Source: an uncultured Verrucomicrobiae bacterium (GTDB lineage Bacteria > Verrucomicrobiota > Verrucomicrobiia > Chthoniobacterales > JAATET01). Taken from it: a stretch of 64,000 bases of DNA. Where the stretch lies: assembly GCA_963719495.1 (NCBI GenBank), contig CAVRCI010000011.1, forward strand, positions 161,340 to 225,339, in the 5' to 3' direction. Of the stretch, positions 1-64,000 are shown piece after piece. The notes under the pieces are model-generated. The model was not told where the DNA came from. It saw only the letters and a list, made by a program, of their open reading frames with translations, and ran no database searches. Position numbers and translations under genes: made by a program. The stretch's first letter is position 1; the number at the start of each line of letters is the position of its first letter.

Positions 1-2
1 TC

Positions 3-413
3 AGCGCGGGGAGCGATCCCAGACCCGCTCCGCATCCGCTGGCGCTGCGGGTGCTCGAGGAAGAGTTTCAGCTGAACGTCGCGTCGGCGCGCAGCAAGTC
101 TTGGGAGGAATTCGAGGACGTGAATTTCGATTTTGTCGTCACGTTGTGCGACAGCGCGCGGGAGGTTTGTCCGGTGTGGCCGGGGCGTCCGATCCTGGCG
201 CATTGGGGATCGCCGGATCCGGCGGCGGTGCCGGGATCGGAGGCGGAACGGGTGGACGCATTCTGGCAGGTGGCGCGGCAGATCCAAAGGCGCCTCGAGC
301 TTCTGACCGCACTCCCCTTCGCGAAGCTCGACGAGCTTCGTCTGGAACTCGAAACCCGGGCGATCGGCGATCGCGAGTGCTTGGATCCAATGCCCACCTC
401 AAACCCAACCTGA
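3..413 (+). CDS. Arsenate reductase ArsC / LMW-PTPase family protein (5' partial)
   Basis: Frame is open from position 3 (SAGSDPRPAPHPLALRVLEE) and continues ...FDFVVTLCDSAREVCPVWPG...HWGSPDP, typical of thioredoxin-coupled ArsC. The start lies upstream of the window. Confidence 0.8.
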   Translation, partial: SAGSDPRPAPHPLALRVLEEEFQLNVASARSKSWEEFEDVNFDFVVTLCDSAREVCPVWPGRPILAHWGSPDPAAVPGSEAERVDAFWQVARQIQRRLELLTALPFAKLDELRLELETRAIGDRECLDPMPTSNPT

Positions 414-417
414 CACC

Positions 418-894
418 ATGAAATTATCCGAATTCCACCAAACCCTGACCGATCACCCCGACGCGAACCTGGCATTTATCCTTCCCGGCGGTGGCTCGGT
501 CCCGTCGCACGCGCACGTGACCGAAGTCGGGCGGACTCTGAAGACTTTCGTGGATTGCGGTGGGAAAACGCGTCAGCAGGCCTTCGTCTCCCTGCAGGTC
601 TGGGTGGCGCACGACACGGACCACCGGCTGCCGGCGGCCAAGCTTGGGGTCATCATCGAGCAAGCTGGATCGATCCTGGGGAGCGACGATCCGGAGGTGC
701 AGGTCGAGTGTCAGGAGAATTCCATCTCGCTCTTCGCGGTCGATGGGGTGCGCGTCGTGGACGGGACGCTCGCCTTCAGCTTGGCAAACAAGCGGACGGC
801 CTGTCTGGCGATGGACGTTTGTTTGCCGGACGGCGAGGGGGGAGCCGACTCGTCCGTCGAGAGCGGCTGCGGCGAAGGCACCGGTTGCTGCTAG
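418..894 (+). CDS. DUF6428-like protein, arsenic-cluster associated, Cys-rich C-terminus
   Basis: [11 protein letters not shown]...FVDCGG...[12 protein letters not shown]...KRTACLA and terminal GCC; lies between two arsC-like genes. Confidence 0.7.
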
Positions 895-917
895 GTCGCT
901 TGAACTCGCCAACCGTC

Positions 918-1367
918 ATGAAGCCGACCGTCCTCATTCTTTGCACCGGGAATTCCTGCCGTAGCCACATGGCGGAGGGGGTTCTACGGGCGGCGGCGGG
1001 CGATCTCGTCGAGGTGCGAAGCGCGGGGTCGAAGCCCGCGGGATTCGTTCACCCATTGGCGATCCGGGTGATGGCGGAGATCGGGATCGATTTGGCGGAT
1101 CACCGGTCGAAGCATCTGGACGAATACCTCGAGGCGGGTGTTGCGACGGTCATCACGGTGTGCGGGAACGCCGACGCGGCGTGCCCGGTGTTTCCGGGTC
1201 AGATTCGGCGCTACCATTGGGGCTTCGACGATCCGGCGCACGCGACGGGGAGCGACGAGGAGGTGCTGGCGGAATTCGTGAGAGTGCGGGATCAGATCCG
1301 GCTGGTTTTTGGGGCTTATGCGGCTGGGTTGCGGGAGGCGGCCGGGTTGCGGGAGGCGGTGGGGTGA
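918..1367 (+). CDS. arsC: Arsenate reductase ArsC (LMW-PTPase fold)
   Basis: ATG at 918; catalytic loop [14 protein letters not shown], then [10 protein letters not shown] and HWGFDDP. Confidence 0.88.
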
Positions 1368-1488
1368 GGCGCCGTTATGGGTGACAGTCACGGCTCGGCG
1401 GGAGCGTTGTCGGAGAGTTTCCCGACTGTCTCCGCTTCGCTCCGGCTGCCCTCCGGGTTTTTGGGGGCCTCCGGCGGCGGAGTGCGGG

Positions 1489-2415
1489 TCAGCGGAAGCG
1501 TTCGTTCAAGAGGTTGGCGAGGCGGTAGCCGGCTAGAGTGACTCGTTTTTCGGCGATGGTGCGGGCGGGTTCGACGTAGTCGGACGTGAGGAGGACCGGG
1601 TTGGTATCGGGGCCGCCGGGGAGTTTGCCGTAGCCGGTGTCGAAGCCGATCTCGTGGCTCTCGGCGACCCATTCCTCCGGCGTGGCGGGTTGGCCGAGGG
1701 TGGCGGCGGGATATTTTTTCTCGAATTCCGTGGCTTTCTCGCGGACGAGGTCCATGGCTTTGAGGTGGCCTTCGACGGGCGCGTCGCGGGAGTAGAGCGG
1801 CGCGGCGAAGAGGCCGGTCACCCCGGTTCCATCCCCGGTCATGCCGGCGCGGTAGCCGATGTCCCAGAACCAATGGAGGTTGCCCTCGCTGTTGAAGATG
1901 GCGAGCTCGGGGTCGATGAGGTTGGGGATTTTTACCATGTTGCCGCCGCGATCGTCGTTGTTGCTGGTGGTGTGGAGCGGCTGGTGGACGTCGCCGACGA
2001 GGTGGGTGAGCATGACGAGAGCGCGGTCGCGGTCGACCTTCGAGTCGGTGGCCCGGCCGTCGATGATGGCGAGGCATTTTTTGATGGCCCAGAGGACGTT
2101 GACCTCGGATTCGGGCGGGAGCGGGAGGCCTTCGCGGGTGAACGGGAGGTTGATGTAGTGCCAGGCGTTGTAGTCCCGGGTCTCACCGCGAATGTCGTCC
2201 ATGTAGCAGCCGGCGACGACGAAGGTGTATTCGGATTTCTCGCGCCGATTGAAGTCGGCGATGGACTTGTCGACCTTCGTTTTCGCGGCGGGGGTCAGGT
2301 TGTCGTAGGCGATCTGGTTGACGATCATGTGACCGAGGCCGTCCCAGGCGCGGGCGGGCGCGAGGGCGGTGAGGGCGAGGGTCAGGACGAGGAGGGGAAG
2401 GAAGGATCGGCGCAT
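1489..2415 (-). CDS. Secreted S1/P1 nuclease
   Basis: Signal peptide followed by WDGLGHMIV, WHYIN, HLVGDVHQPLH, DRGGN, NLHWFWD and AGYRLA. Confidence 0.9.
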   Translation of the reverse strand: MRRSFLPLLVLTLALTALAPARAWDGLGHMIVNQIAYDNLTPAAKTKVDKSIADFNRREKSEYTFVVAGCYMDDIRGETRDYNAWHYINLPFTREGLPLPPESEVNVLWAIKKCLAIIDGRATDSKVDRDRALVMLTHLVGDVHQPLHTTSNNDDRGGNMVKIPNLIDPELAIFNSEGNLHWFWDIGYRAGMTGDGTGVTGLFAAPLYSRDAPVEGHLKAMDLVREKATEFEKKYPAATLGQPATPEEWVAESHEIGFDTGYGKLPGGPDTNPVLLTSDYVEPARTIAEKRVTLAGYRLANLLNERFR

Positions 2416-2520
2416 GGTTTTATAGGGTGAAGTAGGGGTCGGGTGAGCAATTTGGAAGCCACAACCGGCGAGGTTGGAGCTTGTCGGGGACCGGACTTTT
2501 GTTTTACGACTCCCTTTCAT

Positions 2521-3186
2521 ATGAAACTCGGTTGGATTTTGGCAGTGGGTGCGATGGTGACAATGGTGGGCTGTGCGTCGATGAATCCGACCCTCACTGA
2601 CGAGGAGCGCGCGATTCTCGGGTTCGACCTCGAGGGGATTCAGCTCGGCGACCAACCCGGCAAATTGGCCGTCTTCTCGCAGGTCCAACGGGTGCCGATC
2701 CAGATCGACGGGATGGACGTTTACGAGATTTACAACCCGATCCCGCAGATCTCGAACATGGTGGCGTCGTTCTACGAGAACAAACTCCGCAAGCTCGAGA
2801 TCCGCTATTTCAACGGACCGGGCGTGAATACGCTCACCCGCGCCGGCGGTTGGGTCGGCATCCGAAATTACCTGATGGAATCCTACGGTCCGCCTTCACG
2901 CTTCGGTGGCGACGTGCCGATCGTGGCCGCGCAGAAGGGCCTGCAGGTGCGCTACGCGAAATTCAACGGCGAGTGGATCTTCTCGCGGGTCAATCGCAAG
3001 CTGAATTACATCGCGATGTCCGACGACAAGAGCACCGATGGTGTCGGCGTCGTCGTGATCCAGGACATCTCGCCGCGGCCTCCGGTCGTGCAGCCGATCG
3101 ACCGGGGCCGGACGACGACGACGGCGGCGGCTGCCCCGACGACGAGCGCGCCGGTGCAGCAGACTCGGACCGGCCCGGGATTTTGA
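2521..3186 (+). CDS. Hypothetical lipoprotein
   Basis: ATG at 2521, lipobox-like MVGC, Thr/Ala/Pro-rich tail. Confidence 0.65.
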   Translation: MKLGWILAVGAMVTMVGCASMNPTLTDEERAILGFDLEGIQLGDQPGKLAVFSQVQRVPIQIDGMDVYEIYNPIPQISNMVASFYENKLRKLEIRYFNGPGVNTLTRAGGWVGIRNYLMESYGPPSRFGGDVPIVAAQKGLQVRYAKFNGEWIFSRVNRKLNYIAMSDDKSTDGVGVVVIQDISPRPPVVQPIDRGRTTTTAAAAPTTSAPVQQTRTGPGF

Positions 3187-3455
3187 TTCCGCGGAGGAAC
3201 CCAAATTCGTTGCCCGCCAAGAACGCGAATGACGCGGAAGGGGGGGTGAGGGTCGACGTCGTCAGCCTCCGGGTGCGGGAACCGGCACCTTCTCCCCACA
3301 ACGCTGGCCCGTATCCCGGAGGGCGAGGCTCCCGCCGAGCCAACGCAGACCTGAGGATGACCATCATGAAAGATTGGGGGCCCGCAGTCTAATTCAGGCT
3401 CCGGATTCGCGTTCATTCGCGTCCATTCGCGGTTCCCAAGCGCATTGATCCGCTG

Positions 3456-4814
3456 ATGAATCGGAATATCCCGCTCTTCGTGGCGTTCCGTGTGTTGTTC
3501 AACGCGCGGTTCTACTACCCGATTCTCGGCGTCCTCTTCCTCGATCTCGGACTCACCCTCGAGCAATACGCTCTGCTCAACGTCGTGTGGGCGGTCACCA
3601 TCGTGACGCTCGAAATCCCGTCCGGCGCGCTCGCCGACGTGATCGGTCGCAAGCGGATGGTCGTGATGGCGGCGGGCCTCATGGTGGTGGAGCTGGCGAT
3701 CTTCAGCTTTGCGCCAACCGGGACTGCGGATCTGCTTTTCTGGTTGCTGGTGATCAATCGCGTTCTCAGCGGCGCGGCGGAGGCTTCGGCGAGCGGGGCG
3801 GACGAGGCATTGGCCTACGATTCGCTGCCGCCGGAGGACCGGGAGGAAGGCTGGCCGACGGTGTTGGAATCGCTCACTCGCTGGCAATCGGGCGCTTTCT
3901 TCGTGGCAATGGTCGCGGGCGGGGCGCTCTACGACGCGGAATTCATCGGCGGAGTCGCGGAGTGGTTTGGCTCGGGCTGGCGACCCGCGGCGGCGGACGT
4001 GGCGCGGTGGCCGGTCTTCGTGACGTTCGCGATGTCGATCGGGTGCTTCCTCGTGGCGCTGGCGATGCGGGAGGTGGGCGTTTCGGACGGGGACGGCGCG
4101 CTGGGTGAAGATCACGGCTCGGCGGAGCCTCGCCCTCCGGGATCTGGGGGCCTCCGGCGGATGAGGTTGGCCGTCGCCAACGTTTGGGCCGGGGCGCGCT
4201 TTGTCGTGACCGACCGGCGGATTCTGCTCGTGCTGCTTGCGGCGGTCGTTTGCGACAGCCTTGTGCGGTTGTTCATGACGTTTGAAAGCAATTACCTGCG
4301 GCTGATTCTCCTACCCGAAGTGTTGTTCGGTGTCATCGGCGCGGGCATGGCGCTGCTCGGATTCGTGGCGGCACCCGTAGCGCGGAAAATGGTGCGGGGC
4401 GGCTCGGCGCCGCGCAATTTTGCCGTACTCGGTGGACTGATGCTCGCCGGCCTGATCGCCGTGGCGTTCGCGGTCCCGCGTTGGGGCGTGCTCGCCGTCC
4501 TCCCGCTCGGCGCCGCTTTCCCGATGCTGAGTTTCTTCGTCTCGCACTACCTCAACTCCTGGACCGCCTCGGAACTCCGCGCCACGGTCCTGAGCTTCCG
4601 CGGGGTGGCGTTCAACCTGGCTTACGGCGCGGCGGGGCTGCTCTTCGCCGCGCTCACCGGGCGATTGCGATCGGCTGCGCCGGATGCGAGCGAGAACGCC
4701 GTGTTCGCCGACGCGATCCTCTGGTTGCCCGGGACGTTTGTTGTCGTGGCGGCGGCGGTCGGCGGGTTTGCGCTCGCGTCGCGGGGGCGGATCGCGAAAA
4801 GTCGCCGGGAATGA
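3456..4814 (+). CDS. MFS transporter
   Basis: Many hydrophobic segments; motif A-like EIPSGALADVIGRK and SGADEALAYDSL. Confidence 0.88.
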   Translation: MNRNIPLFVAFRVLFNARFYYPILGVLFLDLGLTLEQYALLNVVWAVTIVTLEIPSGALADVIGRKRMVVMAAGLMVVELAIFSFAPTGTADLLFWLLVINRVLSGAAEASASGADEALAYDSLPPEDREEGWPTVLESLTRWQSGAFFVAMVAGGALYDAEFIGGVAEWFGSGWRPAAADVARWPVFVTFAMSIGCFLVALAMREVGVSDGDGALGEDHGSAEPRPPGSGGLRRMRLAVANVWAGARFVVTDRRILLVLLAAVVCDSLVRLFMTFESNYLRLILLPEVLFGVIGAGMALLGFVAAPVARKMVRGGSAPRNFAVLGGLMLAGLIAVAFAVPRWGVLAVLPLGAAFPMLSFFVSHYLNSWTASELRATVLSFRGVAFNLAYGAAGLLFAALTGRLRSAAPDASENAVFADAILWLPGTFVVVAAAVGGFALASRGRIAKSRRE

Positions 4815-5923
4815 TCCGCGTCCTGCACGTCATCGACAGTTTGGACCTCGGTGGGGCGCAGACGGCGCTGCTCAATTTGGTGAAATTCACCGATCCGGAG
4901 CGCTTCCAGCACGAGGTGGCCGCCATGCACGGGGACGGCTTTTTTGCCGCGGCGTTTCGCGGAATCGGCGTGCCGGTTCATTCCCTTTCGCGGCGAAAAT
5001 GGCCTCCAGAATACCTCTGGCGGCTTCCGGGATTGCTCCGGCGGGGGCGGTTCGACGTCGTCCAATGCCACCTCTTCGGCGCGAACTGGATCGCCAAACC
5101 CATCGCCGCCCTCGCGCGCGTGCGGGTCATTTACCACCACGACCAGTGCAACGACGCCTTCCGGACGGATTCGCGGATTGCCACCTTCGTCGACGCGGCG
5201 TTCAACCGTCTCTCGACGCGCGTCCTGGCCGTCTCGCGGTCGGTCGAGCGTTTCGCCGTGGACGTGGAAGGCGTCCCCGCCGAGCGCGTGACGTATCTGC
5301 CGAACAGCGTCGACCTCACGGTCTTCTCTCCGCCGTCGGAGGTCGAGCGCGCGGCGGCGCGGCGGCAATTCGGGCTCCCGGAGGCGGGGCTCGTGGTCGG
5401 CGCCGTGGGTCGCTTGGTTCATCAGAAAAACTTCGACCTCCTCATCGAGGCGATGCGCTCCGTGCTGGCGGATCGGGACGACGCGACACTCGCGATCTTC
5501 GGAGACGGGCCGGACGCGGCGAGCTTGCGCGGTCTCGCTGCGCCCATGGGGGGCCGAGTGCGGTTTCTCGGTCGCGTGATCGAGCGGCGGGCCGTGTATG
5601 CGGCTCTGGATTTGCTCGTGTTGCCGTCGCGGTTCGAAGGACTACCGATGACGGTGCTCGAAGCGATGGCGTCGGGTGTCCCGGTCATCGCCACGGCAGT
5701 CGACGGGATGATCGAACTCGTGGGGGGAGACCCACGCGCGGCCCGTCTCGTGCCGCCGGGTGACGTCGCGGGCCTTCGGGAAGCCGTGATCGAACTGCTG
5801 AGCGACCGGGACGCGAGGAGCGATCTCGCGGCGGCGGCGCTGCCGCTGGTGCGAACGACTTTCGATGCCCGGCGGCTGGCGGCACAGCTCGAGGCGCTTT
5901 ACCAAAGCGATTTGGCGCGATGA
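4811..5923 (+). CDS. Glycosyltransferase family 4
   Basis: ATG at 4811 overlaps the MFS stop (ATGA); VLHVIDSLDLGGAQ, VGRLVHQKN, SRFEGLPMTVLEAMASGVPVI. Confidence 0.9.
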   Translation: MIRVLHVIDSLDLGGAQTALLNLVKFTDPERFQHEVAAMHGDGFFAAAFRGIGVPVHSLSRRKWPPEYLWRLPGLLRRGRFDVVQCHLFGANWIAKPIAALARVRVIYHHDQCNDAFRTDSRIATFVDAAFNRLSTRVLAVSRSVERFAVDVEGVPAERVTYLPNSVDLTVFSPPSEVERAAARRQFGLPEAGLVVGAVGRLVHQKNFDLLIEAMRSVLADRDDATLAIFGDGPDAASLRGLAAPMGGRVRFLGRVIERRAVYAALDLLVLPSRFEGLPMTVLEAMASGVPVIATAVDGMIELVGGDPRAARLVPPGDVAGLREAVIELLSDRDARSDLAAAALPLVRTTFDARRLAAQLEALYQSDLAR

Positions 5924-6399
5924 GGCGGTCGCTTGGCGCGCTCTTGTCTTTGCTCGTCGCAGGCTGCGCCGGAGTGAATTTTCTTCCGGGCGAGGAACCG
6001 ATTTCCCTCGTCGTCCGCGGCGGGGCTCCGTTTTGGACCTACGGCCCCCAGCAAGCCGGCGGCCCGAATGAGCGTTTGACGCTTGGCGACCAAATTGCGG
6101 TTTTGCGCTGGGAATATGGATTCAGTCGAGTCCAGTTGGAGTCCGGTGCGACCGGATACGTCGCCAACGAAGACATCGAACCCGCCCCACCCGGGACTCC
6201 CCGGCGAATCGCGGTCTCGAACGTCGCGGCACCCCGCCCGCGCGGGCGACCGGTCGACCCGATCCCGGCCGCGGTCGAGAATCCCGACCAACCTTCCCGC
6301 CCCCGCTACGAGGGCCCGATCGTCGACGACGCCCCGCTCCCGATGCCGGACCCCGACCTCGACACCGCCCCGCCGGATGCGCCAGGTGAGTTGTTTTAG
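5920..6399 (+). CDS. SH3-like domain lipoprotein
   Basis: Lipobox VAGC; LGDQIAVLRWEYGFSRVQLESGATGYV resembles a bacterial SH3 domain; Pro-rich tail. Confidence 0.6.
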   Translation: MRRSLGALLSLLVAGCAGVNFLPGEEPISLVVRGGAPFWTYGPQQAGGPNERLTLGDQIAVLRWEYGFSRVQLESGATGYVANEDIEPAPPGTPRRIAVSNVAAPRPRGRPVDPIPAAVENPDQPSRPRYEGPIVDDAPLPMPDPDLDTAPPDAPGELF

Positions 6400-6441
6400 C
6401 CAGGGGGGAAAAAATCGCCACCCGCAGCGCTGCATCGAGGC

Positions 6442-6763
6442 AAAACTGAACCAATGAACGGACTGACCCCTTCGACCGCCAGCGTTGATCGAAAAGACCC
6501 CGGTTGCCAATGATCTCGCGCGGGACGGCCTCCAAGCCGTCCTCACCTCCTTGCGCTCTTAACCGAAAACCCGCTCAAAACAGTGCCATTCCGGACCCCT
6601 TCGACAGTCGCGGCAAAATTGAACCAATGCACGGACTGACCCCTTCGACCGTGCCGAGAATGGGTTCCGTTTAGAAAATTGAACCAATGAACGGACTGAC
6701 CCCTTTGGCGTTTAGAAAATTGAACCAATGAACGGACTGACCCCTTTGGCTGACCCCTTTGGC
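6442..6763 (+). repeat. Cluster of transposase-associated repeats AAAA(C/T)TGAACCAATGAACGGACTGACCCCT (4 copies plus one subtype-B copy)
   Basis: Copies start near 6442, 6615, 6675 and 6716; variant AAAACAGTGCCATTCCGGACCCCTT at 6577-6601. Confidence 0.9.
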
Positions 6764-6919
6764 AATGAAACGAACTTGTCACAGTGGGAATGTTGCTGAG
6801 CAAAGTGGCGTCCAAGAGTGTTCGTGAGCGGTCAGCGATCCGGTAGGGTCCGAACGTGGCATGCCTTCTGCTGATCTCGGGACAAACACGAAACGCGAAA
6901 ATTCAACCAAACAAACTAA

Positions 6920-7654
6920 ATGACCAAAACACTACTCACAGCAGCCTCCACATTGATTCTTGCAGCCAGCGGATTACAAGCCCAACTCGTTGCTTTCTCA
7001 GGTTTTGAAGCTTCGGGCGATACTTGGGCGGGCGTCTCCGTCTCCGGGACAAACAGCTCCTTCTCCACTTCACCTGGTTCAAGTGATTCCCCAGCAAACC
7101 AGCGAATTCTCGAAGGTAGCCGCTCATGGCAGACTAATGACGGCACTGGAACCGTGAATTTCGATGCGCTCGATCTGTCGGCCTTTGCGGGGCGATCTTT
7201 CGTATTGACTCTACAACTCTCCTCGACGTCAGGCTCTTCTGGGAACGGAGCCGACGTTTCTGACTACGTCCGCGCCTTCGTAGCCTTGAATGGAGCGGGG
7301 TTTTTGGCTAACACGGAGTCAAATGCAGACATCAACTTGTTTGGAAATTCTAACGCCCGCTGGGGTTACGGATCAGATTTGACGGCGTCGACAGCCGCTG
7401 GGACCTCAGCCTCGTTTAGCGCTCCACAGGGTGGAACGAGACCGGAAAATTACTCGACTTTCTCGATCACAGCTCCAGCCGGGACGACTAGTTTCGACCT
7501 ACGTCTCATTGCCCTCAACAACAGTAACAATGAATACTGGAACGTCGACAGCGTTTCGCTCACAGCCGTCCCTGAGCCGCACCAGTACGCTTTGGGCATT
7601 GGTGCTTTGGTCGTTCTCGTGGCGTTCGCTCGCCGCCGCCGACTTTCTGCCTGA
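6920..7654 (+). CDS. PEP-CTERM sorting domain protein
   Basis: N-terminal signal peptide, Ser/Thr/Gly/Asn-rich body, C-terminal VPEP + hydrophobic helix + RRRR. Confidence 0.9.
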   Translation: MTKTLLTAASTLILAASGLQAQLVAFSGFEASGDTWAGVSVSGTNSSFSTSPGSSDSPANQRILEGSRSWQTNDGTGTVNFDALDLSAFAGRSFVLTLQLSSTSGSSGNGADVSDYVRAFVALNGAGFLANTESNADINLFGNSNARWGYGSDLTASTAAGTSASFSAPQGGTRPENYSTFSITAPAGTTSFDLRLIALNNSNNEYWNVDSVSLTAVPEPHQYALGIGALVVLVAFARRRRLSA

Positions 7655-7675
7655 ACCGCAACCTTACCGACTTTG

Positions 7676-7710
7676 GAAAACCCGCGGGGCGTAAGCCTCG
7701 CGGGTTTTTT
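7676..7710 (+). terminator. Rho-independent terminator
   Basis: GAAAACCCGCGGGGC-GTAA-GCCTCGCGGGTTTTTT just after the PEP-CTERM stop. Confidence 0.8.
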
Positions 7711-7750
7711 GCGTCCGTCGAAGGGGTCATCGAAGGTCAAAGTCAAATCA

Positions 7751-7950
7751 AAGGGGTCAGTCCGGAATGGCGCTGTTTTAAGCCGATTTTCGGGGGGAAA
7801 AGATGGAGACGAAGGGGTCAGTCCGGAATGGCACTGCATTAAGCGAAGGATCGGGATTTGCCGCGGTGAGGGATTTCTTGGTAGAGAGCGCGAGGAGCGG
7901 TGAGATAACTGAAGTTTTTAAAAAAGGGGTCAGTCCGTTCATTGGTTCAG
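7751..7950 (-). repeat. Inverted copies of the transposase-associated repeat
   Basis: AAGGGGTCAGTCCGGAATGG at 7751 and 7812; AGGGGTCAGTCCGTTCATTGGTTCAG at 7925-7950 is the exact reverse complement of 8979-9004. Confidence 0.9.
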
Positions 7951-7991
7951 AAACGGATTGACGGTTGGGACGCTGGTTCGGAGAAGGGCGG

Positions 7992-8990
7992 ATGCCGAGA
8001 GCCGTTCGAGTTGAATATGTCGATGCCGTCTATCACGTGATTTGCCGAGGTGATCGGCGGGAGGCGATTTTCAAGGATGACCGGGATCGGCGAACTTTCT
8101 TGAAGACCCTCGCGGAGGTTTGTGAACGAACAGGATGGAGAGTTCGTAGTTACGTGCTGATGGACAACCATTACCATCTACTCCTCCACACGCCTGAGCC
8201 GAATTTGGTTCGGGGGATGCAGTGGTTTCAAGGGACGTATACGGCGAGATCGAATGCGCGGCACTGCGAGCGGGGACACCTATTTCAGGGCCGCTACAAA
8301 GCGATTCCGATCGAGAGCGAAGCTGGGAGCTACGGGCGAACGGTTAGCGATTACATTCATTTGAATCCGGCGAGAGCGCGGGTCGTCGACTTCTCCGTGG
8401 GCCGACTAGCCGACTACCAATGGAGTAGCTTTCCCCGACTGATCGAGGGAGAAGACTTGCCAGTTTGGCTCGATCCTGGGGCCGCTATGGCTTCGCACGG
8501 ATGGTCGTTTCTGGCGGCGCCGGATCGGGCGGCCTACGCAGACTACTTGGAAAGTCGGAGTAGAGAGGTCGCAGAAAACGAAGGGAATGACGAGCAAAGG
8601 ACCGAGGTGAAGCGTCGATGGTTTTTGGGAAGCGAAACGTTTCGCGAGAAATTGACGCAGCTCGCCGCCGAAACGGTGGCAGCGGGTAAGCCAGATTCTT
8701 TCGAGCCGCAATCGAGCCAATCTCACGACGAAGATGCGGCGACTCGTCTTTTATCCGAAGGAATGAAGCGACTTGATCTATCGCCGGAGGTGCTGGCCCG
8801 TCTACGCCCAAGCGATCCGCTCGTCCAAGGTTTGATCTGGTCGATCAAGACGCGGACGGTCATGGGCGACGAATGGGTGGCTGATCAGATCGGGTGCGGT
8901 CACCGAAGTAACATTGGGCGAGCTGTCCGTCGATTTCGGTCGAGCGAAGAAGACTTGGTTCGGAAGATACGTGAAAAACTGAACCAATGA
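7992..8990 (+). CDS. HUH/Y1 transposase, REP-associated tyrosine transposase (RAYT)-like, with C-terminal extension
   Basis: YHVICRGDRRE, HUH motif YVLMDNHYHLL, GHLFQGRYKA, catalytic YIHLNP, YQWSS. Confidence 0.9.
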   Translation: MPRAVRVEYVDAVYHVICRGDRREAIFKDDRDRRTFLKTLAEVCERTGWRVRSYVLMDNHYHLLLHTPEPNLVRGMQWFQGTYTARSNARHCERGHLFQGRYKAIPIESEAGSYGRTVSDYIHLNPARARVVDFSVGRLADYQWSSFPRLIEGEDLPVWLDPGAAMASHGWSFLAAPDRAAYADYLESRSREVAENEGNDEQRTEVKRRWFLGSETFREKLTQLAAETVAAGKPDSFEPQSSQSHDEDAATRLLSEGMKRLDLSPEVLARLRPSDPLVQGLIWSIKTRTVMGDEWVADQIGCGHRSNIGRAVRRFRSSEEDLVRKIREKLNQ

Positions 8991-9106
8991 ACGGACTGAC
9001 CCCTCTGGGTGATAAAAAACTGAACCAATGAACGGACTGACCCCTCTGGGTGATGAAAAACTGAACCAATGAACGGACTGACCCCTCTGGTGACCCCTCT
9101 GGGTGA
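8974..9106 (+). repeat. Three tandem 41-bp copies of the transposase-associated repeat plus a partial copy
   Basis: CTGAACCAATGAACGGACTGACCCCTCTGG at 8979, 9020 and 9061. Confidence 0.92.
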
Positions 9107-10045
9107 CTACGCCCGGCGGCAGAGCTCTTGAGCGGCTTCGGGCCAGGTGGGGTGTTGGAATGCGAAGCCGCTGGTGGTGAGGTGGCCGGGGGTGACGGTG
9201 CGGCTCTTGAGGATGAGCTCGGTTTCGGTGCGGAGGGCGCGGGCTCCGAGTTCGAGCATCCATTCCGTCGCAGGGAGGCCGATGGGGACGCCGGTGGCCC
9301 GGCGGAGGGCTCGCATGAAGGCGGCGTTGGGGAGGGGATTCGGCGCGGCGAGGTTGATGGGGCCGGCAAGATTTTCGTGGTCGATGATCCAGCGGGTGGC
9401 GGCGATGAAGTCATCTTCGTGGATCCAGGAGACCATTTGGTTGCCGTCTGCGGCGCGTCCGCCGAGGCCGAGGCGGACGAGATTGCGCAGCACGTCGAAG
9501 GCTCCGCCCCGATCGGGGCTCATGACGATGGCGGAGCGGAGGAGGACCTTCCGGGTGCGCGGGGTTTCGACCTCGTGGGTGGCGCGCTCCCACGCGTTGG
9601 CGACGTCGAGGCTGAAGCGCCAGGTGTCGGGGAGATTGGGCTCGTCGCCGCCGAGGATGCCGGTGGCTTCGTCGTTCGGGGCGTCGTAACGGTGGGCGTA
9701 AATCGTGGCGGTGCTGGATTGGAGCCAGATGCGGGGTGGGGTGCTGGCTTTGGCGATGGCCTCGCCGAGGATGCGGGTGGATTGGACTCGGCTGTCCAGG
9801 ATGAGGCGGCGGTTGGTGGGGTGGTAGCGGCAGTTGACGCTGCGGCCGGCGAGGCCGATGACGACGTCGGCGGATTCGAGTTCGGTTGTCCACGGGCCAA
9901 GGGTCTGGGCGTCCCATTGGGTCATTCGCCAGGGGGCGGGGCGGGGTGAGCGGCTGAGGACGATGACTTCGTCGCCGAGGTCGTGGTAGGCGCGGGCGAG
10001 GAGGGTGCCGACTTGGCCGGTGCCGCCGGCTAGGATGATTTTCAT
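9107..10045 (-). CDS. TIGR01777-like NAD-dependent epimerase/oxidoreductase
   Basis: KIILAGGTGQVG Rossmann motif, GLGG...GNQMVSWIH, GPINLAAPNP, C-terminal GFAFQHP. Confidence 0.85.
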   Translation of the reverse strand: MKIILAGGTGQVGTLLARAYHDLGDEVIVLSRSPRPAPWRMTQWDAQTLGPWTTELESADVVIGLAGRSVNCRYHPTNRRLILDSRVQSTRILGEAIAKASTPPRIWLQSSTATIYAHRYDAPNDEATGILGGDEPNLPDTWRFSLDVANAWERATHEVETPRTRKVLLRSAIVMSPDRGGAFDVLRNLVRLGLGGRAADGNQMVSWIHEDDFIAATRWIIDHENLAGPINLAAPNPLPNAAFMRALRRATGVPIGLPATEWMLELGARALRTETELILKSRTVTPGHLTTSGFAFQHPTWPEAAQELCRRA

Positions 10046-10325
10046 GGGGTTGATTTTCTCACGCAGAGGCGCGGGGGCGCGAAGGAAATACGAATGCGAA
10101 TACGGTTCTCACGCCGAAGGGCGAGACACTGGAACCGACGGGGGTCGAGCGAAAGCACCTGCCGATAGGCAGCCCGAAGGGCGGAGCCGTGGGAACAGCT
10201 ACGGTAACCGGGAGTGAGCGAGTCATCCGCAGAGGCGAGTCGGGTGAGGGGACCGTTGGGTGTCGACACCGATCTGGGTGAGGAAGGACATCGTTCCCCG
10301 TGGCCAACCTCTGGGAGACGAAATG

Positions 10326-10352
10326 GGAACCCGGCGGCGCGGCTTCCCTACC
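10326..10352 (-). repeat. Single GTAG-type REP overlapping the tyrS stop codon
   Basis: GGAACCCGGCGGCGCGGCTTCCCTACC closely matches the arms of the 281-bp repeat units. Confidence 0.7.
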
Positions 10353-11520
10353 CTTGCCCGATGCGGACGGCTCGCTTTTTGTCGAGTTTGAGGGTGCCGG
10401 GTTCGGTTGGGTCGAAGGTCGCTTTGGGATCGGTGATCTTTTCTTCCTGCCATTGGATGCTGCCGCCTTCGACGAGGCGGCGGGCTTCGCTGCGGGTGCG
10501 GGTCGTCTGGAAGCAGGTGGCGTAGGCGGCTACGACGATCGAGACGATGTCGCTGGCTTGCGGGTCGATGGTGAAGTCGGGGAGGTCGGCGCTGGCGAGA
10601 TCGCGCTGGCTGAAGCGGGTGTTGAAATCGTCGAAAGCGGACTGAGCGGCGTCGGCGGAGTGGAAGCGGGTGACGAGCCGGCGGGCGAGGGATTTCTTCG
10701 CGTCCATGGGGTGGGCGCTGGCGTCGAGGGGTTCGGCGAGGAGGAGGTTGTAGTAATTGGGCATCACCGCGTCGGGGATGCTCATGATCTTGCCGAACAT
10801 GTCGTTGGGGGCGTCGTTCACTCCGATGGAATTGCCGAGGCTCTTGCTCATCTTTTTGACGCCGTCGACGCCTTCGAGGATGGGGAGGAGCATGGCGACC
10901 TGCTGCGGTTGGTTCTCGTCCTTCTGGAGGTCGCGGCCGACGAGGATGTTGAAGAGCTGGTCGGTGCCGCCGAGCTCGACGTCGGCCTGGATCATGACGG
11001 AATCCCAGCCTTGCATGATGGGATACTGGATCTCGTGGGCGCGGACGGGCTGGCCGGCGTCGAGGCGGTCGCGGAAGTCTTCGCGCTGGAGCATTTGTTG
11101 GAGGGTGACGCGGCTGTTGAGGCGAATGACCTCCTCGAAGGCCATCATCTCGAACCATTCGCCGTTGAAGACGACCTTGCAGCGGTCGGTGTCGAGGATT
11201 TTGAAGGCCTGCTCCTGGTAGGTGCGGGCGTTGGCGAGAACGTCTTGGTGGGTGAGTTGGGGCCGGGTGACGGAGCGGCCGCTGGGGTCGCCGATCATGG
11301 CGGTGAAGTCGCCGATGATGAGGATGGCTTGGTGGCCGAGGTCTTGAAATTGCCGGAGCTTGGTGAGGCCGACGGTGTGTCCGAGGTGGATGTCGGGGGC
11401 GGTGGGATCGACGCCGAGCTTGATGCGGAGCGGGCGGTCCTCGGCGAGTTTCTTGCGGAGCTCGGCCTCGGTGGTGACCTGGGCGCAATTGGCGGCGAGG
11501 ACGGAGAATGGGTCGGACAT
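10348..11520 (-). CDS. tyrS: Tyrosine--tRNA ligase
   Basis: GVDPTAPDIHLGH (HIGH), IGDPSGR, YPIMQGWD, ELGGTDQLFN, KMSKS, C-terminal S4-like region. Confidence 0.97.
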   Translation of the reverse strand: MSDPFSVLAANCAQVTTEAELRKKLAEDRPLRIKLGVDPTAPDIHLGHTVGLTKLRQFQDLGHQAILIIGDFTAMIGDPSGRSVTRPQLTHQDVLANARTYQEQAFKILDTDRCKVVFNGEWFEMMAFEEVIRLNSRVTLQQMLQREDFRDRLDAGQPVRAHEIQYPIMQGWDSVMIQADVELGGTDQLFNILVGRDLQKDENQPQQVAMLLPILEGVDGVKKMSKSLGNSIGVNDAPNDMFGKIMSIPDAVMPNYYNLLLAEPLDASAHPMDAKKSLARRLVTRFHSADAAQSAFDDFNTRFSQRDLASADLPDFTIDPQASDIVSIVVAAYATCFQTTRTRSEARRLVEGGSIQWQEEKITDPKATFDPTEPGTLKLDKKRAVRIGQG

Positions 11521-11536
11521 CCGGGCGGTGAGTTTT

Positions 11537-12103
11537 TTACTGCGTATCCTGGCCTTTGTTCAGGAGTGCGCGGACGTCTTCGATGGAAAGGTCCTGCGAG
11601 AGGTTGTTGACGAAGCCCTGCATCTCCTGAGTGGAGTCACTCTGGCGGGAGCGGGGGTCGAAGACGGCGAATTCGCGGGGTTCGAGCGCGGTCGGGACGC
11701 GGGTCTCGGCGAGCCTGCTCTCGTCTTCGCCGGTCTCGTAGGACTTCGCCAGGAAGTCGGCGGTGCTGAAGGTCTTGTCGGCACTGCCGTCGGACTTCTG
11801 GGAAAGTTTGTCGGTGGGGGCGTCGAAGATCTTGTTGCCGAACCACGGGTTTTTCACGCCGAAGAAGGAGCGCGTGGTGTAGTCCTTCGTCTCGGCGGGT
11901 TTGACTCCGTCGAAGGTGGCCGATTGGAATTCCTCGGAGGCGAAGCGGTTGGTCCCGCCGAATTGCTTGTTCTGCATCGGATCGGTCTCGTCGGTCTTGC
12001 TCTTGGAGAAGATGCGCTCGAGGAGGCCTTCCTCCTGCTCCTGGGCTGCGGCGGTCCCGACGACGAACGCGGCGGCGAGAATGGCGGCTAGGAAGGGTTT
12101 CAT
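11537..12103 (-). CDS. Hypothetical secreted protein
   Basis: ATG at 12103, signal peptide MKPFLAAILAAAFVVGTAAA, lies directly upstream of tyrS. Confidence 0.7.
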   Translation of the reverse strand: MKPFLAAILAAAFVVGTAAAQEQEEGLLERIFSKSKTDETDPMQNKQFGGTNRFASEEFQSATFDGVKPAETKDYTTRSFFGVKNPWFGNKIFDAPTDKLSQKSDGSADKTFSTADFLAKSYETGEDESRLAETRVPTALEPREFAVFDPRSRQSDSTQEMQGFVNNLSQDLSIEDVRALLNKGQDTQ

Positions 12104-12174
12104 GGCGGGTCGCCAGTATGCGTCGCGGGCTGGGAGTTTCAAGTGCCGCGATCCTTTCTGCGATCCTTTCGGGA

Positions 12175-12717
12175 TCAGCTATGCAGCGCGGCGTCGAGCA
12201 GCTTCCGGCGGCGGGTGTGTTCCGCGTCGTCGAGGGCGGGGGTGAAGTGGGATGCGGGCGGCTCGGGCATCTCGACCCAGGAGCGGCAGCCGCCGTAGCG
12301 TTTTTCGAGTGGGAGCGTGAACGATGGCTCGAGGCGGTGGGCGCGGACGAAGGCGACGTGGACGCCCTCGGCTTGGTCGTAGTGGAAACGCTCCTCGACG
12401 ACGGAATCGCGGAGAACGTGCAGGTCGGCGAGGCGCCGGGCGGCGGCGAGGTCGGTGACGAGTCCGGTCCATTCGACGGTGCCGGCGAATTGAAGGGTGA
12501 TCTCGTCGGTGGGCGCGGGCGGGACGATCGTGTCGGCGGGGAGGGTCGTGCTGGCGACCTGCTCGTGGAACCACGTCGGGAAAAGCAGGAATCGGTCGTG
12601 CTTGAACTCGAAGCCGGCCCGTCCCTCGGCGATGCCGCCCTTGCGGATGAGAACGCTTTGCCGACCCGCGCCGAGGGCGTCGCAGACGACGGCCCACTCT
12701 TTAAATGCCATGATCAT
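12175..12717 (-). CDS. DUF1802 family protein
   Basis: AFKEWAVVCDALGAGRQSVLIRKGGI, FLLFPTWFH, YGGCRSWV. Confidence 0.85.
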   Translation of the reverse strand: MIMAFKEWAVVCDALGAGRQSVLIRKGGIAEGRAGFEFKHDRFLLFPTWFHEQVASTTLPADTIVPPAPTDEITLQFAGTVEWTGLVTDLAAARRLADLHVLRDSVVEERFHYDQAEGVHVAFVRAHRLEPSFTLPLEKRYGGCRSWVEMPEPPASHFTPALDDAEHTRRRKLLDAALHS

Positions 12718-12777
12718 AAGTGTTGCGAGGTTGATTCGGTCTTTGCCGCGCGGGAAGGGGAAACGGTAAAAGCGGCG

Positions 12778-13476
12778 ATGCGATACCGCTTCGACCTGCA
12801 CGTGCATTCGTTTTTTTCGTCCGACGCGGCGAGTTCGCCGGAGTCCTTGGTGGCGGCGGCGAAGAAGCGGGGCTTGGATGGGATCGCGATCACGGATCAC
12901 AACTCGTGCCGGGCGGGCGCGTATTGTCTCGAGAAGGGACTCATGAACGCGGACGGCACGGCGGTGGATGGCTTTCTCATCGTGCCCGGCGTCGAGGTTT
13001 CGACGGCGGACGGGCATTTGCTGTGCATCGGAGTGACGCTGCCGGACATGATCGGCGTGCCGGCGGTCGAGGTGGAACGGGCCGTGCTCGCGCAGGGGGG
13101 CGTGGCGATTCCGGCGCATCCTTTCGACCGGTGGCGGGCGGGGATTCGGCCCGAGGTGCTGAGGACTCTGCGGACTCCGGTGATCGAGGTGTTCAACGCG
13201 GCGGTGACGGCGCGGGGGTTCAATCACCAGGCCTTGGCCCACGCGAGCGAGCGGGGTCTCGTCGGGACGGCGGCCAGTGACGCCCACCACGCGTCGGCGG
13301 TCGGGACGGCGGTGACGAGTTTTGAAATGGAGGATCTCAGCGTGGCGGAGCTGCTGCGCGCGATTCCGAAGGGCGGCGAGCGGGAGGAGCGGTATCTCAC
13401 GCGGGTCGAGGGCTTCAAGAAGCACTTTGGAAATTGGTTCCGGGTCTTCAATCCCGCACCGCGTCCGGCGCGGTAG
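12778..13476 (+). CDS. PHP-domain metal-dependent phosphoesterase
   Basis: DLHVHS, GIAITDHN, GVEVST.DGH, AHPF, IEVFN, SDAH. Confidence 0.88.
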   Translation: MRYRFDLHVHSFFSSDAASSPESLVAAAKKRGLDGIAITDHNSCRAGAYCLEKGLMNADGTAVDGFLIVPGVEVSTADGHLLCIGVTLPDMIGVPAVEVERAVLAQGGVAIPAHPFDRWRAGIRPEVLRTLRTPVIEVFNAAVTARGFNHQALAHASERGLVGTAASDAHHASAVGTAVTSFEMEDLSVAELLRAIPKGGEREERYLTRVEGFKKHFGNWFRVFNPAPRPAR

Positions 13477-13541
13477 GCTCGCGCCGTAGCTCGGGTGTGC
13501 CGGAGTATTTTCGATTGAGGCAGGCCGCTGGGGAGGTCGGG

Positions 13542-14429
13542 CGTCACCGGAGAAGAAGGTGGGAAGCTCATCGAGCCGCCCCGACCCGAGGGGGTAGGGC
13601 AGCCGCGCCGCCGGGTGCCCACTTTGGTTAGGGTTTGCGATCGAAAACGAAGGGCGACCGATGGGCTCAGACCGGCGTGGCAGACGAAGCCGTCGAGAAG
13701 TTCGCGGGTCCATCGAGGAGGCGACGGCACCCGGGGCCCGGCTGCCCTACCGATTTTTACGAAGGCGCTGACGCGGTCAGCTCAAGCCGCATCAACTGGA
13801 GTAAGCGCTGGGGTCTTTCGAACGTCACCGGAGAAGAAGTGGGGCAGCTCGTCGAACTGCACCTACCCGAGGGGGTAGGGAAGCCGCGCCGCCGGGTGCC
13901 CACTTTGGTTAGGGGTTGTGATCGAAAACGAAGGGCGACCGATAGGCTCAGACCGGCGTGGCAGACGAAGCCGTCGAGAAATTCGTGGGTCCATCGAGGA
14001 GGCGACGGCACCCGGGGCCCGGCTGCCCTACCGATTTTTACGAAGGTGCTGACGCGGTCAGCTCGAGCACCATCAATTGGAGTAAGCGCTGGGGTCTTTC
14101 GAACCTCACCGGAGAAGAAGTGGGGCAGCTCGTCGAACTGCACCTACCCGAGGGGGTAGGGCAGCCGCGCCGCCGGGTGCCCACTTTGGTTAGGGTTTGC
14201 GATCGAAAACGAAGGGCGACCGATGGGCTCAGACCGGCGTGGCAGACGAAGCCGTCGAGAAATTCGTGGTTCCATCGAGGAGGCGACGGCACCCGGGGCC
14301 CGGCGGCCCTACCGATTTTTACGAAGGCGCTGACGCGGTCAGCTCGACCAATTTTGATGGAAGCAGGACGCTGAATAGTCCGAACGTCACCGGAGAAGAA
14401 GTGGGGCAGCTCGTCGAACTACACCTACC
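13542..14429. repeat. 281-bp tandem repeat (3 copies plus a partial), each unit holding an inverted pair of GTAG-type REPs
   Basis: Unit starts at 13542, 13823, 14104 and 14385; arms GGTAGGGCAGCCGCGCCGCCGGGTGCC (13593-13619) and GGCACCCGGGGCCCGGCTGCCCTACC (13726-13751). Confidence 0.92.
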
Positions 14430-14588
14430 GACGTTGCTGGGGACCCCTCGCCGAAGGGTTCGTCGACTGCTCTCGTTACGGTCGCTTATTCGGAGAATGC
14501 TTCGGACTGCGTTAGCGATGTCGCATTTTCACGGCGAGTTCACGGGGGCTTCATCGGATTTTCACGGTCGCCCGGCACGGTGGCTTCC

Positions 14589-15704
14589 ATGAAAGCTCTG
14601 CTGGCCGCGCTATTGGTTCTCTCCGTTGATCTCTCCGCCGCGGAATCGGGTGAGGTGACTTTACCGCTCGCGGAATATCTCGCGCAGCGGGCGGCGGACG
14701 CGCCGGTCGCGACGCCGGAGCGTCCGCCGGTCGAGTTCGCCGTCACGAACGCCGCGGTCACGCTTTCGCTCACCGAGGGCCGGCTCACGGGGATCGCGCG
14801 ATTCGGCGTCGCGACGTTTGCCGAAGGTTGGCACCTCGTTCCGCTGATCGGTGGCGAGGTGAACGTCTTGAGCGTCGAGCCCGCCGACGCGGCTCTCGTG
14901 ACTCGGGAGGGTTGGCTGGCGCTGCAGATCCGCGACGCGGGTCGGCGCGAGGTGGTGATCGAATTCTCGAGCGTCCGCGGCGACGGGGCGTCCGGGTGGG
15001 GCCTGGACCTTCCCGCGGTCGTGGCGGGATCGGTCGAAGTGATCGCCAAACCCGCCGATCGGGAAGTGCTGCTCGTCAGTTCGGGAACCCGCGTCGACGG
15101 CGCGACGGCCTACCTGACGAGCCGCGCGGCCTCGCTCGAGATCGCGTTGACCGATCAACGTCGCGGCCCGGCACCGAAGGAATTGCCGAAGATCGCCGTC
15201 GACGGCGCGACCGTGCCCAAGGCCGAATTCCGGACCCGTGTCGTCGCGGACGGCGCGCTCTTCTGCGAAGCGAAGATCGTCGTGCGGCATCTCGATCGGA
15301 CGAGCTGGACGTTTCGATTACCCAAGGAGAGTCGGCTGCTTGCCTGCACGGTCGGCGGCGAACCCGCGAGTCCGGCTGTGCTGGAGAATGGCGACCTCGC
15401 GCTGCCGCTCGACGCCCCGGGGAAGGATCGGTCGACGGTCGTCGGGATCACCTACACGGGGGCGGTGTCGGAGTTCGATCCGGTGCGTGGGGACTTCCGC
15501 GTCGCACTGCCGTGGACGCCGCTCTTCGTCGAAGAGATCGATTGGCGGCTGACGCTGCCGGGTGGTTACGAGGCGAGCGCGTTCGACGGCAACGTCGAGG
15601 TCGCCCCGGCAGGCGAAGGCGGCGACTTGCACTTTCAAAAACGCCTGGCCCGCGGTGAGGCGGCGGCGGTTCAGATTTTTTACACGAAAAGCGTCACCGA
15701 TTAA
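14589..15704 (+). CDS. Hypothetical secreted beta-rich protein
   Basis: Signal peptide MKALLAALLVLSV; first gene of the cre-like cluster. Confidence 0.7.
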   Translation: MKALLAALLVLSVDLSAAESGEVTLPLAEYLAQRAADAPVATPERPPVEFAVTNAAVTLSLTEGRLTGIARFGVATFAEGWHLVPLIGGEVNVLSVEPADAALVTREGWLALQIRDAGRREVVIEFSSVRGDGASGWGLDLPAVVAGSVEVIAKPADREVLLVSSGTRVDGATAYLTSRAASLEIALTDQRRGPAPKELPKIAVDGATVPKAEFRTRVVADGALFCEAKIVVRHLDRTSWTFRLPKESRLLACTVGGEPASPAVLENGDLALPLDAPGKDRSTVVGITYTGAVSEFDPVRGDFRVALPWTPLFVEEIDWRLTLPGGYEASAFDGNVEVAPAGEGGDLHFQKRLARGEAAAVQIFYTKSVTD

Positions 15705-15716
15705 CCGATCCAATTC

Positions 15717-16922
15717 ATGAACACCCAACGTCTCACCATCCTCCGGCTTCTCGCCATCGGCTTCATCTTTGCCTGCACGGCGGGCGCGTGGTTCGTGCTC
15801 GGCGGCGCGCTCGTCGTCCGCACGGCGCAATCCGATCAGCAACTCGGCCCGGAGGTCGACGGGGCGTGGGGCACGCTGCTCCATCAACTTCATCCGCGGG
15901 CCTGGTATCGCTCGCCGACGGGAGAGCGTGGCCGCAAGGCGATCCTGCCCGAGGCGAGCGCCGTGGCGGTGAAATTGAGTTCCGATCCGAAACGGAAGGG
16001 CTTGCTCTGGTATCGGACGTTTGGCGTGGAATTCGCCGCGGACTACACGATCAAAAATCCGACACCGATCCCGCAGACGCTCTACGTCGCCTTCGCGTTG
16101 CCCGAGTCGAACGCGAGTTTTTCGGACGTGTCGTTTCGACTCGGCGATGGGCCGCCGACCGAGGCGGAGCCGGTGGACGGAGTGATCACGGAGGCGGTCG
16201 TCGTGCCCGCGGGCGGAGCGGTCCCGTTGCGGGTGACCTACCGGACGCGGGGTCGGGACGCGTGGAGTTACGGCTTCGGCGAGACGGAGCGAATTCGGAA
16301 TTTTGCGCTTGCGATGACGACCGACTTCGCCGCGATCGATTTCCCGCCGGGGACTGGATCGCCGACGGAACGCACGGCGACGGACGCGGGTTGGGACCTC
16401 GGATGGAACTATCCCGACGTCGTGAGCCCGGCGGCCATCGGCATGGCGATGCCGAAAGTGCTCAACGCGGGGCCGGTCGCGGCGAGGATCAGTTTTTTCG
16501 CGCCGGTGTCGTTGCTGTTCTTCTTCGCCGTGCTGCTCATTTACGGGGCGGTGCGGGGGCTGACGCTGCACCCGATGAATTACTTTTTCCTGGCCGCCGG
16601 CTGCTTCGCGTTTCAGCTCCTGTTCGCTTATCTGGTCGACGTTCTGCCGGTGCACGCCGCGTTCGCGATCTCGGCGGCGGTGTCGCTTCTCCTGGTGACC
16701 GGCTACGTTCACGCGGCGGCGGGCTGGCGCTTGTCGCGGGTGTGCGGCGTCGCGCAATTCGCTTACATGGTGCTGTTCAGTTACAGCTTTTTCTTCGACG
16801 GAATGAGCGGCCTCACGATCGCGATCGGGGCGGTCGTCACCCTGGCAATCCTGATGATCGCGACGGCGAAGGTGGATTGGTCGGGCAAATTCGCGCGCAC
16901 CCCGCGCGAGGTCGCGGCGTGA
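15717..16922 (+). CDS. Inner membrane CreD-like protein
   Basis: N-terminal TM helix, soluble domain, several C-terminal TMs with LHPMNY...FQLLFAYL; adjacent to creBC. Confidence 0.7.
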   Translation: MNTQRLTILRLLAIGFIFACTAGAWFVLGGALVVRTAQSDQQLGPEVDGAWGTLLHQLHPRAWYRSPTGERGRKAILPEASAVAVKLSSDPKRKGLLWYRTFGVEFAADYTIKNPTPIPQTLYVAFALPESNASFSDVSFRLGDGPPTEAEPVDGVITEAVVVPAGGAVPLRVTYRTRGRDAWSYGFGETERIRNFALAMTTDFAAIDFPPGTGSPTERTATDAGWDLGWNYPDVVSPAAIGMAMPKVLNAGPVAARISFFAPVSLLFFFAVLLIYGAVRGLTLHPMNYFFLAAGCFAFQLLFAYLVDVLPVHAAFAISAAVSLLLVTGYVHAAAGWRLSRVCGVAQFAYMVLFSYSFFFDGMSGLTIAIGAVVTLAILMIATAKVDWSGKFARTPREVAA

Positions 16923-16970
16923 GGATGGGGCTCGATGCCGGGCGCGGGAATGGGTAGAAGCTGGGGAGTC

Positions 16971-17678
16971 ATGACGTCCGCCCGTCCGCGCATTCTGATC
17001 GTCGAAGACGAGCCGTCCATTCGCGACACGATCCAGTATCCGTTGGATTCGGACGGGTGCGAGACGCGGTGCTGCGGGACGGGGGGCGAAGCGCTGACCG
17101 CATTGGGCGAGGCGGCTTTCGACCTCGTGATCCTGGACGTGGGCCTGCCGGATGTGAGCGGGTTCGACGTTTGTCGGCGGCTGCGCGAGCGCTCGAACGT
17201 GCCGGTGCTCTTCCTCACGGCGCGATCGGATGAGATCGACCGGGTGGTGGGGTTGGAAATCGGGGGCGACGATTACGTGACGAAACCGTTCAGTCCGCGC
17301 GAACTCGCCGCGCGGGTGCGGGCCGTGCTCCGGCGCACGCGGGGTGCGGTCGCGATCGAGCCTGATGCGGCTGGGAACGAAGTCTTCGCCGTCGACGCCG
17401 ACCGGCTGGCCATTCGTTACCACGGCACGCCGCTCGATCTGTCGCGCACGGAATACCGGCTACTCGCCGCGTTCGTCGCGCGGCCCGGGCGGGTTTTTTC
17501 GCGGGCGCAATTGATGGACGCCGCGTGGGACGAGCCCGAAGCGTCGTTCGACCGGACGGTCGACGCGCACGTGAAAACGCTCCGCGCCAAACTGCGCGCC
17601 GTCCGTCCGGAGGAGGACCCGATCCGCACGCACCGCGGGTTTGGGTATTCCCTCGCCGAGGCCAGCGACGTCGCGTGA
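16971..17678 (+). CDS. creB: OmpR-family response regulator CreB
   Basis: ILIVEDEPSIRDTIQYPL, LDVGLPDVSGFD, SDEIDRVVGLEIGGDDYVTKPFSPRE, IRTHRGFGY. Confidence 0.82.
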   Translation: MTSARPRILIVEDEPSIRDTIQYPLDSDGCETRCCGTGGEALTALGEAAFDLVILDVGLPDVSGFDVCRRLRERSNVPVLFLTARSDEIDRVVGLEIGGDDYVTKPFSPRELAARVRAVLRRTRGAVAIEPDAAGNEVFAVDADRLAIRYHGTPLDLSRTEYRLLAAFVARPGRVFSRAQLMDAAWDEPEASFDRTVDAHVKTLRAKLRAVRPEEDPIRTHRGFGYSLAEASDVA

Positions 17679-19099
17679 GCCTGACTTTTCGCGTCCTCGC
17701 CGGGTTCATCGTCTGCGCGGTGGCGGCGATTTATTTGCTGCTCAACCCGATCCTCGACCGCGTCGAGCGGCAGTATTTGGAGGCGACCGAAGAGCCGATG
17801 GTCGACACGGCGGAGATCCTCGCCGCCATCGTCGCGCGGGAATACGCGGACCGCGGGGAGCTGCCGAGTTCGTTTGGGGCTGGATTCGCCGCGGCGCGCG
17901 ATCGCGAATTCGAGGCCGTCATTTACAACCTGCTCAAGACAAGGGTTTCCATGGGCGCCTACGTGACGAACGCGAGCGGGAAGGTGGTTTTCGATTCCGA
18001 CGAACCGGCGAACGTCGGGCGCGATTTCTCCGATCGGCAGGACGTCTACCTCACCCTGCGGGGGCGCTACGGCGCGAGGTCGAGCCGCACCGACGAGAGC
18101 GACGATCTGTCGTCCGTCATGTTCGTGGGAGCGCCGTTGCTGATCGACGGGAAAATCGTCGGCGTCCTCTCCGTTTACAAACCGCAGCGGAGCCTGCGCG
18201 AGTTCGTGCTCGAGACCAAGCGGTGGATTTTGTTCTTCGGACTCTCCGGGACGGCGGCGTTTCTGCTGTTCGGGTTTCTGCTCTCCCGTTGGGTTACGCA
18301 CCCGCTCGCCCGGCTGACGCGGCACGCGGAGGACGTAACGCGCGGTGCCCGGCCGGTGCCGCCGCGCATGCCCGGACGTCACCTGCGCGTCCTCGGCGAG
18401 TCCGTCGAACGCATGCGCGACGCGCTCGAGGACCGCGACTACGTCGGGAATTACGTCCAAACGCTGAGCCACGAGATGAAGGCGCCGGTCGCCGCGATCC
18501 GTGGTGCGGCCGAGTTGCTCGACGAAGATCTGCCGCCGGAGCAGAGGCGAAGATTCATGGCCAACATCCGGTCCGAGGCCGCGCGGCTCCAGAAATTGAT
18601 CGAGCAACTCCTCGCCCTCGCCTCCCTCGAAAGCCGCAAACGCCTCGAACACCCCGCCACCGTCGACGTGGCGGAGATCGCCCGCCGGGTCGTCGAGGAA
18701 AGTGGCGAGCATTACCCGGATCGTGAAATCCGGCTGGATGCGGTCGGCGAGTCGATCGTGAGCGGCGACGAATTCCTGCTCGCCACGGCCATCCGCAACC
18801 TCGTCCAGAACGCGGCGGAATTTTCGCCGGACGGCGGCACGATCCGCGTTAGCGTCCGGCGCGAATCAACGAACGTCGTTGTCCGGATCCGCGACGACGG
18901 TCCCGGCCTGCCGCACTACGCCAAGGCGCGCGTCTTCGAGCGATTCTATTCGCTGCCCCGCCCGGGAACGGAGCGAAAGAGCTCGGGACTTGGGCTGTGT
19001 TTCGTCCGCGAGGCCGTCGCGCTCCACGGGGGAACGGTCGCTTTGAGTAACCGGGCTGGCGCGACCGGAGCCGAGGCGACACTGACCCTGCCCGCCTGA
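17675..19099 (+). CDS. creC: Sensor histidine kinase CreC
   Basis: GTG at 17675; EEPMVDTAEILA, LRGRYGARSS, YVQTLSHEMKAP (H box), ERFYSLPRP, SSGLGL. Confidence 0.85.
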   Translation: MSLTFRVLAGFIVCAVAAIYLLLNPILDRVERQYLEATEEPMVDTAEILAAIVAREYADRGELPSSFGAGFAAARDREFEAVIYNLLKTRVSMGAYVTNASGKVVFDSDEPANVGRDFSDRQDVYLTLRGRYGARSSRTDESDDLSSVMFVGAPLLIDGKIVGVLSVYKPQRSLREFVLETKRWILFFGLSGTAAFLLFGFLLSRWVTHPLARLTRHAEDVTRGARPVPPRMPGRHLRVLGESVERMRDALEDRDYVGNYVQTLSHEMKAPVAAIRGAAELLDEDLPPEQRRRFMANIRSEAARLQKLIEQLLALASLESRKRLEHPATVDVAEIARRVVEESGEHYPDREIRLDAVGESIVSGDEFLLATAIRNLVQNAAEFSPDGGTIRVSVRRESTNVVVRIRDDGPGLPHYAKARVFERFYSLPRPGTERKSSGLGLCFVREAVALHGGTVALSNRAGATGAEATLTLPA

Positions 19100-19178
19100 C
19101 CGCGGAGCTGGGACAAATTCGGACTTGGCAGGAGTGGGAAGCCGTGGCAATTTCCCCGGCTGCCACGGCAGAAGCAGA

Positions 19179-19250
<72 letters not shown>

Positions 19251-19491
19251 GTCTTTCTGAACGACAGCAAACGTCAGGCAATGAGGGGTTTAGGATGGGG
19301 TTACCGAGCTGTTTTCGCGAAAGACTGGAACAGACAGAAAACGACAGGAACGGCCTCGAAACTGTCCCCAAACTGCCCCGCGATTTTAAGATCTCTCAAG
19401 AAAAAGTCGTTTCTGCGAAGCCCCCAGCCTCAGTTTTCGCTTCCTACGTGTAAATCGTTCACTATCAATTGCTAGCGTTGCAATAATGGTC

Positions 19492-20754
19492 TCAGTTATT
19501 GCTCAGTAAACCGAGAATCGCTTTTGCTTCTGCGACCGTCCGGATTCCCCAGACGTTCGGTATAACCATGCTTGCGGTCACAATCTTCCCAAGCGCTTCT
19601 TGTTCGCTTTTGTAAGCCGCCACCTTCGCAACGAGACGGGCAAGGTCGGAAAGTTGGTTTTCGCCGATGAGATGGCGCGCTTCCTCGAGAGTCGTTCGGG
19701 TGAGGCGAATCGCATAACCGTAGGTCTCCACGCTGATTGATTCGCGCTCAGGCTCGCGTAGCAAGTGATACAGCAAAGCGTATTGGTGAGTCCTGAAGAG
19801 CAATCGTCTTGAGAAGGCGATCGGAACAGATTTGGGATCAGGGAAGATTGAGGCGAACGCTGCGCAGTAGGTGGCAATTGGGTCGGGACCCACTTTGTAG
19901 GTAGAGCGCATCTGCGATGAAATCCGATCCCAGTGGATCTGCCATCCAGAGGTATCGATCTCATACATTGGGAAATTTTCCGGCGGACGATCCGGGTCGG
20001 CGCGGGCAATCAGATAGCCGAACCGAGCAAGCAGACCATCAACCATCGACTCGGAGGAATTGTGCCGAGTCCAGAGCTCGGTCTGGCTGAGAAAGTAAAG
20101 GGAGATACAGTGATCAGAGATTCTCAGGCTTCCGTCTCCCCTTGTTCTCCAACTGATCTCATCGCCCGTTCCGAGGGCGAGCAAAATTGACTTGAGCTTG
20201 GCTTGATCTGCCTGGCTAGCCCAACGAAGAAACTGACCCGCCTCGTCCTGAATCCACAGACCTCGCGAGTCGTCGGAAATGGCGTCGAAAAGGGCGCGAG
20301 CGCTGGCCACCCCTGCGGCATCTACCCGAGGATCCTCGATGACGGACAACAGCTTCTTCACGGTCAGAGATTTTCCGGTTCCCGAGTCGGCCAGAACGAC
20401 GGTCCAGATGTTGGGCTGAATTTCCGTTCCGCCGCAGCTTGCAGTAACTCCCCTCCGAGCAGCCAAACCAGCAATGAGATGCAGCGCCGTCATATAAGGA
20501 ATTTCGAGCGGCAAGTCGCTTCCCGCGCGAAAACTTTCGCAGACCGCCTCGAGCAACGAAGCTGGCGGGAGGAGGTTGTCGCCACGCCACCTGCGAATAG
20601 GGCCTGCTTGCTGAACGGCTAGCCAGCCGCGCAGTTCGTCGCGAAATGTCGAGTCGCTGATTCGCGATACGAACGGCAATTCGGGCTGCCCGCTCCGGCG
20701 GCCTCCCTTCTTCCTGGGAGACCGCTTCCGAGCGGAATCGGTCGAACTACCCAT
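19492..20754 (-). CDS. DUF3987/YfjI-like P-loop protein (putative replication helicase of mobile elements)
   Basis: IQPNIWTVVLADSGTGKS Walker A, GLWIQDEAG Walker B, DGLLARF. Confidence 0.7.
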   Translation of the reverse strand: MGSSTDSARKRSPRKKGGRRSGQPELPFVSRISDSTFRDELRGWLAVQQAGPIRRWRGDNLLPPASLLEAVCESFRAGSDLPLEIPYMTALHLIAGLAARRGVTASCGGTEIQPNIWTVVLADSGTGKSLTVKKLLSVIEDPRVDAAGVASARALFDAISDDSRGLWIQDEAGQFLRWASQADQAKLKSILLALGTGDEISWRTRGDGSLRISDHCISLYFLSQTELWTRHNSSESMVDGLLARFGYLIARADPDRPPENFPMYEIDTSGWQIHWDRISSQMRSTYKVGPDPIATYCAAFASIFPDPKSVPIAFSRRLLFRTHQYALLYHLLREPERESISVETYGYAIRLTRTTLEEARHLIGENQLSDLARLVAKVAAYKSEQEALGKIVTASMVIPNVWGIRTVAEAKAILGLLSNN

Positions 20755-20947
20755 TCTGGCGGGCTGGTTGATCAGCTAGGGCCGAGAAGGATGCAAGGAT
20801 GTGGTCAACCGCAGAATTGATATCTGCTCGAGTCACCGAATCGAGGTTCAATCTCTCTGCTGTCGCAAGACGCAGAGCACCTTCGGCGGAATCGAGAAGG
20901 GTCTGAACTCGGTCCCGCTGTGACCTGGAAATTGGTGTTCGGGGCAT
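20747..20947 (-). CDS. Small hypothetical protein (66 aa)
   Basis: ATG overlaps the relaxase stop (TGATG) and the ORF end overlaps the DUF3987 start, suggesting translational coupling. Confidence 0.5.
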   Translation of the reverse strand: MPRTPISRSQRDRVQTLLDSAEGALRLATAERLNLDSVTRADINSAVDHILASFSALADQPARQNG

Positions 20948-22862
20948 CAAATTTTTTGTCCCTCCGCTTCTTCGCCAGAGTCCTCGCCGATCTCAACGAC
21001 TTGGTTTGCAGTGAGCTGGATAACGTCATTCCAATCCTTGCCAGCAGTGGGGCAGTCCCGCTCGAATCGATCCGTGACGCCGCGCCTCTCTGCTTCCTGA
21101 CGTAGCTGGGAGTGCATTCGCTCACCCGCCTCGTCGTTGTCGAATGCCGCGACGATCTTCGCCCCGACGCGGATCGCGAGCCGGACGATCAGCTCGACGA
21201 TGCGGAGGCCGAATCCGCCACCGGTGCTGAGGTAAACTGCGTCACTTGGGAGCCCGTGCGCTTGGGCGTGGCTCATGCAGTCTATGGCGGATTCGCAAAC
21301 GACGATCACGCTCTCATCCCGCCCGGGACGACTCATCCACAAGCCCCGCTTGCCGCCCTTGCTGAATCCTTTCGCGTCTGGACCGCGATATTCGTAGCCA
21401 CTCCCACCGGCGATCGAGTGCGCGAAGCGGACCGTCTCGTTCGATCCGAATTCCACTGACTGTGCGAAGTGGGAGAGCGTCTCCTCGGTTAGTGCCCGCG
21501 AGCGGAGGTAGCAGCTCGCGTAAGTCGCACTTTCACGCGATTCCGCCCGAGTCGCTGAATCGCGATGGGCTGGAGCTGCCGCTCTCTTCGGCGGTCGGGA
21601 AAGAAAAATCTGCGCGGCTGGCTCGGGTAATTCCGTCGAAAGTATCTCCGCAAGTCTCCTGCGAACCTCCCCAAGGTTCCCCCAAGAAAGTTCGTTTTGG
21701 CAAAAATCGATGACGCTCCCGCTAGAGCTACCGTTACGGGAAAAATACGTCCAATGCCCATCGTCGGCCCTCATGATGACGATCTCGCGGCTTCTGTCGG
21801 GGTGACGCATCTGGCCAGACCCACCGGAAAGATCGACCACCCATCCGTGGACACCGGCTAGATTTCGTAGGGATATTTCCTTTTTCAATCTGTCGAGATC
21901 TGGGAGCGGTGTTGATTGATCCGATCTGCCGCTTCCTGCGGAGTCAGCCGACACGGAACTCCGTCGATGAGGGTCTCGCCATTTTCCGACCAGATTTTCC
22001 CCACCGTCGCCGGGACGAGCCAAATTCCTCCGACGTATTGGAGGCTGGAGGTCAGTTGTTCGAGCTCGTCGGCGGTTCGCTCGAGTTCTCTCGCGAGCCG
22101 TAGTGCATGCAATGCTGACGAGCGATTCGTCGTCGGCTGTGGCCTCTCTGTTTCGCCGCTTGGATCCATAATTGTATTCGGAGTTTCCTCGCATTGCTGC
22201 GTTCGCTTTTGCGCCAATATGGATTGTTGGAACCAACGGAATGCCGTTTTCTACGTGCGATAAGTGACTCACTCGTTGATCGCACCCCGCACGCTCCAGT
22301 GCTCGGTTGGTTCGGGATGCCCACTCTTCACGCATTCCGACGAGCGCAGCCCGCATCGCTCTGATGTCGGAACTCATGGCGCGGATTTTTTTGGGTCCAA
22401 AGCCGCTTCCATCACACGTTCGCGTGCTCCAAATCAGGTGGGCGTGGTGATTTCGTTCATCACCTTTTTCGTTTGGTTTATGGATTGACCAAGCCACCGC
22501 GCAGCCATGTTGATCGCGCAGCCATGTTGATCGCGCAGCCAGCAGGTATATCCTACCACGAGTCTCCGCCGCTCCGAATCAGATAGCTCATATGGGAGGG
22601 CAATAACCGCAGATCGGGCAACGCACGCGTCACGTCGAATTTCCGCATTTTCGAGGGCCAACGCGAACGACTGTAAGTCTCCATTCCATCCGACAATCCC
22701 GGTTGCCGTGATTTCATCCGCCCGCCGCGAGACCAACCATTTTGGGATCAGTGTCCCGCTTGATTCCTTTAACTGTTCTCCGAAAGCGTATCCCAATGAC
22801 CGTGGAGCAGATTGGTTTTTCGAGCGGCAAACGGGCGTCACGGCTAGGTGGAAGATGGCCAT
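20947..22862 (-). pseudogene. MobA/MobL (MOBQ) relaxase fused to a DUF3991/toprim-like domain, frameshifted by a 17-bp duplication
   Basis: N-terminal part MAIFHLAVTPVCRSKNQSA...ALPYELS; C-terminal part NHHAHLIWSTR, IPLVPTIHIG, VCESAIDCMSH, AFDNDEAG, GKDWND. Removing one GCAGCCATGTTGATCGC copy joins them in frame (632 aa). Confidence 0.85.
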
Positions 22863-22932
22863 CTGCTTATCTTTCCCGACCGCCGAATTGGCAAGCGGCA
22901 GCGCGCCCTCCGAGCACCCGCGAGGCGCATTT

Positions 22933-22968
22933 GTATCGGCGCTCTGGCCGATACCTAATTGCGCTTCC
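22933..22968 (+). other. Putative MOBQ-type origin of transfer (oriT)
   Basis: Inverted repeat GTATCGGC/GCCGATAC followed by TAATTGCGC, directly upstream of the relaxase gene. Confidence 0.7.
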
Positions 22969-23010
22969 GTCAGCAGGCGGAACAGCTGGATTCAGCGATC
23001 TAGCGAACAT

Positions 23011-23277
23011 TTAAGAATCCGTTTCGGGAAGACGATGGATCGGCCCGTCTTGGGCCGGTGGGAGGCACGACTCGATCAATCGGCGTTCACGGTCACGAAG
23101 TGACGGAAGCAGAGTTCGGACTTCTTGTGGCCGCTCCTTCATAAAATAGAGGCCAATAGCCTCAGCTGCTCGCATGACGTGCAGACGTTTGAGGATTTTC
23201 TGGCACTCTTCAGCCTCTTTCGCTCGCTTGATTAGGGCTTGTGCTTGTTCTCGAAGTTGTTGAGGTGATTTTGCCAT
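23011..23277 (-). CDS. Small helical protein, possible relaxosome accessory (MobC/MobS-like position)
   Basis: 88-aa coiled-coil-like ORF next to the oriT; the call is positional only. Confidence 0.5.
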   Translation of the reverse strand: MAKSPQQLREQAQALIKRAKEAEECQKILKRLHVMRAAEAIGLYFMKERPQEVRTLLPSLRDRERRLIESCLPPAQDGPIHRLPETDS

Positions 23278-23584
23278 TTAGTTGTATTTTTTGGTTTGAT
23301 CTGAACTGGCCAGAGGGGGCGGAACTTTGCCTGCTCGTGGAGGATGCTGGCGCGGCTAATTTGTCCTCCATTTCGCAAGCTGCCCTACATGGCCATGGAG
23401 GGGGGATAGCGCCCGACTGTAGGCGCTTAAGGAGCTTCGCAACGTCGGACTCAAGATACTTCGGGTCCCGTGTCGACGGAACGACTGGTCTAATCCAACC
23501 AGCGCGAAGGGAGCGGCGAAAGCGATCGCGCCCGACGATTTTGTCAACTTGAGGGCCTGAAAGCGTCCGTATCGAAAAGCTCAT
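23210..23584 (-). CDS. Putative excisionase-like DNA-binding protein
   Basis: Short basic N-terminal domain (...RAGWIRPV...PKYLESDVAKLL) resembling Xis/MerR-type winged HTH; first gene of the mob operon. Confidence 0.5.
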   Translation of the reverse strand: MSFSIRTLSGPQVDKIVGRDRFRRSLRAGWIRPVVPSTRDPKYLESDVAKLLKRLQSGAIPPPWPCRAACEMEDKLAAPASSTSRQSSAPSGQFRSNQKIQLNGKITSTTSRTSTSPNQASERG

Positions 23585-23586
23585 AG

Positions 23587-23611
23587 CGCATCTATAGAAA
23601 CTATAGATGCG
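23587..23611. promoter_or_regulatory. Perfect 11-bp inverted repeat between divergent genes (putative operator)
   Basis: CGCATCTATAG-AAA-CTATAGATGCG. Confidence 0.6.
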
Positions 23612-23657
23612 TCGGCAAGCCTTTTCTTTTTTGGGTCAGCCCGCTACTTCTCGCGGC

Positions 23658-24059
23658 ATGACGGATCGCCGAAAGAAGACCGCAATGATCTATGAGCGAT
23701 TGGTGGATGATCTCGAAGAGATCTCTGCGGTTCTTCAGATGTCTGGAAATGCGCTCGTCAATGCTGGTCTTGAGTCGCTGTTCAAAGAGATGAAGTCGAA
23801 GAAGAAGCCGGAGGTTCCGGCGATAGTTCAGCTATACAGAAAAGCGACTCGAAGAGATTTAACGGCAGCGGACAAGTTGGTCTTCGGATGGCTAGAATCT
23901 CATTTTCCGGATTGGGCGGCGAAGACTGCCGAATTCCGACGTCTAACCGTGAAAATTGCGAGTGAGTCCGAGGATCTGGACGTCAAAAAAATACAGTCTG
24001 CAGCGGACGCTGCTTGGAAAATCGTCTGCGAAAAAGAAAGGGATGGTGTCCTCAAATAA
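23658..24059 (+). CDS. Hypothetical protein, possible ribbon-helix-helix repressor
   Basis: MTDRRKKTAMIYERLVDDLEEISAVLQMSGNALVNAGLE has a beta-helix-helix pattern; divergent from the xis-like gene. Confidence 0.5.
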   Translation: MTDRRKKTAMIYERLVDDLEEISAVLQMSGNALVNAGLESLFKEMKSKKKPEVPAIVQLYRKATRRDLTAADKLVFGWLESHFPDWAAKTAEFRRLTVKIASESEDLDVKKIQSAADAAWKIVCEKERDGVLK

Positions 24060-26721
24060 CTTTCGTGATTGCAGTAAAATCCAGAGCACTCGGCATCACA
24101 AAAAGGCATTTGCCGCCGCTGCGGCTGGCCCAGATTGCTCCGACGGCCGCTTTATCGGCTGACTCGGAGACGAGGTGGGAACCCTTGTATTCGACTACGA
24201 GAATTCTCCCGTCGGTGAGTTGGCAGACGAAGTCGGGGTAGAACCAGTCGGTGCTGGTTTGGAGGCGAAAGGATGAGCGTTTGCGTGAAAGGTTCCGCAC
24301 CCAGAATTGCACCTCCTTCATGTCGTCGAGGTATTGGGCGCATTGGAATTCTTCGGTGAGGCTGTTGTCCGCTCGCTTCTCCTGGAGTTCACCCGGCTTG
24401 CTGCCGAAGTAATGTTTCTTGAACGCGAAGGCTCCCTCGTAGAGCCAGCCCGGTTCATAGATGGACTCGCGGAAGTTGATCGCGGCGTCCGGCGTCACCG
24501 ATAGTGCGGATTCGGGTAGCAACCAACGATCAAATGCCTGGCTCTGTTCGGCGGCTCGGTGCGTTTGGATTCGAGTTTCGATCTGGTCGCGCAGTCGGAA
24601 TCGGTCGAGGGCGAGGATGCTGACTTCCGTGATCCCATGCTTCGACATCACTCCGGTGATGGCTTTTCGGAGGAACCCCGCGGCTTCTCCGGCGGGAATG
24701 TCGGTGTGACTGATTCGCTGATCGATCCAGCGGATGAGGGCTTCCATCGTCCAGTCGGTGGTTGTCCCGAGACTCAACGCGCTCTGGTGCAACTTCCCGA
24801 CGAAATCCTCGGAACCTTCGGCCTCGGAGACGCTGGCTTTCACGTCGCCCGATTGGGCAATGTCGATGGTTCCGGCTCGGCCCTTGGGACGCAGAAGCGG
24901 GTTGTAGGAATCTGGCAAGCTGGCATCTCGTTCCGATAGCCGCCACGGGTGTTCGAGGAGAATGGACCGCTCGAACTCGAAGAAATCACCATCCTCGTTG
25001 ACCGCGAGAAGCGGGACGATGAAGTCCATTTGTCGCTCGAAGGGTGACGGGGAGAGCGTCGCCGAATTCGGGTCGAAGACGCGGGCGTTTTCGCGCATGA
25101 CGTTGACCGCGCGAGTGATCCGCTCCCGCGCTTCGGTCGTCGTCGCGCATTGCTCGATCTTCGTCGCTTCCGCCTCGTCGAGTGGAACGAGAATGGTCAC
25201 GGCTCCCGTTTCTACGTCAAGCTTGAGCTTGCCTCCCAACGAGCTGACGGCGGCCTTCGCGCTTTCGAGATCCAATTCCGATCCTGGTTCAAGTTGGACG
25301 ATTCGTGGCTGCGATCCCAGCGGGGTTTGGGTCACGGGTATGACGATCCGGTCGGCTTCGGTCTGGGTGAATCCGTTGCTGACGAGCGCATCGCGGAGTT
25401 CGGCGAGGACTTCGCCAATCGCGGCAGACAGCGAGAAGGCGTAGGCGCAGTTCAGGTCGGGATGCGACTTGGGCCGGGCGTTGGGGAGCCGGAGGATCCG
25501 CCCGACGATTTGCTCGATGGCGGTGGCCGAACGGGTCTGTTTGAGTGAACAAAGGACGTAGGCAAACGGACAGTCCCAGCCCTCGCGGAGCTTCTCGACG
25601 GTGATGATGATCCGCACGGGCGACTTGGCGCTGGAAACATCCAGAGCGCCTTTGAGTTCATCCTTCGTGCCGGTCGAGATGAGGATCTGTTCCTTCGGGA
25701 TTCCGTGGTTCGCGGTGAGTTGTTCGCGGAGGGGTTCGCAGGCGTCGATTCGCTCGGCTTGGACGAGAAGGATAGGGCGGAGGTATTCACCGGTGGCCTG
25801 AGCCTCCGAGACTGCGAGTTGTTCGAGGTCGTTCCGTAGCGTGATGGCGTCGGCGACGAGTTCGTCGCGCTGGCTGGGGTCGCGGACGATCACCCGCAAG
25901 GGCAGCTTCACCATGTCCGCCGCCTTCAACTCGGAGGCCGAGACGTAGTGCAGGAGATTCGACGGCGATTTTTTTCGGTCCGGGGTTGCCGTGAATTCGA
26001 CGATGCAGGCCGGTAGGACGCTGGCCAGCGTGGCGAAGGAAAGAGCCGTGCGGGAGTTGTGGGCTTCGTCGACGATCACCACGGGGCGACGGAGCCGAAG
26101 CAGGTTCACGAGCGAGGGAATCGGACGGCCGTCGGGTCCGGGGAGCAATTCCGCCTCCCGCCCGGCTGGGAGGTTGAGGAGGTGCTCCAAGAATACGCCG
26201 TTCTGGGAGTAGACCTTGCGCCCGGTGGTGTCCTCGGCCCGGAAGGCTTGGATGGTCGAGACGATGACAACGGTCTGATCCCGGCTCGTCGAAAACGGGA
26301 GTTGGAGCGCCTCCTCGATGGTCACGACTTCGACTGGCCCGCCGCACGCGGTATTGAGCGCTAGGCGGTAAGGGTGGTTCGGGTCGCGAAGGGCGTCAGC
26401 GGTCTGGGCGAGAATCGTGGTCGTGGGGACGAGCCAGAGGACGATGCCGGTGTCGGCTTGGAGAAATTCCTCGATGGCGATTCCAGCCGCGTGGCAGCCG
26501 AGCAAGGTCTTCCCTCCTCCCGTCGGGACTCGGAGACAGACGAAGGGCATCTCGGTCGAGAAGCCATCCGCTTTGACCGTGAGATACTGTTCCGGGTCGC
26601 GCCCGTTGGCCGCAACGACGTTTCGGTAGGCTTCCGCGACCGGAGTTCCTTTGCCCGCCGCGCGGAGGAAGGAACGGAGCGAATCAAGGACGCGGCCCTG
26701 GTAATCTTTTAGAGCGATCAT
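24052..26721 (-). CDS. res: Type III restriction endonuclease Res subunit
   Basis: LKDYQ, VPTGGGKT, IVDEAH, FTATP, LREGWDCP, EQIVGRILR and C-terminal YPDFV...VVEYKG (PD-(D/E)xK). Confidence 0.9.
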   Translation of the reverse strand: MIALKDYQGRVLDSLRSFLRAAGKGTPVAEAYRNVVAANGRDPEQYLTVKADGFSTEMPFVCLRVPTGGGKTLLGCHAAGIAIEEFLQADTGIVLWLVPTTTILAQTADALRDPNHPYRLALNTACGGPVEVVTIEEALQLPFSTSRDQTVVIVSTIQAFRAEDTTGRKVYSQNGVFLEHLLNLPAGREAELLPGPDGRPIPSLVNLLRLRRPVVIVDEAHNSRTALSFATLASVLPACIVEFTATPDRKKSPSNLLHYVSASELKAADMVKLPLRVIVRDPSQRDELVADAITLRNDLEQLAVSEAQATGEYLRPILLVQAERIDACEPLREQLTANHGIPKEQILISTGTKDELKGALDVSSAKSPVRIIITVEKLREGWDCPFAYVLCSLKQTRSATAIEQIVGRILRLPNARPKSHPDLNCAYAFSLSAAIGEVLAELRDALVSNGFTQTEADRIVIPVTQTPLGSQPRIVQLEPGSELDLESAKAAVSSLGGKLKLDVETGAVTILVPLDEAEATKIEQCATTTEARERITRAVNVMRENARVFDPNSATLSPSPFERQMDFIVPLLAVNEDGDFFEFERSILLEHPWRLSERDASLPDSYNPLLRPKGRAGTIDIAQSGDVKASVSEAEGSEDFVGKLHQSALSLGTTTDWTMEALIRWIDQRISHTDIPAGEAAGFLRKAITGVMSKHGITEVSILALDRFRLRDQIETRIQTHRAAEQSQAFDRWLLPESALSVTPDAAINFRESIYEPGWLYEGAFAFKKHYFGSKPGELQEKRADNSLTEEFQCAQYLDDMKEVQFWVRNLSRKRSSFRLQTSTDWFYPDFVCQLTDGRILVVEYKGSHLVSESADKAAVGAIWASRSGGKCLFVMPSALDFTAITKVI

Positions 26722-28337
26722 GAAGCACGAATCCCGTAGGGGGTCTGTCGGACCGTGATGCCGAGGTCGCCCAGCTTTTCGCTGCTGAGTAGATTTCCCG
26801 CGCAGAAGATCACTTTCGGGCCCTCGAACTTCGGTAGCGCGGCGAGCATCGCCCGAGTGAGGACGTTTCCGCCGTTCCGGGTCTTGTCACCCATGATGCC
26901 ATTAAACAAAAGGTAGATGCCGACCCCGCGATGGGAGCCGAGGAATGGCGTATTCGGCACCCGGTCCTTGGGAAGCGGCGCGCCGGTCTCGGAGAAATAG
27001 ACGTGCCGCGCGAGGTCAGCGAAGCGAACCGTTTCCCGGATTTGGCCGGTTTCGTCGAAGAGCGGCTCCCCGAGTTCGCAGTAGCGGAATCCTCCGCCAA
27101 GGCCTGGCACCTCGACGCCTTTCTGTGAAGTGTAGCCCTCCGCGACGCGCTGAACTCGTTTTGCCGTCACGTCCTTCGCAATTTTATCGTCCAACTCGAC
27201 GATGATGAAACGTCGCGCGGGTTGATCGGGAATTGAGGCGTTCTTCTGGAGCACGGAGTGCGCCGTAGTTCCAGAGCCGCCAAATGAATCAAGGATGAGG
27301 TCGCCGGGATCTGAACCGATTTCAATCACTCGCTCCATCAGACTTTTGGGTTTTGGAGTGATGAAAAGGTCCTGGGATGCTCCTGCCGACATTGCCTGAC
27401 TGAGTTCCTGTTTGGCGTGCCGTGTGCTCCCGACCTCCTTCCAGAGCCAAAGTGTCTGGGGAACTACTCCTGCCCTCACCTCTGAAATGAACCGCTTAAC
27501 CCCGGGGCGGTTGTCTTGGTTTTTGCCCCACCAAATCCGGTTATCTCGATCAAGCTCGCGAAATTTTTCTTCGCTCACTCGCCAGTAACTTCCCGCTGGA
27601 GGACCTTCAATCACTCTGCCCTTTGGCGTTTTGATTGAATACCGCCCTTGAGAATAGAAATTGCGCGCTGCCAAGTCGCTCAAGAGCCATTCACCTCGCG
27701 GGTCGTTGTCGGGGTTCTTGTATCGCGCCACCATCGCCTCCGTTCTGGGAACGCGATTTGGCCTCCAGACTGCTGCGTCCCTCGCGTAGATGAGGATGTA
27801 ATCGTGATCAACGCTCAGATGGACAGCAGTGTTCTTGGGACTGTCCATTTTCTGCCAGATCACGGAGGCGATGAAGTTTTGGCGTCCGAAAATCTCATCC
27901 ATCAAAAAGCGAAGAGATTGGACCTCGTTGTCGTCGATGCAGACGAAAATGGCTCCATCACGCGTGAGGAAATCGCGGAGGAGCCGCAGCCGAGGATACA
28001 TCATGCACAGCCACCGGTCATGGCGGTCGAGGGTTTCGCCTTCCTTGCCGACGACCTTCCCGAGCCATTCGCGGAGAACGGGGCTGTTGACGTTGTCGTT
28101 GTAGGCCCAACCCTCGTTGCCGGTGTTGTAGGGTGGATCGATGCAGACGCATTTCGCGCGTCCGGCGTAGTAGGGTAGCAGGGCTTTGAGGCCGACAAGG
28201 TTGTCCGCTCGAAGGATCAGATTCCCGGAATCGGGATCGCCGCACGCGAGGGATGGAACATCTTTGAGGAGGTGAAAGGGAACCTCCCGGTGGTGATTCA
28301 CCACGGCGTCCTTCCCTATCCAATTCAGCGTCGGCAT
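26718..28337 (-). CDS. mod: Type III R-M DNA methyltransferase Mod subunit
   Basis: MPTLNWIGK, IDPPYNTG, HDRWLCMMYPRL, TPKP, ILDSFGGSGTT (beta-class order); ATGA overlap with res. Confidence 0.92.
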   Translation of the reverse strand: MPTLNWIGKDAVVNHHREVPFHLLKDVPSLACGDPDSGNLILRADNLVGLKALLPYYAGRAKCVCIDPPYNTGNEGWAYNDNVNSPVLREWLGKVVGKEGETLDRHDRWLCMMYPRLRLLRDFLTRDGAIFVCIDDNEVQSLRFLMDEIFGRQNFIASVIWQKMDSPKNTAVHLSVDHDYILIYARDAAVWRPNRVPRTEAMVARYKNPDNDPRGEWLLSDLAARNFYSQGRYSIKTPKGRVIEGPPAGSYWRVSEEKFRELDRDNRIWWGKNQDNRPGVKRFISEVRAGVVPQTLWLWKEVGSTRHAKQELSQAMSAGASQDLFITPKPKSLMERVIEIGSDPGDLILDSFGGSGTTAHSVLQKNASIPDQPARRFIIVELDDKIAKDVTAKRVQRVAEGYTSQKGVEVPGLGGGFRYCELGEPLFDETGQIRETVRFADLARHVYFSETGAPLPKDRVPNTPFLGSHRGVGIYLLFNGIMGDKTRNGGNVLTRAMLAALPKFEGPKVIFCAGNLLSSEKLGDLGITVRQTPYGIRAS

Positions 28338-28390
28338 TGAGCCTTCGCAAGATAGGGAGAGGAGCCGAGCGGCAAATCAAAAAATGCGGA

Positions 28391-28615
28391 TCAGTGGCCG
28401 AGCCGCTTCTTCGCCTTTTCGACGGCTTCGTCGGACCCCGTCAATTCGATCTCGGTTTTGCCACGGCGTTCGACCACGCGGGCTCGTGCGCCGGTCCCCC
28501 GGATCTTGCGGTTAACGTCCTCTCGAGCGGCCGCGAGGATGGACTTTTTGATTTCGCGGTCGAATTGGGATCGATTCGAGATCGAGTGGCCGTTGAGGGT
28601 GATGTCAAAAATCAT
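28391..28615 (-). CDS. Small basic hypothetical protein (74 aa)
   Basis: Clean ORF with protein-like composition between DUF2188 and mod. Confidence 0.6.
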   Translation of the reverse strand: MIFDITLNGHSISNRSQFDREIKKSILAAAREDVNRKIRGTGARARVVERRGKTEIELTGSDEAVEKAKKRLGH

Positions 28616-28670
28616 GAGTTTTTAGAGGATGGGACCGACCGGCCAAGAGCCAATCGGTCCCGGTTCCCTT

Positions 28671-28904
28671 CTAGCCCTTGGATTTGCGAGGGTCGTTTCC
28701 GTAGCTGTATGCCTCGCGGAACTTGCCGTCTTCTCCGTGGATGCGGAGTTCGCCGTGGGTTTGCTTGGCAAGATCCCGACCCCGGTCGATGGCCTCGCGT
28801 TGAGTGCGAGTGACCGCTGAAGCGCGTTCACTGCCCTCCCGTTGGGTTTTCCATCCGCTGCCATCGGCGCGGCTGACGTGGTAATGTTTGCTAGGTGTAG
28901 CCAT
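28671..28904 (-). CDS. DUF2188 domain protein
   Basis: YHV...GWKTQREGSERAS...TQREAIDRGRDLAK...ELRIHGEDGKFREAYSYGNDP. Confidence 0.85.
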   Translation of the reverse strand: MATPSKHYHVSRADGSGWKTQREGSERASAVTRTQREAIDRGRDLAKQTHGELRIHGEDGKFREAYSYGNDPRKSKG

Positions 28905-29127
28905 GATGATGTGTCTTTTTTGAGACCACCTCGGACCTTGACGAAACGTCGGGATTTCCCGACTGTCCCAAACAGCGATACCCATCGTGTCTGAGATTCG
29001 TCCTCCTTCGAGGTGGTTGTTTTTTTGGAGTAGAAGCCGTCCTCGTATCAGCGAAGACGGTTTCTTTTCGGTTGCTGGGTTGACTTGTAAGGTTGACAGT
29101 AGGGTTAGGCAAATCAAAAATATCAAC

Positions 29128-30213
29128 ATGATCCCCGGTGTGAGCGAAATTTTCCCCCAGCGACTTCACCAGGCCCGCGTCATGGCCAAGATGTCCCTGC
29201 GCGAGCTGTCCGCCGCGATGAACGGCTTGGTCTCCTACGCGGCGATCTCGAAGTATGAGAAAGGGGAGATGATGCCGGGTGGCGAGGTCATGGCCGGACT
29301 GTGCACCGCTTTGAAACAGCCCGCCGATTTCTTCTTCCGGGGCTATCGGGTCGAGCTGGACGAAATCAATTTCAGGAAGCGGGTTCGGCTATCGGCCGGA
29401 GAGGAAAATTCGATTCGAGAGCGGGCTCGTGATTTTTTCGAGCGCTACGGGGAGATCGAGCAATTGCTTGGGGCTGAACTCAAATTCGAGCCTTTGGTGG
29501 CCCCGGAGTTCGACGTTTGCGATTTGGAGGGAGCCGAGAGGGCGGCGGAAAGGCTGCGTAAGGAGTGGAATCTCGGCGACGGACCATTGCTGAACGTCCA
29601 TGAGCTGCTGGAGCGTCAGGGGATCAAAGTTCATGAAGCCCAAACCGATGACGAGGCCTTCGACGGATTTTCTGGCCTGGCCGGTGGGAAGCCGGTTGTG
29701 GTGATCGCGCGTTGGTTGAACCAGAACCTGCCGCGTAAGCGCATGACCGAGGTTCACGAGCTGGCGCACATCGTTTTGAGGTTTCCCGCAGGGATGCCGA
29801 AGAAGGAGCAAGAGAAGCTCGTGAGTCGGTTCGCGGGTGCCTTCATGCTTCCCGAGAGCACCTTCCGAAAAGTATTCGGCGGCAACCGGGGGTCGGTCGC
29901 TCTGGGAGAATTGATCTCGATGAAGGCATTCTACGGGGCGTCGATCATGGCGATCATGAAACGCGCTGAGCAGCTAGGGATGATCTCGCCGTCGGTTTAC
30001 GAGCGCTTCTGGATCATCGCGAGCAAGCAGCGCTGGCGGAGCGATGGAGAACCCGGGAATGGAAAATACCTTGGAAACGAGAGCAACGGTCGTTTCCGGC
30101 AGTTGGTGTTCCGCGCTGTCGCCGAAGGGGTGATTAGCTCATCGCGGGGAGCGGGGTTTCTCCAGATCGATCTGGAGTCGTTTCGGAACGATTTTCAGCA
30201 GCTGTTCGCGTGA
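29128..30213 (+). CDS. XRE HTH + ImmA/IrrE (M78) metallopeptidase
   Basis: RLHQARVMAKMSLRELS...AISKYEKG HTH, INFRK, RKRMTEVHELAH (HExxH), FAGAFMLP. Confidence 0.9.
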   Translation: MIPGVSEIFPQRLHQARVMAKMSLRELSAAMNGLVSYAAISKYEKGEMMPGGEVMAGLCTALKQPADFFFRGYRVELDEINFRKRVRLSAGEENSIRERARDFFERYGEIEQLLGAELKFEPLVAPEFDVCDLEGAERAAERLRKEWNLGDGPLLNVHELLERQGIKVHEAQTDDEAFDGFSGLAGGKPVVVIARWLNQNLPRKRMTEVHELAHIVLRFPAGMPKKEQEKLVSRFAGAFMLPESTFRKVFGGNRGSVALGELISMKAFYGASIMAIMKRAEQLGMISPSVYERFWIIASKQRWRSDGEPGNGKYLGNESNGRFRQLVFRAVAEGVISSSRGAGFLQIDLESFRNDFQQLFA

Positions 30214-30222
30214 TCCACTGGA

Positions 30223-30720
30223 ATGAGAGTTGTTGTCGAAGATGCCAACGTCCTCCTCGACCTCGTGCATGGCGAGGTCTTCGCGCTGTGGCTGGGAATG
30301 GACTACGAGCACGTGACGACGCACCTAGTCTGGCAAGAGGTCAGAACGCCCGCGCAACGTGCGAAAATCCAGCCTTTGATCGAGGCCGGTAGCCTCAAGC
30401 TCCAAGATTTCGCCGCACCGGTCTGGGTGGAGATCGTCGAGTTCTCGGAAACCCATCGGGTCAGCATCGCCGACGCGTCCGTCTGGATGGTCGCGCGGTC
30501 CGAGGGAGGAATTTTGCTGTCGGGTGATTTGAAGCTACGTCGCTCCTCCTCATCGACGGGCATTGACGTTCGTGGTGTCCTGTGGGTGTTGGATGAGTTG
30601 ATCGAAGCAGGGAGGATCAACAAAAAGGAAGGGCTGGCTGCGATGGAACGGATGATCGAGCACGGGGCCTTTCTGCCGGTCGACGCGTGCGAAGAACGGC
30701 GAAAACGATGGGCCTCGTAG
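30223..30720 (+). CDS. PIN-domain protein (putative toxin)
   Basis: VVVEDANVLLDL, SIADAS, LLSGDLKLRR, VRGVLWVLDEL. Confidence 0.8.
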   Translation: MRVVVEDANVLLDLVHGEVFALWLGMDYEHVTTHLVWQEVRTPAQRAKIQPLIEAGSLKLQDFAAPVWVEIVEFSETHRVSIADASVWMVARSEGGILLSGDLKLRRSSSSTGIDVRGVLWVLDELIEAGRINKKEGLAAMERMIEHGAFLPVDACEERRKRWAS

Positions 30721-30773
30721 GGTTGTCGCAACCGTTGACGAGAGACCGTCGATCAACAGAACGGGCCTGATGA

Positions 30774-30806
30774 ATCCGCAATAGCGGATATTTCCGCCAT
30801 AGCGGA
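30774..30806. promoter_or_regulatory. Two tandem palindromic boxes TCCGC-NATA-GCGGA (putative XRE operator)
   Basis: TCCGCAATAGCGGA (30775-30788) and TCCGCCATAGCGGA (30793-30806), upstream of the XRE gene. Confidence 0.65.
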
Positions 30807-30830
30807 CGGATGAGAGTCGACTCTCGGCGG

Positions 30831-31064
30831 ATGGCTACTGCACCGCCATCCGAATTGGATCAACAGTTTGCCGCGTTTCTCCAAGGGCTTCTGAAAAAGA
30901 ACGGCTGGAGCTACAACGATCTCGAACGAGCCAGCGGGATCAAGAAAAGCATGCTCCACAATGTCGTGAACCATCAGCGAGGGGCTTCTCTCAGCCTGGT
31001 GTCGCGGGTGTGCAAAAACATGAAGATCGGGCTTCATGAGATCTTCCCAGACGGCCGGGGCTGA
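30831..31064 (+). CDS. Small XRE-family HTH regulator
   Basis: WSYNDLERASGIKKSMLHNVVNHQRGASLSLVSRVC, 77 aa. Confidence 0.8.
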   Translation: MATAPPSELDQQFAAFLQGLLKKNGWSYNDLERASGIKKSMLHNVVNHQRGASLSLVSRVCKNMKIGLHEIFPDGRG

Positions 31065-31087
31065 TGCGGAGACTCCTTGGGGAGGGT

Positions 31088-31831
31088 CTACTTCCGCAAG
31101 CCTTGTGGTTTGAACCGCGCTTTCCCGCATTTGGGGGTGCCGGGTTCGAATTGAGGCGAGTGGTGCCATTCGAGGGAGCCGACGGCGGTGTCAATGATCA
31201 CGTGGTTTGGCGCGGCAGCGTTGAGAACATTCGTCGCTCCGGGATTGAGCAGGCAGGTCTGCCCGGTCGCGCTCGTTCGGAACCACCCGGCCTTTCCCTC
31301 ATACGGCATCTCGTGGAGGTGGCCAGACAGGATGTAGTCAGGTGCACAGATTTCCATAAGCGCTCCCATTTCGTCCTCGTGTTCGTTCGGTGGCACGTGA
31401 GCGAGGGCGATCCACGGGACCAACGGACTGCTTTGTCTGAGGGTCAGCCCGTCGCTCATCGAATCAATTGGCGGGTCCGAATAGGGCACGCACGTGACCA
31501 GACATGAAGAGGCGGGGTCGGTGGGGTCGCCGAAGAAACGAGAGCGTCCGTCGGTGGCAAATTGCGTGTCCCGTGTCATTTTCAAGCCCGCCAGCCACGC
31601 GTCGGCGTCGTGATTGCCGGAACACACCGCAAGCGCGGAACCCGCTCGGTGTAGGAATGAAACGAGCCAGTCTTCGACCCAGGCGATTTGTTCCTCCGCA
31701 GTCGGCTGACCAGACCAGACCGCGAGGAAATCGCCGGACAGGCAGACGAGGTCATAGTTTTCGGCCTGGGTCTGAACCCAGTCGAACCAAGGTCGGTTGA
31801 AATGCAGGTCAGTCGTGTGGAGGATCTTCAC
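31088..31831 (-). CDS. Calcineurin-like metallophosphoesterase
   Basis: GTG at 31831; motifs TDLH, SGDF, SGNHD, HVPP, SGHLH, LNPG. Confidence 0.88.
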   Translation of the reverse strand: MKILHTTDLHFNRPWFDWVQTQAENYDLVCLSGDFLAVWSGQPTAEEQIAWVEDWLVSFLHRAGSALAVCSGNHDADAWLAGLKMTRDTQFATDGRSRFFGDPTDPASSCLVTCVPYSDPPIDSMSDGLTLRQSSPLVPWIALAHVPPNEHEDEMGALMEICAPDYILSGHLHEMPYEGKAGWFRTSATGQTCLLNPGATNVLNAAAPNHVIIDTAVGSLEWHHSPQFEPGTPKCGKARFKPQGLRK

Positions 31832-31852
31832 GAGAAAATTGGGTCGGGAAAG

Positions 31853-31939
31853 TAGGAGCGGCGGGAGTCGAACCCGCATCAGCCGATTATCTATCGCACG
31901 GGGTATAAGCCCGCTGCTCTACCATTGAGCTACGCTCCC
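31853..31939 (-). tRNA. Atypical tRNA-Ile, anticodon TAT (UAU), with a 20-nt variable region
   Basis: GGGAGCG TA GCTC AATGGTA GAGC A GCGGG CT-TAT-AC CCCGT GCGATAGATAATCGGCTGAT GCGGG TTCGACT CCCGC CGCTCCT A; all four stems pair. Confidence 0.88.
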
Positions 31940-32132
31940 TTTGATCAGGAGCGGGGTATTCGAACGAATACGATGGGAGTGGGCTGCACGAGAGAACACG
32001 AACACGAAGGGTCGCAGGTTTCAACTTGGAATCGCACGTCCACTTCCCGCAGAAGTTTAATCAGCCCTTGCTTGCGGAGCGCCACGGTGTCCGCAGTCGC
32101 GCCTACTTGGCATGGTATCCGCGGCGAGATTT

Positions 32133-32534
32133 TTACTCCACCTTGTAGGCCGGGCCAGCCGGATAGAAGAGATACTCGCTGGGGAAGGACTGTCCGCCGA
32201 AGGTGGAGTCCGGACTCAGGTGAAAGAAGATGTAAGATTCGATCCGGTGAGCCGAAAGAAACGCTGGAACGATGGGAACGGTCTGAACCTCGGGATCGGA
32301 CGAAACGTCAGTCAATTCTGCTGGCTCGCTCCACTCGGAGCCCTCCAATCGAGAAACCGTAAACGTCTCACCGGTCTGCTCGATTTTCAGCGTAACGGGA
32401 CCATCGGGAGACTGGGAGTAGTTACCGGAAATGTCGTCGGCGTTTGCGATCACGGCGATCAGAACCGCCGACAGGACAGTGAAGGAGGTCCGAAGCCGCT
32501 TGAGGAAGAAGGTGTAATGCATTGGTGTTTTCAT
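32133..32534 (-). CDS. Hypothetical secreted protein
   Basis: Signal-peptide-like N-terminus (...VLSAVLIAVIANA) and acidic mature part. Confidence 0.55.
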   Translation of the reverse strand: MKTPMHYTFFLKRLRTSFTVLSAVLIAVIANADDISGNYSQSPDGPVTLKIEQTGETFTVSRLEGSEWSEPAELTDVSSDPEVQTVPIVPAFLSAHRIESYIFFHLSPDSTFGGQSFPSEYLFYPAGPAYKVE

Positions 32535-32552
32535 TTCGGTGTGGCGGGAGTT

Positions 32553-33128
32553 CTAGCGATTCGACCCGGCGACTGGAACGCCTGCCTGGCCTCTGTAGTC
32601 GCCGACGAAGGGCTTTCCGATCCGGTATTCGGAAGTGATCGTTCGGTCGAAATCCGGTTGCACGGAGCGAGACAACCCCTCCGCGAGTAGACGCTTGCCG
32701 CGAATTCGGATTCGACCAGAACCCGTGAAATCAAAAGGTCCCTTGGCGGTTGGATAGGCGTTGTCGACGGCGCTTCCCTTGAATTTGAAAGTCAGTGCCG
32801 TTTTGGTCAGTCTGTAACGCCCGGGAATGAAAGGTGACAGTTTGTTGGACAAATCGGACCTCACCAGGCAAGTCCCGTCGGCATAGAGAAATAAAAACGG
32901 CGAGGTGCCATACGGGCGGAATGCATACGCCTTGTTCTTCTTCGAGTATTGGATGGTCGGATACGCTGGGCCGTAGCCCTGAGATCCCTGTAGGAAGCTC
33001 GGATTGCTCTCGTAGTAACCGATTTCAGAGGAGACCAAACTTCTGTAACGGCCAACCAGATCCTCGAGCGTCGGGGGTTGGGCGTTCAGAGAGGAGAGGG
33101 TTGCGAAGAACACGATGTATTTGAGCAT
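32553..33128 (-). CDS. Hypothetical secreted protein
   Basis: ATG at 33128, MLKYIVFFATLSSLNAQ signal peptide. Confidence 0.55.
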   Translation of the reverse strand: MLKYIVFFATLSSLNAQPPTLEDLVGRYRSLVSSEIGYYESNPSFLQGSQGYGPAYPTIQYSKKNKAYAFRPYGTSPFLFLYADGTCLVRSDLSNKLSPFIPGRYRLTKTALTFKFKGSAVDNAYPTAKGPFDFTGSGRIRIRGKRLLAEGLSRSVQPDFDRTITSEYRIGKPFVGDYRGQAGVPVAGSNR

Positions 33129-33219
33129 TGGGCGTTGGGTGGTTGTGGTTGGGTTTTTGCTGCGAGAAATATCCTTTTGAAATCGAAATCGGTTGGAATG
33201 GTCCTTCACTCCCGGTTCG

Positions 33220-34128
33220 TCAGATTCTGACGAGATGTGGAAGCAATTCGGTGGGCTGATTCAGTCCAAACTCCCGGGTCGCGATGAGGAGGTCGGTGCG
33301 TAGGCTCGTGAGGGCGGTCATGCCTCCCATTTTCGTCCAGTTAATCGACTCGGGCGCGAGCGGGAAGTCGATTCTCCGAGCGCAAGCAGAGAAACCGAAG
33401 GCGTCCAGGAGGTATGCGGTCTCGGCGAGGTCGGGGTAGTCGAGATACTGGATCTTGAGGTGGAACCGTCGCTTCAGTTCGGGCGAGAGTCCTTCGATTT
33501 TCGATCTGCGATCCAGCGCGTCATGCGTGGTTGGAGCCACATTGAAGCCGAGTGGCTGCCGGTCCTCATCGAACAGTTGCTGCCAAGTGCCGCTGCCAAC
33601 GATCATCAAGCCGCGCTCTACCGCCCGCTCGAGCAAAATGGCAATTTCCGCAGCGTCACACGCAGCGCTATTGACCTTCCTGATGAATCGCCGGTGCGCC
33701 ACGACAGGTTCCCAGTTGATCTTCTTATCGAGGATCTGAAAGAGGTCGTTTTGACAGGCCTTCGCCCACGACTCGGTTGCGCCCTGAAATTTATCCAACT
33801 CGTCGACGTGGAGAATGAGGCGGTCGCTTTGAAGAAGAAGCATCCCGATCCGACACATCGTTGGCATCGTGTCGCCTGCGCCGATGGGGATCCAAGATCC
33901 GTGCGTAACCTGAGCGTATTTTGCCACGGCGCGTTGGGCAGCCCGTTTGACGCTGAAAGACTTTCCGGTGCCGGTCGGACCCGCGATGAGGATGTTGGTT
34001 TGGGGGTCAATCGGGCCATTCCACGAAGTGGCCGAGAAGTGGGTCTCGGCGAACGCCGTAATCCGGTCGGAGACGCGCTTCTGGCTGGAGGTGAGGATGC
34101 AGGTGGCTGGGTATGTCGTTGAGTCCAT
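33220..34128 (-). CDS. Stand-alone AAA+ ATPase (ClpX/HslU-like motifs)
   Basis: NILIAGPTGTGKS, LILHVDELDK, CQNDLFQILD, LSPELKRRF; start codon uncertain. Confidence 0.75.
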   Translation of the reverse strand: MDSTTYPATCILTSSQKRVSDRITAFAETHFSATSWNGPIDPQTNILIAGPTGTGKSFSVKRAAQRAVAKYAQVTHGSWIPIGAGDTMPTMCRIGMLLLQSDRLILHVDELDKFQGATESWAKACQNDLFQILDKKINWEPVVAHRRFIRKVNSAACDAAEIAILLERAVERGLMIVGSGTWQQLFDEDRQPLGFNVAPTTHDALDRRSKIEGLSPELKRRFHLKIQYLDYPDLAETAYLLDAFGFSACARRIDFPLAPESINWTKMGGMTALTSLRTDLLIATREFGLNQPTELLPHLVRI

Positions 34129-34374
34129 ACATTGGTGATACGACCCAACTCGGAGTTTGTTAAATTGGCGACGGGATTGCTCAGATTGGAAGCTATCCGC
34201 CGCAACAGGTGCTTGGACACGTGCTGTTCGGAACGCCGGTGCCGACGCTACAGAGCCTTCGAATGAGGTCGGCAAGGAGGGCTGACGCGAAAGTCGCCTT
34301 CGGCTCGGGCCACGGACGTTGAGAAGACTCATTTCCGAAAATCTGGGATGATCTCCGTGGGTCGTCGGTGGACG

Positions 34375-35436
34375 CTACGGTGTGATTTCGCCGCCAAATC
34401 GACTTTTCGGAACTCTGACGGGAAAAATATGCACGCGGTAAGTGAAGGATTGGACCACTCCGGTTCGATGATCGCCAACTCCTGTAATCGAGACTCGGAC
34501 TCGCTTCTTTTTTCTTCCTGACGTGGCAACGTATTCGGCTTCGTCGATCTTCTCTGAATACGGGTTTGTGCGCAGCTTCCAGCGTGGCTCGAAAACAAGC
34601 GTCGGATCACCGAATCCGGACGGTCGGGCCACAACTCTTGCTCGGACAGTCTTTTTTCCATCGCGCATTCGGACGACCGCGCGGGAAAAATCCGACTCGG
34701 ATTTCGAGAATGACCACCGTCGGTGGACAAGAGTATTCGGGACAAGCCCAGGCGGGGGCCAAGCGACGAACCCATCGCGAGTGGGGATCTCTGGCGGTAG
34801 CCCATATTCGTCCGTCTCGGGATCCGGGTCGTCTCTCTCAGGATGAACCCAAAGCGCGTTGGCCGCATTACCGTTGCGAAAGTCGTAAGCGTTGCCAGAT
34901 CCCATCTCGGTCGACTCCGGGTATAAAATCCATGTTCGGTGGCCGACGTCGGTGTTGTTGTCGCCCGGATCTTCAATGTATCCCGCAATACTCCGAGCTC
35001 CGGTGTAGCCCAGGTGAAGGTTTGAATGACCTGCTGCCTCGAAACCATCGGCTGACCAAAACCGCCAGTTACTCGGCGGCTGGTGGTCGAGATCATTGGC
35101 GGCAGTCATGATCAACGCAGCTGCAGCGGCCTTCTGGCTCCAATCTTCACGAAAAACGACCGGGTTGATTCCAGCCATGGCCCTGTAAAAGTTGATGGCG
35201 TTCAAGGTGGCCGTCTGGAACGTCGCTGAAACCGGACCAGGTTGCCCTGTTCTGAAGGAGCCTTGCCATTGCGGCTTGGGCCGCGTCGTTTTAAGCAGAT
35301 TTTTGTAGGCCCGAAGAACGGAACTCTTGCTGTTCACATTGATGGCCTCCTGAGCATCGATCTGCCCGGCAGCGCATAAAACGGAAAGGACTACCGCCAA
35401 GGAGGCTCGTGATGAGACTTTCGACAGGATGCGCAT
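34375..35436 (-). CDS. Secreted CAP (SCP-like) domain protein
   Basis: Signal peptide; LNAINFYRAMAGI, LDHQP, SNL, VGHRTWIL, MGSG. Confidence 0.8.
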   Translation of the reverse strand: MRILSKVSSRASLAVVLSVLCAAGQIDAQEAINVNSKSSVLRAYKNLLKTTRPKPQWQGSFRTGQPGPVSATFQTATLNAINFYRAMAGINPVVFREDWSQKAAAAALIMTAANDLDHQPPSNWRFWSADGFEAAGHSNLHLGYTGARSIAGYIEDPGDNNTDVGHRTWILYPESTEMGSGNAYDFRNGNAANALWVHPERDDPDPETDEYGLPPEIPTRDGFVAWPPPGLVPNTLVHRRWSFSKSESDFSRAVVRMRDGKKTVRARVVARPSGFGDPTLVFEPRWKLRTNPYSEKIDEAEYVATSGRKKKRVRVSITGVGDHRTGVVQSFTYRVHIFPVRVPKSRFGGEITP

Positions 35437-35451
35437 TAGTTGATTCCATCG

Positions 35452-35469
35452 CATCCGCGATAGCGGATG
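35452..35469. promoter_or_regulatory. Third copy of the TCCGC-NATA-GCGGA palindrome
   Basis: CATCCGCGATAGCGGATG, about 16 bp upstream of the CAP gene start. Confidence 0.6.
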
Positions 35470-35506
35470 GCAACTTGAAACGAAATTGCGAGGCCCCCGG
35501 CGGAGA

Positions 35507-36664
35507 TCACTGGCTTGGTTCCGCGAGGTCACCAACTCGCGGAAGGATAGCCCAGAATTTCTCGGCGTCTTCGGTCCGCACAACCTCGCGGTAGTGCTGG
35601 ATGATCACTTGCGGGGAGTTCCCCATCTCAAGCGCGGTTTGGCCTTCCTCTCGAAAGTGGGCGAGGTGGTAGGACCCAAACGTGTGACGGAGAATATCGC
35701 GCTTCCAGGGCTTGAGTTTTGCGATCTCCTGGAGGCGTTCGTGACACTTGCGGGCGAGCGGGGGCACCACCGCCCCCTCTTCCCTGGCGAGCGGTTTGAG
35801 CCAATCGCGCAAGTTCGAAGAAATTTTTACCAGCCGGTTTTGCCGGGAACGCTGTTTTCGCGCCGACACCCTAAGGTGCGGGTTGGGTGTGTCGATCTCC
35901 ACGTGTGACCAGTCCAGCCGGTCGAGTTCGGACGCGCGGATTCCGGCGAAGAGCTGGATCGCCAGCGCGGCGAGATAGGGGCGGCAAATTGGATCATCGA
36001 CGCATACCGCCATGATGTTGCGGCTCTGATCCAACGAGAGGATGGATACCGGGGACTCGATCTCACGGGTGATCTCGATGTGCTCGGTCGGCGTGTCATT
36101 TCTCCACCCACGCTTGACCGAGTAGGCGAAAAACGACGAGAGATGCCTCAAGGCGATGTTCCGGCTGCTCGTTCGGGGCCACGTCGCCAAGACCGTTCGG
36201 AACTGCGCCTCGGTCACCTCGTGAACTGCGATCTTGTCGGGTAGAGTTTCTCGGAGCCGTTTGAGAAAGACCGTGTAGGAACTGATCGTGGCCTTGGCGC
36301 GGCCGCGTTCCTTCCGCGATTCGAGGAACGTCTTGATTCCGTCGGTGAGTGCAACGGTGTCCTCCTTCCGGCGAAAGCTCTTCACCGCCTGATCGACAAC
36401 CCCCGTCAGCGTCAGCCCCGTTCCCTCGAGCCGATGGAATGCATTGAGGGCTTCGGCGGTCTGCGAAACGGTGAGCTGGAAGGCAGCGGTGCCGAGCGCG
36501 GCGCGTTTCGCTTGCTCTTCCTCGAAAACTTGGTCCGCCTTCCTCTTGGTATCGAACTTCTGGCGGGTGACGGGTCCACCAGTGTATCGCTTCCCCATGC
36601 GGAGGACCCAGTAGGCACCATCTTGGTAAACATTGACGCCGGAGGGATATTTTTTCTTCGCCAC
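35507..36664 (-). CDS. int: Tyrosine recombinase / integrase
   Basis: AGIRASEL, LRHTFGSYH, MGNS...HY catalytic motifs; adjacent to the att repeat. Confidence 0.92.
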   Translation of the reverse strand: MAKKKYPSGVNVYQDGAYWVLRMGKRYTGGPVTRQKFDTKRKADQVFEEEQAKRAALGTAAFQLTVSQTAEALNAFHRLEGTGLTLTGVVDQAVKSFRRKEDTVALTDGIKTFLESRKERGRAKATISSYTVFLKRLRETLPDKIAVHEVTEAQFRTVLATWPRTSSRNIALRHLSSFFAYSVKRGWRNDTPTEHIEITREIESPVSILSLDQSRNIMAVCVDDPICRPYLAALAIQLFAGIRASELDRLDWSHVEIDTPNPHLRVSARKQRSRQNRLVKISSNLRDWLKPLAREEGAVVPPLARKCHERLQEIAKLKPWKRDILRHTFGSYHLAHFREEGQTALEMGNSPQVIIQHYREVVRTEDAEKFWAILPRVGDLAEPSQ

Positions 36665-36717
36665 AGCCTGAAACTGTCCCGAAACTGCCCCAGAAAGTCA
36701 AATCACTCTGTGGATTT

Positions 36718-36764
36718 GTTGACTCTTAATCAATTGGTTCCCGGTTCGAGCCCGGGGGGGTGCA
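36718..36764 (+). repeat. att site: duplicate of the 3' 47 bp of tRNA-Lys
   Basis: GTTGACTCTTAATCAATTGGTTCCCGGTTCGAGCCCGGGGGGGTGCA, identical to 19204-19250. Confidence 0.95.
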
Positions 36765-37208
36765 ATGCTAAGGCTATCAAATGGAGGGCTTTAGAATCCA
36801 AAGTGTTTTTGGGTAGCTCAAAGTGCGCACTTTCTGCGCTTCTTCCGCGACTCCATCGTGTGAATGCAGCCTCATTTTAGGAGTTCAATCTTTACATGGC
36901 ATGGCTTTTCTGTGGCTTTTTGGACGGCCCGAATTGCGGGTCATCGAGGGTGAATGCGATTCGTTTTAAGCGACACGCATGACGAAGGCATAGCGATCCA
37001 GATTGGAGGCCGGATGGCAAAGACTGTTGTGCTGGCTGGCGAGTCGGGTTCCGAGCAGCGCTTCCCTCGCTTCGGTGGAAGATCGCCGGGTCCGCCCCAT
37101 CCATTACGATGTTGAATGCCAGATCATCCTCGAGGAGCTCGCTGAGGCATCGGTATGCACACGACTGGGAATGACGACGCAGTTTCCCGAATCATATTCG
37201 GACATCCC

Positions 37209-38024
37209 ATGAAGTCTCCCACCCGACCCGATATCGACGCCCTCTACGCAATCACTGACGACCAGGTCGCGTTCTTCCGCGAGAACGGATTTATCAAGCT
37301 GAAGAACGTGCTGTCGGCGGAAGCGATCGAACACTATCGCCCCGAGATCTCCTGCAAGGTGAAGGAACTCAACCACGACAACCGCGCTCTGGACGAGAAG
37401 GACACCTACGGAAAGGCGTTTCTCCAGGTCATCAACATCTGGCGTCACAGTGACGTGATCAGGGAGTTCATCCACAGCAAGACGCTCGGTGGTATCGCGG
37501 CGCGGCTTTTGGAGATCGACGGCGTGCGCCTTCACCACGACCAAGCGCTCTACAAGGAAGCCAGCGGCGGCTACACACCCTGGCATGTCGATCAGGTCTA
37601 TTGGCCGCTCTCGTCGGATCGCACGGTCACCGCGTGGATCCCACTTCAGGCGACCCCGCTGGAAATGGGCGCGCTCTGCTTCAGCCCCGGGAGCCAGCGG
37701 ATGATGGCCGGCCGTGAACTCATCATCGGCGACGAGAGCCAGAAGGAGGTGGAGAAAAATTTGAAGCTGGGTGACTTCGGCGTCGAGGAGAGCCCGTACG
37801 ATCTCGGCGAGGTGAGCTTCCACCTTGGATACAATTTTCACCGGGCGGGTCCGAACCAAACCGACAGCCCCCGCGAGGTCATGACCATCGCCTACATGGA
37901 CAAGGAGATGCGCATGATCGAGCCGAAGAACGAGGCGCAACGGAAGAGTTTCAATCATCTTTATCCCAGCGCGAAAGTTGGCGAGGTCATGGAGACCGAG
38001 CACACCCCCGTCCTGTTTCCCTAG
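37209..38024 (+). CDS. Phytanoyl-CoA dioxygenase (PhyH) family protein
   Basis: FFRENGFIKL, HDQALYK, TPWHVDQVYW, TAWIPL, FHRAGPN...R. Confidence 0.88.
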   Translation: MKSPTRPDIDALYAITDDQVAFFRENGFIKLKNVLSAEAIEHYRPEISCKVKELNHDNRALDEKDTYGKAFLQVINIWRHSDVIREFIHSKTLGGIAARLLEIDGVRLHHDQALYKEASGGYTPWHVDQVYWPLSSDRTVTAWIPLQATPLEMGALCFSPGSQRMMAGRELIIGDESQKEVEKNLKLGDFGVEESPYDLGEVSFHLGYNFHRAGPNQTDSPREVMTIAYMDKEMRMIEPKNEAQRKSFNHLYPSAKVGEVMETEHTPVLFP

Positions 38025-38256
38025 AGGACGACGGGGAGTCGGCCTTTTGCGGGCCGACGATCAAGGCGCCGGACGTCTCGCTCGGTGACGGCGCCGCCAT
38101 CCAAGGCCTGAGCAAACGGGTTGGCGTGGCTTCCCGTTCACCCGTGGCCCGAACGGATTGCCGACGATCCGGAGTGGAATCGGCCGACGAAAGTCTTTGA
38201 GTCGATTGAAGGTCTGAGTCCTCGTCGATTTAGCTAATCAGATTCGCTCCGCTCGT

Positions 38257-40764
38257 TCAGGACACCAGTTCGAGTTTGCCCGCCGCTTCACCAGCCTTCG
38301 TCGAGTTCGGGTTGAACACGAGCCAGTCGCCCTCCGTCCGTCCTTCGAGCTTGCGGTCATCCAGCCGAACTTCGCTGACGCCTTCGCGGCGCACGCGAAT
38401 CTCCCGCCATTTCAACTCGCCGGACAGAACGCGGATTTCCACCGTGTCCGCGGATTGCTCGAAGTGTCCGTATCCGTCGGGCGTGACCCAAAGGAGCCGC
38501 CCCTCGAACTTTGGATCGAAGGTCACCACGCCATCGCGAAGGCCGAAGCCCAGCGCCGCATTCACGATCGCCCAGGCCGACATCGGGCGGAAGTAGTGGC
38601 CTCCGAATTCCTGGTGATCCCAATACATCCCCCAATGCCGGTAGCGGTCATCCACCGAGCGGATGACGCGTAGGCCGTCCTCAATCTGGCCCTCGTAAAT
38701 GAGCAGCGACGCGAAGGCCAACTCGACGCCGGTCCAGCAGGTGTTCGCTTGATCGACCCAGCAATCCTCGGCGACTTCGTGCAAAAATTCGTCGTCCGGC
38801 CACTGGCAATTTCGCAATCCCTGATCGGGATGGAAATTCATCGCCATGATGTTCTCCAGCGCGGTCGCGACGTGGGATGCATCCAAAAATGTCGGGAGGT
38901 CGGCCAGACGACACGCCCAGTGACCGATGATCTGGTCGGCGAGACAGCCTTCGTCGGCCCCGGTGTCGTTCGCGAAGAGTCGGTAGTAGCGCCCGTTCCA
39001 AGTCGTCTTTTCCAGAGCAGCGGCACCTTTCTCCAGGACGTTGGAATATCGTGAGAGCGCGTCGTCGTCGCCGAGAACCCGCGCGGTCTCGACGGCCGCC
39101 GAGATGGCCGCCAGCCACTGGGTGGCAACGTAGGGCGCAACCCCGAACATGGGAAAATTGTCGTAGGAACACATGATTCCTTCCATGTCGGGAAGGAGGT
39201 CGCCGTTGGCGTCGCGCTCGCGAAGAATGTAATCGAGCGCTCGTTTGACGGATGGCCAGAGGTCCTGGAGAAATTCGTGGTCGCCTGCCCACAGGCCGAC
39301 TCGGAGCGTCTGGTAGGCGTATTGAGCCGGCATGTCGAGACGGTGGCCGGTGATCTCGCGGGGGTCGGTCGCACGAAAATTCTGCGTGATGGAATGCGCC
39401 ACGAATCCACGCGCGTTCTGCAGCGCCCGATGGGCACGACTGCTGGCAAATTCGAGCGAGGGAAAGAGAGACGCCGTGGCGACTCCGCCATACATCGCGA
39501 CATCGGTGGTCGCCAGTCCGGCGTAGCTCTGTTCCGGGCCGAGTCCCTCCAGGATACCAAAATTTCCGTCTTTCGTGAGCCAGCTACTGGTCCGGAAGGT
39601 ATTGAGCTGGGAGTTCACTTGATCCAGCACGTAGTCCGGCAGCGCGGAACCGTAGTGCGCGCCGTGGAAACGCCGGGTCTCCCGCTCGAGCATCTCACCG
39701 TTTTCGACGGCGTAAGCCGCCACGTCGGCGGCATTCTCGAAGAAATTGCTGTAGTAATGACCTTCCACGTGAGGTTGCTCGGAGATATCGGCACTTGCCA
39801 TGGCCTCTTCGAGGTAGCCGAGGTTCGAATCCGGATCGCCGACGACGCGAGCGTATCGATTGGGGAAATGCCAAGTGGTGATGAATCGATGATCCAACTT
39901 TTCCCCCGGTGCGAGCTTCACCGTCGGTCCGATCGCTGAAAATGACGGATAGCGCGCCCAACGGCCGCCATTTTCCGGATCGGGTGCGTTCCCCGCATCG
40001 ATGTTGTTTTCGTCCGGCAACTCACGCGCTCGCAAGGCCCGCTCGTGAAACTGATGCACGTGCGACCAGCCAATGTGGTAGCGGGTATCCGGATGCATCG
40101 AGGCCACGCCCATCGTCCCGAAGGAGGCGTGGGACGGGTCCATTCCTTCGGCGGAAAGCTCGAAGGCGCGGTATCCGCGGCCTTCGTTCCCGTCCACCGT
40201 CCGCGCGGTCCAGACCTTCTGCCGCACGTCGTAGCCGACGCAATTCCGCATCACGGCAAGCAGGCTGACGTCCATCGGGCGGTCCGCCGTCGAGCGGAGT
40301 TTGAAGTCAAAAAATGCCGCAGGGAGTGACGAATTCTTCACGTCGCGCGGGATGAAGGGCGACCAGGCTTCGAGTTCGATCTCCAGCGGCATGCCCGCGT
40401 CCGCGTATCGCAGCTTCACGAACGGCACCGTCGCGTCGTAATCGATCCGGTCGACCCCATCGAGCCACGGGAAAATGTAGTGGAATTCGTGGGTCTCCAT
40501 CGCCGCCGCCCCGTGGCTGTTTTCGATCTGGAGCAGGCGCATTCGCGGTTCTTCACCTTCGACTTGAAACCGGACGAGAAAGAACAACACGGACTGGGAA
40601 TCGAGGGTGAAGTGCGTTCCTCGGGCGGAAGGCCGGTTGTTGAAGAGATTCCAATTGTAAAATTGCCCATCCTGCCGCAGCTCGAACCAACCGCATCCCA
40701 ATCCCCCGAGCGCAACGCCACTCCGGGCCTTCTGTGATCGCTGACTGGTGGCGTGATACGACAT
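38257..40764 (-). CDS. GH116 family glycoside hydrolase
   Basis: SGVALGGLGCG, AWSPFIP...SSLP, GNFGILEG, CSYDNF, WNGRYY, CWTGVE, HQEFGGHYFRPMSAW. Confidence 0.85.
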   Translation of the reverse strand: MSYHATSQRSQKARSGVALGGLGCGWFELRQDGQFYNWNLFNNRPSARGTHFTLDSQSVLFFLVRFQVEGEEPRMRLLQIENSHGAAAMETHEFHYIFPWLDGVDRIDYDATVPFVKLRYADAGMPLEIELEAWSPFIPRDVKNSSLPAAFFDFKLRSTADRPMDVSLLAVMRNCVGYDVRQKVWTARTVDGNEGRGYRAFELSAEGMDPSHASFGTMGVASMHPDTRYHIGWSHVHQFHERALRARELPDENNIDAGNAPDPENGGRWARYPSFSAIGPTVKLAPGEKLDHRFITTWHFPNRYARVVGDPDSNLGYLEEAMASADISEQPHVEGHYYSNFFENAADVAAYAVENGEMLERETRRFHGAHYGSALPDYVLDQVNSQLNTFRTSSWLTKDGNFGILEGLGPEQSYAGLATTDVAMYGGVATASLFPSLEFASSRAHRALQNARGFVAHSITQNFRATDPREITGHRLDMPAQYAYQTLRVGLWAGDHEFLQDLWPSVKRALDYILRERDANGDLLPDMEGIMCSYDNFPMFGVAPYVATQWLAAISAAVETARVLGDDDALSRYSNVLEKGAAALEKTTWNGRYYRLFANDTGADEGCLADQIIGHWACRLADLPTFLDASHVATALENIMAMNFHPDQGLRNCQWPDDEFLHEVAEDCWVDQANTCWTGVELAFASLLIYEGQIEDGLRVIRSVDDRYRHWGMYWDHQEFGGHYFRPMSAWAIVNAALGFGLRDGVVTFDPKFEGRLLWVTPDGYGHFEQSADTVEIRVLSGELKWREIRVRREGVSEVRLDDRKLEGRTEGDWLVFNPNSTKAGEAAGKLELVS

Positions 40765-40901
40765 CCTGACAGCTTAACGAACCTCTCCCGTCCCCGGAGA
40801 GATGAAATCTCCGCTATTGGTTGCACAGTTCCACGCACGGTTCTCCAGCGCGGCAATTGACCCGCTTTTGGGTGCGGGCGGCTCAGGTCGTTAGTCGAAG
40901 G

Positions 40902-43055
40902 TCAGATTTCGACCCCGCACGCGAAGCTCATGTCGGCTCGAGACTCGAATTTCCCGCTCAACGAACTCCGTCCGCCGGAATGAGCGTCACCGAGCGCCTG
41001 GAGCCGGGCGTAGCAGTCGAAAAGGAACGGCCCGCTCGTCGCGATCCCCAACGCGCTGATCGGGAGTTCGACCTTCGCGAGGTAATCGACCTTGGAGCGC
41101 TCGATTTCCAGCTTCGCCCCGGGGACACTCTGGAGCTGGACGTTGAGCACCCGAGCCTCGTCCCCCTCACCGGGAACGACGAACAGTTGAGTGACCGCTG
41201 GCCGCGCCTCGTCGGCGAAGAACAGCTCCAGGCAGGAGCCCTGCCACGGACTGTCGGGGCGGATGCGCGGATCGGAATCACCCACTCGGATCTCGAGCCG
41301 CAACGACTCCCCGTCTCGCCAGAGGAGACCTTCGGCACAGGGAAACCCGGAGAGCTGCAGCGCGAATTTTGCAGCCCCTTCATCGTTGGTCTTCAGTCGC
41401 TCGCGGGGCAGGAGGATCGCGGCGAGCGCCAAAACGCGCGAATCGGACGAGCGGAGGTCGACCCGGACGCCGCTCGACGTGGCGCGAACCACGTTGGCGA
41501 TCACGACCTCGTTCGCCATCCCGCCCGCCGGGACCTCGAGGCTAACCCGCGGGTTAGCGAACGTCACGGCGTCGGATTCCGGGGCAAGCTCGAGATCGAC
41601 GCTCGCCTCCGTCACGCCGGGATTCTCGACGCGCACGTCGAGCTCGAACTGACTCCCAGCCTCGTCGAGCTTCAAGCCGCGAGGCAAGGCCCGGGCGATC
41701 ACGCGATCCCCGACCCCCGCGTAGGAACGCCCGGTATTGCGGATGACCGGAGCGAATTCGCCCAGGAAACCATCCGCCTGATGCGCCTCGATCAGCTCGT
41801 CGCACAGGGCCCAGATCCGGTCGACGGTGAGGGTCGCGCTGGTGTGCGGATCGAGCATGGCCGCGTGATAAATGTGCTCGCGCTTCCCGGTGAGGGCGGC
41901 GTCCACGGTGAGCCGCTGGACGTTGACACTCGTCATGCAAAGGGCCGCGAGTTGGGACGGGAGATTCCCGATCTTCACGGGGTGAAGCCCGCTGCCATCG
42001 ACCAGGCACGGGACCTCGACGCAGCAGCCCCGCTCGAGGTTGTCGATGAGTCCGGCGTTCGGAACGTTGCCGTAGATGGTCCGCGGCGTGTTCGTCTCCC
42101 GCGAATGGATGATGTAGGAGCCGTATTCGTGGGACTGCGGGGCGACCTCGATCTCGCCGGTCTCGCCCGTCAGCTCCGCTTCGGTGTTGGCCCACGTCGA
42201 AGTGATCGCCTCGCAGCGGCGGAGGTATTCGTCGATGGGGATGTCGAATTTCGCGATGGTCTCCTCGCCGTGGTGGATGAAGTAGGGCGTGTATTCCGCC
42301 TGGTGCTCGCTCGATTCCGTCACGAAATAACCCGTGCGTCGCATCATCTCGTAGCGCACCCGTTCGTAGGTCCGGTCGGGGTCTTCGAGGACGCGGAAGA
42401 GCAGCGGGTAGATGTCCTGGCCCCGATACTGCAGTTTCAAAAAGAACGCCATGTGGTTCACTCCCGCGACGAGGTAGCTGATGTCTTCAAAGGGCAGCCC
42501 GGTGTGGGAAGCCAGCATCCGGGCGGTTCCGAAGACGGAATGGCAGAGCCCGACGTGCGGCACGCCGGTTGCCTCGTGGATCGCCCAACAGTTCATCGCC
42601 ATCGGGTTCGTGTAGTTGAGAAAAAGGCAATCCGGGTGCCCGACATCGGCGATCTCCCGCGCAATGTCGACGAGCACCGGGATGGTGCGGAGCCCGCGAA
42701 AAACTCCACCGATCCCGAGCGTATCGCCGATGGTCTGCTGGAGACCGTATTTTTTTGGGATTTCAAAATCGCGCACCGTCGATGGCTTGAATCCGCCGAC
42801 CTGAATCGTGCAGATCACGTATTTCGCCCCGCGAATCGCTTCGAGCCGGTCGAGCGTGGATTCGATCCGCGCGGGCATGCCGAGCTTCGCCGCCATTCGC
42901 TTCATCATCACATCCGCGACCTCGAGGCGGTCGGGATCGACGTCCATCAGGCAGATGGTCGCGTCGGCCAGGTCGGGAAATTGCAGAATGTCGCCGATGA
43001 GCGTCTTCGCGAAGACGACGGAACCAGCGCCGATGAGGGTGATTTTACAGGGCAT
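40902..43055 (-). CDS. GH4 alpha-galactosidase (MelA-like) with a ~270-aa C-terminal extension
   Basis: KITLIGAGSVVF, QTIGDTLGIGG, LNYTNPM, GLCHSV, AGVNHMAF, TESSEHQAEY, VEVPCLVD. Confidence 0.9.
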   Translation of the reverse strand: MPCKITLIGAGSVVFAKTLIGDILQFPDLADATICLMDVDPDRLEVADVMMKRMAAKLGMPARIESTLDRLEAIRGAKYVICTIQVGGFKPSTVRDFEIPKKYGLQQTIGDTLGIGGVFRGLRTIPVLVDIAREIADVGHPDCLFLNYTNPMAMNCWAIHEATGVPHVGLCHSVFGTARMLASHTGLPFEDISYLVAGVNHMAFFLKLQYRGQDIYPLLFRVLEDPDRTYERVRYEMMRRTGYFVTESSEHQAEYTPYFIHHGEETIAKFDIPIDEYLRRCEAITSTWANTEAELTGETGEIEVAPQSHEYGSYIIHSRETNTPRTIYGNVPNAGLIDNLERGCCVEVPCLVDGSGLHPVKIGNLPSQLAALCMTSVNVQRLTVDAALTGKREHIYHAAMLDPHTSATLTVDRIWALCDELIEAHQADGFLGEFAPVIRNTGRSYAGVGDRVIARALPRGLKLDEAGSQFELDVRVENPGVTEASVDLELAPESDAVTFANPRVSLEVPAGGMANEVVIANVVRATSSGVRVDLRSSDSRVLALAAILLPRERLKTNDEGAAKFALQLSGFPCAEGLLWRDGESLRLEIRVGDSDPRIRPDSPWQGSCLELFFADEARPAVTQLFVVPGEGDEARVLNVQLQSVPGAKLEIERSKVDYLAKVELPISALGIATSGPFLFDCYARLQALGDAHSGGRSSLSGKFESRADMSFACGVEI

Positions 43056-43202
43056 GATTTTTCAAAACTAACACGAAGGCAAAAGAGTCCGCCGCGGTCG
43101 AGTCGCCGCCAATCCACGGTTTTTGCACATCGTTGCGCAGACCGGAAGGAAATCCCACGGGCGCCCCAGGCCCCCCGAAAAAAACGGCGATCGCGGCCTC
43201 GG

Positions 43203-44081
43203 TCAAACTCGGGGGATCGAACTCGGAGATGCTGACTGCACGCCGACGGCCCGATTGCGATACTGAAGCGGGGTTCTGCCATTGGCGGATCGGAATCGGC
43301 TGTGGAAATGGCTGAGACTCTGGAATCCGCATTCGAACGCGATTTCGAGCACGCTCATCCGCGTGGTTTCCAGCAGTCGACCGGCGAAGCGAATCCGTTC
43401 CCCGGTCAACCATCGCGTGGGGGTCATCCCGAGGTGCTTCTGAAAACTCCGGGTCACGTGCTCGTGCGAACGTCCGCAGAGTTCGATCAATCTGGGTGCG
43501 CCGTGCTGCAGGTTCGCCGGCTCGGATGCCTTGGGAAGCGCCTCCCGCATCCAATCCGGGAGATCCGCGTCGACCGTTCCCTCGACCACGGGTCGCAGGA
43601 GGCGGCCCAGCCCGAGGAGGAAGAGCATGGCGTCCATCGGCTCGCGCGGACTCGCCGCTCCCGCCTCGACGAGTGAGACGAAGCGCTGACGTTGCGATGC
43701 GTTGAGCTGGATGGAGACCGGGCGGGAGTCCGCCTTCCAGGCTTCTCCCAATCCCGGACACCATTCCACGGCGCGTTGCGCGGCACCGGCCTCGAACGCC
43801 GCGTTGATGAAGAGCAGCGGTTCGGTCGTGCTGCCCTTGAGACCGTGCGCCTGCTCGGGCCGGACAAAATGGAGATCTCTGGGAAACAGCGTATCCTCGT
43901 GGTCGGGAAAGAGGTGCTTCCCCCGCCCGCTCTCGACCAGGAAACACTCGAAGAAGTCGTGGACGTGCAACCCCGCGCCGACACCGGGCGCGGCTTTGAC
44001 GCTGGCGAGATGAATCGCCTCGCCGGACGGGCAAATCGTGGACCACTGTAGTTTTTTCAAGGAAAGATCAATTGAGCGCAC
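43203..44081 (-). CDS. AraC-family regulator with cupin domain (ChbR/CelD-like)
   Basis: HVHDFFE cupin motif; C-terminal IAFECGFQSLSHFHSRF...TPLQYR. Confidence 0.88.
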   Translation of the reverse strand: MRSIDLSLKKLQWSTICPSGEAIHLASVKAAPGVGAGLHVHDFFECFLVESGRGKHLFPDHEDTLFPRDLHFVRPEQAHGLKGSTTEPLLFINAAFEAGAAQRAVEWCPGLGEAWKADSRPVSIQLNASQRQRFVSLVEAGAASPREPMDAMLFLLGLGRLLRPVVEGTVDADLPDWMREALPKASEPANLQHGAPRLIELCGRSHEHVTRSFQKHLGMTPTRWLTGERIRFAGRLLETTRMSVLEIAFECGFQSLSHFHSRFRSANGRTPLQYRNRAVGVQSASPSSIPRV

Positions 44082-44226
44082 GTTTTTGTCAGTTCAACCG
44101 ACGAAAGCTCAATGGAATTCACCGCCCGTGGTGGCGCAATGGAGACCACCTTCCATCCCCGCGGGACTCCCGATCGGAACGATCACGACCGCCGCGAAGG
44201 CCGCGAAGGCCGCGTCCCGCCGAAAG

Positions 44227-45186
44227 TCAAAGGGTTCGAGGGCGGATGAGCTCGATCGTGACGGTATGGCCAACGGAGCCTCCGGGTGCCTCGGGGCGGA
44301 GCCGGGGTGAAAGCTGCTCGATCTCGATCAGCGGCCAGGCGTCGGACCCAAGATAAACCTGGGTGGGGTAGCCTTCGGTTGGATCGTCAATGACTTCGCC
44401 GCGACCCGGTCCCGGGTGGAGGATCAATTCCAAACGATCGGGCCACCGTGCGCGCAACGGCTGTTCAGCGAATCCGAATTTTTCTTCGGTCGCAGCTCGC
44501 TCGAGGATCACCCGACGCCCGGCGCGGCGGACTTGCGGCGGGGCGCGAAACTTCCGAAGCAGGCCGGGTCGATCCAGCAGGGGAAGGAGCACGTAGCCGC
44601 GGGGCGCGGGCGATTCCGGACGAGCCTCGGCTTCGACGACGGCACCGGGGGCGATCTGAAAGATCTGGATTGCCTGGCGCCCGGCGGGGCGGGATTCGAA
44701 CCACTCGACGACGCATTCGAGACGTCCATCGGCGATCCATCGATAGGTCCGGTGGAGTGCCGGGGCATTCGATCCGGCGGAGGGTGAAACGACGGAGAGG
44801 CTCCCGTCGGATGAGACCGTGATGCGGTCGGCAGCGGAGAACTCCCAGTTATCCGGTGGCGGCCAGAACACCTCCCATTCGGTCTGCGGTCCCAGCCAGA
44901 CGCGGTGCCCGCCGAAGCCCCCGCCTTCATCGCGGGCGGGTTCGGAGAGCAGGTTCCGCCCGCCGATCGGCCCGAGTGAGGTGAGCCGGCCGCCGGCAGG
45001 ATCGACTTCGGCCCGCCAATCGGCGCGGTCGGATCGCCAGATCGGCCCGCTCGATCCCTCGGCGCGGGTCCATTGGCCGGGAGAAGCGCAGCCCACCAGA
45101 AGCAGGGCGAGGCAGACGCCCGCGTGACGTATTGCTTTCCAGCAAGCGGTCCCGGGGGGTTCATTCGAGTGACGATTCACGCTCAT
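44227..45186 (-). CDS. Lipoprotein, DUF4380/mutarotase-like
   Basis: Lipobox LVGC; VDPAGGRLTSL...NLL, GGHRVWLGPQ, IEIEQLSP; start codon uncertain. Confidence 0.6.
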   Translation of the reverse strand: MSVNRHSNEPPGTACWKAIRHAGVCLALLLVGCASPGQWTRAEGSSGPIWRSDRADWRAEVDPAGGRLTSLGPIGGRNLLSEPARDEGGGFGGHRVWLGPQTEWEVFWPPPDNWEFSAADRITVSSDGSLSVVSPSAGSNAPALHRTYRWIADGRLECVVEWFESRPAGRQAIQIFQIAPGAVVEAEARPESPAPRGYVLLPLLDRPGLLRKFRAPPQVRRAGRRVILERAATEEKFGFAEQPLRARWPDRLELILHPGPGRGEVIDDPTEGYPTQVYLGSDAWPLIEIEQLSPRLRPEAPGGSVGHTVTIELIRPRTL

Positions 45187-45426
45187 TTTCGGACGGCGGA
45201 GAGTTTGGTGGTGGTCCGGGGGAGAGGATGGATTCCCCCATGGCCACTGTCCAATCCGAGATCGTGCAGACCGTTGCGTCAATTGAACGGTGAGGTCGGC
45301 TCGGCGCGGGCCGGGGCGCGGGAGGAATGGGAATCCCAATCGCCGCGCGAAGCGAGTTTTCGGGTGCAACGATTTGCACCTTCCGAACTTTGATCCAACT
45401 CCTGAACCATCGACGTTCGTCAGACA

Positions 45427-48378
45427 ATGAACGATCGAATTTTGGTCAACGGGGCGGGGCTGGCGGGGATCGCGGCCGGGCTGGCCGCCGCGCGATCCGG
45501 TCAGCGTGTCCTGCTGCTGGATTCGGGGATCAGTCCGATCTGGGATTGGACCGAGACGCTCCGGTTCTCGCAGCCGATGCCGGGGGTGGCGGACCTGGCG
45601 GGACGCCTCCGGGTGGATCCTGGGGCTTTTGTTGAAAACAACGCCGGGGGTGCCGCGTTGCTCCATCCTTGCCAGTTGAAACGGTGCGCGGAGGATGCCC
45701 TGATCGAGGCGGGAGTCGAGTTGCTCTACGCTGCCGCCCCCTACGCGTGGGAATGTCGGGACGGGGCGCTGACGGTCTGGATCTCCAGTAAAAGCGAGAG
45801 TTTCCCGGTTTCGTGTCAGCGGATCATCGACGCCTCGCACGAGGCTCGGTTCGCGCCTGCTTTCTCGCCACCGGTCCTTCGGATCGCAGACGGCCCGACG
45901 ACCCGGTGGATCGAATTGACCGGGGTGCGATCCGACGAAATGCCGGGAAATCTCGCTGATCCGAAGCTTGGCCCCCTGCGAACGGCCAAGGCTTCGTCGC
46001 ACGACGGGCACTTCGTGGTGGGATTCACGCCTTCGAAATCCTGGACCGGAGCGCCCGGCACTCTCCACGAAGTGAACGGCACCACGCGCGCGGAAGCGCA
46101 CGAGCTGGCCACACGATTGATCGAAGCATCGCCCGCTTTCCGAGCCGCCAAGGTCGTGCGCATCGCCGAGATCGACGAGGCGGGGTCGCCGCGATTTTTT
46201 GCGCCCGAACATTCGTTCTTCCAAGTTGCGGGACCGGCCGCCCGCGAGTCCGGGGCCGAAGCCGGACGACTGGCCAACGATCCAGTTGCCCTGATGGAAC
46301 ACGCCGCCGGGGTCGCGTGCGCCGATGGCCCCGTTTCATCCGGAGTCCAGGCGTCCGGCAGCCTCCCTCTGGCCAGCATCACCACGGAGGTGCTGGTGGT
46401 GGGAGCGGGCACCTGCGGAGCCAGCGCCGCGATCGCCGCCGCCGAAGCGGGTGCCTCGGTGGTCGCCGCCGAGATGAATTCCGGGATGGGCGGCGTCGGG
46501 ACCGCCGGAGGGATCAACAGCTATTGGTTCGGCCGCCGGGTGGCGCAGAACAAGCGGCTCACCCTGGCCGTGCGTGATCTCGAGGACGCCGATGGCTACG
46601 CCGCAATGCCGCATTGGAAGATGAAAATGTGGCCCATCGAGAAGAAGAAGAACGTGCTGCACTCGATGGCGGGCGGAGCCGGAGTGGTCCCGCTCCTCCA
46701 GCACCGTCTCGTCACGCCCATCGTGGACGGAGAGCGGGTCGCGGGTGCCGTGCTCCTCGGCCCGGACAACCTCGTCGAAGTCCGCGCTCGTCTCACCATC
46801 GATGCGACCGGCGATGGGGACGTTGCCGCCGCGGCGGGTGCCGATTACCTCTACGGTGCGCGGCGAACGCAATCCACCATGTGGTTCACCCTGTCGTGGG
46901 GCGCCAAGCCGGGGATTTTCAGCAGTAATTTCACGAGTCAGGTCGATATCCGCGACGCCCACGATTACACCCGCGCCATCCTGGCCGGGCGACGTCGCGG
47001 TCAGGACCCCTGGGATCACGCGCCCTACCTCGGTCTTCGCGAATCGCGGCACATCCGCGGCGAGGTGTGGCCGACTCTGACCGATCAGCTTCGAAGGCGG
47101 CAGTGGCCGGACGCCATCGAGATCGCCTTCAGTAACCACGACGTCAAAGGCTACACCGAAAGCGACTGGCTGCGGCTCGGACTGATCCCACCAAATCTCG
47201 AAATCGAGATCCCGTATCGCGCGTTGGTTCCTCGGCGTCTGGATGGCCTGCTCCTCGCGGGGAAGGCGATTTCGGGAACGTCGGAGGCGCTTCCAGCCAT
47301 CCGAATGCAGGCCGACCTCGAGAACCTCGGCTACGCGATCGGGCTGGCCGCCGCCCGGTGTGTTCAGTCCGGCGTGGAGCCGCGCAACCTCGATGTCCGC
47401 CAGCTTCAGACCGAACTCGTGGGGAGGGGCCAGCTTCCCGATTCCCTCCTCGCGCGCAAGATTTCAGCCGCACCCGAGACCCCCGAGCGCATCGCTTCGC
47501 TGATCGCGCAACTCGACGACGCCGTCCCGCTCACGCGTTATCAGGACATGGAAATGGGCGACGCGTGGCGGGAAGAGATTCCGTTCGTCGAGCTTTGCGT
47601 GCTGGGGGAAAAGGCCGTTCCGCAAGTCGTCGCGGAGTTCGACCGCGAGGAGTCGCCTCGCCGTCTGACGTGCGCTCTCGTCCTCGCGTGGAACGGGGAA
47701 GCCCGGGTTCGCAAATACCTCGAGACCACGATCCGCTCCCGCCTCGCCCCGCACTCGGGCCTGCCCCCGGTCGAGCGCCCCGTGCGCTACGCCCATCCGT
47801 CCCCGGACCAGGGAAACATGCCGGAGGTGGCTTACCTGCTCAACGCGTTGGCCTTCGTCGCCACGCCCGGGACGGCACCATTGACCGACGAGATCGTCGA
47901 CCGCCTCGTCGTGACGGAAGACGGTTTTCTCGACGCTCGGTCCGGCACTTTCGACTACGTCGACGCCATTTGCGCGATCGCGTGCAAGATCGCCGATCCA
48001 GCGCTGATCCCACTCCTCGAGAAACTCCACGCCAAACCCCTGCTTCACGGAAATGTCCACCTCGGCGGATGCGAGAGCGACTACTTTCCCGAGCGCCGGG
48101 CCTTCCTCGAGGTCCAAATCGCCGAAGCCCTCGCGAGGTGCGGTGCTGCGGCGGGCGTCCGATTACTGAATTCGTTCCTCGGTGATTCCCGTGCTCCCAT
48201 CAGGAACGCGGCGAATCGGGTTTCGCGGATCCTCGGAGGATCGCCGGACCCAACCCCGCGACGTCGGCACCGGGACGGCGAGGATGAGATCGAGTGGGAG
48301 CGCGACTCCGCGCCCGGCGGAAACGGCGGTCCTACCGGGTGGAAGCTTCCTGCTGCTGGCGGCGAACCTCCTCCTTGA
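45427..48378 (+). CDS. FAD-dependent oxidoreductase with two tandem FAD modules and a helical C-terminus
   Basis: ILVNGAGLAGIAAG and VLVVGAGTCGASAA, IDATGDGDVA, RESRHIRG, IPYRALVP. Confidence 0.85.
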   Translation: MNDRILVNGAGLAGIAAGLAAARSGQRVLLLDSGISPIWDWTETLRFSQPMPGVADLAGRLRVDPGAFVENNAGGAALLHPCQLKRCAEDALIEAGVELLYAAAPYAWECRDGALTVWISSKSESFPVSCQRIIDASHEARFAPAFSPPVLRIADGPTTRWIELTGVRSDEMPGNLADPKLGPLRTAKASSHDGHFVVGFTPSKSWTGAPGTLHEVNGTTRAEAHELATRLIEASPAFRAAKVVRIAEIDEAGSPRFFAPEHSFFQVAGPAARESGAEAGRLANDPVALMEHAAGVACADGPVSSGVQASGSLPLASITTEVLVVGAGTCGASAAIAAAEAGASVVAAEMNSGMGGVGTAGGINSYWFGRRVAQNKRLTLAVRDLEDADGYAAMPHWKMKMWPIEKKKNVLHSMAGGAGVVPLLQHRLVTPIVDGERVAGAVLLGPDNLVEVRARLTIDATGDGDVAAAAGADYLYGARRTQSTMWFTLSWGAKPGIFSSNFTSQVDIRDAHDYTRAILAGRRRGQDPWDHAPYLGLRESRHIRGEVWPTLTDQLRRRQWPDAIEIAFSNHDVKGYTESDWLRLGLIPPNLEIEIPYRALVPRRLDGLLLAGKAISGTSEALPAIRMQADLENLGYAIGLAAARCVQSGVEPRNLDVRQLQTELVGRGQLPDSLLARKISAAPETPERIASLIAQLDDAVPLTRYQDMEMGDAWREEIPFVELCVLGEKAVPQVVAEFDREESPRRLTCALVLAWNGEARVRKYLETTIRSRLAPHSGLPPVERPVRYAHPSPDQGNMPEVAYLLNALAFVATPGTAPLTDEIVDRLVVTEDGFLDARSGTFDYVDAICAIACKIADPALIPLLEKLHAKPLLHGNVHLGGCESDYFPERRAFLEVQIAEALARCGAAAGVRLLNSFLGDSRAPIRNAANRVSRILGGSPDPTPRRRHRDGEDEIEWERDSAPGGNGGPTGWKLPAAGGEPPP

Positions 48379-49057
48379 TCTCCTGATCTTTCGCCCGGAA
48401 CTGGGCGGGGAGCTGAAGGGGCGCGCTTGGCGGTTCCATGAATTTGTAAACGAACGTCCCGGCGGGTCCCGAGACGGCGACCGGCAGTCGCGTAGTCGCA
48501 TCGATCCAGGCGGCCTGCTTGACCGGCACAGCCTCGACGTCCGAACCCTGAGACTCCGCCCGCGCGCGGTCGATCTCGCGGACTCCCTCGAACTCGAAGT
48601 AGTCACAGAGGACCTCCCCGAGTTTGACCGGATCTTTGCGATTCTCGATGCCCACCCAGTCCGTGCCGAAGAAGTGCCGCGACACGGTCACTCCGACGAT
48701 CCCCGGACCGACCTCTCCGCTCGAAACGAGGCCGTTGGTTTCAACGTAGATCTGGCCGCCATCGATCCACTCTGTCATCGAAGTTCCGCCGCGAAATTTT
48801 GTCTCAATCTTCTGGGTTGCGCCCGTTTTCATCACTTCGACGCTTTGCAGCGTTGGACTCCGCTTCGGTTGAGCGGTTCCCGCCGATTCCGTCGCTGACC
48901 GCTCAGCGGTGCCTCCGGTGTCATCGCGGAGGGACAGTGCCCAGTGACCGCGATCCGGGACGGGTGCGACGAGAGGATCGGCCGAACTTTGTGCCCAAGC
49001 CGAGGCCGGGCCTATGGTGGCCAGCAGTGGAGCCAGCAGAATTGCGTATTTATTCAT
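48332..49057 (-). CDS. Hypothetical secreted protein following the pseudopilin cassette
   Basis: ATG at 49057, signal peptide MNKYAILLAPLL; AWIDATTRLPV. Confidence 0.65.
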   Translation of the reverse strand: MNKYAILLAPLLATIGPASAWAQSSADPLVAPVPDRGHWALSLRDDTGGTAERSATESAGTAQPKRSPTLQSVEVMKTGATQKIETKFRGGTSMTEWIDGGQIYVETNGLVSSGEVGPGIVGVTVSRHFFGTDWVGIENRKDPVKLGEVLCDYFEFEGVREIDRARAESQGSDVEAVPVKQAAWIDATTRLPVAVSGPAGTFVYKFMEPPSAPLQLPAQFRAKDQEIKEEVRRQQQEASTR

Positions 49058-52000
49058 AGACGGTTTCCAGCGAAGAATCGACGACCTCCCCGGTGAAGCG
49101 GTCAATGGCCACGTGCAGCCAGAATCGCCGGGAACCCTCGACGTTGAAAGCCGCCAGATCGGCGGCTCCAGGCGCAAAGCGGCCCACTTCGGCGACGACG
49201 TCGATCAACAGATTCCACGTCCGCGTCTGGGTGTTGGGGGCGAGCGCGCGGACGGCGGCTTCGCGTTGGGTCTTGATGGCGGGTAGAGCCGCGCTCACCA
49301 CCCCGGGCGAGAGCGCGCCCAAGACGTCCGATCGATTCAGAAGCTTGGTCGATTGGGTCGCGGCCACGATCTGCTCGGCGAGCGTCTCGGCGTCTGCGGG
49401 GCTGATGGCGTCGCCTCCACTGACCTCGTTGCGAATGGCGCCGCTCAGCAACGCCTGGAGGACCTCTGGATTCCGGGTATTGATCGATACGCGACCGGCC
49501 ACCACGTCGGATTCCTCCAGCGAGAAGATGTCCAGCAGACCCGCGTCGGCCGATTGATTGGAGAAAAGGTCGAGTGTCTTCCAAGGGACATCGCGGAAGA
49601 CGTAGCCGATCTCACCGATGGATCGAAAGGGGCGATTGAGGATGATCGGACGGGCGGATTGATTGAAGAGGGGATCAGCGGCTGCACCCAAATACGCATC
49701 GCCCGGGCGCTTGACGCCATCCAAATCGGGAACGGCGTTGGTTCCCTGATTGGCCGCGAGAACACTGGGATACTCCGGCGCTCTCGGGCTGTGATCCTGC
49801 CAAAGTCGCTGGTTCGTCGGCCCGGTTGTCTGGTTGGCGGTTCCTTGAAAATCAAAGCCCGATCGGAATCGAAAAGTCCGCGGGTCGGTCTTCGGTAGAG
49901 AGCGGTTTGCGTTTGCCGCGTTATTGTTATCGCTTGGTCCATAACCATTTTCATTCCCCATGAAGGGCTGAGCACCCCCCTGGATTCCGGTCGTTCCTTC
50001 GTCCGTGGCGTGCCCGGCGAAAGTCGTGTAGGGATGCCAACCGCCATCAGCTCCTTGGAATTCGAGTATCGGCACGAACGATCTCAAGTGAAGTGCCGTG
50101 AAGACCGAGCCCGAATTTAACTCCGCTGGTTTAGCGAGATCCACCTCTAATAAGTTCCAACCGCTCACTTCTGGACTGAGTTCCGTGAGGCGAGTCTCCG
50201 GCTCGATGGAGTTGTCAGCCAACCGGGGGTTCCCCTGGTAGCTGGCCAAGTTCGGCAAAGTGATGCTCGTGGTGGGGAACGGCAGAGACGGCGCCTTTGG
50301 ATCCTGCCCGGAGACGGTCGTTTTGTACCCGATGTCAGGGCTGGACTGCACGTAACTCATCATCACGCGCGCGCCCGAATTCGAACGAATGCTGACTTGG
50401 CTCGGGCCGTCCGACGGGATCGGACCTTGGTGGGGATTCCAAAGTTCGAAGTAGCAATAGAGCGTGCCGTTGGCGCTGTCGAAGGGCTGCTCTCCGTTCG
50501 GTCGGCGGAAACGGGCCTTGAAGAAAATTTCGCTGAAATACGGGAGACTCTCGATCCCGTAGACCTCGTTCGAGCCGATGCGGATCGTCGTTGGGAAATT
50601 GTCGGCGTCGAATTGATCGGCGAGGTTGGCGACCATCCGCGCGATCTGGTGGTGGGGGTTGACTTCGGGCGAATAACTGGTGGCTCCCCCGCTTTCCTTG
50701 ATGACACCGTCGTTGCCGACGAAGACTCCAAGCGATTGGTTCTTGATTGCGGCCTTCATCAGCTCGAACAAATCAGGTGCACGCCCCGCGTCGAGCGCCT
50801 GCTGCAGCGTGCCAATGGTTGGCGCTCGGTAAACCCAAGCCCGAAAATCCCCGTCGGCGTCGGTCGCGGGGGTCAATCCGAAGAGCTCTTCGATTTCTGC
50901 CTCGTCATCGACGTTTAGCGCCGATGGGTCCTGTTCCAGCAACTCGAACTTTCCGATTGGAAAACGCGGAATCGATTTGCCGTCGAAAGTGAGCCGACTG
51001 AACTCGGGATTGAGAGCCGGGTTGGCGCCTGCCTTGATCGACGCGCTGTTCTGTTCCCGGCTGAAGGTGCCGAGGTAGGGGAGCGCGTCGTTGAAGCCCT
51101 CTCGTCCCGCGTAGTCGATCAGGTCCTGCCGACCGAGGAACGTGTTGTCGCTCCCGGACGCGTCGCCCATGACCTCGAGGAACCCCGCTTCGGCCCCCTT
51201 CGAGACGAAGAGATTCGGGTAGTCGGACCGCGACCAAGCGTTGCGCCAGTTGACGAGTCCTTCCGCTTGGCTGCCATCGAGTCCCGGGATGCGGGTCAGG
51301 TCGGCGAAGCCGACGAATGCCTTGCCGCCCTTTTCCGCGGCGGACGGCGCTCCAGCTCCGGTCGGCGCTCCGGCGAGGTTGATGTCGAGGAGGCCGCCCT
51401 CGTCGTAGATCGTGTAGGCGAAACGGCCGAGCACGTATTGGGGGCTGTCGCGGTCCGCCAATGGTGCCGAGAAGCCGGAGAGCGCGTCAGCTCCCGAGCG
51501 GGTGACGTAGATCCAATCCGGTGCCGTGAATGAATTCGGGAACCGCAGAAGGCCTGGCTTGTTCCAGCGGGCGGCGCTGACCGATCGACGATTTGCGGAG
51601 GGCGTCGAGGTCGGCACGGCCGAGGCGCGAACGGGCGGCAGGTCGGCGGATTCGTAATCCGTTCCGGGGTAGGCGGCGTTGACCGCCCCGGCATCCGCCA
51701 GACTCCGGCGGATGAGATTAGGTTCGACGTTCGCCCCCGAGCCGTTGCCGTAGCGGGCGGGGACGATGGAGGCGGCGGTCTTCGGAACGTAGATTTTCCC
51801 GGCGGCACCCGCCGGGACGCGGTCGACGGCATTGGATCCCGCCACGATCTCGCGTTGCAGGTCCCCGACGATCAGATCGAGGGCGCCGCGACCCAGTTCT
51901 TCGGCCTTCGCGGACTGCGCGTAGTTGCGGCTGGCCGCCCGATCCGTCTGGTTGACCGTGATGAGCGTCACGAGGAGGATGGTGACGACGACGAGAATCG

Positions 52001-52058
52001 ACAGGACGATGACCAGTGCGACGCCGCGTTCGGGGTGGGGACGGGGGAAGGAGTTCAT
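49050..52058 (-). CDS. Verru_Chthon cassette protein A-like (large PilX/GspK-like protein)
   Basis: ERGVALVIVLSILVVVTILLV, GRFAYTIYDE, RPFRSIGEIGY, GRVSINTR; 1002 aa. Confidence 0.75.
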   Translation of the reverse strand: MNSFPRPHPERGVALVIVLSILVVVTILLVTLITVNQTDRAASRNYAQSAKAEELGRGALDLIVGDLQREIVAGSNAVDRVPAGAAGKIYVPKTAASIVPARYGNGSGANVEPNLIRRSLADAGAVNAAYPGTDYESADLPPVRASAVPTSTPSANRRSVSAARWNKPGLLRFPNSFTAPDWIYVTRSGADALSGFSAPLADRDSPQYVLGRFAYTIYDEGGLLDINLAGAPTGAGAPSAAEKGGKAFVGFADLTRIPGLDGSQAEGLVNWRNAWSRSDYPNLFVSKGAEAGFLEVMGDASGSDNTFLGRQDLIDYAGREGFNDALPYLGTFSREQNSASIKAGANPALNPEFSRLTFDGKSIPRFPIGKFELLEQDPSALNVDDEAEIEELFGLTPATDADGDFRAWVYRAPTIGTLQQALDAGRAPDLFELMKAAIKNQSLGVFVGNDGVIKESGGATSYSPEVNPHHQIARMVANLADQFDADNFPTTIRIGSNEVYGIESLPYFSEIFFKARFRRPNGEQPFDSANGTLYCYFELWNPHQGPIPSDGPSQVSIRSNSGARVMMSYVQSSPDIGYKTTVSGQDPKAPSLPFPTTSITLPNLASYQGNPRLADNSIEPETRLTELSPEVSGWNLLEVDLAKPAELNSGSVFTALHLRSFVPILEFQGADGGWHPYTTFAGHATDEGTTGIQGGAQPFMGNENGYGPSDNNNAANANRSLPKTDPRTFRFRSGFDFQGTANQTTGPTNQRLWQDHSPRAPEYPSVLAANQGTNAVPDLDGVKRPGDAYLGAAADPLFNQSARPIILNRPFRSIGEIGYVFRDVPWKTLDLFSNQSADAGLLDIFSLEESDVVAGRVSINTRNPEVLQALLSGAIRNEVSGGDAISPADAETLAEQIVAATQSTKLLNRSDVLGALSPGVVSAALPAIKTQREAAVRALAPNTQTRTWNLLIDVVAEVGRFAPGAADLAAFNVEGSRRFWLHVAIDRFTGEVVDSSLETVYE

Positions 52059-52846
52059 CGAGTTGGGAGGGGGATGGTGCGCTCGGAAATCCGCAGCCCG
52101 GCGCGAACCGGCTCCGGAAAATCGGCGGGTGGGAGGTTGTCGATCACGTCTCCCCAGTGGCGGAGGTAATTGGACGTTGGATTGCTCGATTGCAACGAGA
52201 AGCGCGACTGCAACGCGCCGAGTTTCCCGGTGTCTTCGAGCACCTGGAGCGCGCGATCGTCAGCCATGGCCAGGGCGATTCCGAGCGCGCGGGTCTGGCT
52301 GTCGTATTGCGACTGATACTGTCCCGACGCGTCGATAAAATAGATGGCGAACCTCACGACGCCGTGAACGATTTCCTGATAGTCCGCCGGCGTGAGGCTG
52401 GCGAAGCCCGCGACGGAACCCGGGCTGCCGAAGCCAATCCCAGCGGTGTCCGACCAGAGAACCGACTGGCTGGCGCGGAGCAGGTTCGCGCCGGTCGAGT
52501 CGAAGTCGTAGGCGATCAAGGACAAGGCTCGATCTCCGCCGACGCCGGGCCTGCGCGTGTAAAATGTGGGCGTGGACCCCGTGCCGTCCGGCGGAAAAGC
52601 CCCGAGGTCGGGGCGGAAGACACCTCCCGAAATGTCCTGTCCGACCAGATCGAGCGCCGCCCGCGCCCGCGTCGACGTGTCGGCGCGGCGCAGTCCCTGG
52701 CTCACGGAACTCGACGTGAGTCCGCTGAGCTGACCGAGCGCGACGACGAGGAGAGCGAGCACCGCCATCGCGACGAGCAACTCGATGAGGGTGAATCCCC
52801 GGGCGCGGTTCCGCGCCGACGGGGGGGCGGATTGTCGACGCCTCAT
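52055..52846 (-). CDS. Prepilin-type protein (Verru_Chthon C / GspJ-like)
   Basis: RGFTLIELLVAMAVLALL N-methylation motif. Confidence 0.8.
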   Translation of the reverse strand: MRRRQSAPPSARNRARGFTLIELLVAMAVLALLVVALGQLSGLTSSSVSQGLRRADTSTRARAALDLVGQDISGGVFRPDLGAFPPDGTGSTPTFYTRRPGVGGDRALSLIAYDFDSTGANLLRASQSVLWSDTAGIGFGSPGSVAGFASLTPADYQEIVHGVVRFAIYFIDASGQYQSQYDSQTRALGIALAMADDRALQVLEDTGKLGALQSRFSLQSSNPTSNYLRHWGDVIDNLPPADFPEPVRAGLRISERTIPLPTR

Positions 52847-53373
52847 GGCTGCAGAAGGACGAAGGAGCGGGTTTCGAATCGCGTCTGGACGACACCGCCA
52901 CCCGGCGCGCCGGGCAGCTCTCCCGGCTCCGCCTGCCAAGGCGTCACGAGTGAAAGGTAGATCTCCGCGAGGCGCTCCGTCGGGTTCCGGCTCAGCGCGT
53001 AGTCGAGGCGGTAAAATTTCTCAGCCGCGCTGGTGGTGGGTTCACCGTCCTCGGTCAGGTAAACGGTGTCGCGGTAAGGCTGGCCGCCCGCGGTGATGAC
53101 CGGCGACTTCGTGGCGTCGTCGAGGGGCGGGAGGATGGGATCCGGAATCGTTGCCGTGGGCGCCGCCCGGCGTTCGCCGATGATCGCCGTCGCCAGATTG
53201 GCCATGTCGACCTCGGCCCGCGCTTCGCTGCCATTTTGCAGCCCCCCCGCCAGCAGACCCACGATGGCGACCAGCGCGAACGCCACGATCCCGAGGGCGA
53301 GCGTCACTTCCACGAGCGAAAATCCTGCGGTCTTCACCGCAGGGCGGGCGGCCAGCGGACGAACTTTCATCAC
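52843..53373 (-). CDS. Prepilin-type protein (Verru_Chthon B / GspI-like)
   Basis: AGFSLVEVTLALGIVAFALVAIVGLL. Confidence 0.8.
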   Translation of the reverse strand: MMKVRPLAARPAVKTAGFSLVEVTLALGIVAFALVAIVGLLAGGLQNGSEARAEVDMANLATAIIGERRAAPTATIPDPILPPLDDATKSPVITAGGQPYRDTVYLTEDGEPTTSAAEKFYRLDYALSRNPTERLAEIYLSLVTPWQAEPGELPGAPGGGVVQTRFETRSFVLLQP

Positions 53374-54080
53374 CGATAAACCCGTTGCGCTCCGGTCGGC
53401 CCGTTCAACTGAATGAGCGCGATCTTCGAATCGGCGCCGGCATTCTCGATGGCGGGACGAACCGCGATGTCGGCAAAAGCGACCGGACTCGGCGCCACGG
53501 CGGCTTCCCCGCGCGGCGTGAAGACGGCGACCCGGTCGAACGCCGTCGCGCCGCCGCCGCTCCGCAGATTGAACTTCGTTCCCTGGGCGAGATTTTCGCC
53601 GGTCTCCGACGGGCGATTGTCAGCCGGCAGGTCGGAGGCGGAAGCACTCGTGTCCAACTTGGCCCCATCGAGCCAGATCACTTTGTTGATCGGAGCGACT
53701 TGGGCGGACGGCGAGGAAACGTTCACCGTCTCGTTCCAGCCGACCGATTTCGTGCCGTCGAGCGAGGCCACGACGGCGATCCCGACGCGCCCGGTCGGCT
53801 GATCCGCCGATGGCGCTTCGTTGGCGAAAGCGACCCACACGTAGGTGTTGTTGGCGATGGCGTATTGACGAGCCTGGTCGAGCACGCCCGAGAGTTTCGC
53901 GACGTTTCCGCTGAAGGTATTCGAACGAAAAACACCGCTCCCGACCTGGGCTCCGAGCGCGAGCATCACCGAGATGACTCCCATGACGACCAGCAACTCG
54001 ATGAGACTGAAACCGGCGGCGCGACGCGCGATTTTTGGACTCGTTACCTCGGCGGGATGGGGGTGTCGGATGCTGGTCAT
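53370..54080 (-). CDS. Prepilin-type protein (Verru_Chthon D / GspH-like)
   Basis: AGFSLIELLVVMGVI, LDQARQYAIANNTYVWV, FTPRGEA, IQLNGPTG. Confidence 0.8.
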   Translation of the reverse strand: MTSIRHPHPAEVTSPKIARRAAGFSLIELLVVMGVISVMLALGAQVGSGVFRSNTFSGNVAKLSGVLDQARQYAIANNTYVWVAFANEAPSADQPTGRVGIAVVASLDGTKSVGWNETVNVSSPSAQVAPINKVIWLDGAKLDTSASASDLPADNRPSETGENLAQGTKFNLRSGGGATAFDRVAVFTPRGEAAVAPSPVAFADIAVRPAIENAGADSKIALIQLNGPTGAQRVYR

Positions 54081-54218
54081 TGGGGGATGGAATTGCCGGA
54101 AAAAACGATACACCTCGCTCTGTCCTTCAATCACGTTCGGCAATGATACGCTCCGCCGCAAATGGTGGTCTGCGCACAACGTTGCATTGACCGGAATCCG
54201 AGTGGCCGCGTGGCGGTC

Positions 54219-56267
54219 TCAGACCGATTGGGAATGGATGGACAAGTGACGCTCGACGCCGTCCAGGGGAAGGCGGATCCGGAGGGTGTTGGCGTCCCAG
54301 GTGAAGGGGACGGGGGCCGACGGGCCGGTATCCGTCACTTCCCGGGGAGCTTCCGCGCTCCAGCCGACGATGGATCCTCCCGCGGTGCTGGTCACTCGGA
54401 GGTGATCCGGACTTGTCCCCGGACGGACGTCCACGGTCGCGGCTCCCGCCAGCAGGTCCTCCGGACCGAAGATCGCCATTCCGTTTTCCACGGGTGCGAC
54501 GAGGATGATTTCCCACTCCCCCGCGGCCAAAAGCAAATCGACGTGGAAATCGTCGTCCGGATCGTTCGTGATACCGGCGCGATGGAGTCGGGTCGCGCAG
54601 CGCGCGGTGGGGAGCCGCGGGACGTCGGCCCGCCCGACGCGAATCTTCTTTGGTTCTCCTGATCCGGGTTCCCGGAGATCGAAAACGCCGACCGCCGTCA
54701 CGCTGGGTCCTTCGTTCCAGATGATCAACGGACTCTCGCCCGGCGAGCCGAAGAGAGAGTTCCCCGACGGGGTGGGTGGGCCCGGGAACCCCGGAGCCTT
54801 CCCGTTCGGAAGGACCAGTGTCCGGAGGACTTCGAAATCATGACAACCGGGTTTGTCGGAGACGTAGATTGGTCCGCCGCTGAGCGCGCGCCCAGCCGCG
54901 TGAAAAGAAGCCCGGGGATGGCGGGACTGGAACATGTCCCAGTCCGGCCGGAAGAATTTACCCAGCCAGAGTGAGACGAGGGCGTTGGCCCAAAGGTGTT
55001 TGCCGTGACTGGAAGGGATGTTGGGCCAGAAATCCGTCGAGGTTCGAATCAGGGCGCTTTGCGCTTCCGGTTGGAGAATCTCGTTGCCGTGGCACATGCA
55101 GTTCATGACCGTCCCGGCGAAATGCCGCTGGGCCGCCGCCTCGAAAGCCCGGCGGTAGCTTTTGCAAAGACCGACCCGCCCGCCCAGGCCGTCCGCCAGC
55201 GACTCCAGCACGCTTTGATTGTCGATTTTGACGCCGTCCACGCCACAGGCGGACACGTGCCGGTAGAAGGCATCGTAGAAGTCGCTCGCTTCCCGGGGAT
55301 GCACCAAGCCGCAGACGGCGCCCCATTTTTCCGCCTTGCCCTCGGGCCAGGCGGCGAGAAGGTCCGCAGGGTAGGCTCGTTGGGTTTCGACGATTTCCCA
55401 CGGACCCGTGGCGCCCGGAGCCGCCCCGCCCCAGTAGCCGGTCACGGAATGCCACGTCAGAAAAAACCGGACGCCATGCCGGGATTTCACTTCATCCACC
55501 AGCGGCTTCAGGCCACCGGGAAACTTCCGGTCCTGCGCCGAGAACGATTCGAGTCGGTCCTCCCCGGCGGGAAACTGACGGACCTCCTGCCAACCATCGT
55601 CCAGGATCATGAATCCGGGTCGAATCCCTCCCGCCGCCAGGGTGGAGAGCCCGTGTTTGACCTTCTCCGCGGAAACGTCGTGGTAGAAGGCATCCCACGT
55701 GCACCAACCGAAGTAGCCGACCAATTCCGGGACTTGCTTCCGCGGCAGCAAGCGGACGCCGAATCGCTCGTGGAGGGCGCGGGCGGCCCGATCGATCAAC
55801 GCGAACGGGTCCGCTCCGGCAGCGATCAGGGCCGCCGGGCCGCTCGTCGCCGTGGTGAGGGGGTCTCCTGTCTCCGCGACGAGTTCCACCGCGCTCCCGC
55901 CTCCACGCAGCGCGCAGCGGAAGGTATCGACGGCCAGAGGCACGATCACGACGTGACATCCATCGGTCCGCCGGAGGAGGAGGAATTGGGTTTCCTTCGG
56001 AAGCAGATCGAGGTGGTCGCCCACTTCGGGTTCCATCCAGAAAGCCTCCTTTCGCGTGAAGGCCAGATAGCGATCCACCCGTGGGAATGTCCCCAGCGTC
56101 AGCACCGCGCGTGAGCTGAGTTCATCGAGTTGCAGCTCGATCAGAGTGCACTCGCCGCAAGGCGTCGACCGCAGGCGGGAGTCCATCCCGTCGCAAACCA
56201 GAATCCCGCCGAGTTCGAGGGACTCCGACGACGCCATCTCGTCCGGTCTGGTGAGGAGGCCGTTCAT
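54219..56267 (-). CDS. Sip1/raffinose-synthase-type GH36 alpha-galactosidase
   Basis: FWM.P, FGWCTWDAFY, ILDDGWQ, GYWGG, GVDGVKID, NCMCH, PDWDMFQS.H, GGPIYVSDKPG. Confidence 0.9.
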   Translation of the reverse strand: MNGLLTRPDEMASSESLELGGILVCDGMDSRLRSTPCGECTLIELQLDELSSRAVLTLGTFPRVDRYLAFTRKEAFWMEPEVGDHLDLLPKETQFLLLRRTDGCHVVIVPLAVDTFRCALRGGGSAVELVAETGDPLTTATSGPAALIAAGADPFALIDRAARALHERFGVRLLPRKQVPELVGYFGWCTWDAFYHDVSAEKVKHGLSTLAAGGIRPGFMILDDGWQEVRQFPAGEDRLESFSAQDRKFPGGLKPLVDEVKSRHGVRFFLTWHSVTGYWGGAAPGATGPWEIVETQRAYPADLLAAWPEGKAEKWGAVCGLVHPREASDFYDAFYRHVSACGVDGVKIDNQSVLESLADGLGGRVGLCKSYRRAFEAAAQRHFAGTVMNCMCHGNEILQPEAQSALIRTSTDFWPNIPSSHGKHLWANALVSLWLGKFFRPDWDMFQSRHPRASFHAAGRALSGGPIYVSDKPGCHDFEVLRTLVLPNGKAPGFPGPPTPSGNSLFGSPGESPLIIWNEGPSVTAVGVFDLREPGSGEPKKIRVGRADVPRLPTARCATRLHRAGITNDPDDDFHVDLLLAAGEWEIILVAPVENGMAIFGPEDLLAGAATVDVRPGTSPDHLRVTSTAGGSIVGWSAEAPREVTDTGPSAPVPFTWDANTLRIRLPLDGVERHLSIHSQSV

Positions 56268-57638
56268 TCAGCGAGGTCCCAGCGTTGCCGTGCCCACCGG
56301 CAGCCAGCCGTCCGCGTCGGACGACTTCGAGGCGAACCGGACGGGAACGCCGAGTTTCCGGTCCACGAGGCGAACAAGGACGGATGTGGGTCCGACGGGT
56401 AAGTCCGCCGGGACATGGAAATTGCGGGTCACGTCGGTCGCGCGGTCGGGAGCGAACGGGCTGGGCTCGGAAGGTCCCAAGGGAAAAATCGCTTCCTTTC
56501 CTGAGGCCGGAATCAAGCGAATCTCCCAGTCGGCAGCGTGGTAGAGCGGCGCGACTCCCCGGTTGCGGACCCGGAAAACGAGCGGGCAGGACTCGCCCAG
56601 TGTCCACTCCCCAAGTCCGGTGATGGATTCCAAGAACAGCCAGTAGCCGAGGCGGTTGGCCATCTCCCGGGCGAAGGCGGCGTTTTCCTCCAACCAGGGC
56701 CGGGGGTAGTGGTGAAAGCCACCGTAGCTCGCCCGAACTTCCGTGATGGCGTCTCGAAACAACGAACCCTCCTTCCAGGCGTCCGCTTTGACGACGGCTT
56801 GGTAGTGATCGAGTTCCAGCACGACGGGGCGGCGTTCCGAAGCTTGCCGCAGCCATTGCGGATCGCGCAGTGAGTTGCCGCCATACTCGTCGACGAAGCA
56901 CGGGACGCAGACGCTGTGATCGGTGAGGGCGAACCCCGCTTCGTCGATTCGCCGACGCAGTTCTTCCGCCCCCGGTCGGTCCAGACGGGAGCCGACCACG
57001 TCGTCATTGGCCTGCAAGGGCGAGTGGCGGTAGCAATCCTGATAAATTTCGAAGTGCTTCAGGATTGCCTCGACCGGCCAGTCCCGTTTGCTCGAAGCGG
57101 CGGTGTGCCCTTCGCCCCAGTCTCCGTAGCTTGCGATATCCACCCACTCCACCCAGGGTTTGTCGTCGTAGCGGGAGGCAAAGGCTTCGTGAAAGGCGCG
57201 CAGTTTGGCGAGAAAGATGGGGTCTCCGTAGTCCGGCTCCCACGAGTGGTGGGTCCCGGACGGGATGAACTGTCCCCTGGCTCCGGCGGCTTCCACCCAG
57301 GCGGGAGTCGCGTAGGGGTAGTTGGGTTCGGTCTCCTTGCAGGAGATATTGAAGGCGATGGTGCGCCCGAGCGGCACGTGGGCCGCGATCACCTCATCCA
57401 GGAGTTCCCAGCGGAATTGTCCTTCCGTGGGTTCCAACTCGCACCACGGGAGACGCAGGAAGATGGTGGACAGTCCGGGGAAATCCTCCACGCGTTCTCC
57501 GCCCGGATCGCCGTAGCGATGCGTCCCATTGTCGTAGAAGTGCCAATACCAACCCTTGTGAGGATTGGCGGGCACCGAGTCGAAATCGGCATCGGATTGC
57601 AAGTCCGTGACCGTGGAAATGACGTTTGGTCCGGTCAT
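56268..57638 (-). CDS. DUF4832-like / clan GH-A putative glycoside hydrolase
   Basis: NPHKGW, LRLPWCELEPTEGQFRW, TPAWV, YGDWGEGH, NRLGY, NRGVAPLY. Confidence 0.65.
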   Translation of the reverse strand: MTGPNVISTVTDLQSDADFDSVPANPHKGWYWHFYDNGTHRYGDPGGERVEDFPGLSTIFLRLPWCELEPTEGQFRWELLDEVIAAHVPLGRTIAFNISCKETEPNYPYATPAWVEAAGARGQFIPSGTHHSWEPDYGDPIFLAKLRAFHEAFASRYDDKPWVEWVDIASYGDWGEGHTAASSKRDWPVEAILKHFEIYQDCYRHSPLQANDDVVGSRLDRPGAEELRRRIDEAGFALTDHSVCVPCFVDEYGGNSLRDPQWLRQASERRPVVLELDHYQAVVKADAWKEGSLFRDAITEVRASYGGFHHYPRPWLEENAAFAREMANRLGYWLFLESITGLGEWTLGESCPLVFRVRNRGVAPLYHAADWEIRLIPASGKEAIFPLGPSEPSPFAPDRATDVTRNFHVPADLPVGPTSVLVRLVDRKLGVPVRFASKSSDADGWLPVGTATLGPR

Positions 57639-59842
57639 GGCGCGGGAGCATCCCGGGTGGGCGCGGCGGAGGGGATCCACTTCCAGACGCCGTAGCAACC
57701 GGTGGCAAACCACGCTTCACCCGAGACGGGATGGACCCGGACCCACTGCGCTTCCCGGCCCCCGTCTTGAATCGAGCCGTCCAGCGGCGTGGTGCGGGTG
57801 AGGTTCGTCCACGTCGTGCCGCCGTCATCGGAGAGCATCGCGGAAGCGCTCGAGTTGATCACGTCGCGATTGGCGGCGACGTAGACCCGCCCGGGAACGT
57901 TGGGATCCGTGGCGACCGAGCGCACGCGAGGACCTCCCTGCTGATCGTGGGGCAGCACCGGATCGGCCAGGTAGTCGCCGTCGGTCCACATCCGCAGTCG
58001 GTTGTTCACCACCACGAAGACCACTCCAGCCGCGTCGTCCCAGGCGACATCCTGAATCGTCCCGTCGGAAGCGAAGAGTCTTTCCCAAGAGGCCCCGTCG
58101 TCAGCGGACACGACGACCGCGTCGTTCACGCCCTGCAACTTCGACTGGTCGATGCCCAGCAATTTTCCGTCGGGGCCATTCCAGTTTAGCACGCGCGTGG
58201 CACCCTCCATTTCCGCCCAGGATGCTCCGCGGTCGGCGCTGCGATACGGGCCAAAGAATAGCACGTCCGGGTCGCCGGGTGAACCCGTCGCGGCGAGCGG
58301 TTCGTCCTTCATTTCGAAGGGCAGCCGCGACCACGACTCGCCGGCGTCTTTGGACAGGGTCAATCGCTTGGGCGTGCCCCAAAATTCCGCGTCGCCCACG
58401 ATGATTACCGTGCCATCCGGCGAATAGGCTGCGTAATTAAACCCGCCCCAGACGTGGCCGCCCGGCGAGGAATACGCCCAGGTCTTCCCTCCGTCGGTCG
58501 AGTGCAGCAACCCGTAGTCCTGAAGGCCGAGGCTGATGACGTCGGGGTTCGACGCGGAAAAGGAAAATGCCCCGCCGACCAGGACGTTGCTGACCCCGTT
58601 TCCCGCTCGCGCGTAAGACTGGCCGCCGTCGCGGGACAGGGTCGGGTAGTCACCGCCGGAGGAGAGGATGATGTCCGCATCGGACGGGTGCCAGACGAAG
58701 CAGCCCGTGCGGGCATTGCTCGGGATCAGGTTGTCGTCGCGGGCCACCGACGCGCGCTGCCAGGTCGCGCCGCCGTCGTGGGAAAAGAAGCGAGCGTAGT
58801 CGTAATCCGGCGCTTTGCGTCCGACCACCAGCCTGGTTGGATCCACGGGACTCACCGCGATGTTGTGAAGCTCGCCGTCGGCACCCGCCAGGGAATCGGC
58901 TCCGGTGACCCGCTCCCAGTTCAATCCCGCATCCCGGGACACCCAGATGCTGTCCTGCAGGCTGACCCAGACCTCGTCCGGTGCTCCGGCGGGGCTGCTG
59001 ATGCCGGTGGCCTGGCCGGCGAGCACGGTTTTCCAGGAGGCGCCCTCGTCCGAAGAGCGATGCACTCCGCCCAGGTTGGCTGCGACGATGACCCCGCTCG
59101 TCGGATGCACGCTCAGGTGCGCGCCCTCGGCGACCTCCGATCCGTCGACGTGCGCCCAGCTTGTTCCGCCATCTTCGGACCGCCACAAACCGCCCGGCAC
59201 GGTGGTGGTCGCCCCGAACATGGGAACGTCCGTGGCCGGCTGTGACCAATACACCACCCGGCTGCCGCCCAGAGACTCATCCCGCGTCGACGCGTCGAAA
59301 GCCAGACTCGCGCGGCCGACCTCCCGGTTGGCCGATTGATCGACTTCCATGGCCCGCTCCCACGAAGCGGCCCGATCACTCGAGACGTAGATGCCGTTGA
59401 AGGGGTGGGCCGCGGAGTTTCCACCCACGGCGACGACCCGGTCCGAATTGTTCGGATCGATCGCGAGCGCGGAGGTCCCCCGGGAATCATACCCCACGTT
59501 GGCGGGCTCCCAGTTGGCTCCGCCATCCAACGTTCGGAAGAGGCCACCCACGTCGGTCCCCCACAGCATGAAATCCCCGTCTCCCGGAGCGATGGCCATC
59601 GAGCGGAACCACTGGGCACCGGCCACGCTAAGGTATCCGCGCTCCTTCAAACGCTCGTCGGTGATCGTGAGTTCCTCCCATTGGCCGGGCAAGGCCGCGT
59701 CCTGGGAGGTCGGCTCGGCCGAAGCGTCACTTTGGGTCGCGGGCGCGGCGGGCTCCACGGGGTCGGCGTCCGGTTGGACGGGTTGACCGGCAGCCGTCTG
59801 GATCAGGAGAGCGGCAAAAAGGAAATGCTTCGGGAGGGTCAT
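57635..59842 (-). CDS. Secreted BNR/Asp-box repeat beta-propeller protein (GH74-like)
   Basis: GTDVGGLFRTLDGGANW and many S-x-D-G-G-x-(T/S)-W repeats; signal peptide. Confidence 0.75.
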   Translation of the reverse strand: MTLPKHFLFAALLIQTAAGQPVQPDADPVEPAAPATQSDASAEPTSQDAALPGQWEELTITDERLKERGYLSVAGAQWFRSMAIAPGDGDFMLWGTDVGGLFRTLDGGANWEPANVGYDSRGTSALAIDPNNSDRVVAVGGNSAAHPFNGIYVSSDRAASWERAMEVDQSANREVGRASLAFDASTRDESLGGSRVVYWSQPATDVPMFGATTTVPGGLWRSEDGGTSWAHVDGSEVAEGAHLSVHPTSGVIVAANLGGVHRSSDEGASWKTVLAGQATGISSPAGAPDEVWVSLQDSIWVSRDAGLNWERVTGADSLAGADGELHNIAVSPVDPTRLVVGRKAPDYDYARFFSHDGGATWQRASVARDDNLIPSNARTGCFVWHPSDADIILSSGGDYPTLSRDGGQSYARAGNGVSNVLVGGAFSFSASNPDVISLGLQDYGLLHSTDGGKTWAYSSPGGHVWGGFNYAAYSPDGTVIIVGDAEFWGTPKRLTLSKDAGESWSRLPFEMKDEPLAATGSPGDPDVLFFGPYRSADRGASWAEMEGATRVLNWNGPDGKLLGIDQSKLQGVNDAVVVSADDGASWERLFASDGTIQDVAWDDAAGVVFVVVNNRLRMWTDGDYLADPVLPHDQQGGPRVRSVATDPNVPGRVYVAANRDVINSSASAMLSDDGGTTWTNLTRTTPLDGSIQDGGREAQWVRVHPVSGEAWFATGCYGVWKWIPSAAPTRDAPAP

Positions 59843-60130
59843 CGAAAGCAGATTCGCCGAAGGAGACTTGGATGCACGGCCCGATCCTTGCAAGACGTTG
59901 CATCCCGCGGGCGGGTTGACCACGGGGTCGAGATCCAGCGGGGGACTGGCGGAGGTGATTCATCGCCAAGTTTCCCCACCCGACTGCGGGGCTTGTGCGC
60001 AACGACCTGCATTCCGAGTGCCTTTCCAGACCGCGAAGTTTCTCGGCATAAAACAATCGTCCCCTCCGTTTTGGAGGTCACCGGGTTCCCAAAGAGCCAT
60101 TCAGTCCAAAACCACAACCCCCATCCCCCC

Positions 60131-61585
60131 ATGAGACTCCGCAAACTCACCCTCTGGCTGGCCAGCGCCTGCCTCTTCACCACCGCCCTGCTCGCCCGCG
60201 ATCCCTGGCTCGAACCCTTCCACGAAAACAGCATCTGGAACCATCCGATCGGGGCCAACGCCCAACTCGTTCCCGCCGGCCTGGGTGCCGAGCCAAACCT
60301 CGACGTCGACCGCGAGATCTTCGTTCGAACGAACTGGTCCGATCCCGCCGAATCGATCCGCGTCCCCAGCTCGTGGGGGCAGCGCTGGCCCGGCAGCCCG
60401 GCCTCCTGGCTGGGCCAGATGCACGTCCCCTTCAGTTTTTTTCGGGCTGATGCCAATCCGCCCACCACGCCCAACAATCCCTCCGCCTTCCTCATGCCCG
60501 ACAAGGCCACGCTCGTGCAACTGGCCCCCACCACCCGAGTGACGGCGGGCGAGCACATCGTCGGTTACCGCAGCCGGAACGTTTACCTCTACGGCATGGG
60601 CGAGAAGGGCGGTCACGGCGGCTCGAACCTATCGAGCATCGGCGGCAGCATCCGAACTCACGAGTGGGGTTCCAACAAAGAAATTCGCCACGCCATCAAG
60701 GTCAACGTCCACGCGAACGAATACCTATACTACGACAGCGGCACCAAGGGGTTCCGCTGGCCCGCGGACACCGCCGACAGCTACGCCGCCGGCACCTACG
60801 GCGGCACCCGTCCCGCCACCCGCATGGGCGCGCTCCTGACCTTTCAACCGGGCACCACCCACAATTCCATCGGCGGACTCTCAACCTCGCAGGCCAGGAA
60901 AATCTTCGACGCAATCTACAAATACGGTGCCTACATCGTCGACGACACCGCTTGGAACGCCCACGCGATCTGCGCGGAGGACGGCGTCGACATCCCCATC
61001 GGCAACTCCGCCTTCCGCGCCGACGTGAACCGAATCTTCCAAAATCTTCACGTGGTCAATAACAACAGCTCCTCCAACATCGGCGGCGGTGGCGCCCTCC
61101 GCACGGGTAAGCTCTCGTCCCTCGGCGCTCCCATCGGGGCCCAGATTTCGCTCCAAGCCAAAGCGAACGGCGGTTATGTCACCGCCGACTCCGGCGGGTG
61201 GGACGCCCTCGAAGCCTTCCGCTCACTGGTCGGCCTGTTGGAAAGCTTCGAGGTGGTCGACGCCGGCAACGGTTACATCGCGCTCAAGTCGCTGGCCAAC
61301 AACCGCTACGTCACCGTCGACGGCCCCAGCGATATCCTGTTTGCCAACCGGACCGTGATCGGCAACTGGGAACAATTCACCTGGGAATACCACGACGGTG
61401 GAAAATCCATCGCGCTCAAAGCGAAGAAGAACGGCAAATACGTCGTCGCCGAATCGGGCGGCGCCGACAGCCTCCGCGCCAATCGCTCCAGCGTGGGCGG
61501 CTGGGAAAAGTTCACGCCCGGCGGCAGCGCTGGCGTCTGGACCGAGTCCGGCAGCTCCCAATACTACGGCGTGCCCGGGAAGTAA
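60131..61585 (+). CDS. Secreted protein: unknown N-terminal domain + C-terminal fascin/CBM92-like beta-trefoil
   Basis: Signal peptide; three repeats ISLQAKANGGYV...LESF, IALKSLANNRYV...WEQF, IALKAKKNGKYV...WEKF. Confidence 0.75.
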   Translation: MRLRKLTLWLASACLFTTALLARDPWLEPFHENSIWNHPIGANAQLVPAGLGAEPNLDVDREIFVRTNWSDPAESIRVPSSWGQRWPGSPASWLGQMHVPFSFFRADANPPTTPNNPSAFLMPDKATLVQLAPTTRVTAGEHIVGYRSRNVYLYGMGEKGGHGGSNLSSIGGSIRTHEWGSNKEIRHAIKVNVHANEYLYYDSGTKGFRWPADTADSYAAGTYGGTRPATRMGALLTFQPGTTHNSIGGLSTSQARKIFDAIYKYGAYIVDDTAWNAHAICAEDGVDIPIGNSAFRADVNRIFQNLHVVNNNSSSNIGGGGALRTGKLSSLGAPIGAQISLQAKANGGYVTADSGGWDALEAFRSLVGLLESFEVVDAGNGYIALKSLANNRYVTVDGPSDILFANRTVIGNWEQFTWEYHDGGKSIALKAKKNGKYVVAESGGADSLRANRSSVGGWEKFTPGGSAGVWTESGSSQYYGVPGK

Positions 61586-61726
61586 TCGCCGATTCGCCCC
61601 GGATAAGGAAAACGGTGCGGCCGGGGATGGCTTCCACGTCGGAAGGACCTCCCTGGTCGCGGGGAGGGCAACGGTTTGCATTTTGTCGTGTTCGCAGCTT
61701 GCGGGGAAACGACGTATCGTAGGATT

Positions 61727-62353
61727 GTGAAAAAACTCCTCCTGACATCCCTCTGTGCCCTCTCCGTCGCCTCCGCGGCTCGAGCCGAAATCCTGCTCTA
61801 CTCGGGAGAAGATTCCTTCCCCGCCGGATGGGCGAAGCAGGAGTGGGGTGGTGCCGTGCCGACCATCGAGCCGATGGTCAGTCAGGATGATCAACCGGGA
61901 TCGCTCGCCATTCTCGCCGTCACGGGGGCCGAGGCTTGGAGCGGAGCGGGCATTCACACTTTCTCGGACGATCAGCCGCCCTTGGAGATCCCGGCTAGCT
62001 ATCTGGAAAGCGGATCACTCGTCTTTCTCGTGAACGGCGGCGTCCGGCCCGACGGGGATCGGGAGGGCGGGCAATCCGTTCAGGTTGCTCTGGGCTGGGC
62101 CGAGCCGGGTGCGGAGGCGAGTGCAAAGCAGGGCTCCGATTTTATCAAGGTCAGCGACCATCTCGACGGGGAGGTGATCGATGAAGATCCCGAGAGTTGG
62201 CAGGAGGTGCGCATACCGCTTTCCGCGTTTGGCTTTCCCGACACGGCTGACGCGCTGGTCTGGAAATCCTTTGCGGTTCAATTTATGGGTGCCGCGCCGA
62301 CCTCGGGAGTCTACGTGACCGACATCCGGCTCATCGAGGACGCGAACGATTGA
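61727..62353 (+). CDS. Secreted carbohydrate-binding-module-like protein
   Basis: GTG at 61727, signal peptide; WSGAGI, WQEVRIPLSAF, VYVTDIRL (galactose-binding-like fold pattern). Confidence 0.65.
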   Translation: MKKLLLTSLCALSVASAARAEILLYSGEDSFPAGWAKQEWGGAVPTIEPMVSQDDQPGSLAILAVTGAEAWSGAGIHTFSDDQPPLEIPASYLESGSLVFLVNGGVRPDGDREGGQSVQVALGWAEPGAEASAKQGSDFIKVSDHLDGEVIDEDPESWQEVRIPLSAFGFPDTADALVWKSFAVQFMGAAPTSGVYVTDIRLIEDAND

Positions 62354-62397
62354 TCCTCGCTCTCGGGTGTGATTTCGGACGTGGGCAGAGAGAGCAA

Positions 62398-62460
62398 GGG
62401 AACGCGCGGCGCGACGTTCCCTACCCTACTGGGTAGGGCTGGTCGCGCCGCGCCAGCCGA
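62398..62460. repeat. Back-to-back GTAG-type REP-like palindromes
   Basis: GGGAACGCGCGGCGCGACGTTCCCTACC followed by GGTAGGGCTGGTCGCGCCGCGCCAGCC, between convergent genes. Confidence 0.6.
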
Positions 62461-62608
62461 CTTCAATCTCTGCGGTGCCAATTTCTTCGTCTCGCCCCTT
62501 TGATCTTTTTCGCAATCACACCCCTGGCTCTCTGAAATCCAATCCTGTCCATCCCGTGAATCCTGTCCATTTCAGGATTTAGGATCAACGGTCAGCGGAT
62601 TGGTCGAA

Positions 62609-64000
62609 TCAGGTCGCGAGGTGGCTCGGGCGGCGGATGATGGCGACGGCTTTGGGTTCGAGGCGGAGGGTGGCGGTGACGTCGCTGCCGGTGAGGAGGT
62701 CGTGGCCGACGAGCGCGGGATCGTTGAGTTCGACCGGGTCTTCGTTGTGGTTGAGGACGAAGAGGTAGCTGGCACCGTCGCCGTGCCGGACGGTGAGTTC
62801 GACTCCGGCCGGGGCCGTGAGCGGGCCGGTGATCGCTTGGTCGCGCAGGATCCCGGCGAGCAGGTCGCGGTAGAAGGCGGGTTCGGAGGCCGTGCCGACG
62901 TAGTAGGCGGTCCCCGTTCCGTGCGCGTTCCGCGTGACGGCGGGGCGTCCGGCGAGAAAGTCCTCCTGGAAGGTCGCGAGGACCTCGGCTCCCTCCGACC
63001 GCAGGACGTCGGCCCAGAGCGTGGCTTCGTATTGCGGGGCGAGGCCCTCGTGGGTCGTCGCAAGGCGGTTGGGCCGGTCGGCGTAGAGGCATTCGAATTC
63101 CTCGACTTCGACGCCGAGGAGTCGGCGGAGCGGGCCGGGGTAGCCGCCGAGGTGGACGCGGTCGGAGGGATCGACGATGCCGCTGAAAAACGAGACGACG
63201 AGGGTGCCGCCGGCCGAGACGAACTCCTCGAGCTTGGTCGCGAGCGTGGTGTCGAGGAGGTAGAGGGCGGGGGCGACGATCACGCGGTAGGCGGCGAAGT
63301 CGGTGGCGGCGAAGACGAAGTCGGTCGCGACGTTGGCGGCGAAGAGGGCTTCGGTAAAATGGCCGATTTGTTCGAGGTAGCGGACGTCGGCGTTGGGCTT
63401 GGAGGGGAGTTCCAGCGCCCACCAATTTTCGTAGTCGAAGAGGATGCCGACGTCGGCGCGGACGCGGGTGTCGACGAGTTCGGCGAGCTGGGAGAGCTCC
63501 TGGCCGAGTTCGGCGGATTCGCGGAAGCAGCGTTGGGTGTCGTCGCCGCGGTGACCGACCATGGAGCCGTGATATTTCTCGGCTCCGGCGCGGCTTTGCC
63601 GCCATTGGAAGAAGAGGATGCCGTCGGCGCCGTGGGCGACGGCCTGGTAGCTGAGCAGGCGCATGTGGCCGGGGGGCTTGAGGCGGTTGCGGTCGCGCCA
63701 GTTGACCTGGGTGGTGACCTGCTCCATGAGAACGAACGGCTTCCCGCCGCCGAGGGAGCGCATGAGGTCGTGCTGACCCGCGGCGTGGGCGGGGTCTTCG
63801 CGGGGCTCGGGGTAGGAATCCCAACTGACGAAATCGAGTTCCCGCGCCCAGGTGACGTAGTCGAGGGGCTTGAAGGCACCCATGAAGTTCGTGGTGATGG
63901 GGAGGTCGGGGGTGATCTCGCGGAGAATGTTTTTCTCGAGGCGGAAGCAGTCGAGGACCTGGTCGCTGCTGAATCGCTGGAAGTCGAGCATCTGCCCGGG
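62609..64000 (-). CDS. GH42 beta-galactosidase (5' partial)
   Basis: PITTNFMG, VSWDSYP, HDLMRSL...PFVLMEQ, VNW, GADGILFFQWRQSRAGAEKYH, trimerisation domain. Confidence 0.92.
   Translation of the reverse strand, partial: PGQMLDFQRFSSDQVLDCFRLEKNILREITPDLPITTNFMGAFKPLDYVTWARELDFVSWDSYPEPREDPAHAAGQHDLMRSLGGGKPFVLMEQVTTQVNWRDRNRLKPPGHMRLLSYQAVAHGADGILFFQWRQSRAGAEKYHGSMVGHRGDDTQRCFRESAELGQELSQLAELVDTRVRADVGILFDYENWWALELPSKPNADVRYLEQIGHFTEALFAANVATDFVFAATDFAAYRVIVAPALYLLDTTLATKLEEFVSAGGTLVVSFFSGIVDPSDRVHLGGYPGPLRRLLGVEVEEFECLYADRPNRLATTHEGLAPQYEATLWADVLRSEGAEVLATFQEDFLAGRPAVTRNAHGTGTAYYVGTASEPAFYRDLLAGILRDQAITGPLTAPAGVELTVRHGDGASYLFVLNHNEDPVELNDPALVGHDLLTGSDVTATLRLEPKAVAIIRRPSHLAT

Follow-up and report, generated by a model that had tools for sequence, protein, structure and literature searches.

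We found that the extra arm of a bacterial tRNA gene, whose main feature an earlier sequence-only reading had overlooked, shows the triplet GAU in a loop of anticodon size. The gene is a tRNA-Ile(UAU) of 87 nt (31853–31939, minus strand) with two anticodon-like arms, and lies in the 64,000-nucleotide stretch of an uncultured Verrucomicrobiae bacterium that we analysed (the window). It belongs to a widespread gene family, carried by phages, plasmids and tRNA arrays, in which a class I tRNA core bears two hairpins. The best explanation, to which we give a probability of roughly 0.55 from sequence comparison, is that the UAU arm reads AUA and that isoleucine charging would proceed via the GAU second arm. 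That the family decodes AUA as isoleucine is probable.

ARAGORN called a tRNA-Ile(tat) at 31852–31939, and the Rfam RF00005 model matched 31853–31939 on the minus strand with 65.4 bits against a cut-off of 29, confirming the tRNA gene as real. The parse gives a 7-bp acceptor stem with a G1-U72 pair and discriminator A73, a 4-bp D stem, a 5-bp anticodon stem closing the loop CU-UAU-AC, a variable region of 20 nt and a 5-bp T stem. The minimum-energy fold is also the cloverleaf (−34.1 kcal/mol, z only −1.36), so that the 87-nt cloverleaf described earlier was borne out in these features. CCA is absent from the encoded 3′ end, while the UAU anticodon, A37 and A73 are all gene-encoded. The first, decoding-type arm (31898–31914, minus strand) has 5 bp and the loop CUUAUAC, with UAU at 31905–31907. 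The second arm (31882–31897, minus strand) presents the 7-nt loop UAGAUAA (31887–31893), with GAU at 31889–31891, on a stem of three base pairs and a further pair that spans a bulged G. It is followed by a class I-type variable loop (..UGAU; 31878–31882, minus strand) with G46 and with U48 as the partner of A15, an assignment based on 15:48 covariation and G46 conservation in the family. What had been taken for a long variable arm of the Ser/Leu type is thus a second, GAU-bearing hairpin and then a class I variable loop. For the CGAU/AUCG pairing proposed for this region, which would enclose 5 nt, the family favours a reading as the stem that closes the 7-nt loop. Nor is the G1-U72 pair a special trait, because the host's own third CAU tRNA and 58 of 143 family members (among the matches listed) also have it. 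The gene had been called invisible in the open reading frame (ORF) track; a mechanical ORF (31088–31879) in fact overlaps its 3′ end. The Pfam match of this ORF starts just after a GTG at 31831, with which the metallophosphoesterase gene (31088–31831, minus strand) begins 21 nt beyond the tRNA.

The tRNA is present as a single copy in the host genome. BLAST found a full-length copy in one of 60 relatives, a genome of the same family (G012), and none at E ≤ 1e-8 among 400 genomes of the host's phylum; it is therefore not a core gene of the lineage. An exact 36-nt search in viral contigs gave no match. The G012 copy is identical at 84 of 87 nt and keeps the same anticodon, A37 and A73, which excludes the sequencing error that had been considered for the anticodon. 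Its T stem has U-A in place of C-G, a compensatory change, and its flanks are unrelated; this combination points to selection on the RNA. Near the window gene, no sigma-70-like promoter was found (0 found, 0.4 expected). Its 5′ leader repeats 8 nt of the tRNA 3′ acceptor strand (31948–31955), so that in the precursor it could base-pair with the acceptor strand on the 5′ side, and a small inverted repeat lies just upstream (within 31940–31975). The leader of the G012 copy shares only a 7-nt word and CTGAT with that of the window gene, a possible promoter element.

The gene is carried by a 17.5-kb integrative and probably mobilisable island (19251–36764), as defined by its repeats and gene content. 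The integration site is the host tRNA-Lys(CUU) gene (19179–19250, plus strand; ARAGORN), whose 3′ 47 nt (19204–19250) form the left repeat; a 100% identical direct repeat (36718–36764, plus strand) marks the other end. The G+C content is 0.577, compared with 0.64 on both flanks. Island genes include a tyrosine integrase (35507–36664, minus strand; PF00589), a MobA/MobL relaxase-Toprim protein (20947–22862, minus strand; the two halves of PF03389, and PF13155), a type III restriction-modification pair (24052–28337, minus strand; res 24052–26721, mod 26718–28337), an Xre-IrrE/ImmA (RmrA-like) gene with a PIN-domain gene that are likely a toxin-antitoxin pair (28987–30720, plus strand), and a gene for a DUF3987 protein. 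The relaxase is split into two overlapping ORFs in different frames (22434–22862 and 20947–22497); the related G012 protein is one ORF of 692 aa (17276–19354 of its locus, L017), and the split may mean that the island is no longer mobilisable or that the assembly contains an error. Just inside both island ends is a 22-nt repeat (19347–19379 and 36670–36691), likely the arm-type sites of the integrase. The G012 copy lies in a low-G+C stretch near a tRNA-Asn gene, with a related relaxase and otherwise different genes. We considered a fixed protein partner for the tRNA and rejected it, since the metallophosphoesterase gene is not found beside the G012 copy.

The host itself has TilS (178 bits) and three CAU tRNAs, which, judging by acceptor-stem features, we take to be fMet, Met and Ile2. 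Its isoleucyl-tRNA synthetase (IleRS) is type 1, with the motif CARCW and Trp, a residue unfavourable to U34, at the site of E. coli W905; we regarded an IleRS as adapted to U34 if it had Arg or Lys at this site or was type 2, and the host enzyme is neither. As the host retains TilS and tRNA-Ile2, the window tRNA is redundant cargo that the host does not need. Any need among the island genes is weak. The ATA codons pointed out earlier at 23823 and 23991 are in frame (ORF 23607–24059), and ATA makes up 12 of 274 island Ile codons (4.4%) compared with 1044 of 53241 (2.0%) in a crude genome-wide ORF set (p = 0.013).

To describe the family, we used a pattern in which the D stem, the UAU loop and the T loop were fixed and the variable region was free. 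Long-arm UAU tRNAs were matched in at least 120 viral and at least 119 genome stretches. We parsed 241 of the matches listed and set aside nine that were broken or cut, eight that were ambiguous (three of which look like true members) and 50 in which the anticodon stem does not close, these being introns of archaea and giant viruses. The 174 kept among the matches listed represent 143 distinct genes with 110 distinct variable regions. Among the matches listed, a GAU-centred 7-nt loop on a stem of at least 3 bp is present in 88 of the 110 distinct arms (shuffles: mean 0.9, maximum 6), and a GA-centred 7-nt loop in 99 (shuffles: mean 4.5, maximum 13). As a control, the GAU-centred loop was found in 63 of 85 long-arm Ile-TAT genes and in one of 104 class II arms of Leu, Ser and Tyr tRNAs; G is third from the end in 73 of the former 85 and 13 of the latter 104.

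Across 32 hand-picked members, two-sided changes occur in all four pairs of the extra helix, with 93% of cells paired, and the helix of the UAU arm covaries in five of five pairs. The fourth pair of the second stem forms in 83 of 93 arms (shuffles: mean 67, maximum 75) and the fifth position pairs in only 13 of 90, giving a stem of only 4 bp. Of 99 members among the matches listed, 64 have 10 nt between the second loop and the T stem and 31 have 9 nt, which is the spacing of an anticodon arm. Among the same listed matches, the 15:48 pair covaries (A-U in 115 and G-C in 24 of 143), with G46 in 131 and A73 in 140 of the 143. In 106 second loops, again among the matches listed, position 32 is a pyrimidine in 105 and position 38 a purine in 101, G34 is present in 100, A35 in 102, and position 36 is U in 88 and C in 16. 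U33 occurs in only 26 of these loops and a purine at position 37 in only 51 (A 44, U 39, C 16 and G 7). U33 and purine 37 are loop bases that the ribosome needs, so that the second loop appears to retain the bases read by a synthetase and to drop those required by the ribosome. We also reversed the viral search, fixing the GA(Y) arm and leaving the first anticodon free: all 79 distinct well-formed matches have UAU as the first anticodon, and none of the 28 matches without U34 had the two-arm form. By eye, we also considered whether the GAU loop might pair with the loop of the UAU arm or with the D loop, and rejected this because the bases required vary (position 37 of the second loop is mixed).

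GAU is the anticodon that isoleucyl-tRNA synthetase normally recognises; most simply, then, the GAU arm would restore the identity that is lost with U34. The two hairpins together occupy the interval from position 26 to the class I variable loop. On its 5′ side the UAU arm is joined to the D stem in the normal way, and on its 3′ side the GAU arm is joined normally to the variable loop and the T arm. Because each arm thus has one normal link to the core, it is plausible that the two helices alternate in stacking under the D stem. The GAU arm would then be presented to IleRS, allowing isoleucine charging without TilS modification, and the UAU arm would be presented to the ribosome, where it would read AUA. 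Such a tRNA would depend neither on TilS nor on a U34-adapted IleRS, making it portable on phages, plasmids and islands. We hold it slightly more likely than not that the GAU arm is the IleRS identity determinant. For the full proposal, a natural tRNA class that shows GAU to the synthetase and UAU to the ribosome, swaps them by restacking a five-way junction, bypasses the supposedly essential TilS in hosts whose IleRS is unmodified and has replaced it in Actinomyces, we would put the odds at even.

Several observations weigh against this mechanism. Given the geometry of class I synthetases, an arm placed like a variable arm cannot reach the anticodon-binding site of IleRS without restacking, and the second stem is short at 4 bp. 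The loop centre is GAC, a valine anticodon, in 10 of 110 arms (among the matches listed), and a clostridial arm has GAC, AAC or CAC. Plain UAU tRNAs are common, and two of their hosts have Trp-type IleRS.

Annotated relatives occur in phages of Acinetobacter, Vibrio and Caulobacter and on plasmids of Xanthomonas, and the GAU arm was confirmed in the Acinetobacter copy that we checked and in one plasmid copy. Other tRNA genes are present at 46 of 55 viral and 47 of 56 genome two-arm loci. Many of the Acidobacteriota loci (Pyrinomonadaceae; L139–L216) have tRNA arrays of up to 34 genes in 8 kb, and these arrays hold both the two-arm tRNA and a normal tRNA-Ile(GAU). A Melainabacteria genome (L157) and a Chloroflexota metagenome-assembled genome (L170) contain identical tRNAs in the same array order, suggesting misbinning or recent transfer. 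The clostridial group (L198, L206, L218, L226, L231 and L236) has a different, conserved 3-bp arm, and its hosts, where resolved, have type 2 IleRS and TilS. Two viral members (L053, L116) have a further small hairpin between the UAU and GAU arms, making six stems. Annotation tools label two-arm genes simply 'tRNA-Ile', so that the class has been hidden in plain sight. In the openly accessible literature that we searched, we found no description of a tRNA with two anticodon arms, and this five-armed class is apparently undescribed.

TilS scores below the family cut-off in all 19 Actinomyces carriers and above it in 69 of the 72 other genomes with a long-arm match. Among 121 genomes of the Actinomyces family, the six carriers all lack TilS, and of the 115 non-carriers 109 pass, five give a partial hit and one gives none. 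The non-carrier without a TilS hit (G657, Actinomycetaceae; L440, L450) keeps a third CAU tRNA and has no two-arm gene; its TilS may have been missed or have diverged strongly, or it may use a different route. In four carriers with single-contig assemblies we found two CAU tRNAs and no tRNA-Ile2(CAU), compared with three CAU tRNAs in five TilS-positive relatives. With TilS and, in the four scanned, tRNA-Ile2(CAU) missing, the two-arm tRNA is likely the only AUA reader there, and it has likely replaced tRNA-Ile2 and TilS in this group. Its acceptor stem resembles that of the third CAU tRNA of the TilS-positive relatives, and its GAU arm carries compensatory changes between species. The Actinomyces gene (L435, L489–L495) usually adjoins tRNA-Leu(UAA), which likewise reads a rare A+T-rich codon; this arrangement suggests that the pair came together from a mobile element. 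A read-run search with the Actinomyces copy returned only contigs, with small shares, and RNA-library contigs that cover the tRNA are of a kind that cannot show transcription. No report of TilS loss in Actinomyces was found in the same openly accessible literature.

ATA is in use in these genomes: of the 2257 Ile codons aligned across 1.2 Mb of the A. vulturis sequence, 33 are ATA. At 67 aligned ATA positions, pooled from three comparisons that share some positions, the facing residue is Ile in 17, Val in 14, Leu in 11, Met in 6 and Ser in none; for comparison, a true Leu, Ser or Met codon in the Actinomyces pair faces its own amino acid in about 60–80% of cases, and in a TilS-positive control ATA faces Ile in 6 of 16. 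This alignment argues against Ser, Leu and Met, and is only weakly positive for Ile. An apparent excess of Met at ATA in A. vulturis (9 of 21, 12 of 54) came largely from antisense frames, and AUA as Met was rejected because the excess fell to 4 of 33 after a frame filter. TilS-independent AUA decoding, the best-supported of the three ideas of the sequence-only reading, draws its support from these relatives, and does not extend to the window host with its TilS and third CAU tRNA. Two points weigh against our explanation: the TilS loss is confined to one clade, which makes it one event, and Ile is the top match to ATA at only 17 of 67, with Val at 14.

We then compared IleRS types between carriers of two-arm and plain UAU tRNAs. 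Type 1 two-arm carriers with a resolved residue have Trp at the W905 site in 20 of 24 cases, Arg in two and Tyr in two, whereas among ten type 1 hosts of plain UAU tRNAs eight have Arg and two Trp; these counts are not independent, since seven of the eight Arg cases are from one class, and they leave out G510 and G519 (residue unresolved) and G504 and G533 (no IleRS hit). Trp is probably the common bacterial state at this site. Type 2 IleRS was found in three two-arm carriers and in five carriers of plain UAU tRNAs, and Actinomyces has this type; the seven GAC-arm hosts checked are all type 1. Plain UAU tRNAs were matched in at least 120 viral stretches, in five genomes of the host's phylum against one with a two-arm gene, the window host's own (401 genomes), and in eight Bacilli against one (401 genomes); two, with a short variable loop, were found in 301 genomes of the Actinomyces order. 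In two genomes of the host's phylum (G260, G137; L583, L584) a plain tRNA-Ile(UAU) occurs with type 2 IleRS, and no TilS passes the cut-off; they are possibly another TilS-less lineage. Small-genome Bacilli (L482–L488) have a plain tRNA-Ile(UAU) beside tRNA-Ser(UGA), with Arg at the W905 site.

These distributions can be set against published charging data. With E. coli IleRS, charging of a UAU tRNA reaches about 1% of that seen with the lysidine tRNA, and W905R improves it (PMC3575796). The plain UAU tRNA of M. mobile rescued an E. coli tilS deletion only with its own IleRS (PMC4237120). Both IleRS types need G34, A35 and U36, with type 1 less strict at U36 (bioRxiv 10.64898/2026.02.03.703510). 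Bifidobacterium, Mycoplasma and Neorickettsia are named as UAU users (PMC8450103), and PMC9976931 cites Lactobacillus work.

The strongest rival to charging through the GAU arm, in our view possible but unlikely, is that the tRNA-Ile(UAU) is functional and is charged via its UAU anticodon, while the GA(Y) hairpin has another job: it might make the fold more stable, curb misreading of AUG, bring in a modifying enzyme or protect the RNA against nucleases. This rival requires no restacking, and it fits a second loop in which near-complete conservation is limited to G (100 of 106) and A (102 of 106) and the third base is C in 16 (among the matches listed). Actinomyces keeps the arm despite a type 2 IleRS; because five other type 2 hosts carry plain UAU tRNAs, the arm may be unneeded there, which also counts against identity through GAU. 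A role in limiting misreading would suit U34 tRNAs, which can misread AUG on E. coli ribosomes (PMC3575796). UAU charging nevertheless leaves unexplained a 7-nt loop with Y32 (105 of 106), GAU and R38 (101 of 106, among the matches listed) at anticodon-arm spacing, and leaves unexplained how the tRNA is charged in the hosts with Trp-type IleRS (20 of 24).

We consider it improbable that the family is an uncharged look-alike, either a bait that offers both isoleucine anticodons to anticodon nucleases or toxins, or a regulatory RNA. The tRNA-Ile(UAU) of L. plantarum is reportedly uncharged, and the window copy itself, on a defence-type island with a type III restriction-modification system and a likely toxin-antitoxin pair in a host that has no need of it, may be such a decoy. 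Allo-tRNA(UAU) species inactive in E. coli and found near toxin-antitoxin genes also provide a precedent (PMC5389517). A pure decoy is hard to reconcile, however, with the Actinomyces carriers that still use ATA after losing TilS and tRNA-Ile2; moreover, most carriers sit among ordinary tRNA genes, and the protein neighbours of the two closest copies differ, the relaxase excepted.

A mistranslating tRNA, whose long arm is read by LeuRS or SerRS (or by ValRS in the GAC variants) so that AUA becomes another amino acid, is compatible with leucine identity in its A73, A15-U48 and long arm and with Val as the second match to Actinomyces ATA, but appears very improbable given a class I D arm (4 bp), variable loop and G46 that differ from the host's Leu, Ser and Tyr tRNAs, an extra arm unlike theirs, A73 where the host tRNA-Ser genes end in G73, and Actinomyces ATA codons that never face Ser and face Leu only at background level and Met in few cases, far from the self-match of true codons. 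Charging by SerRS or LeuRS, raised in the sequence-only reading, is thus not upheld.

We know of no tRNA that uncouples identity and codon reading by its architecture. If charging through the GAU arm is correct, these two functions would be separable by architecture and not only by base modification, and the family would represent a third solution to the AUA/AUG problem beside lysidine or agmatidine and an altered IleRS. It would explain how an AUA reader can be carried across hosts by phages and islands, and would offer a scaffold for assigning any codon to a synthetase that reads the anticodon. A culturable genus would also join the few bacteria known to lack TilS, which has been proposed as an antibiotic target.

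Among known tRNAs with additional elements, the class II tRNAs (Leu, Ser and Tyr) are alike in having an extra stem-loop between the anticodon and T arms. In class II tRNAs the long arm replaces the class I variable loop, G46 is absent and the D stem has 3 bp, whereas the extra arm of the two-arm tRNA carries a conserved GAU loop and comes before a complete class I variable loop; the window tRNA has a 4-bp D stem and 131 of 143 members have G46 (among the matches listed). In the intron-containing tRNA-Ile(UAU) of archaea and giant viruses, the anticodon stem cannot close until an insert 3′ of position 37 has been removed, while that of the window tRNA closes directly after the loop. The nematode nev-tRNA-Ile combines an isoleucine-type anticodon with a long arm, and its leucylation is a precedent for mistranslation (PMC3333845); nev-tRNAs derive from tRNA-Leu, whereas the two-arm family has a class I core and Actinomyces ATA is not Leu-like. 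Allo-tRNA(UAU) (Mukai et al., PMC5389517; PMC7609411) is similar in its UAU anticodon, its long arm and its location close to mobile elements and toxin-antitoxin genes. The acceptor/T fold of allo-tRNAs is 8/4 or 9/3, and the 32 of 182 supplement rows compared (PMC5389517) show U73 and no GAU loop; the window tRNA has a 7/5 fold and A73.

Closest in function are the tRNA-Ile2(UAU) of Mycoplasma mobile (PMC3575796) and the U34 suppressor of B. subtilis (PMC3919564), which share the encoded UAU, A73 and lysidine-free AUA reading. The absence of TilS and tRNA-Ile2 that accompanies these systems is matched by Actinomyces and not by the window host. They use an IleRS with Arg at the W905 site, and the accessible text describes no extra arm for them; the two-arm tRNA occurs mostly with Trp-type IleRS and rides on mobile elements. 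Bifidobacterium and Neorickettsia, with a UAU tRNA, type 2 IleRS and no tilS (PMC3575796; PMC8450103), resemble Actinomyces, a genus not named in the accessible text of either source.
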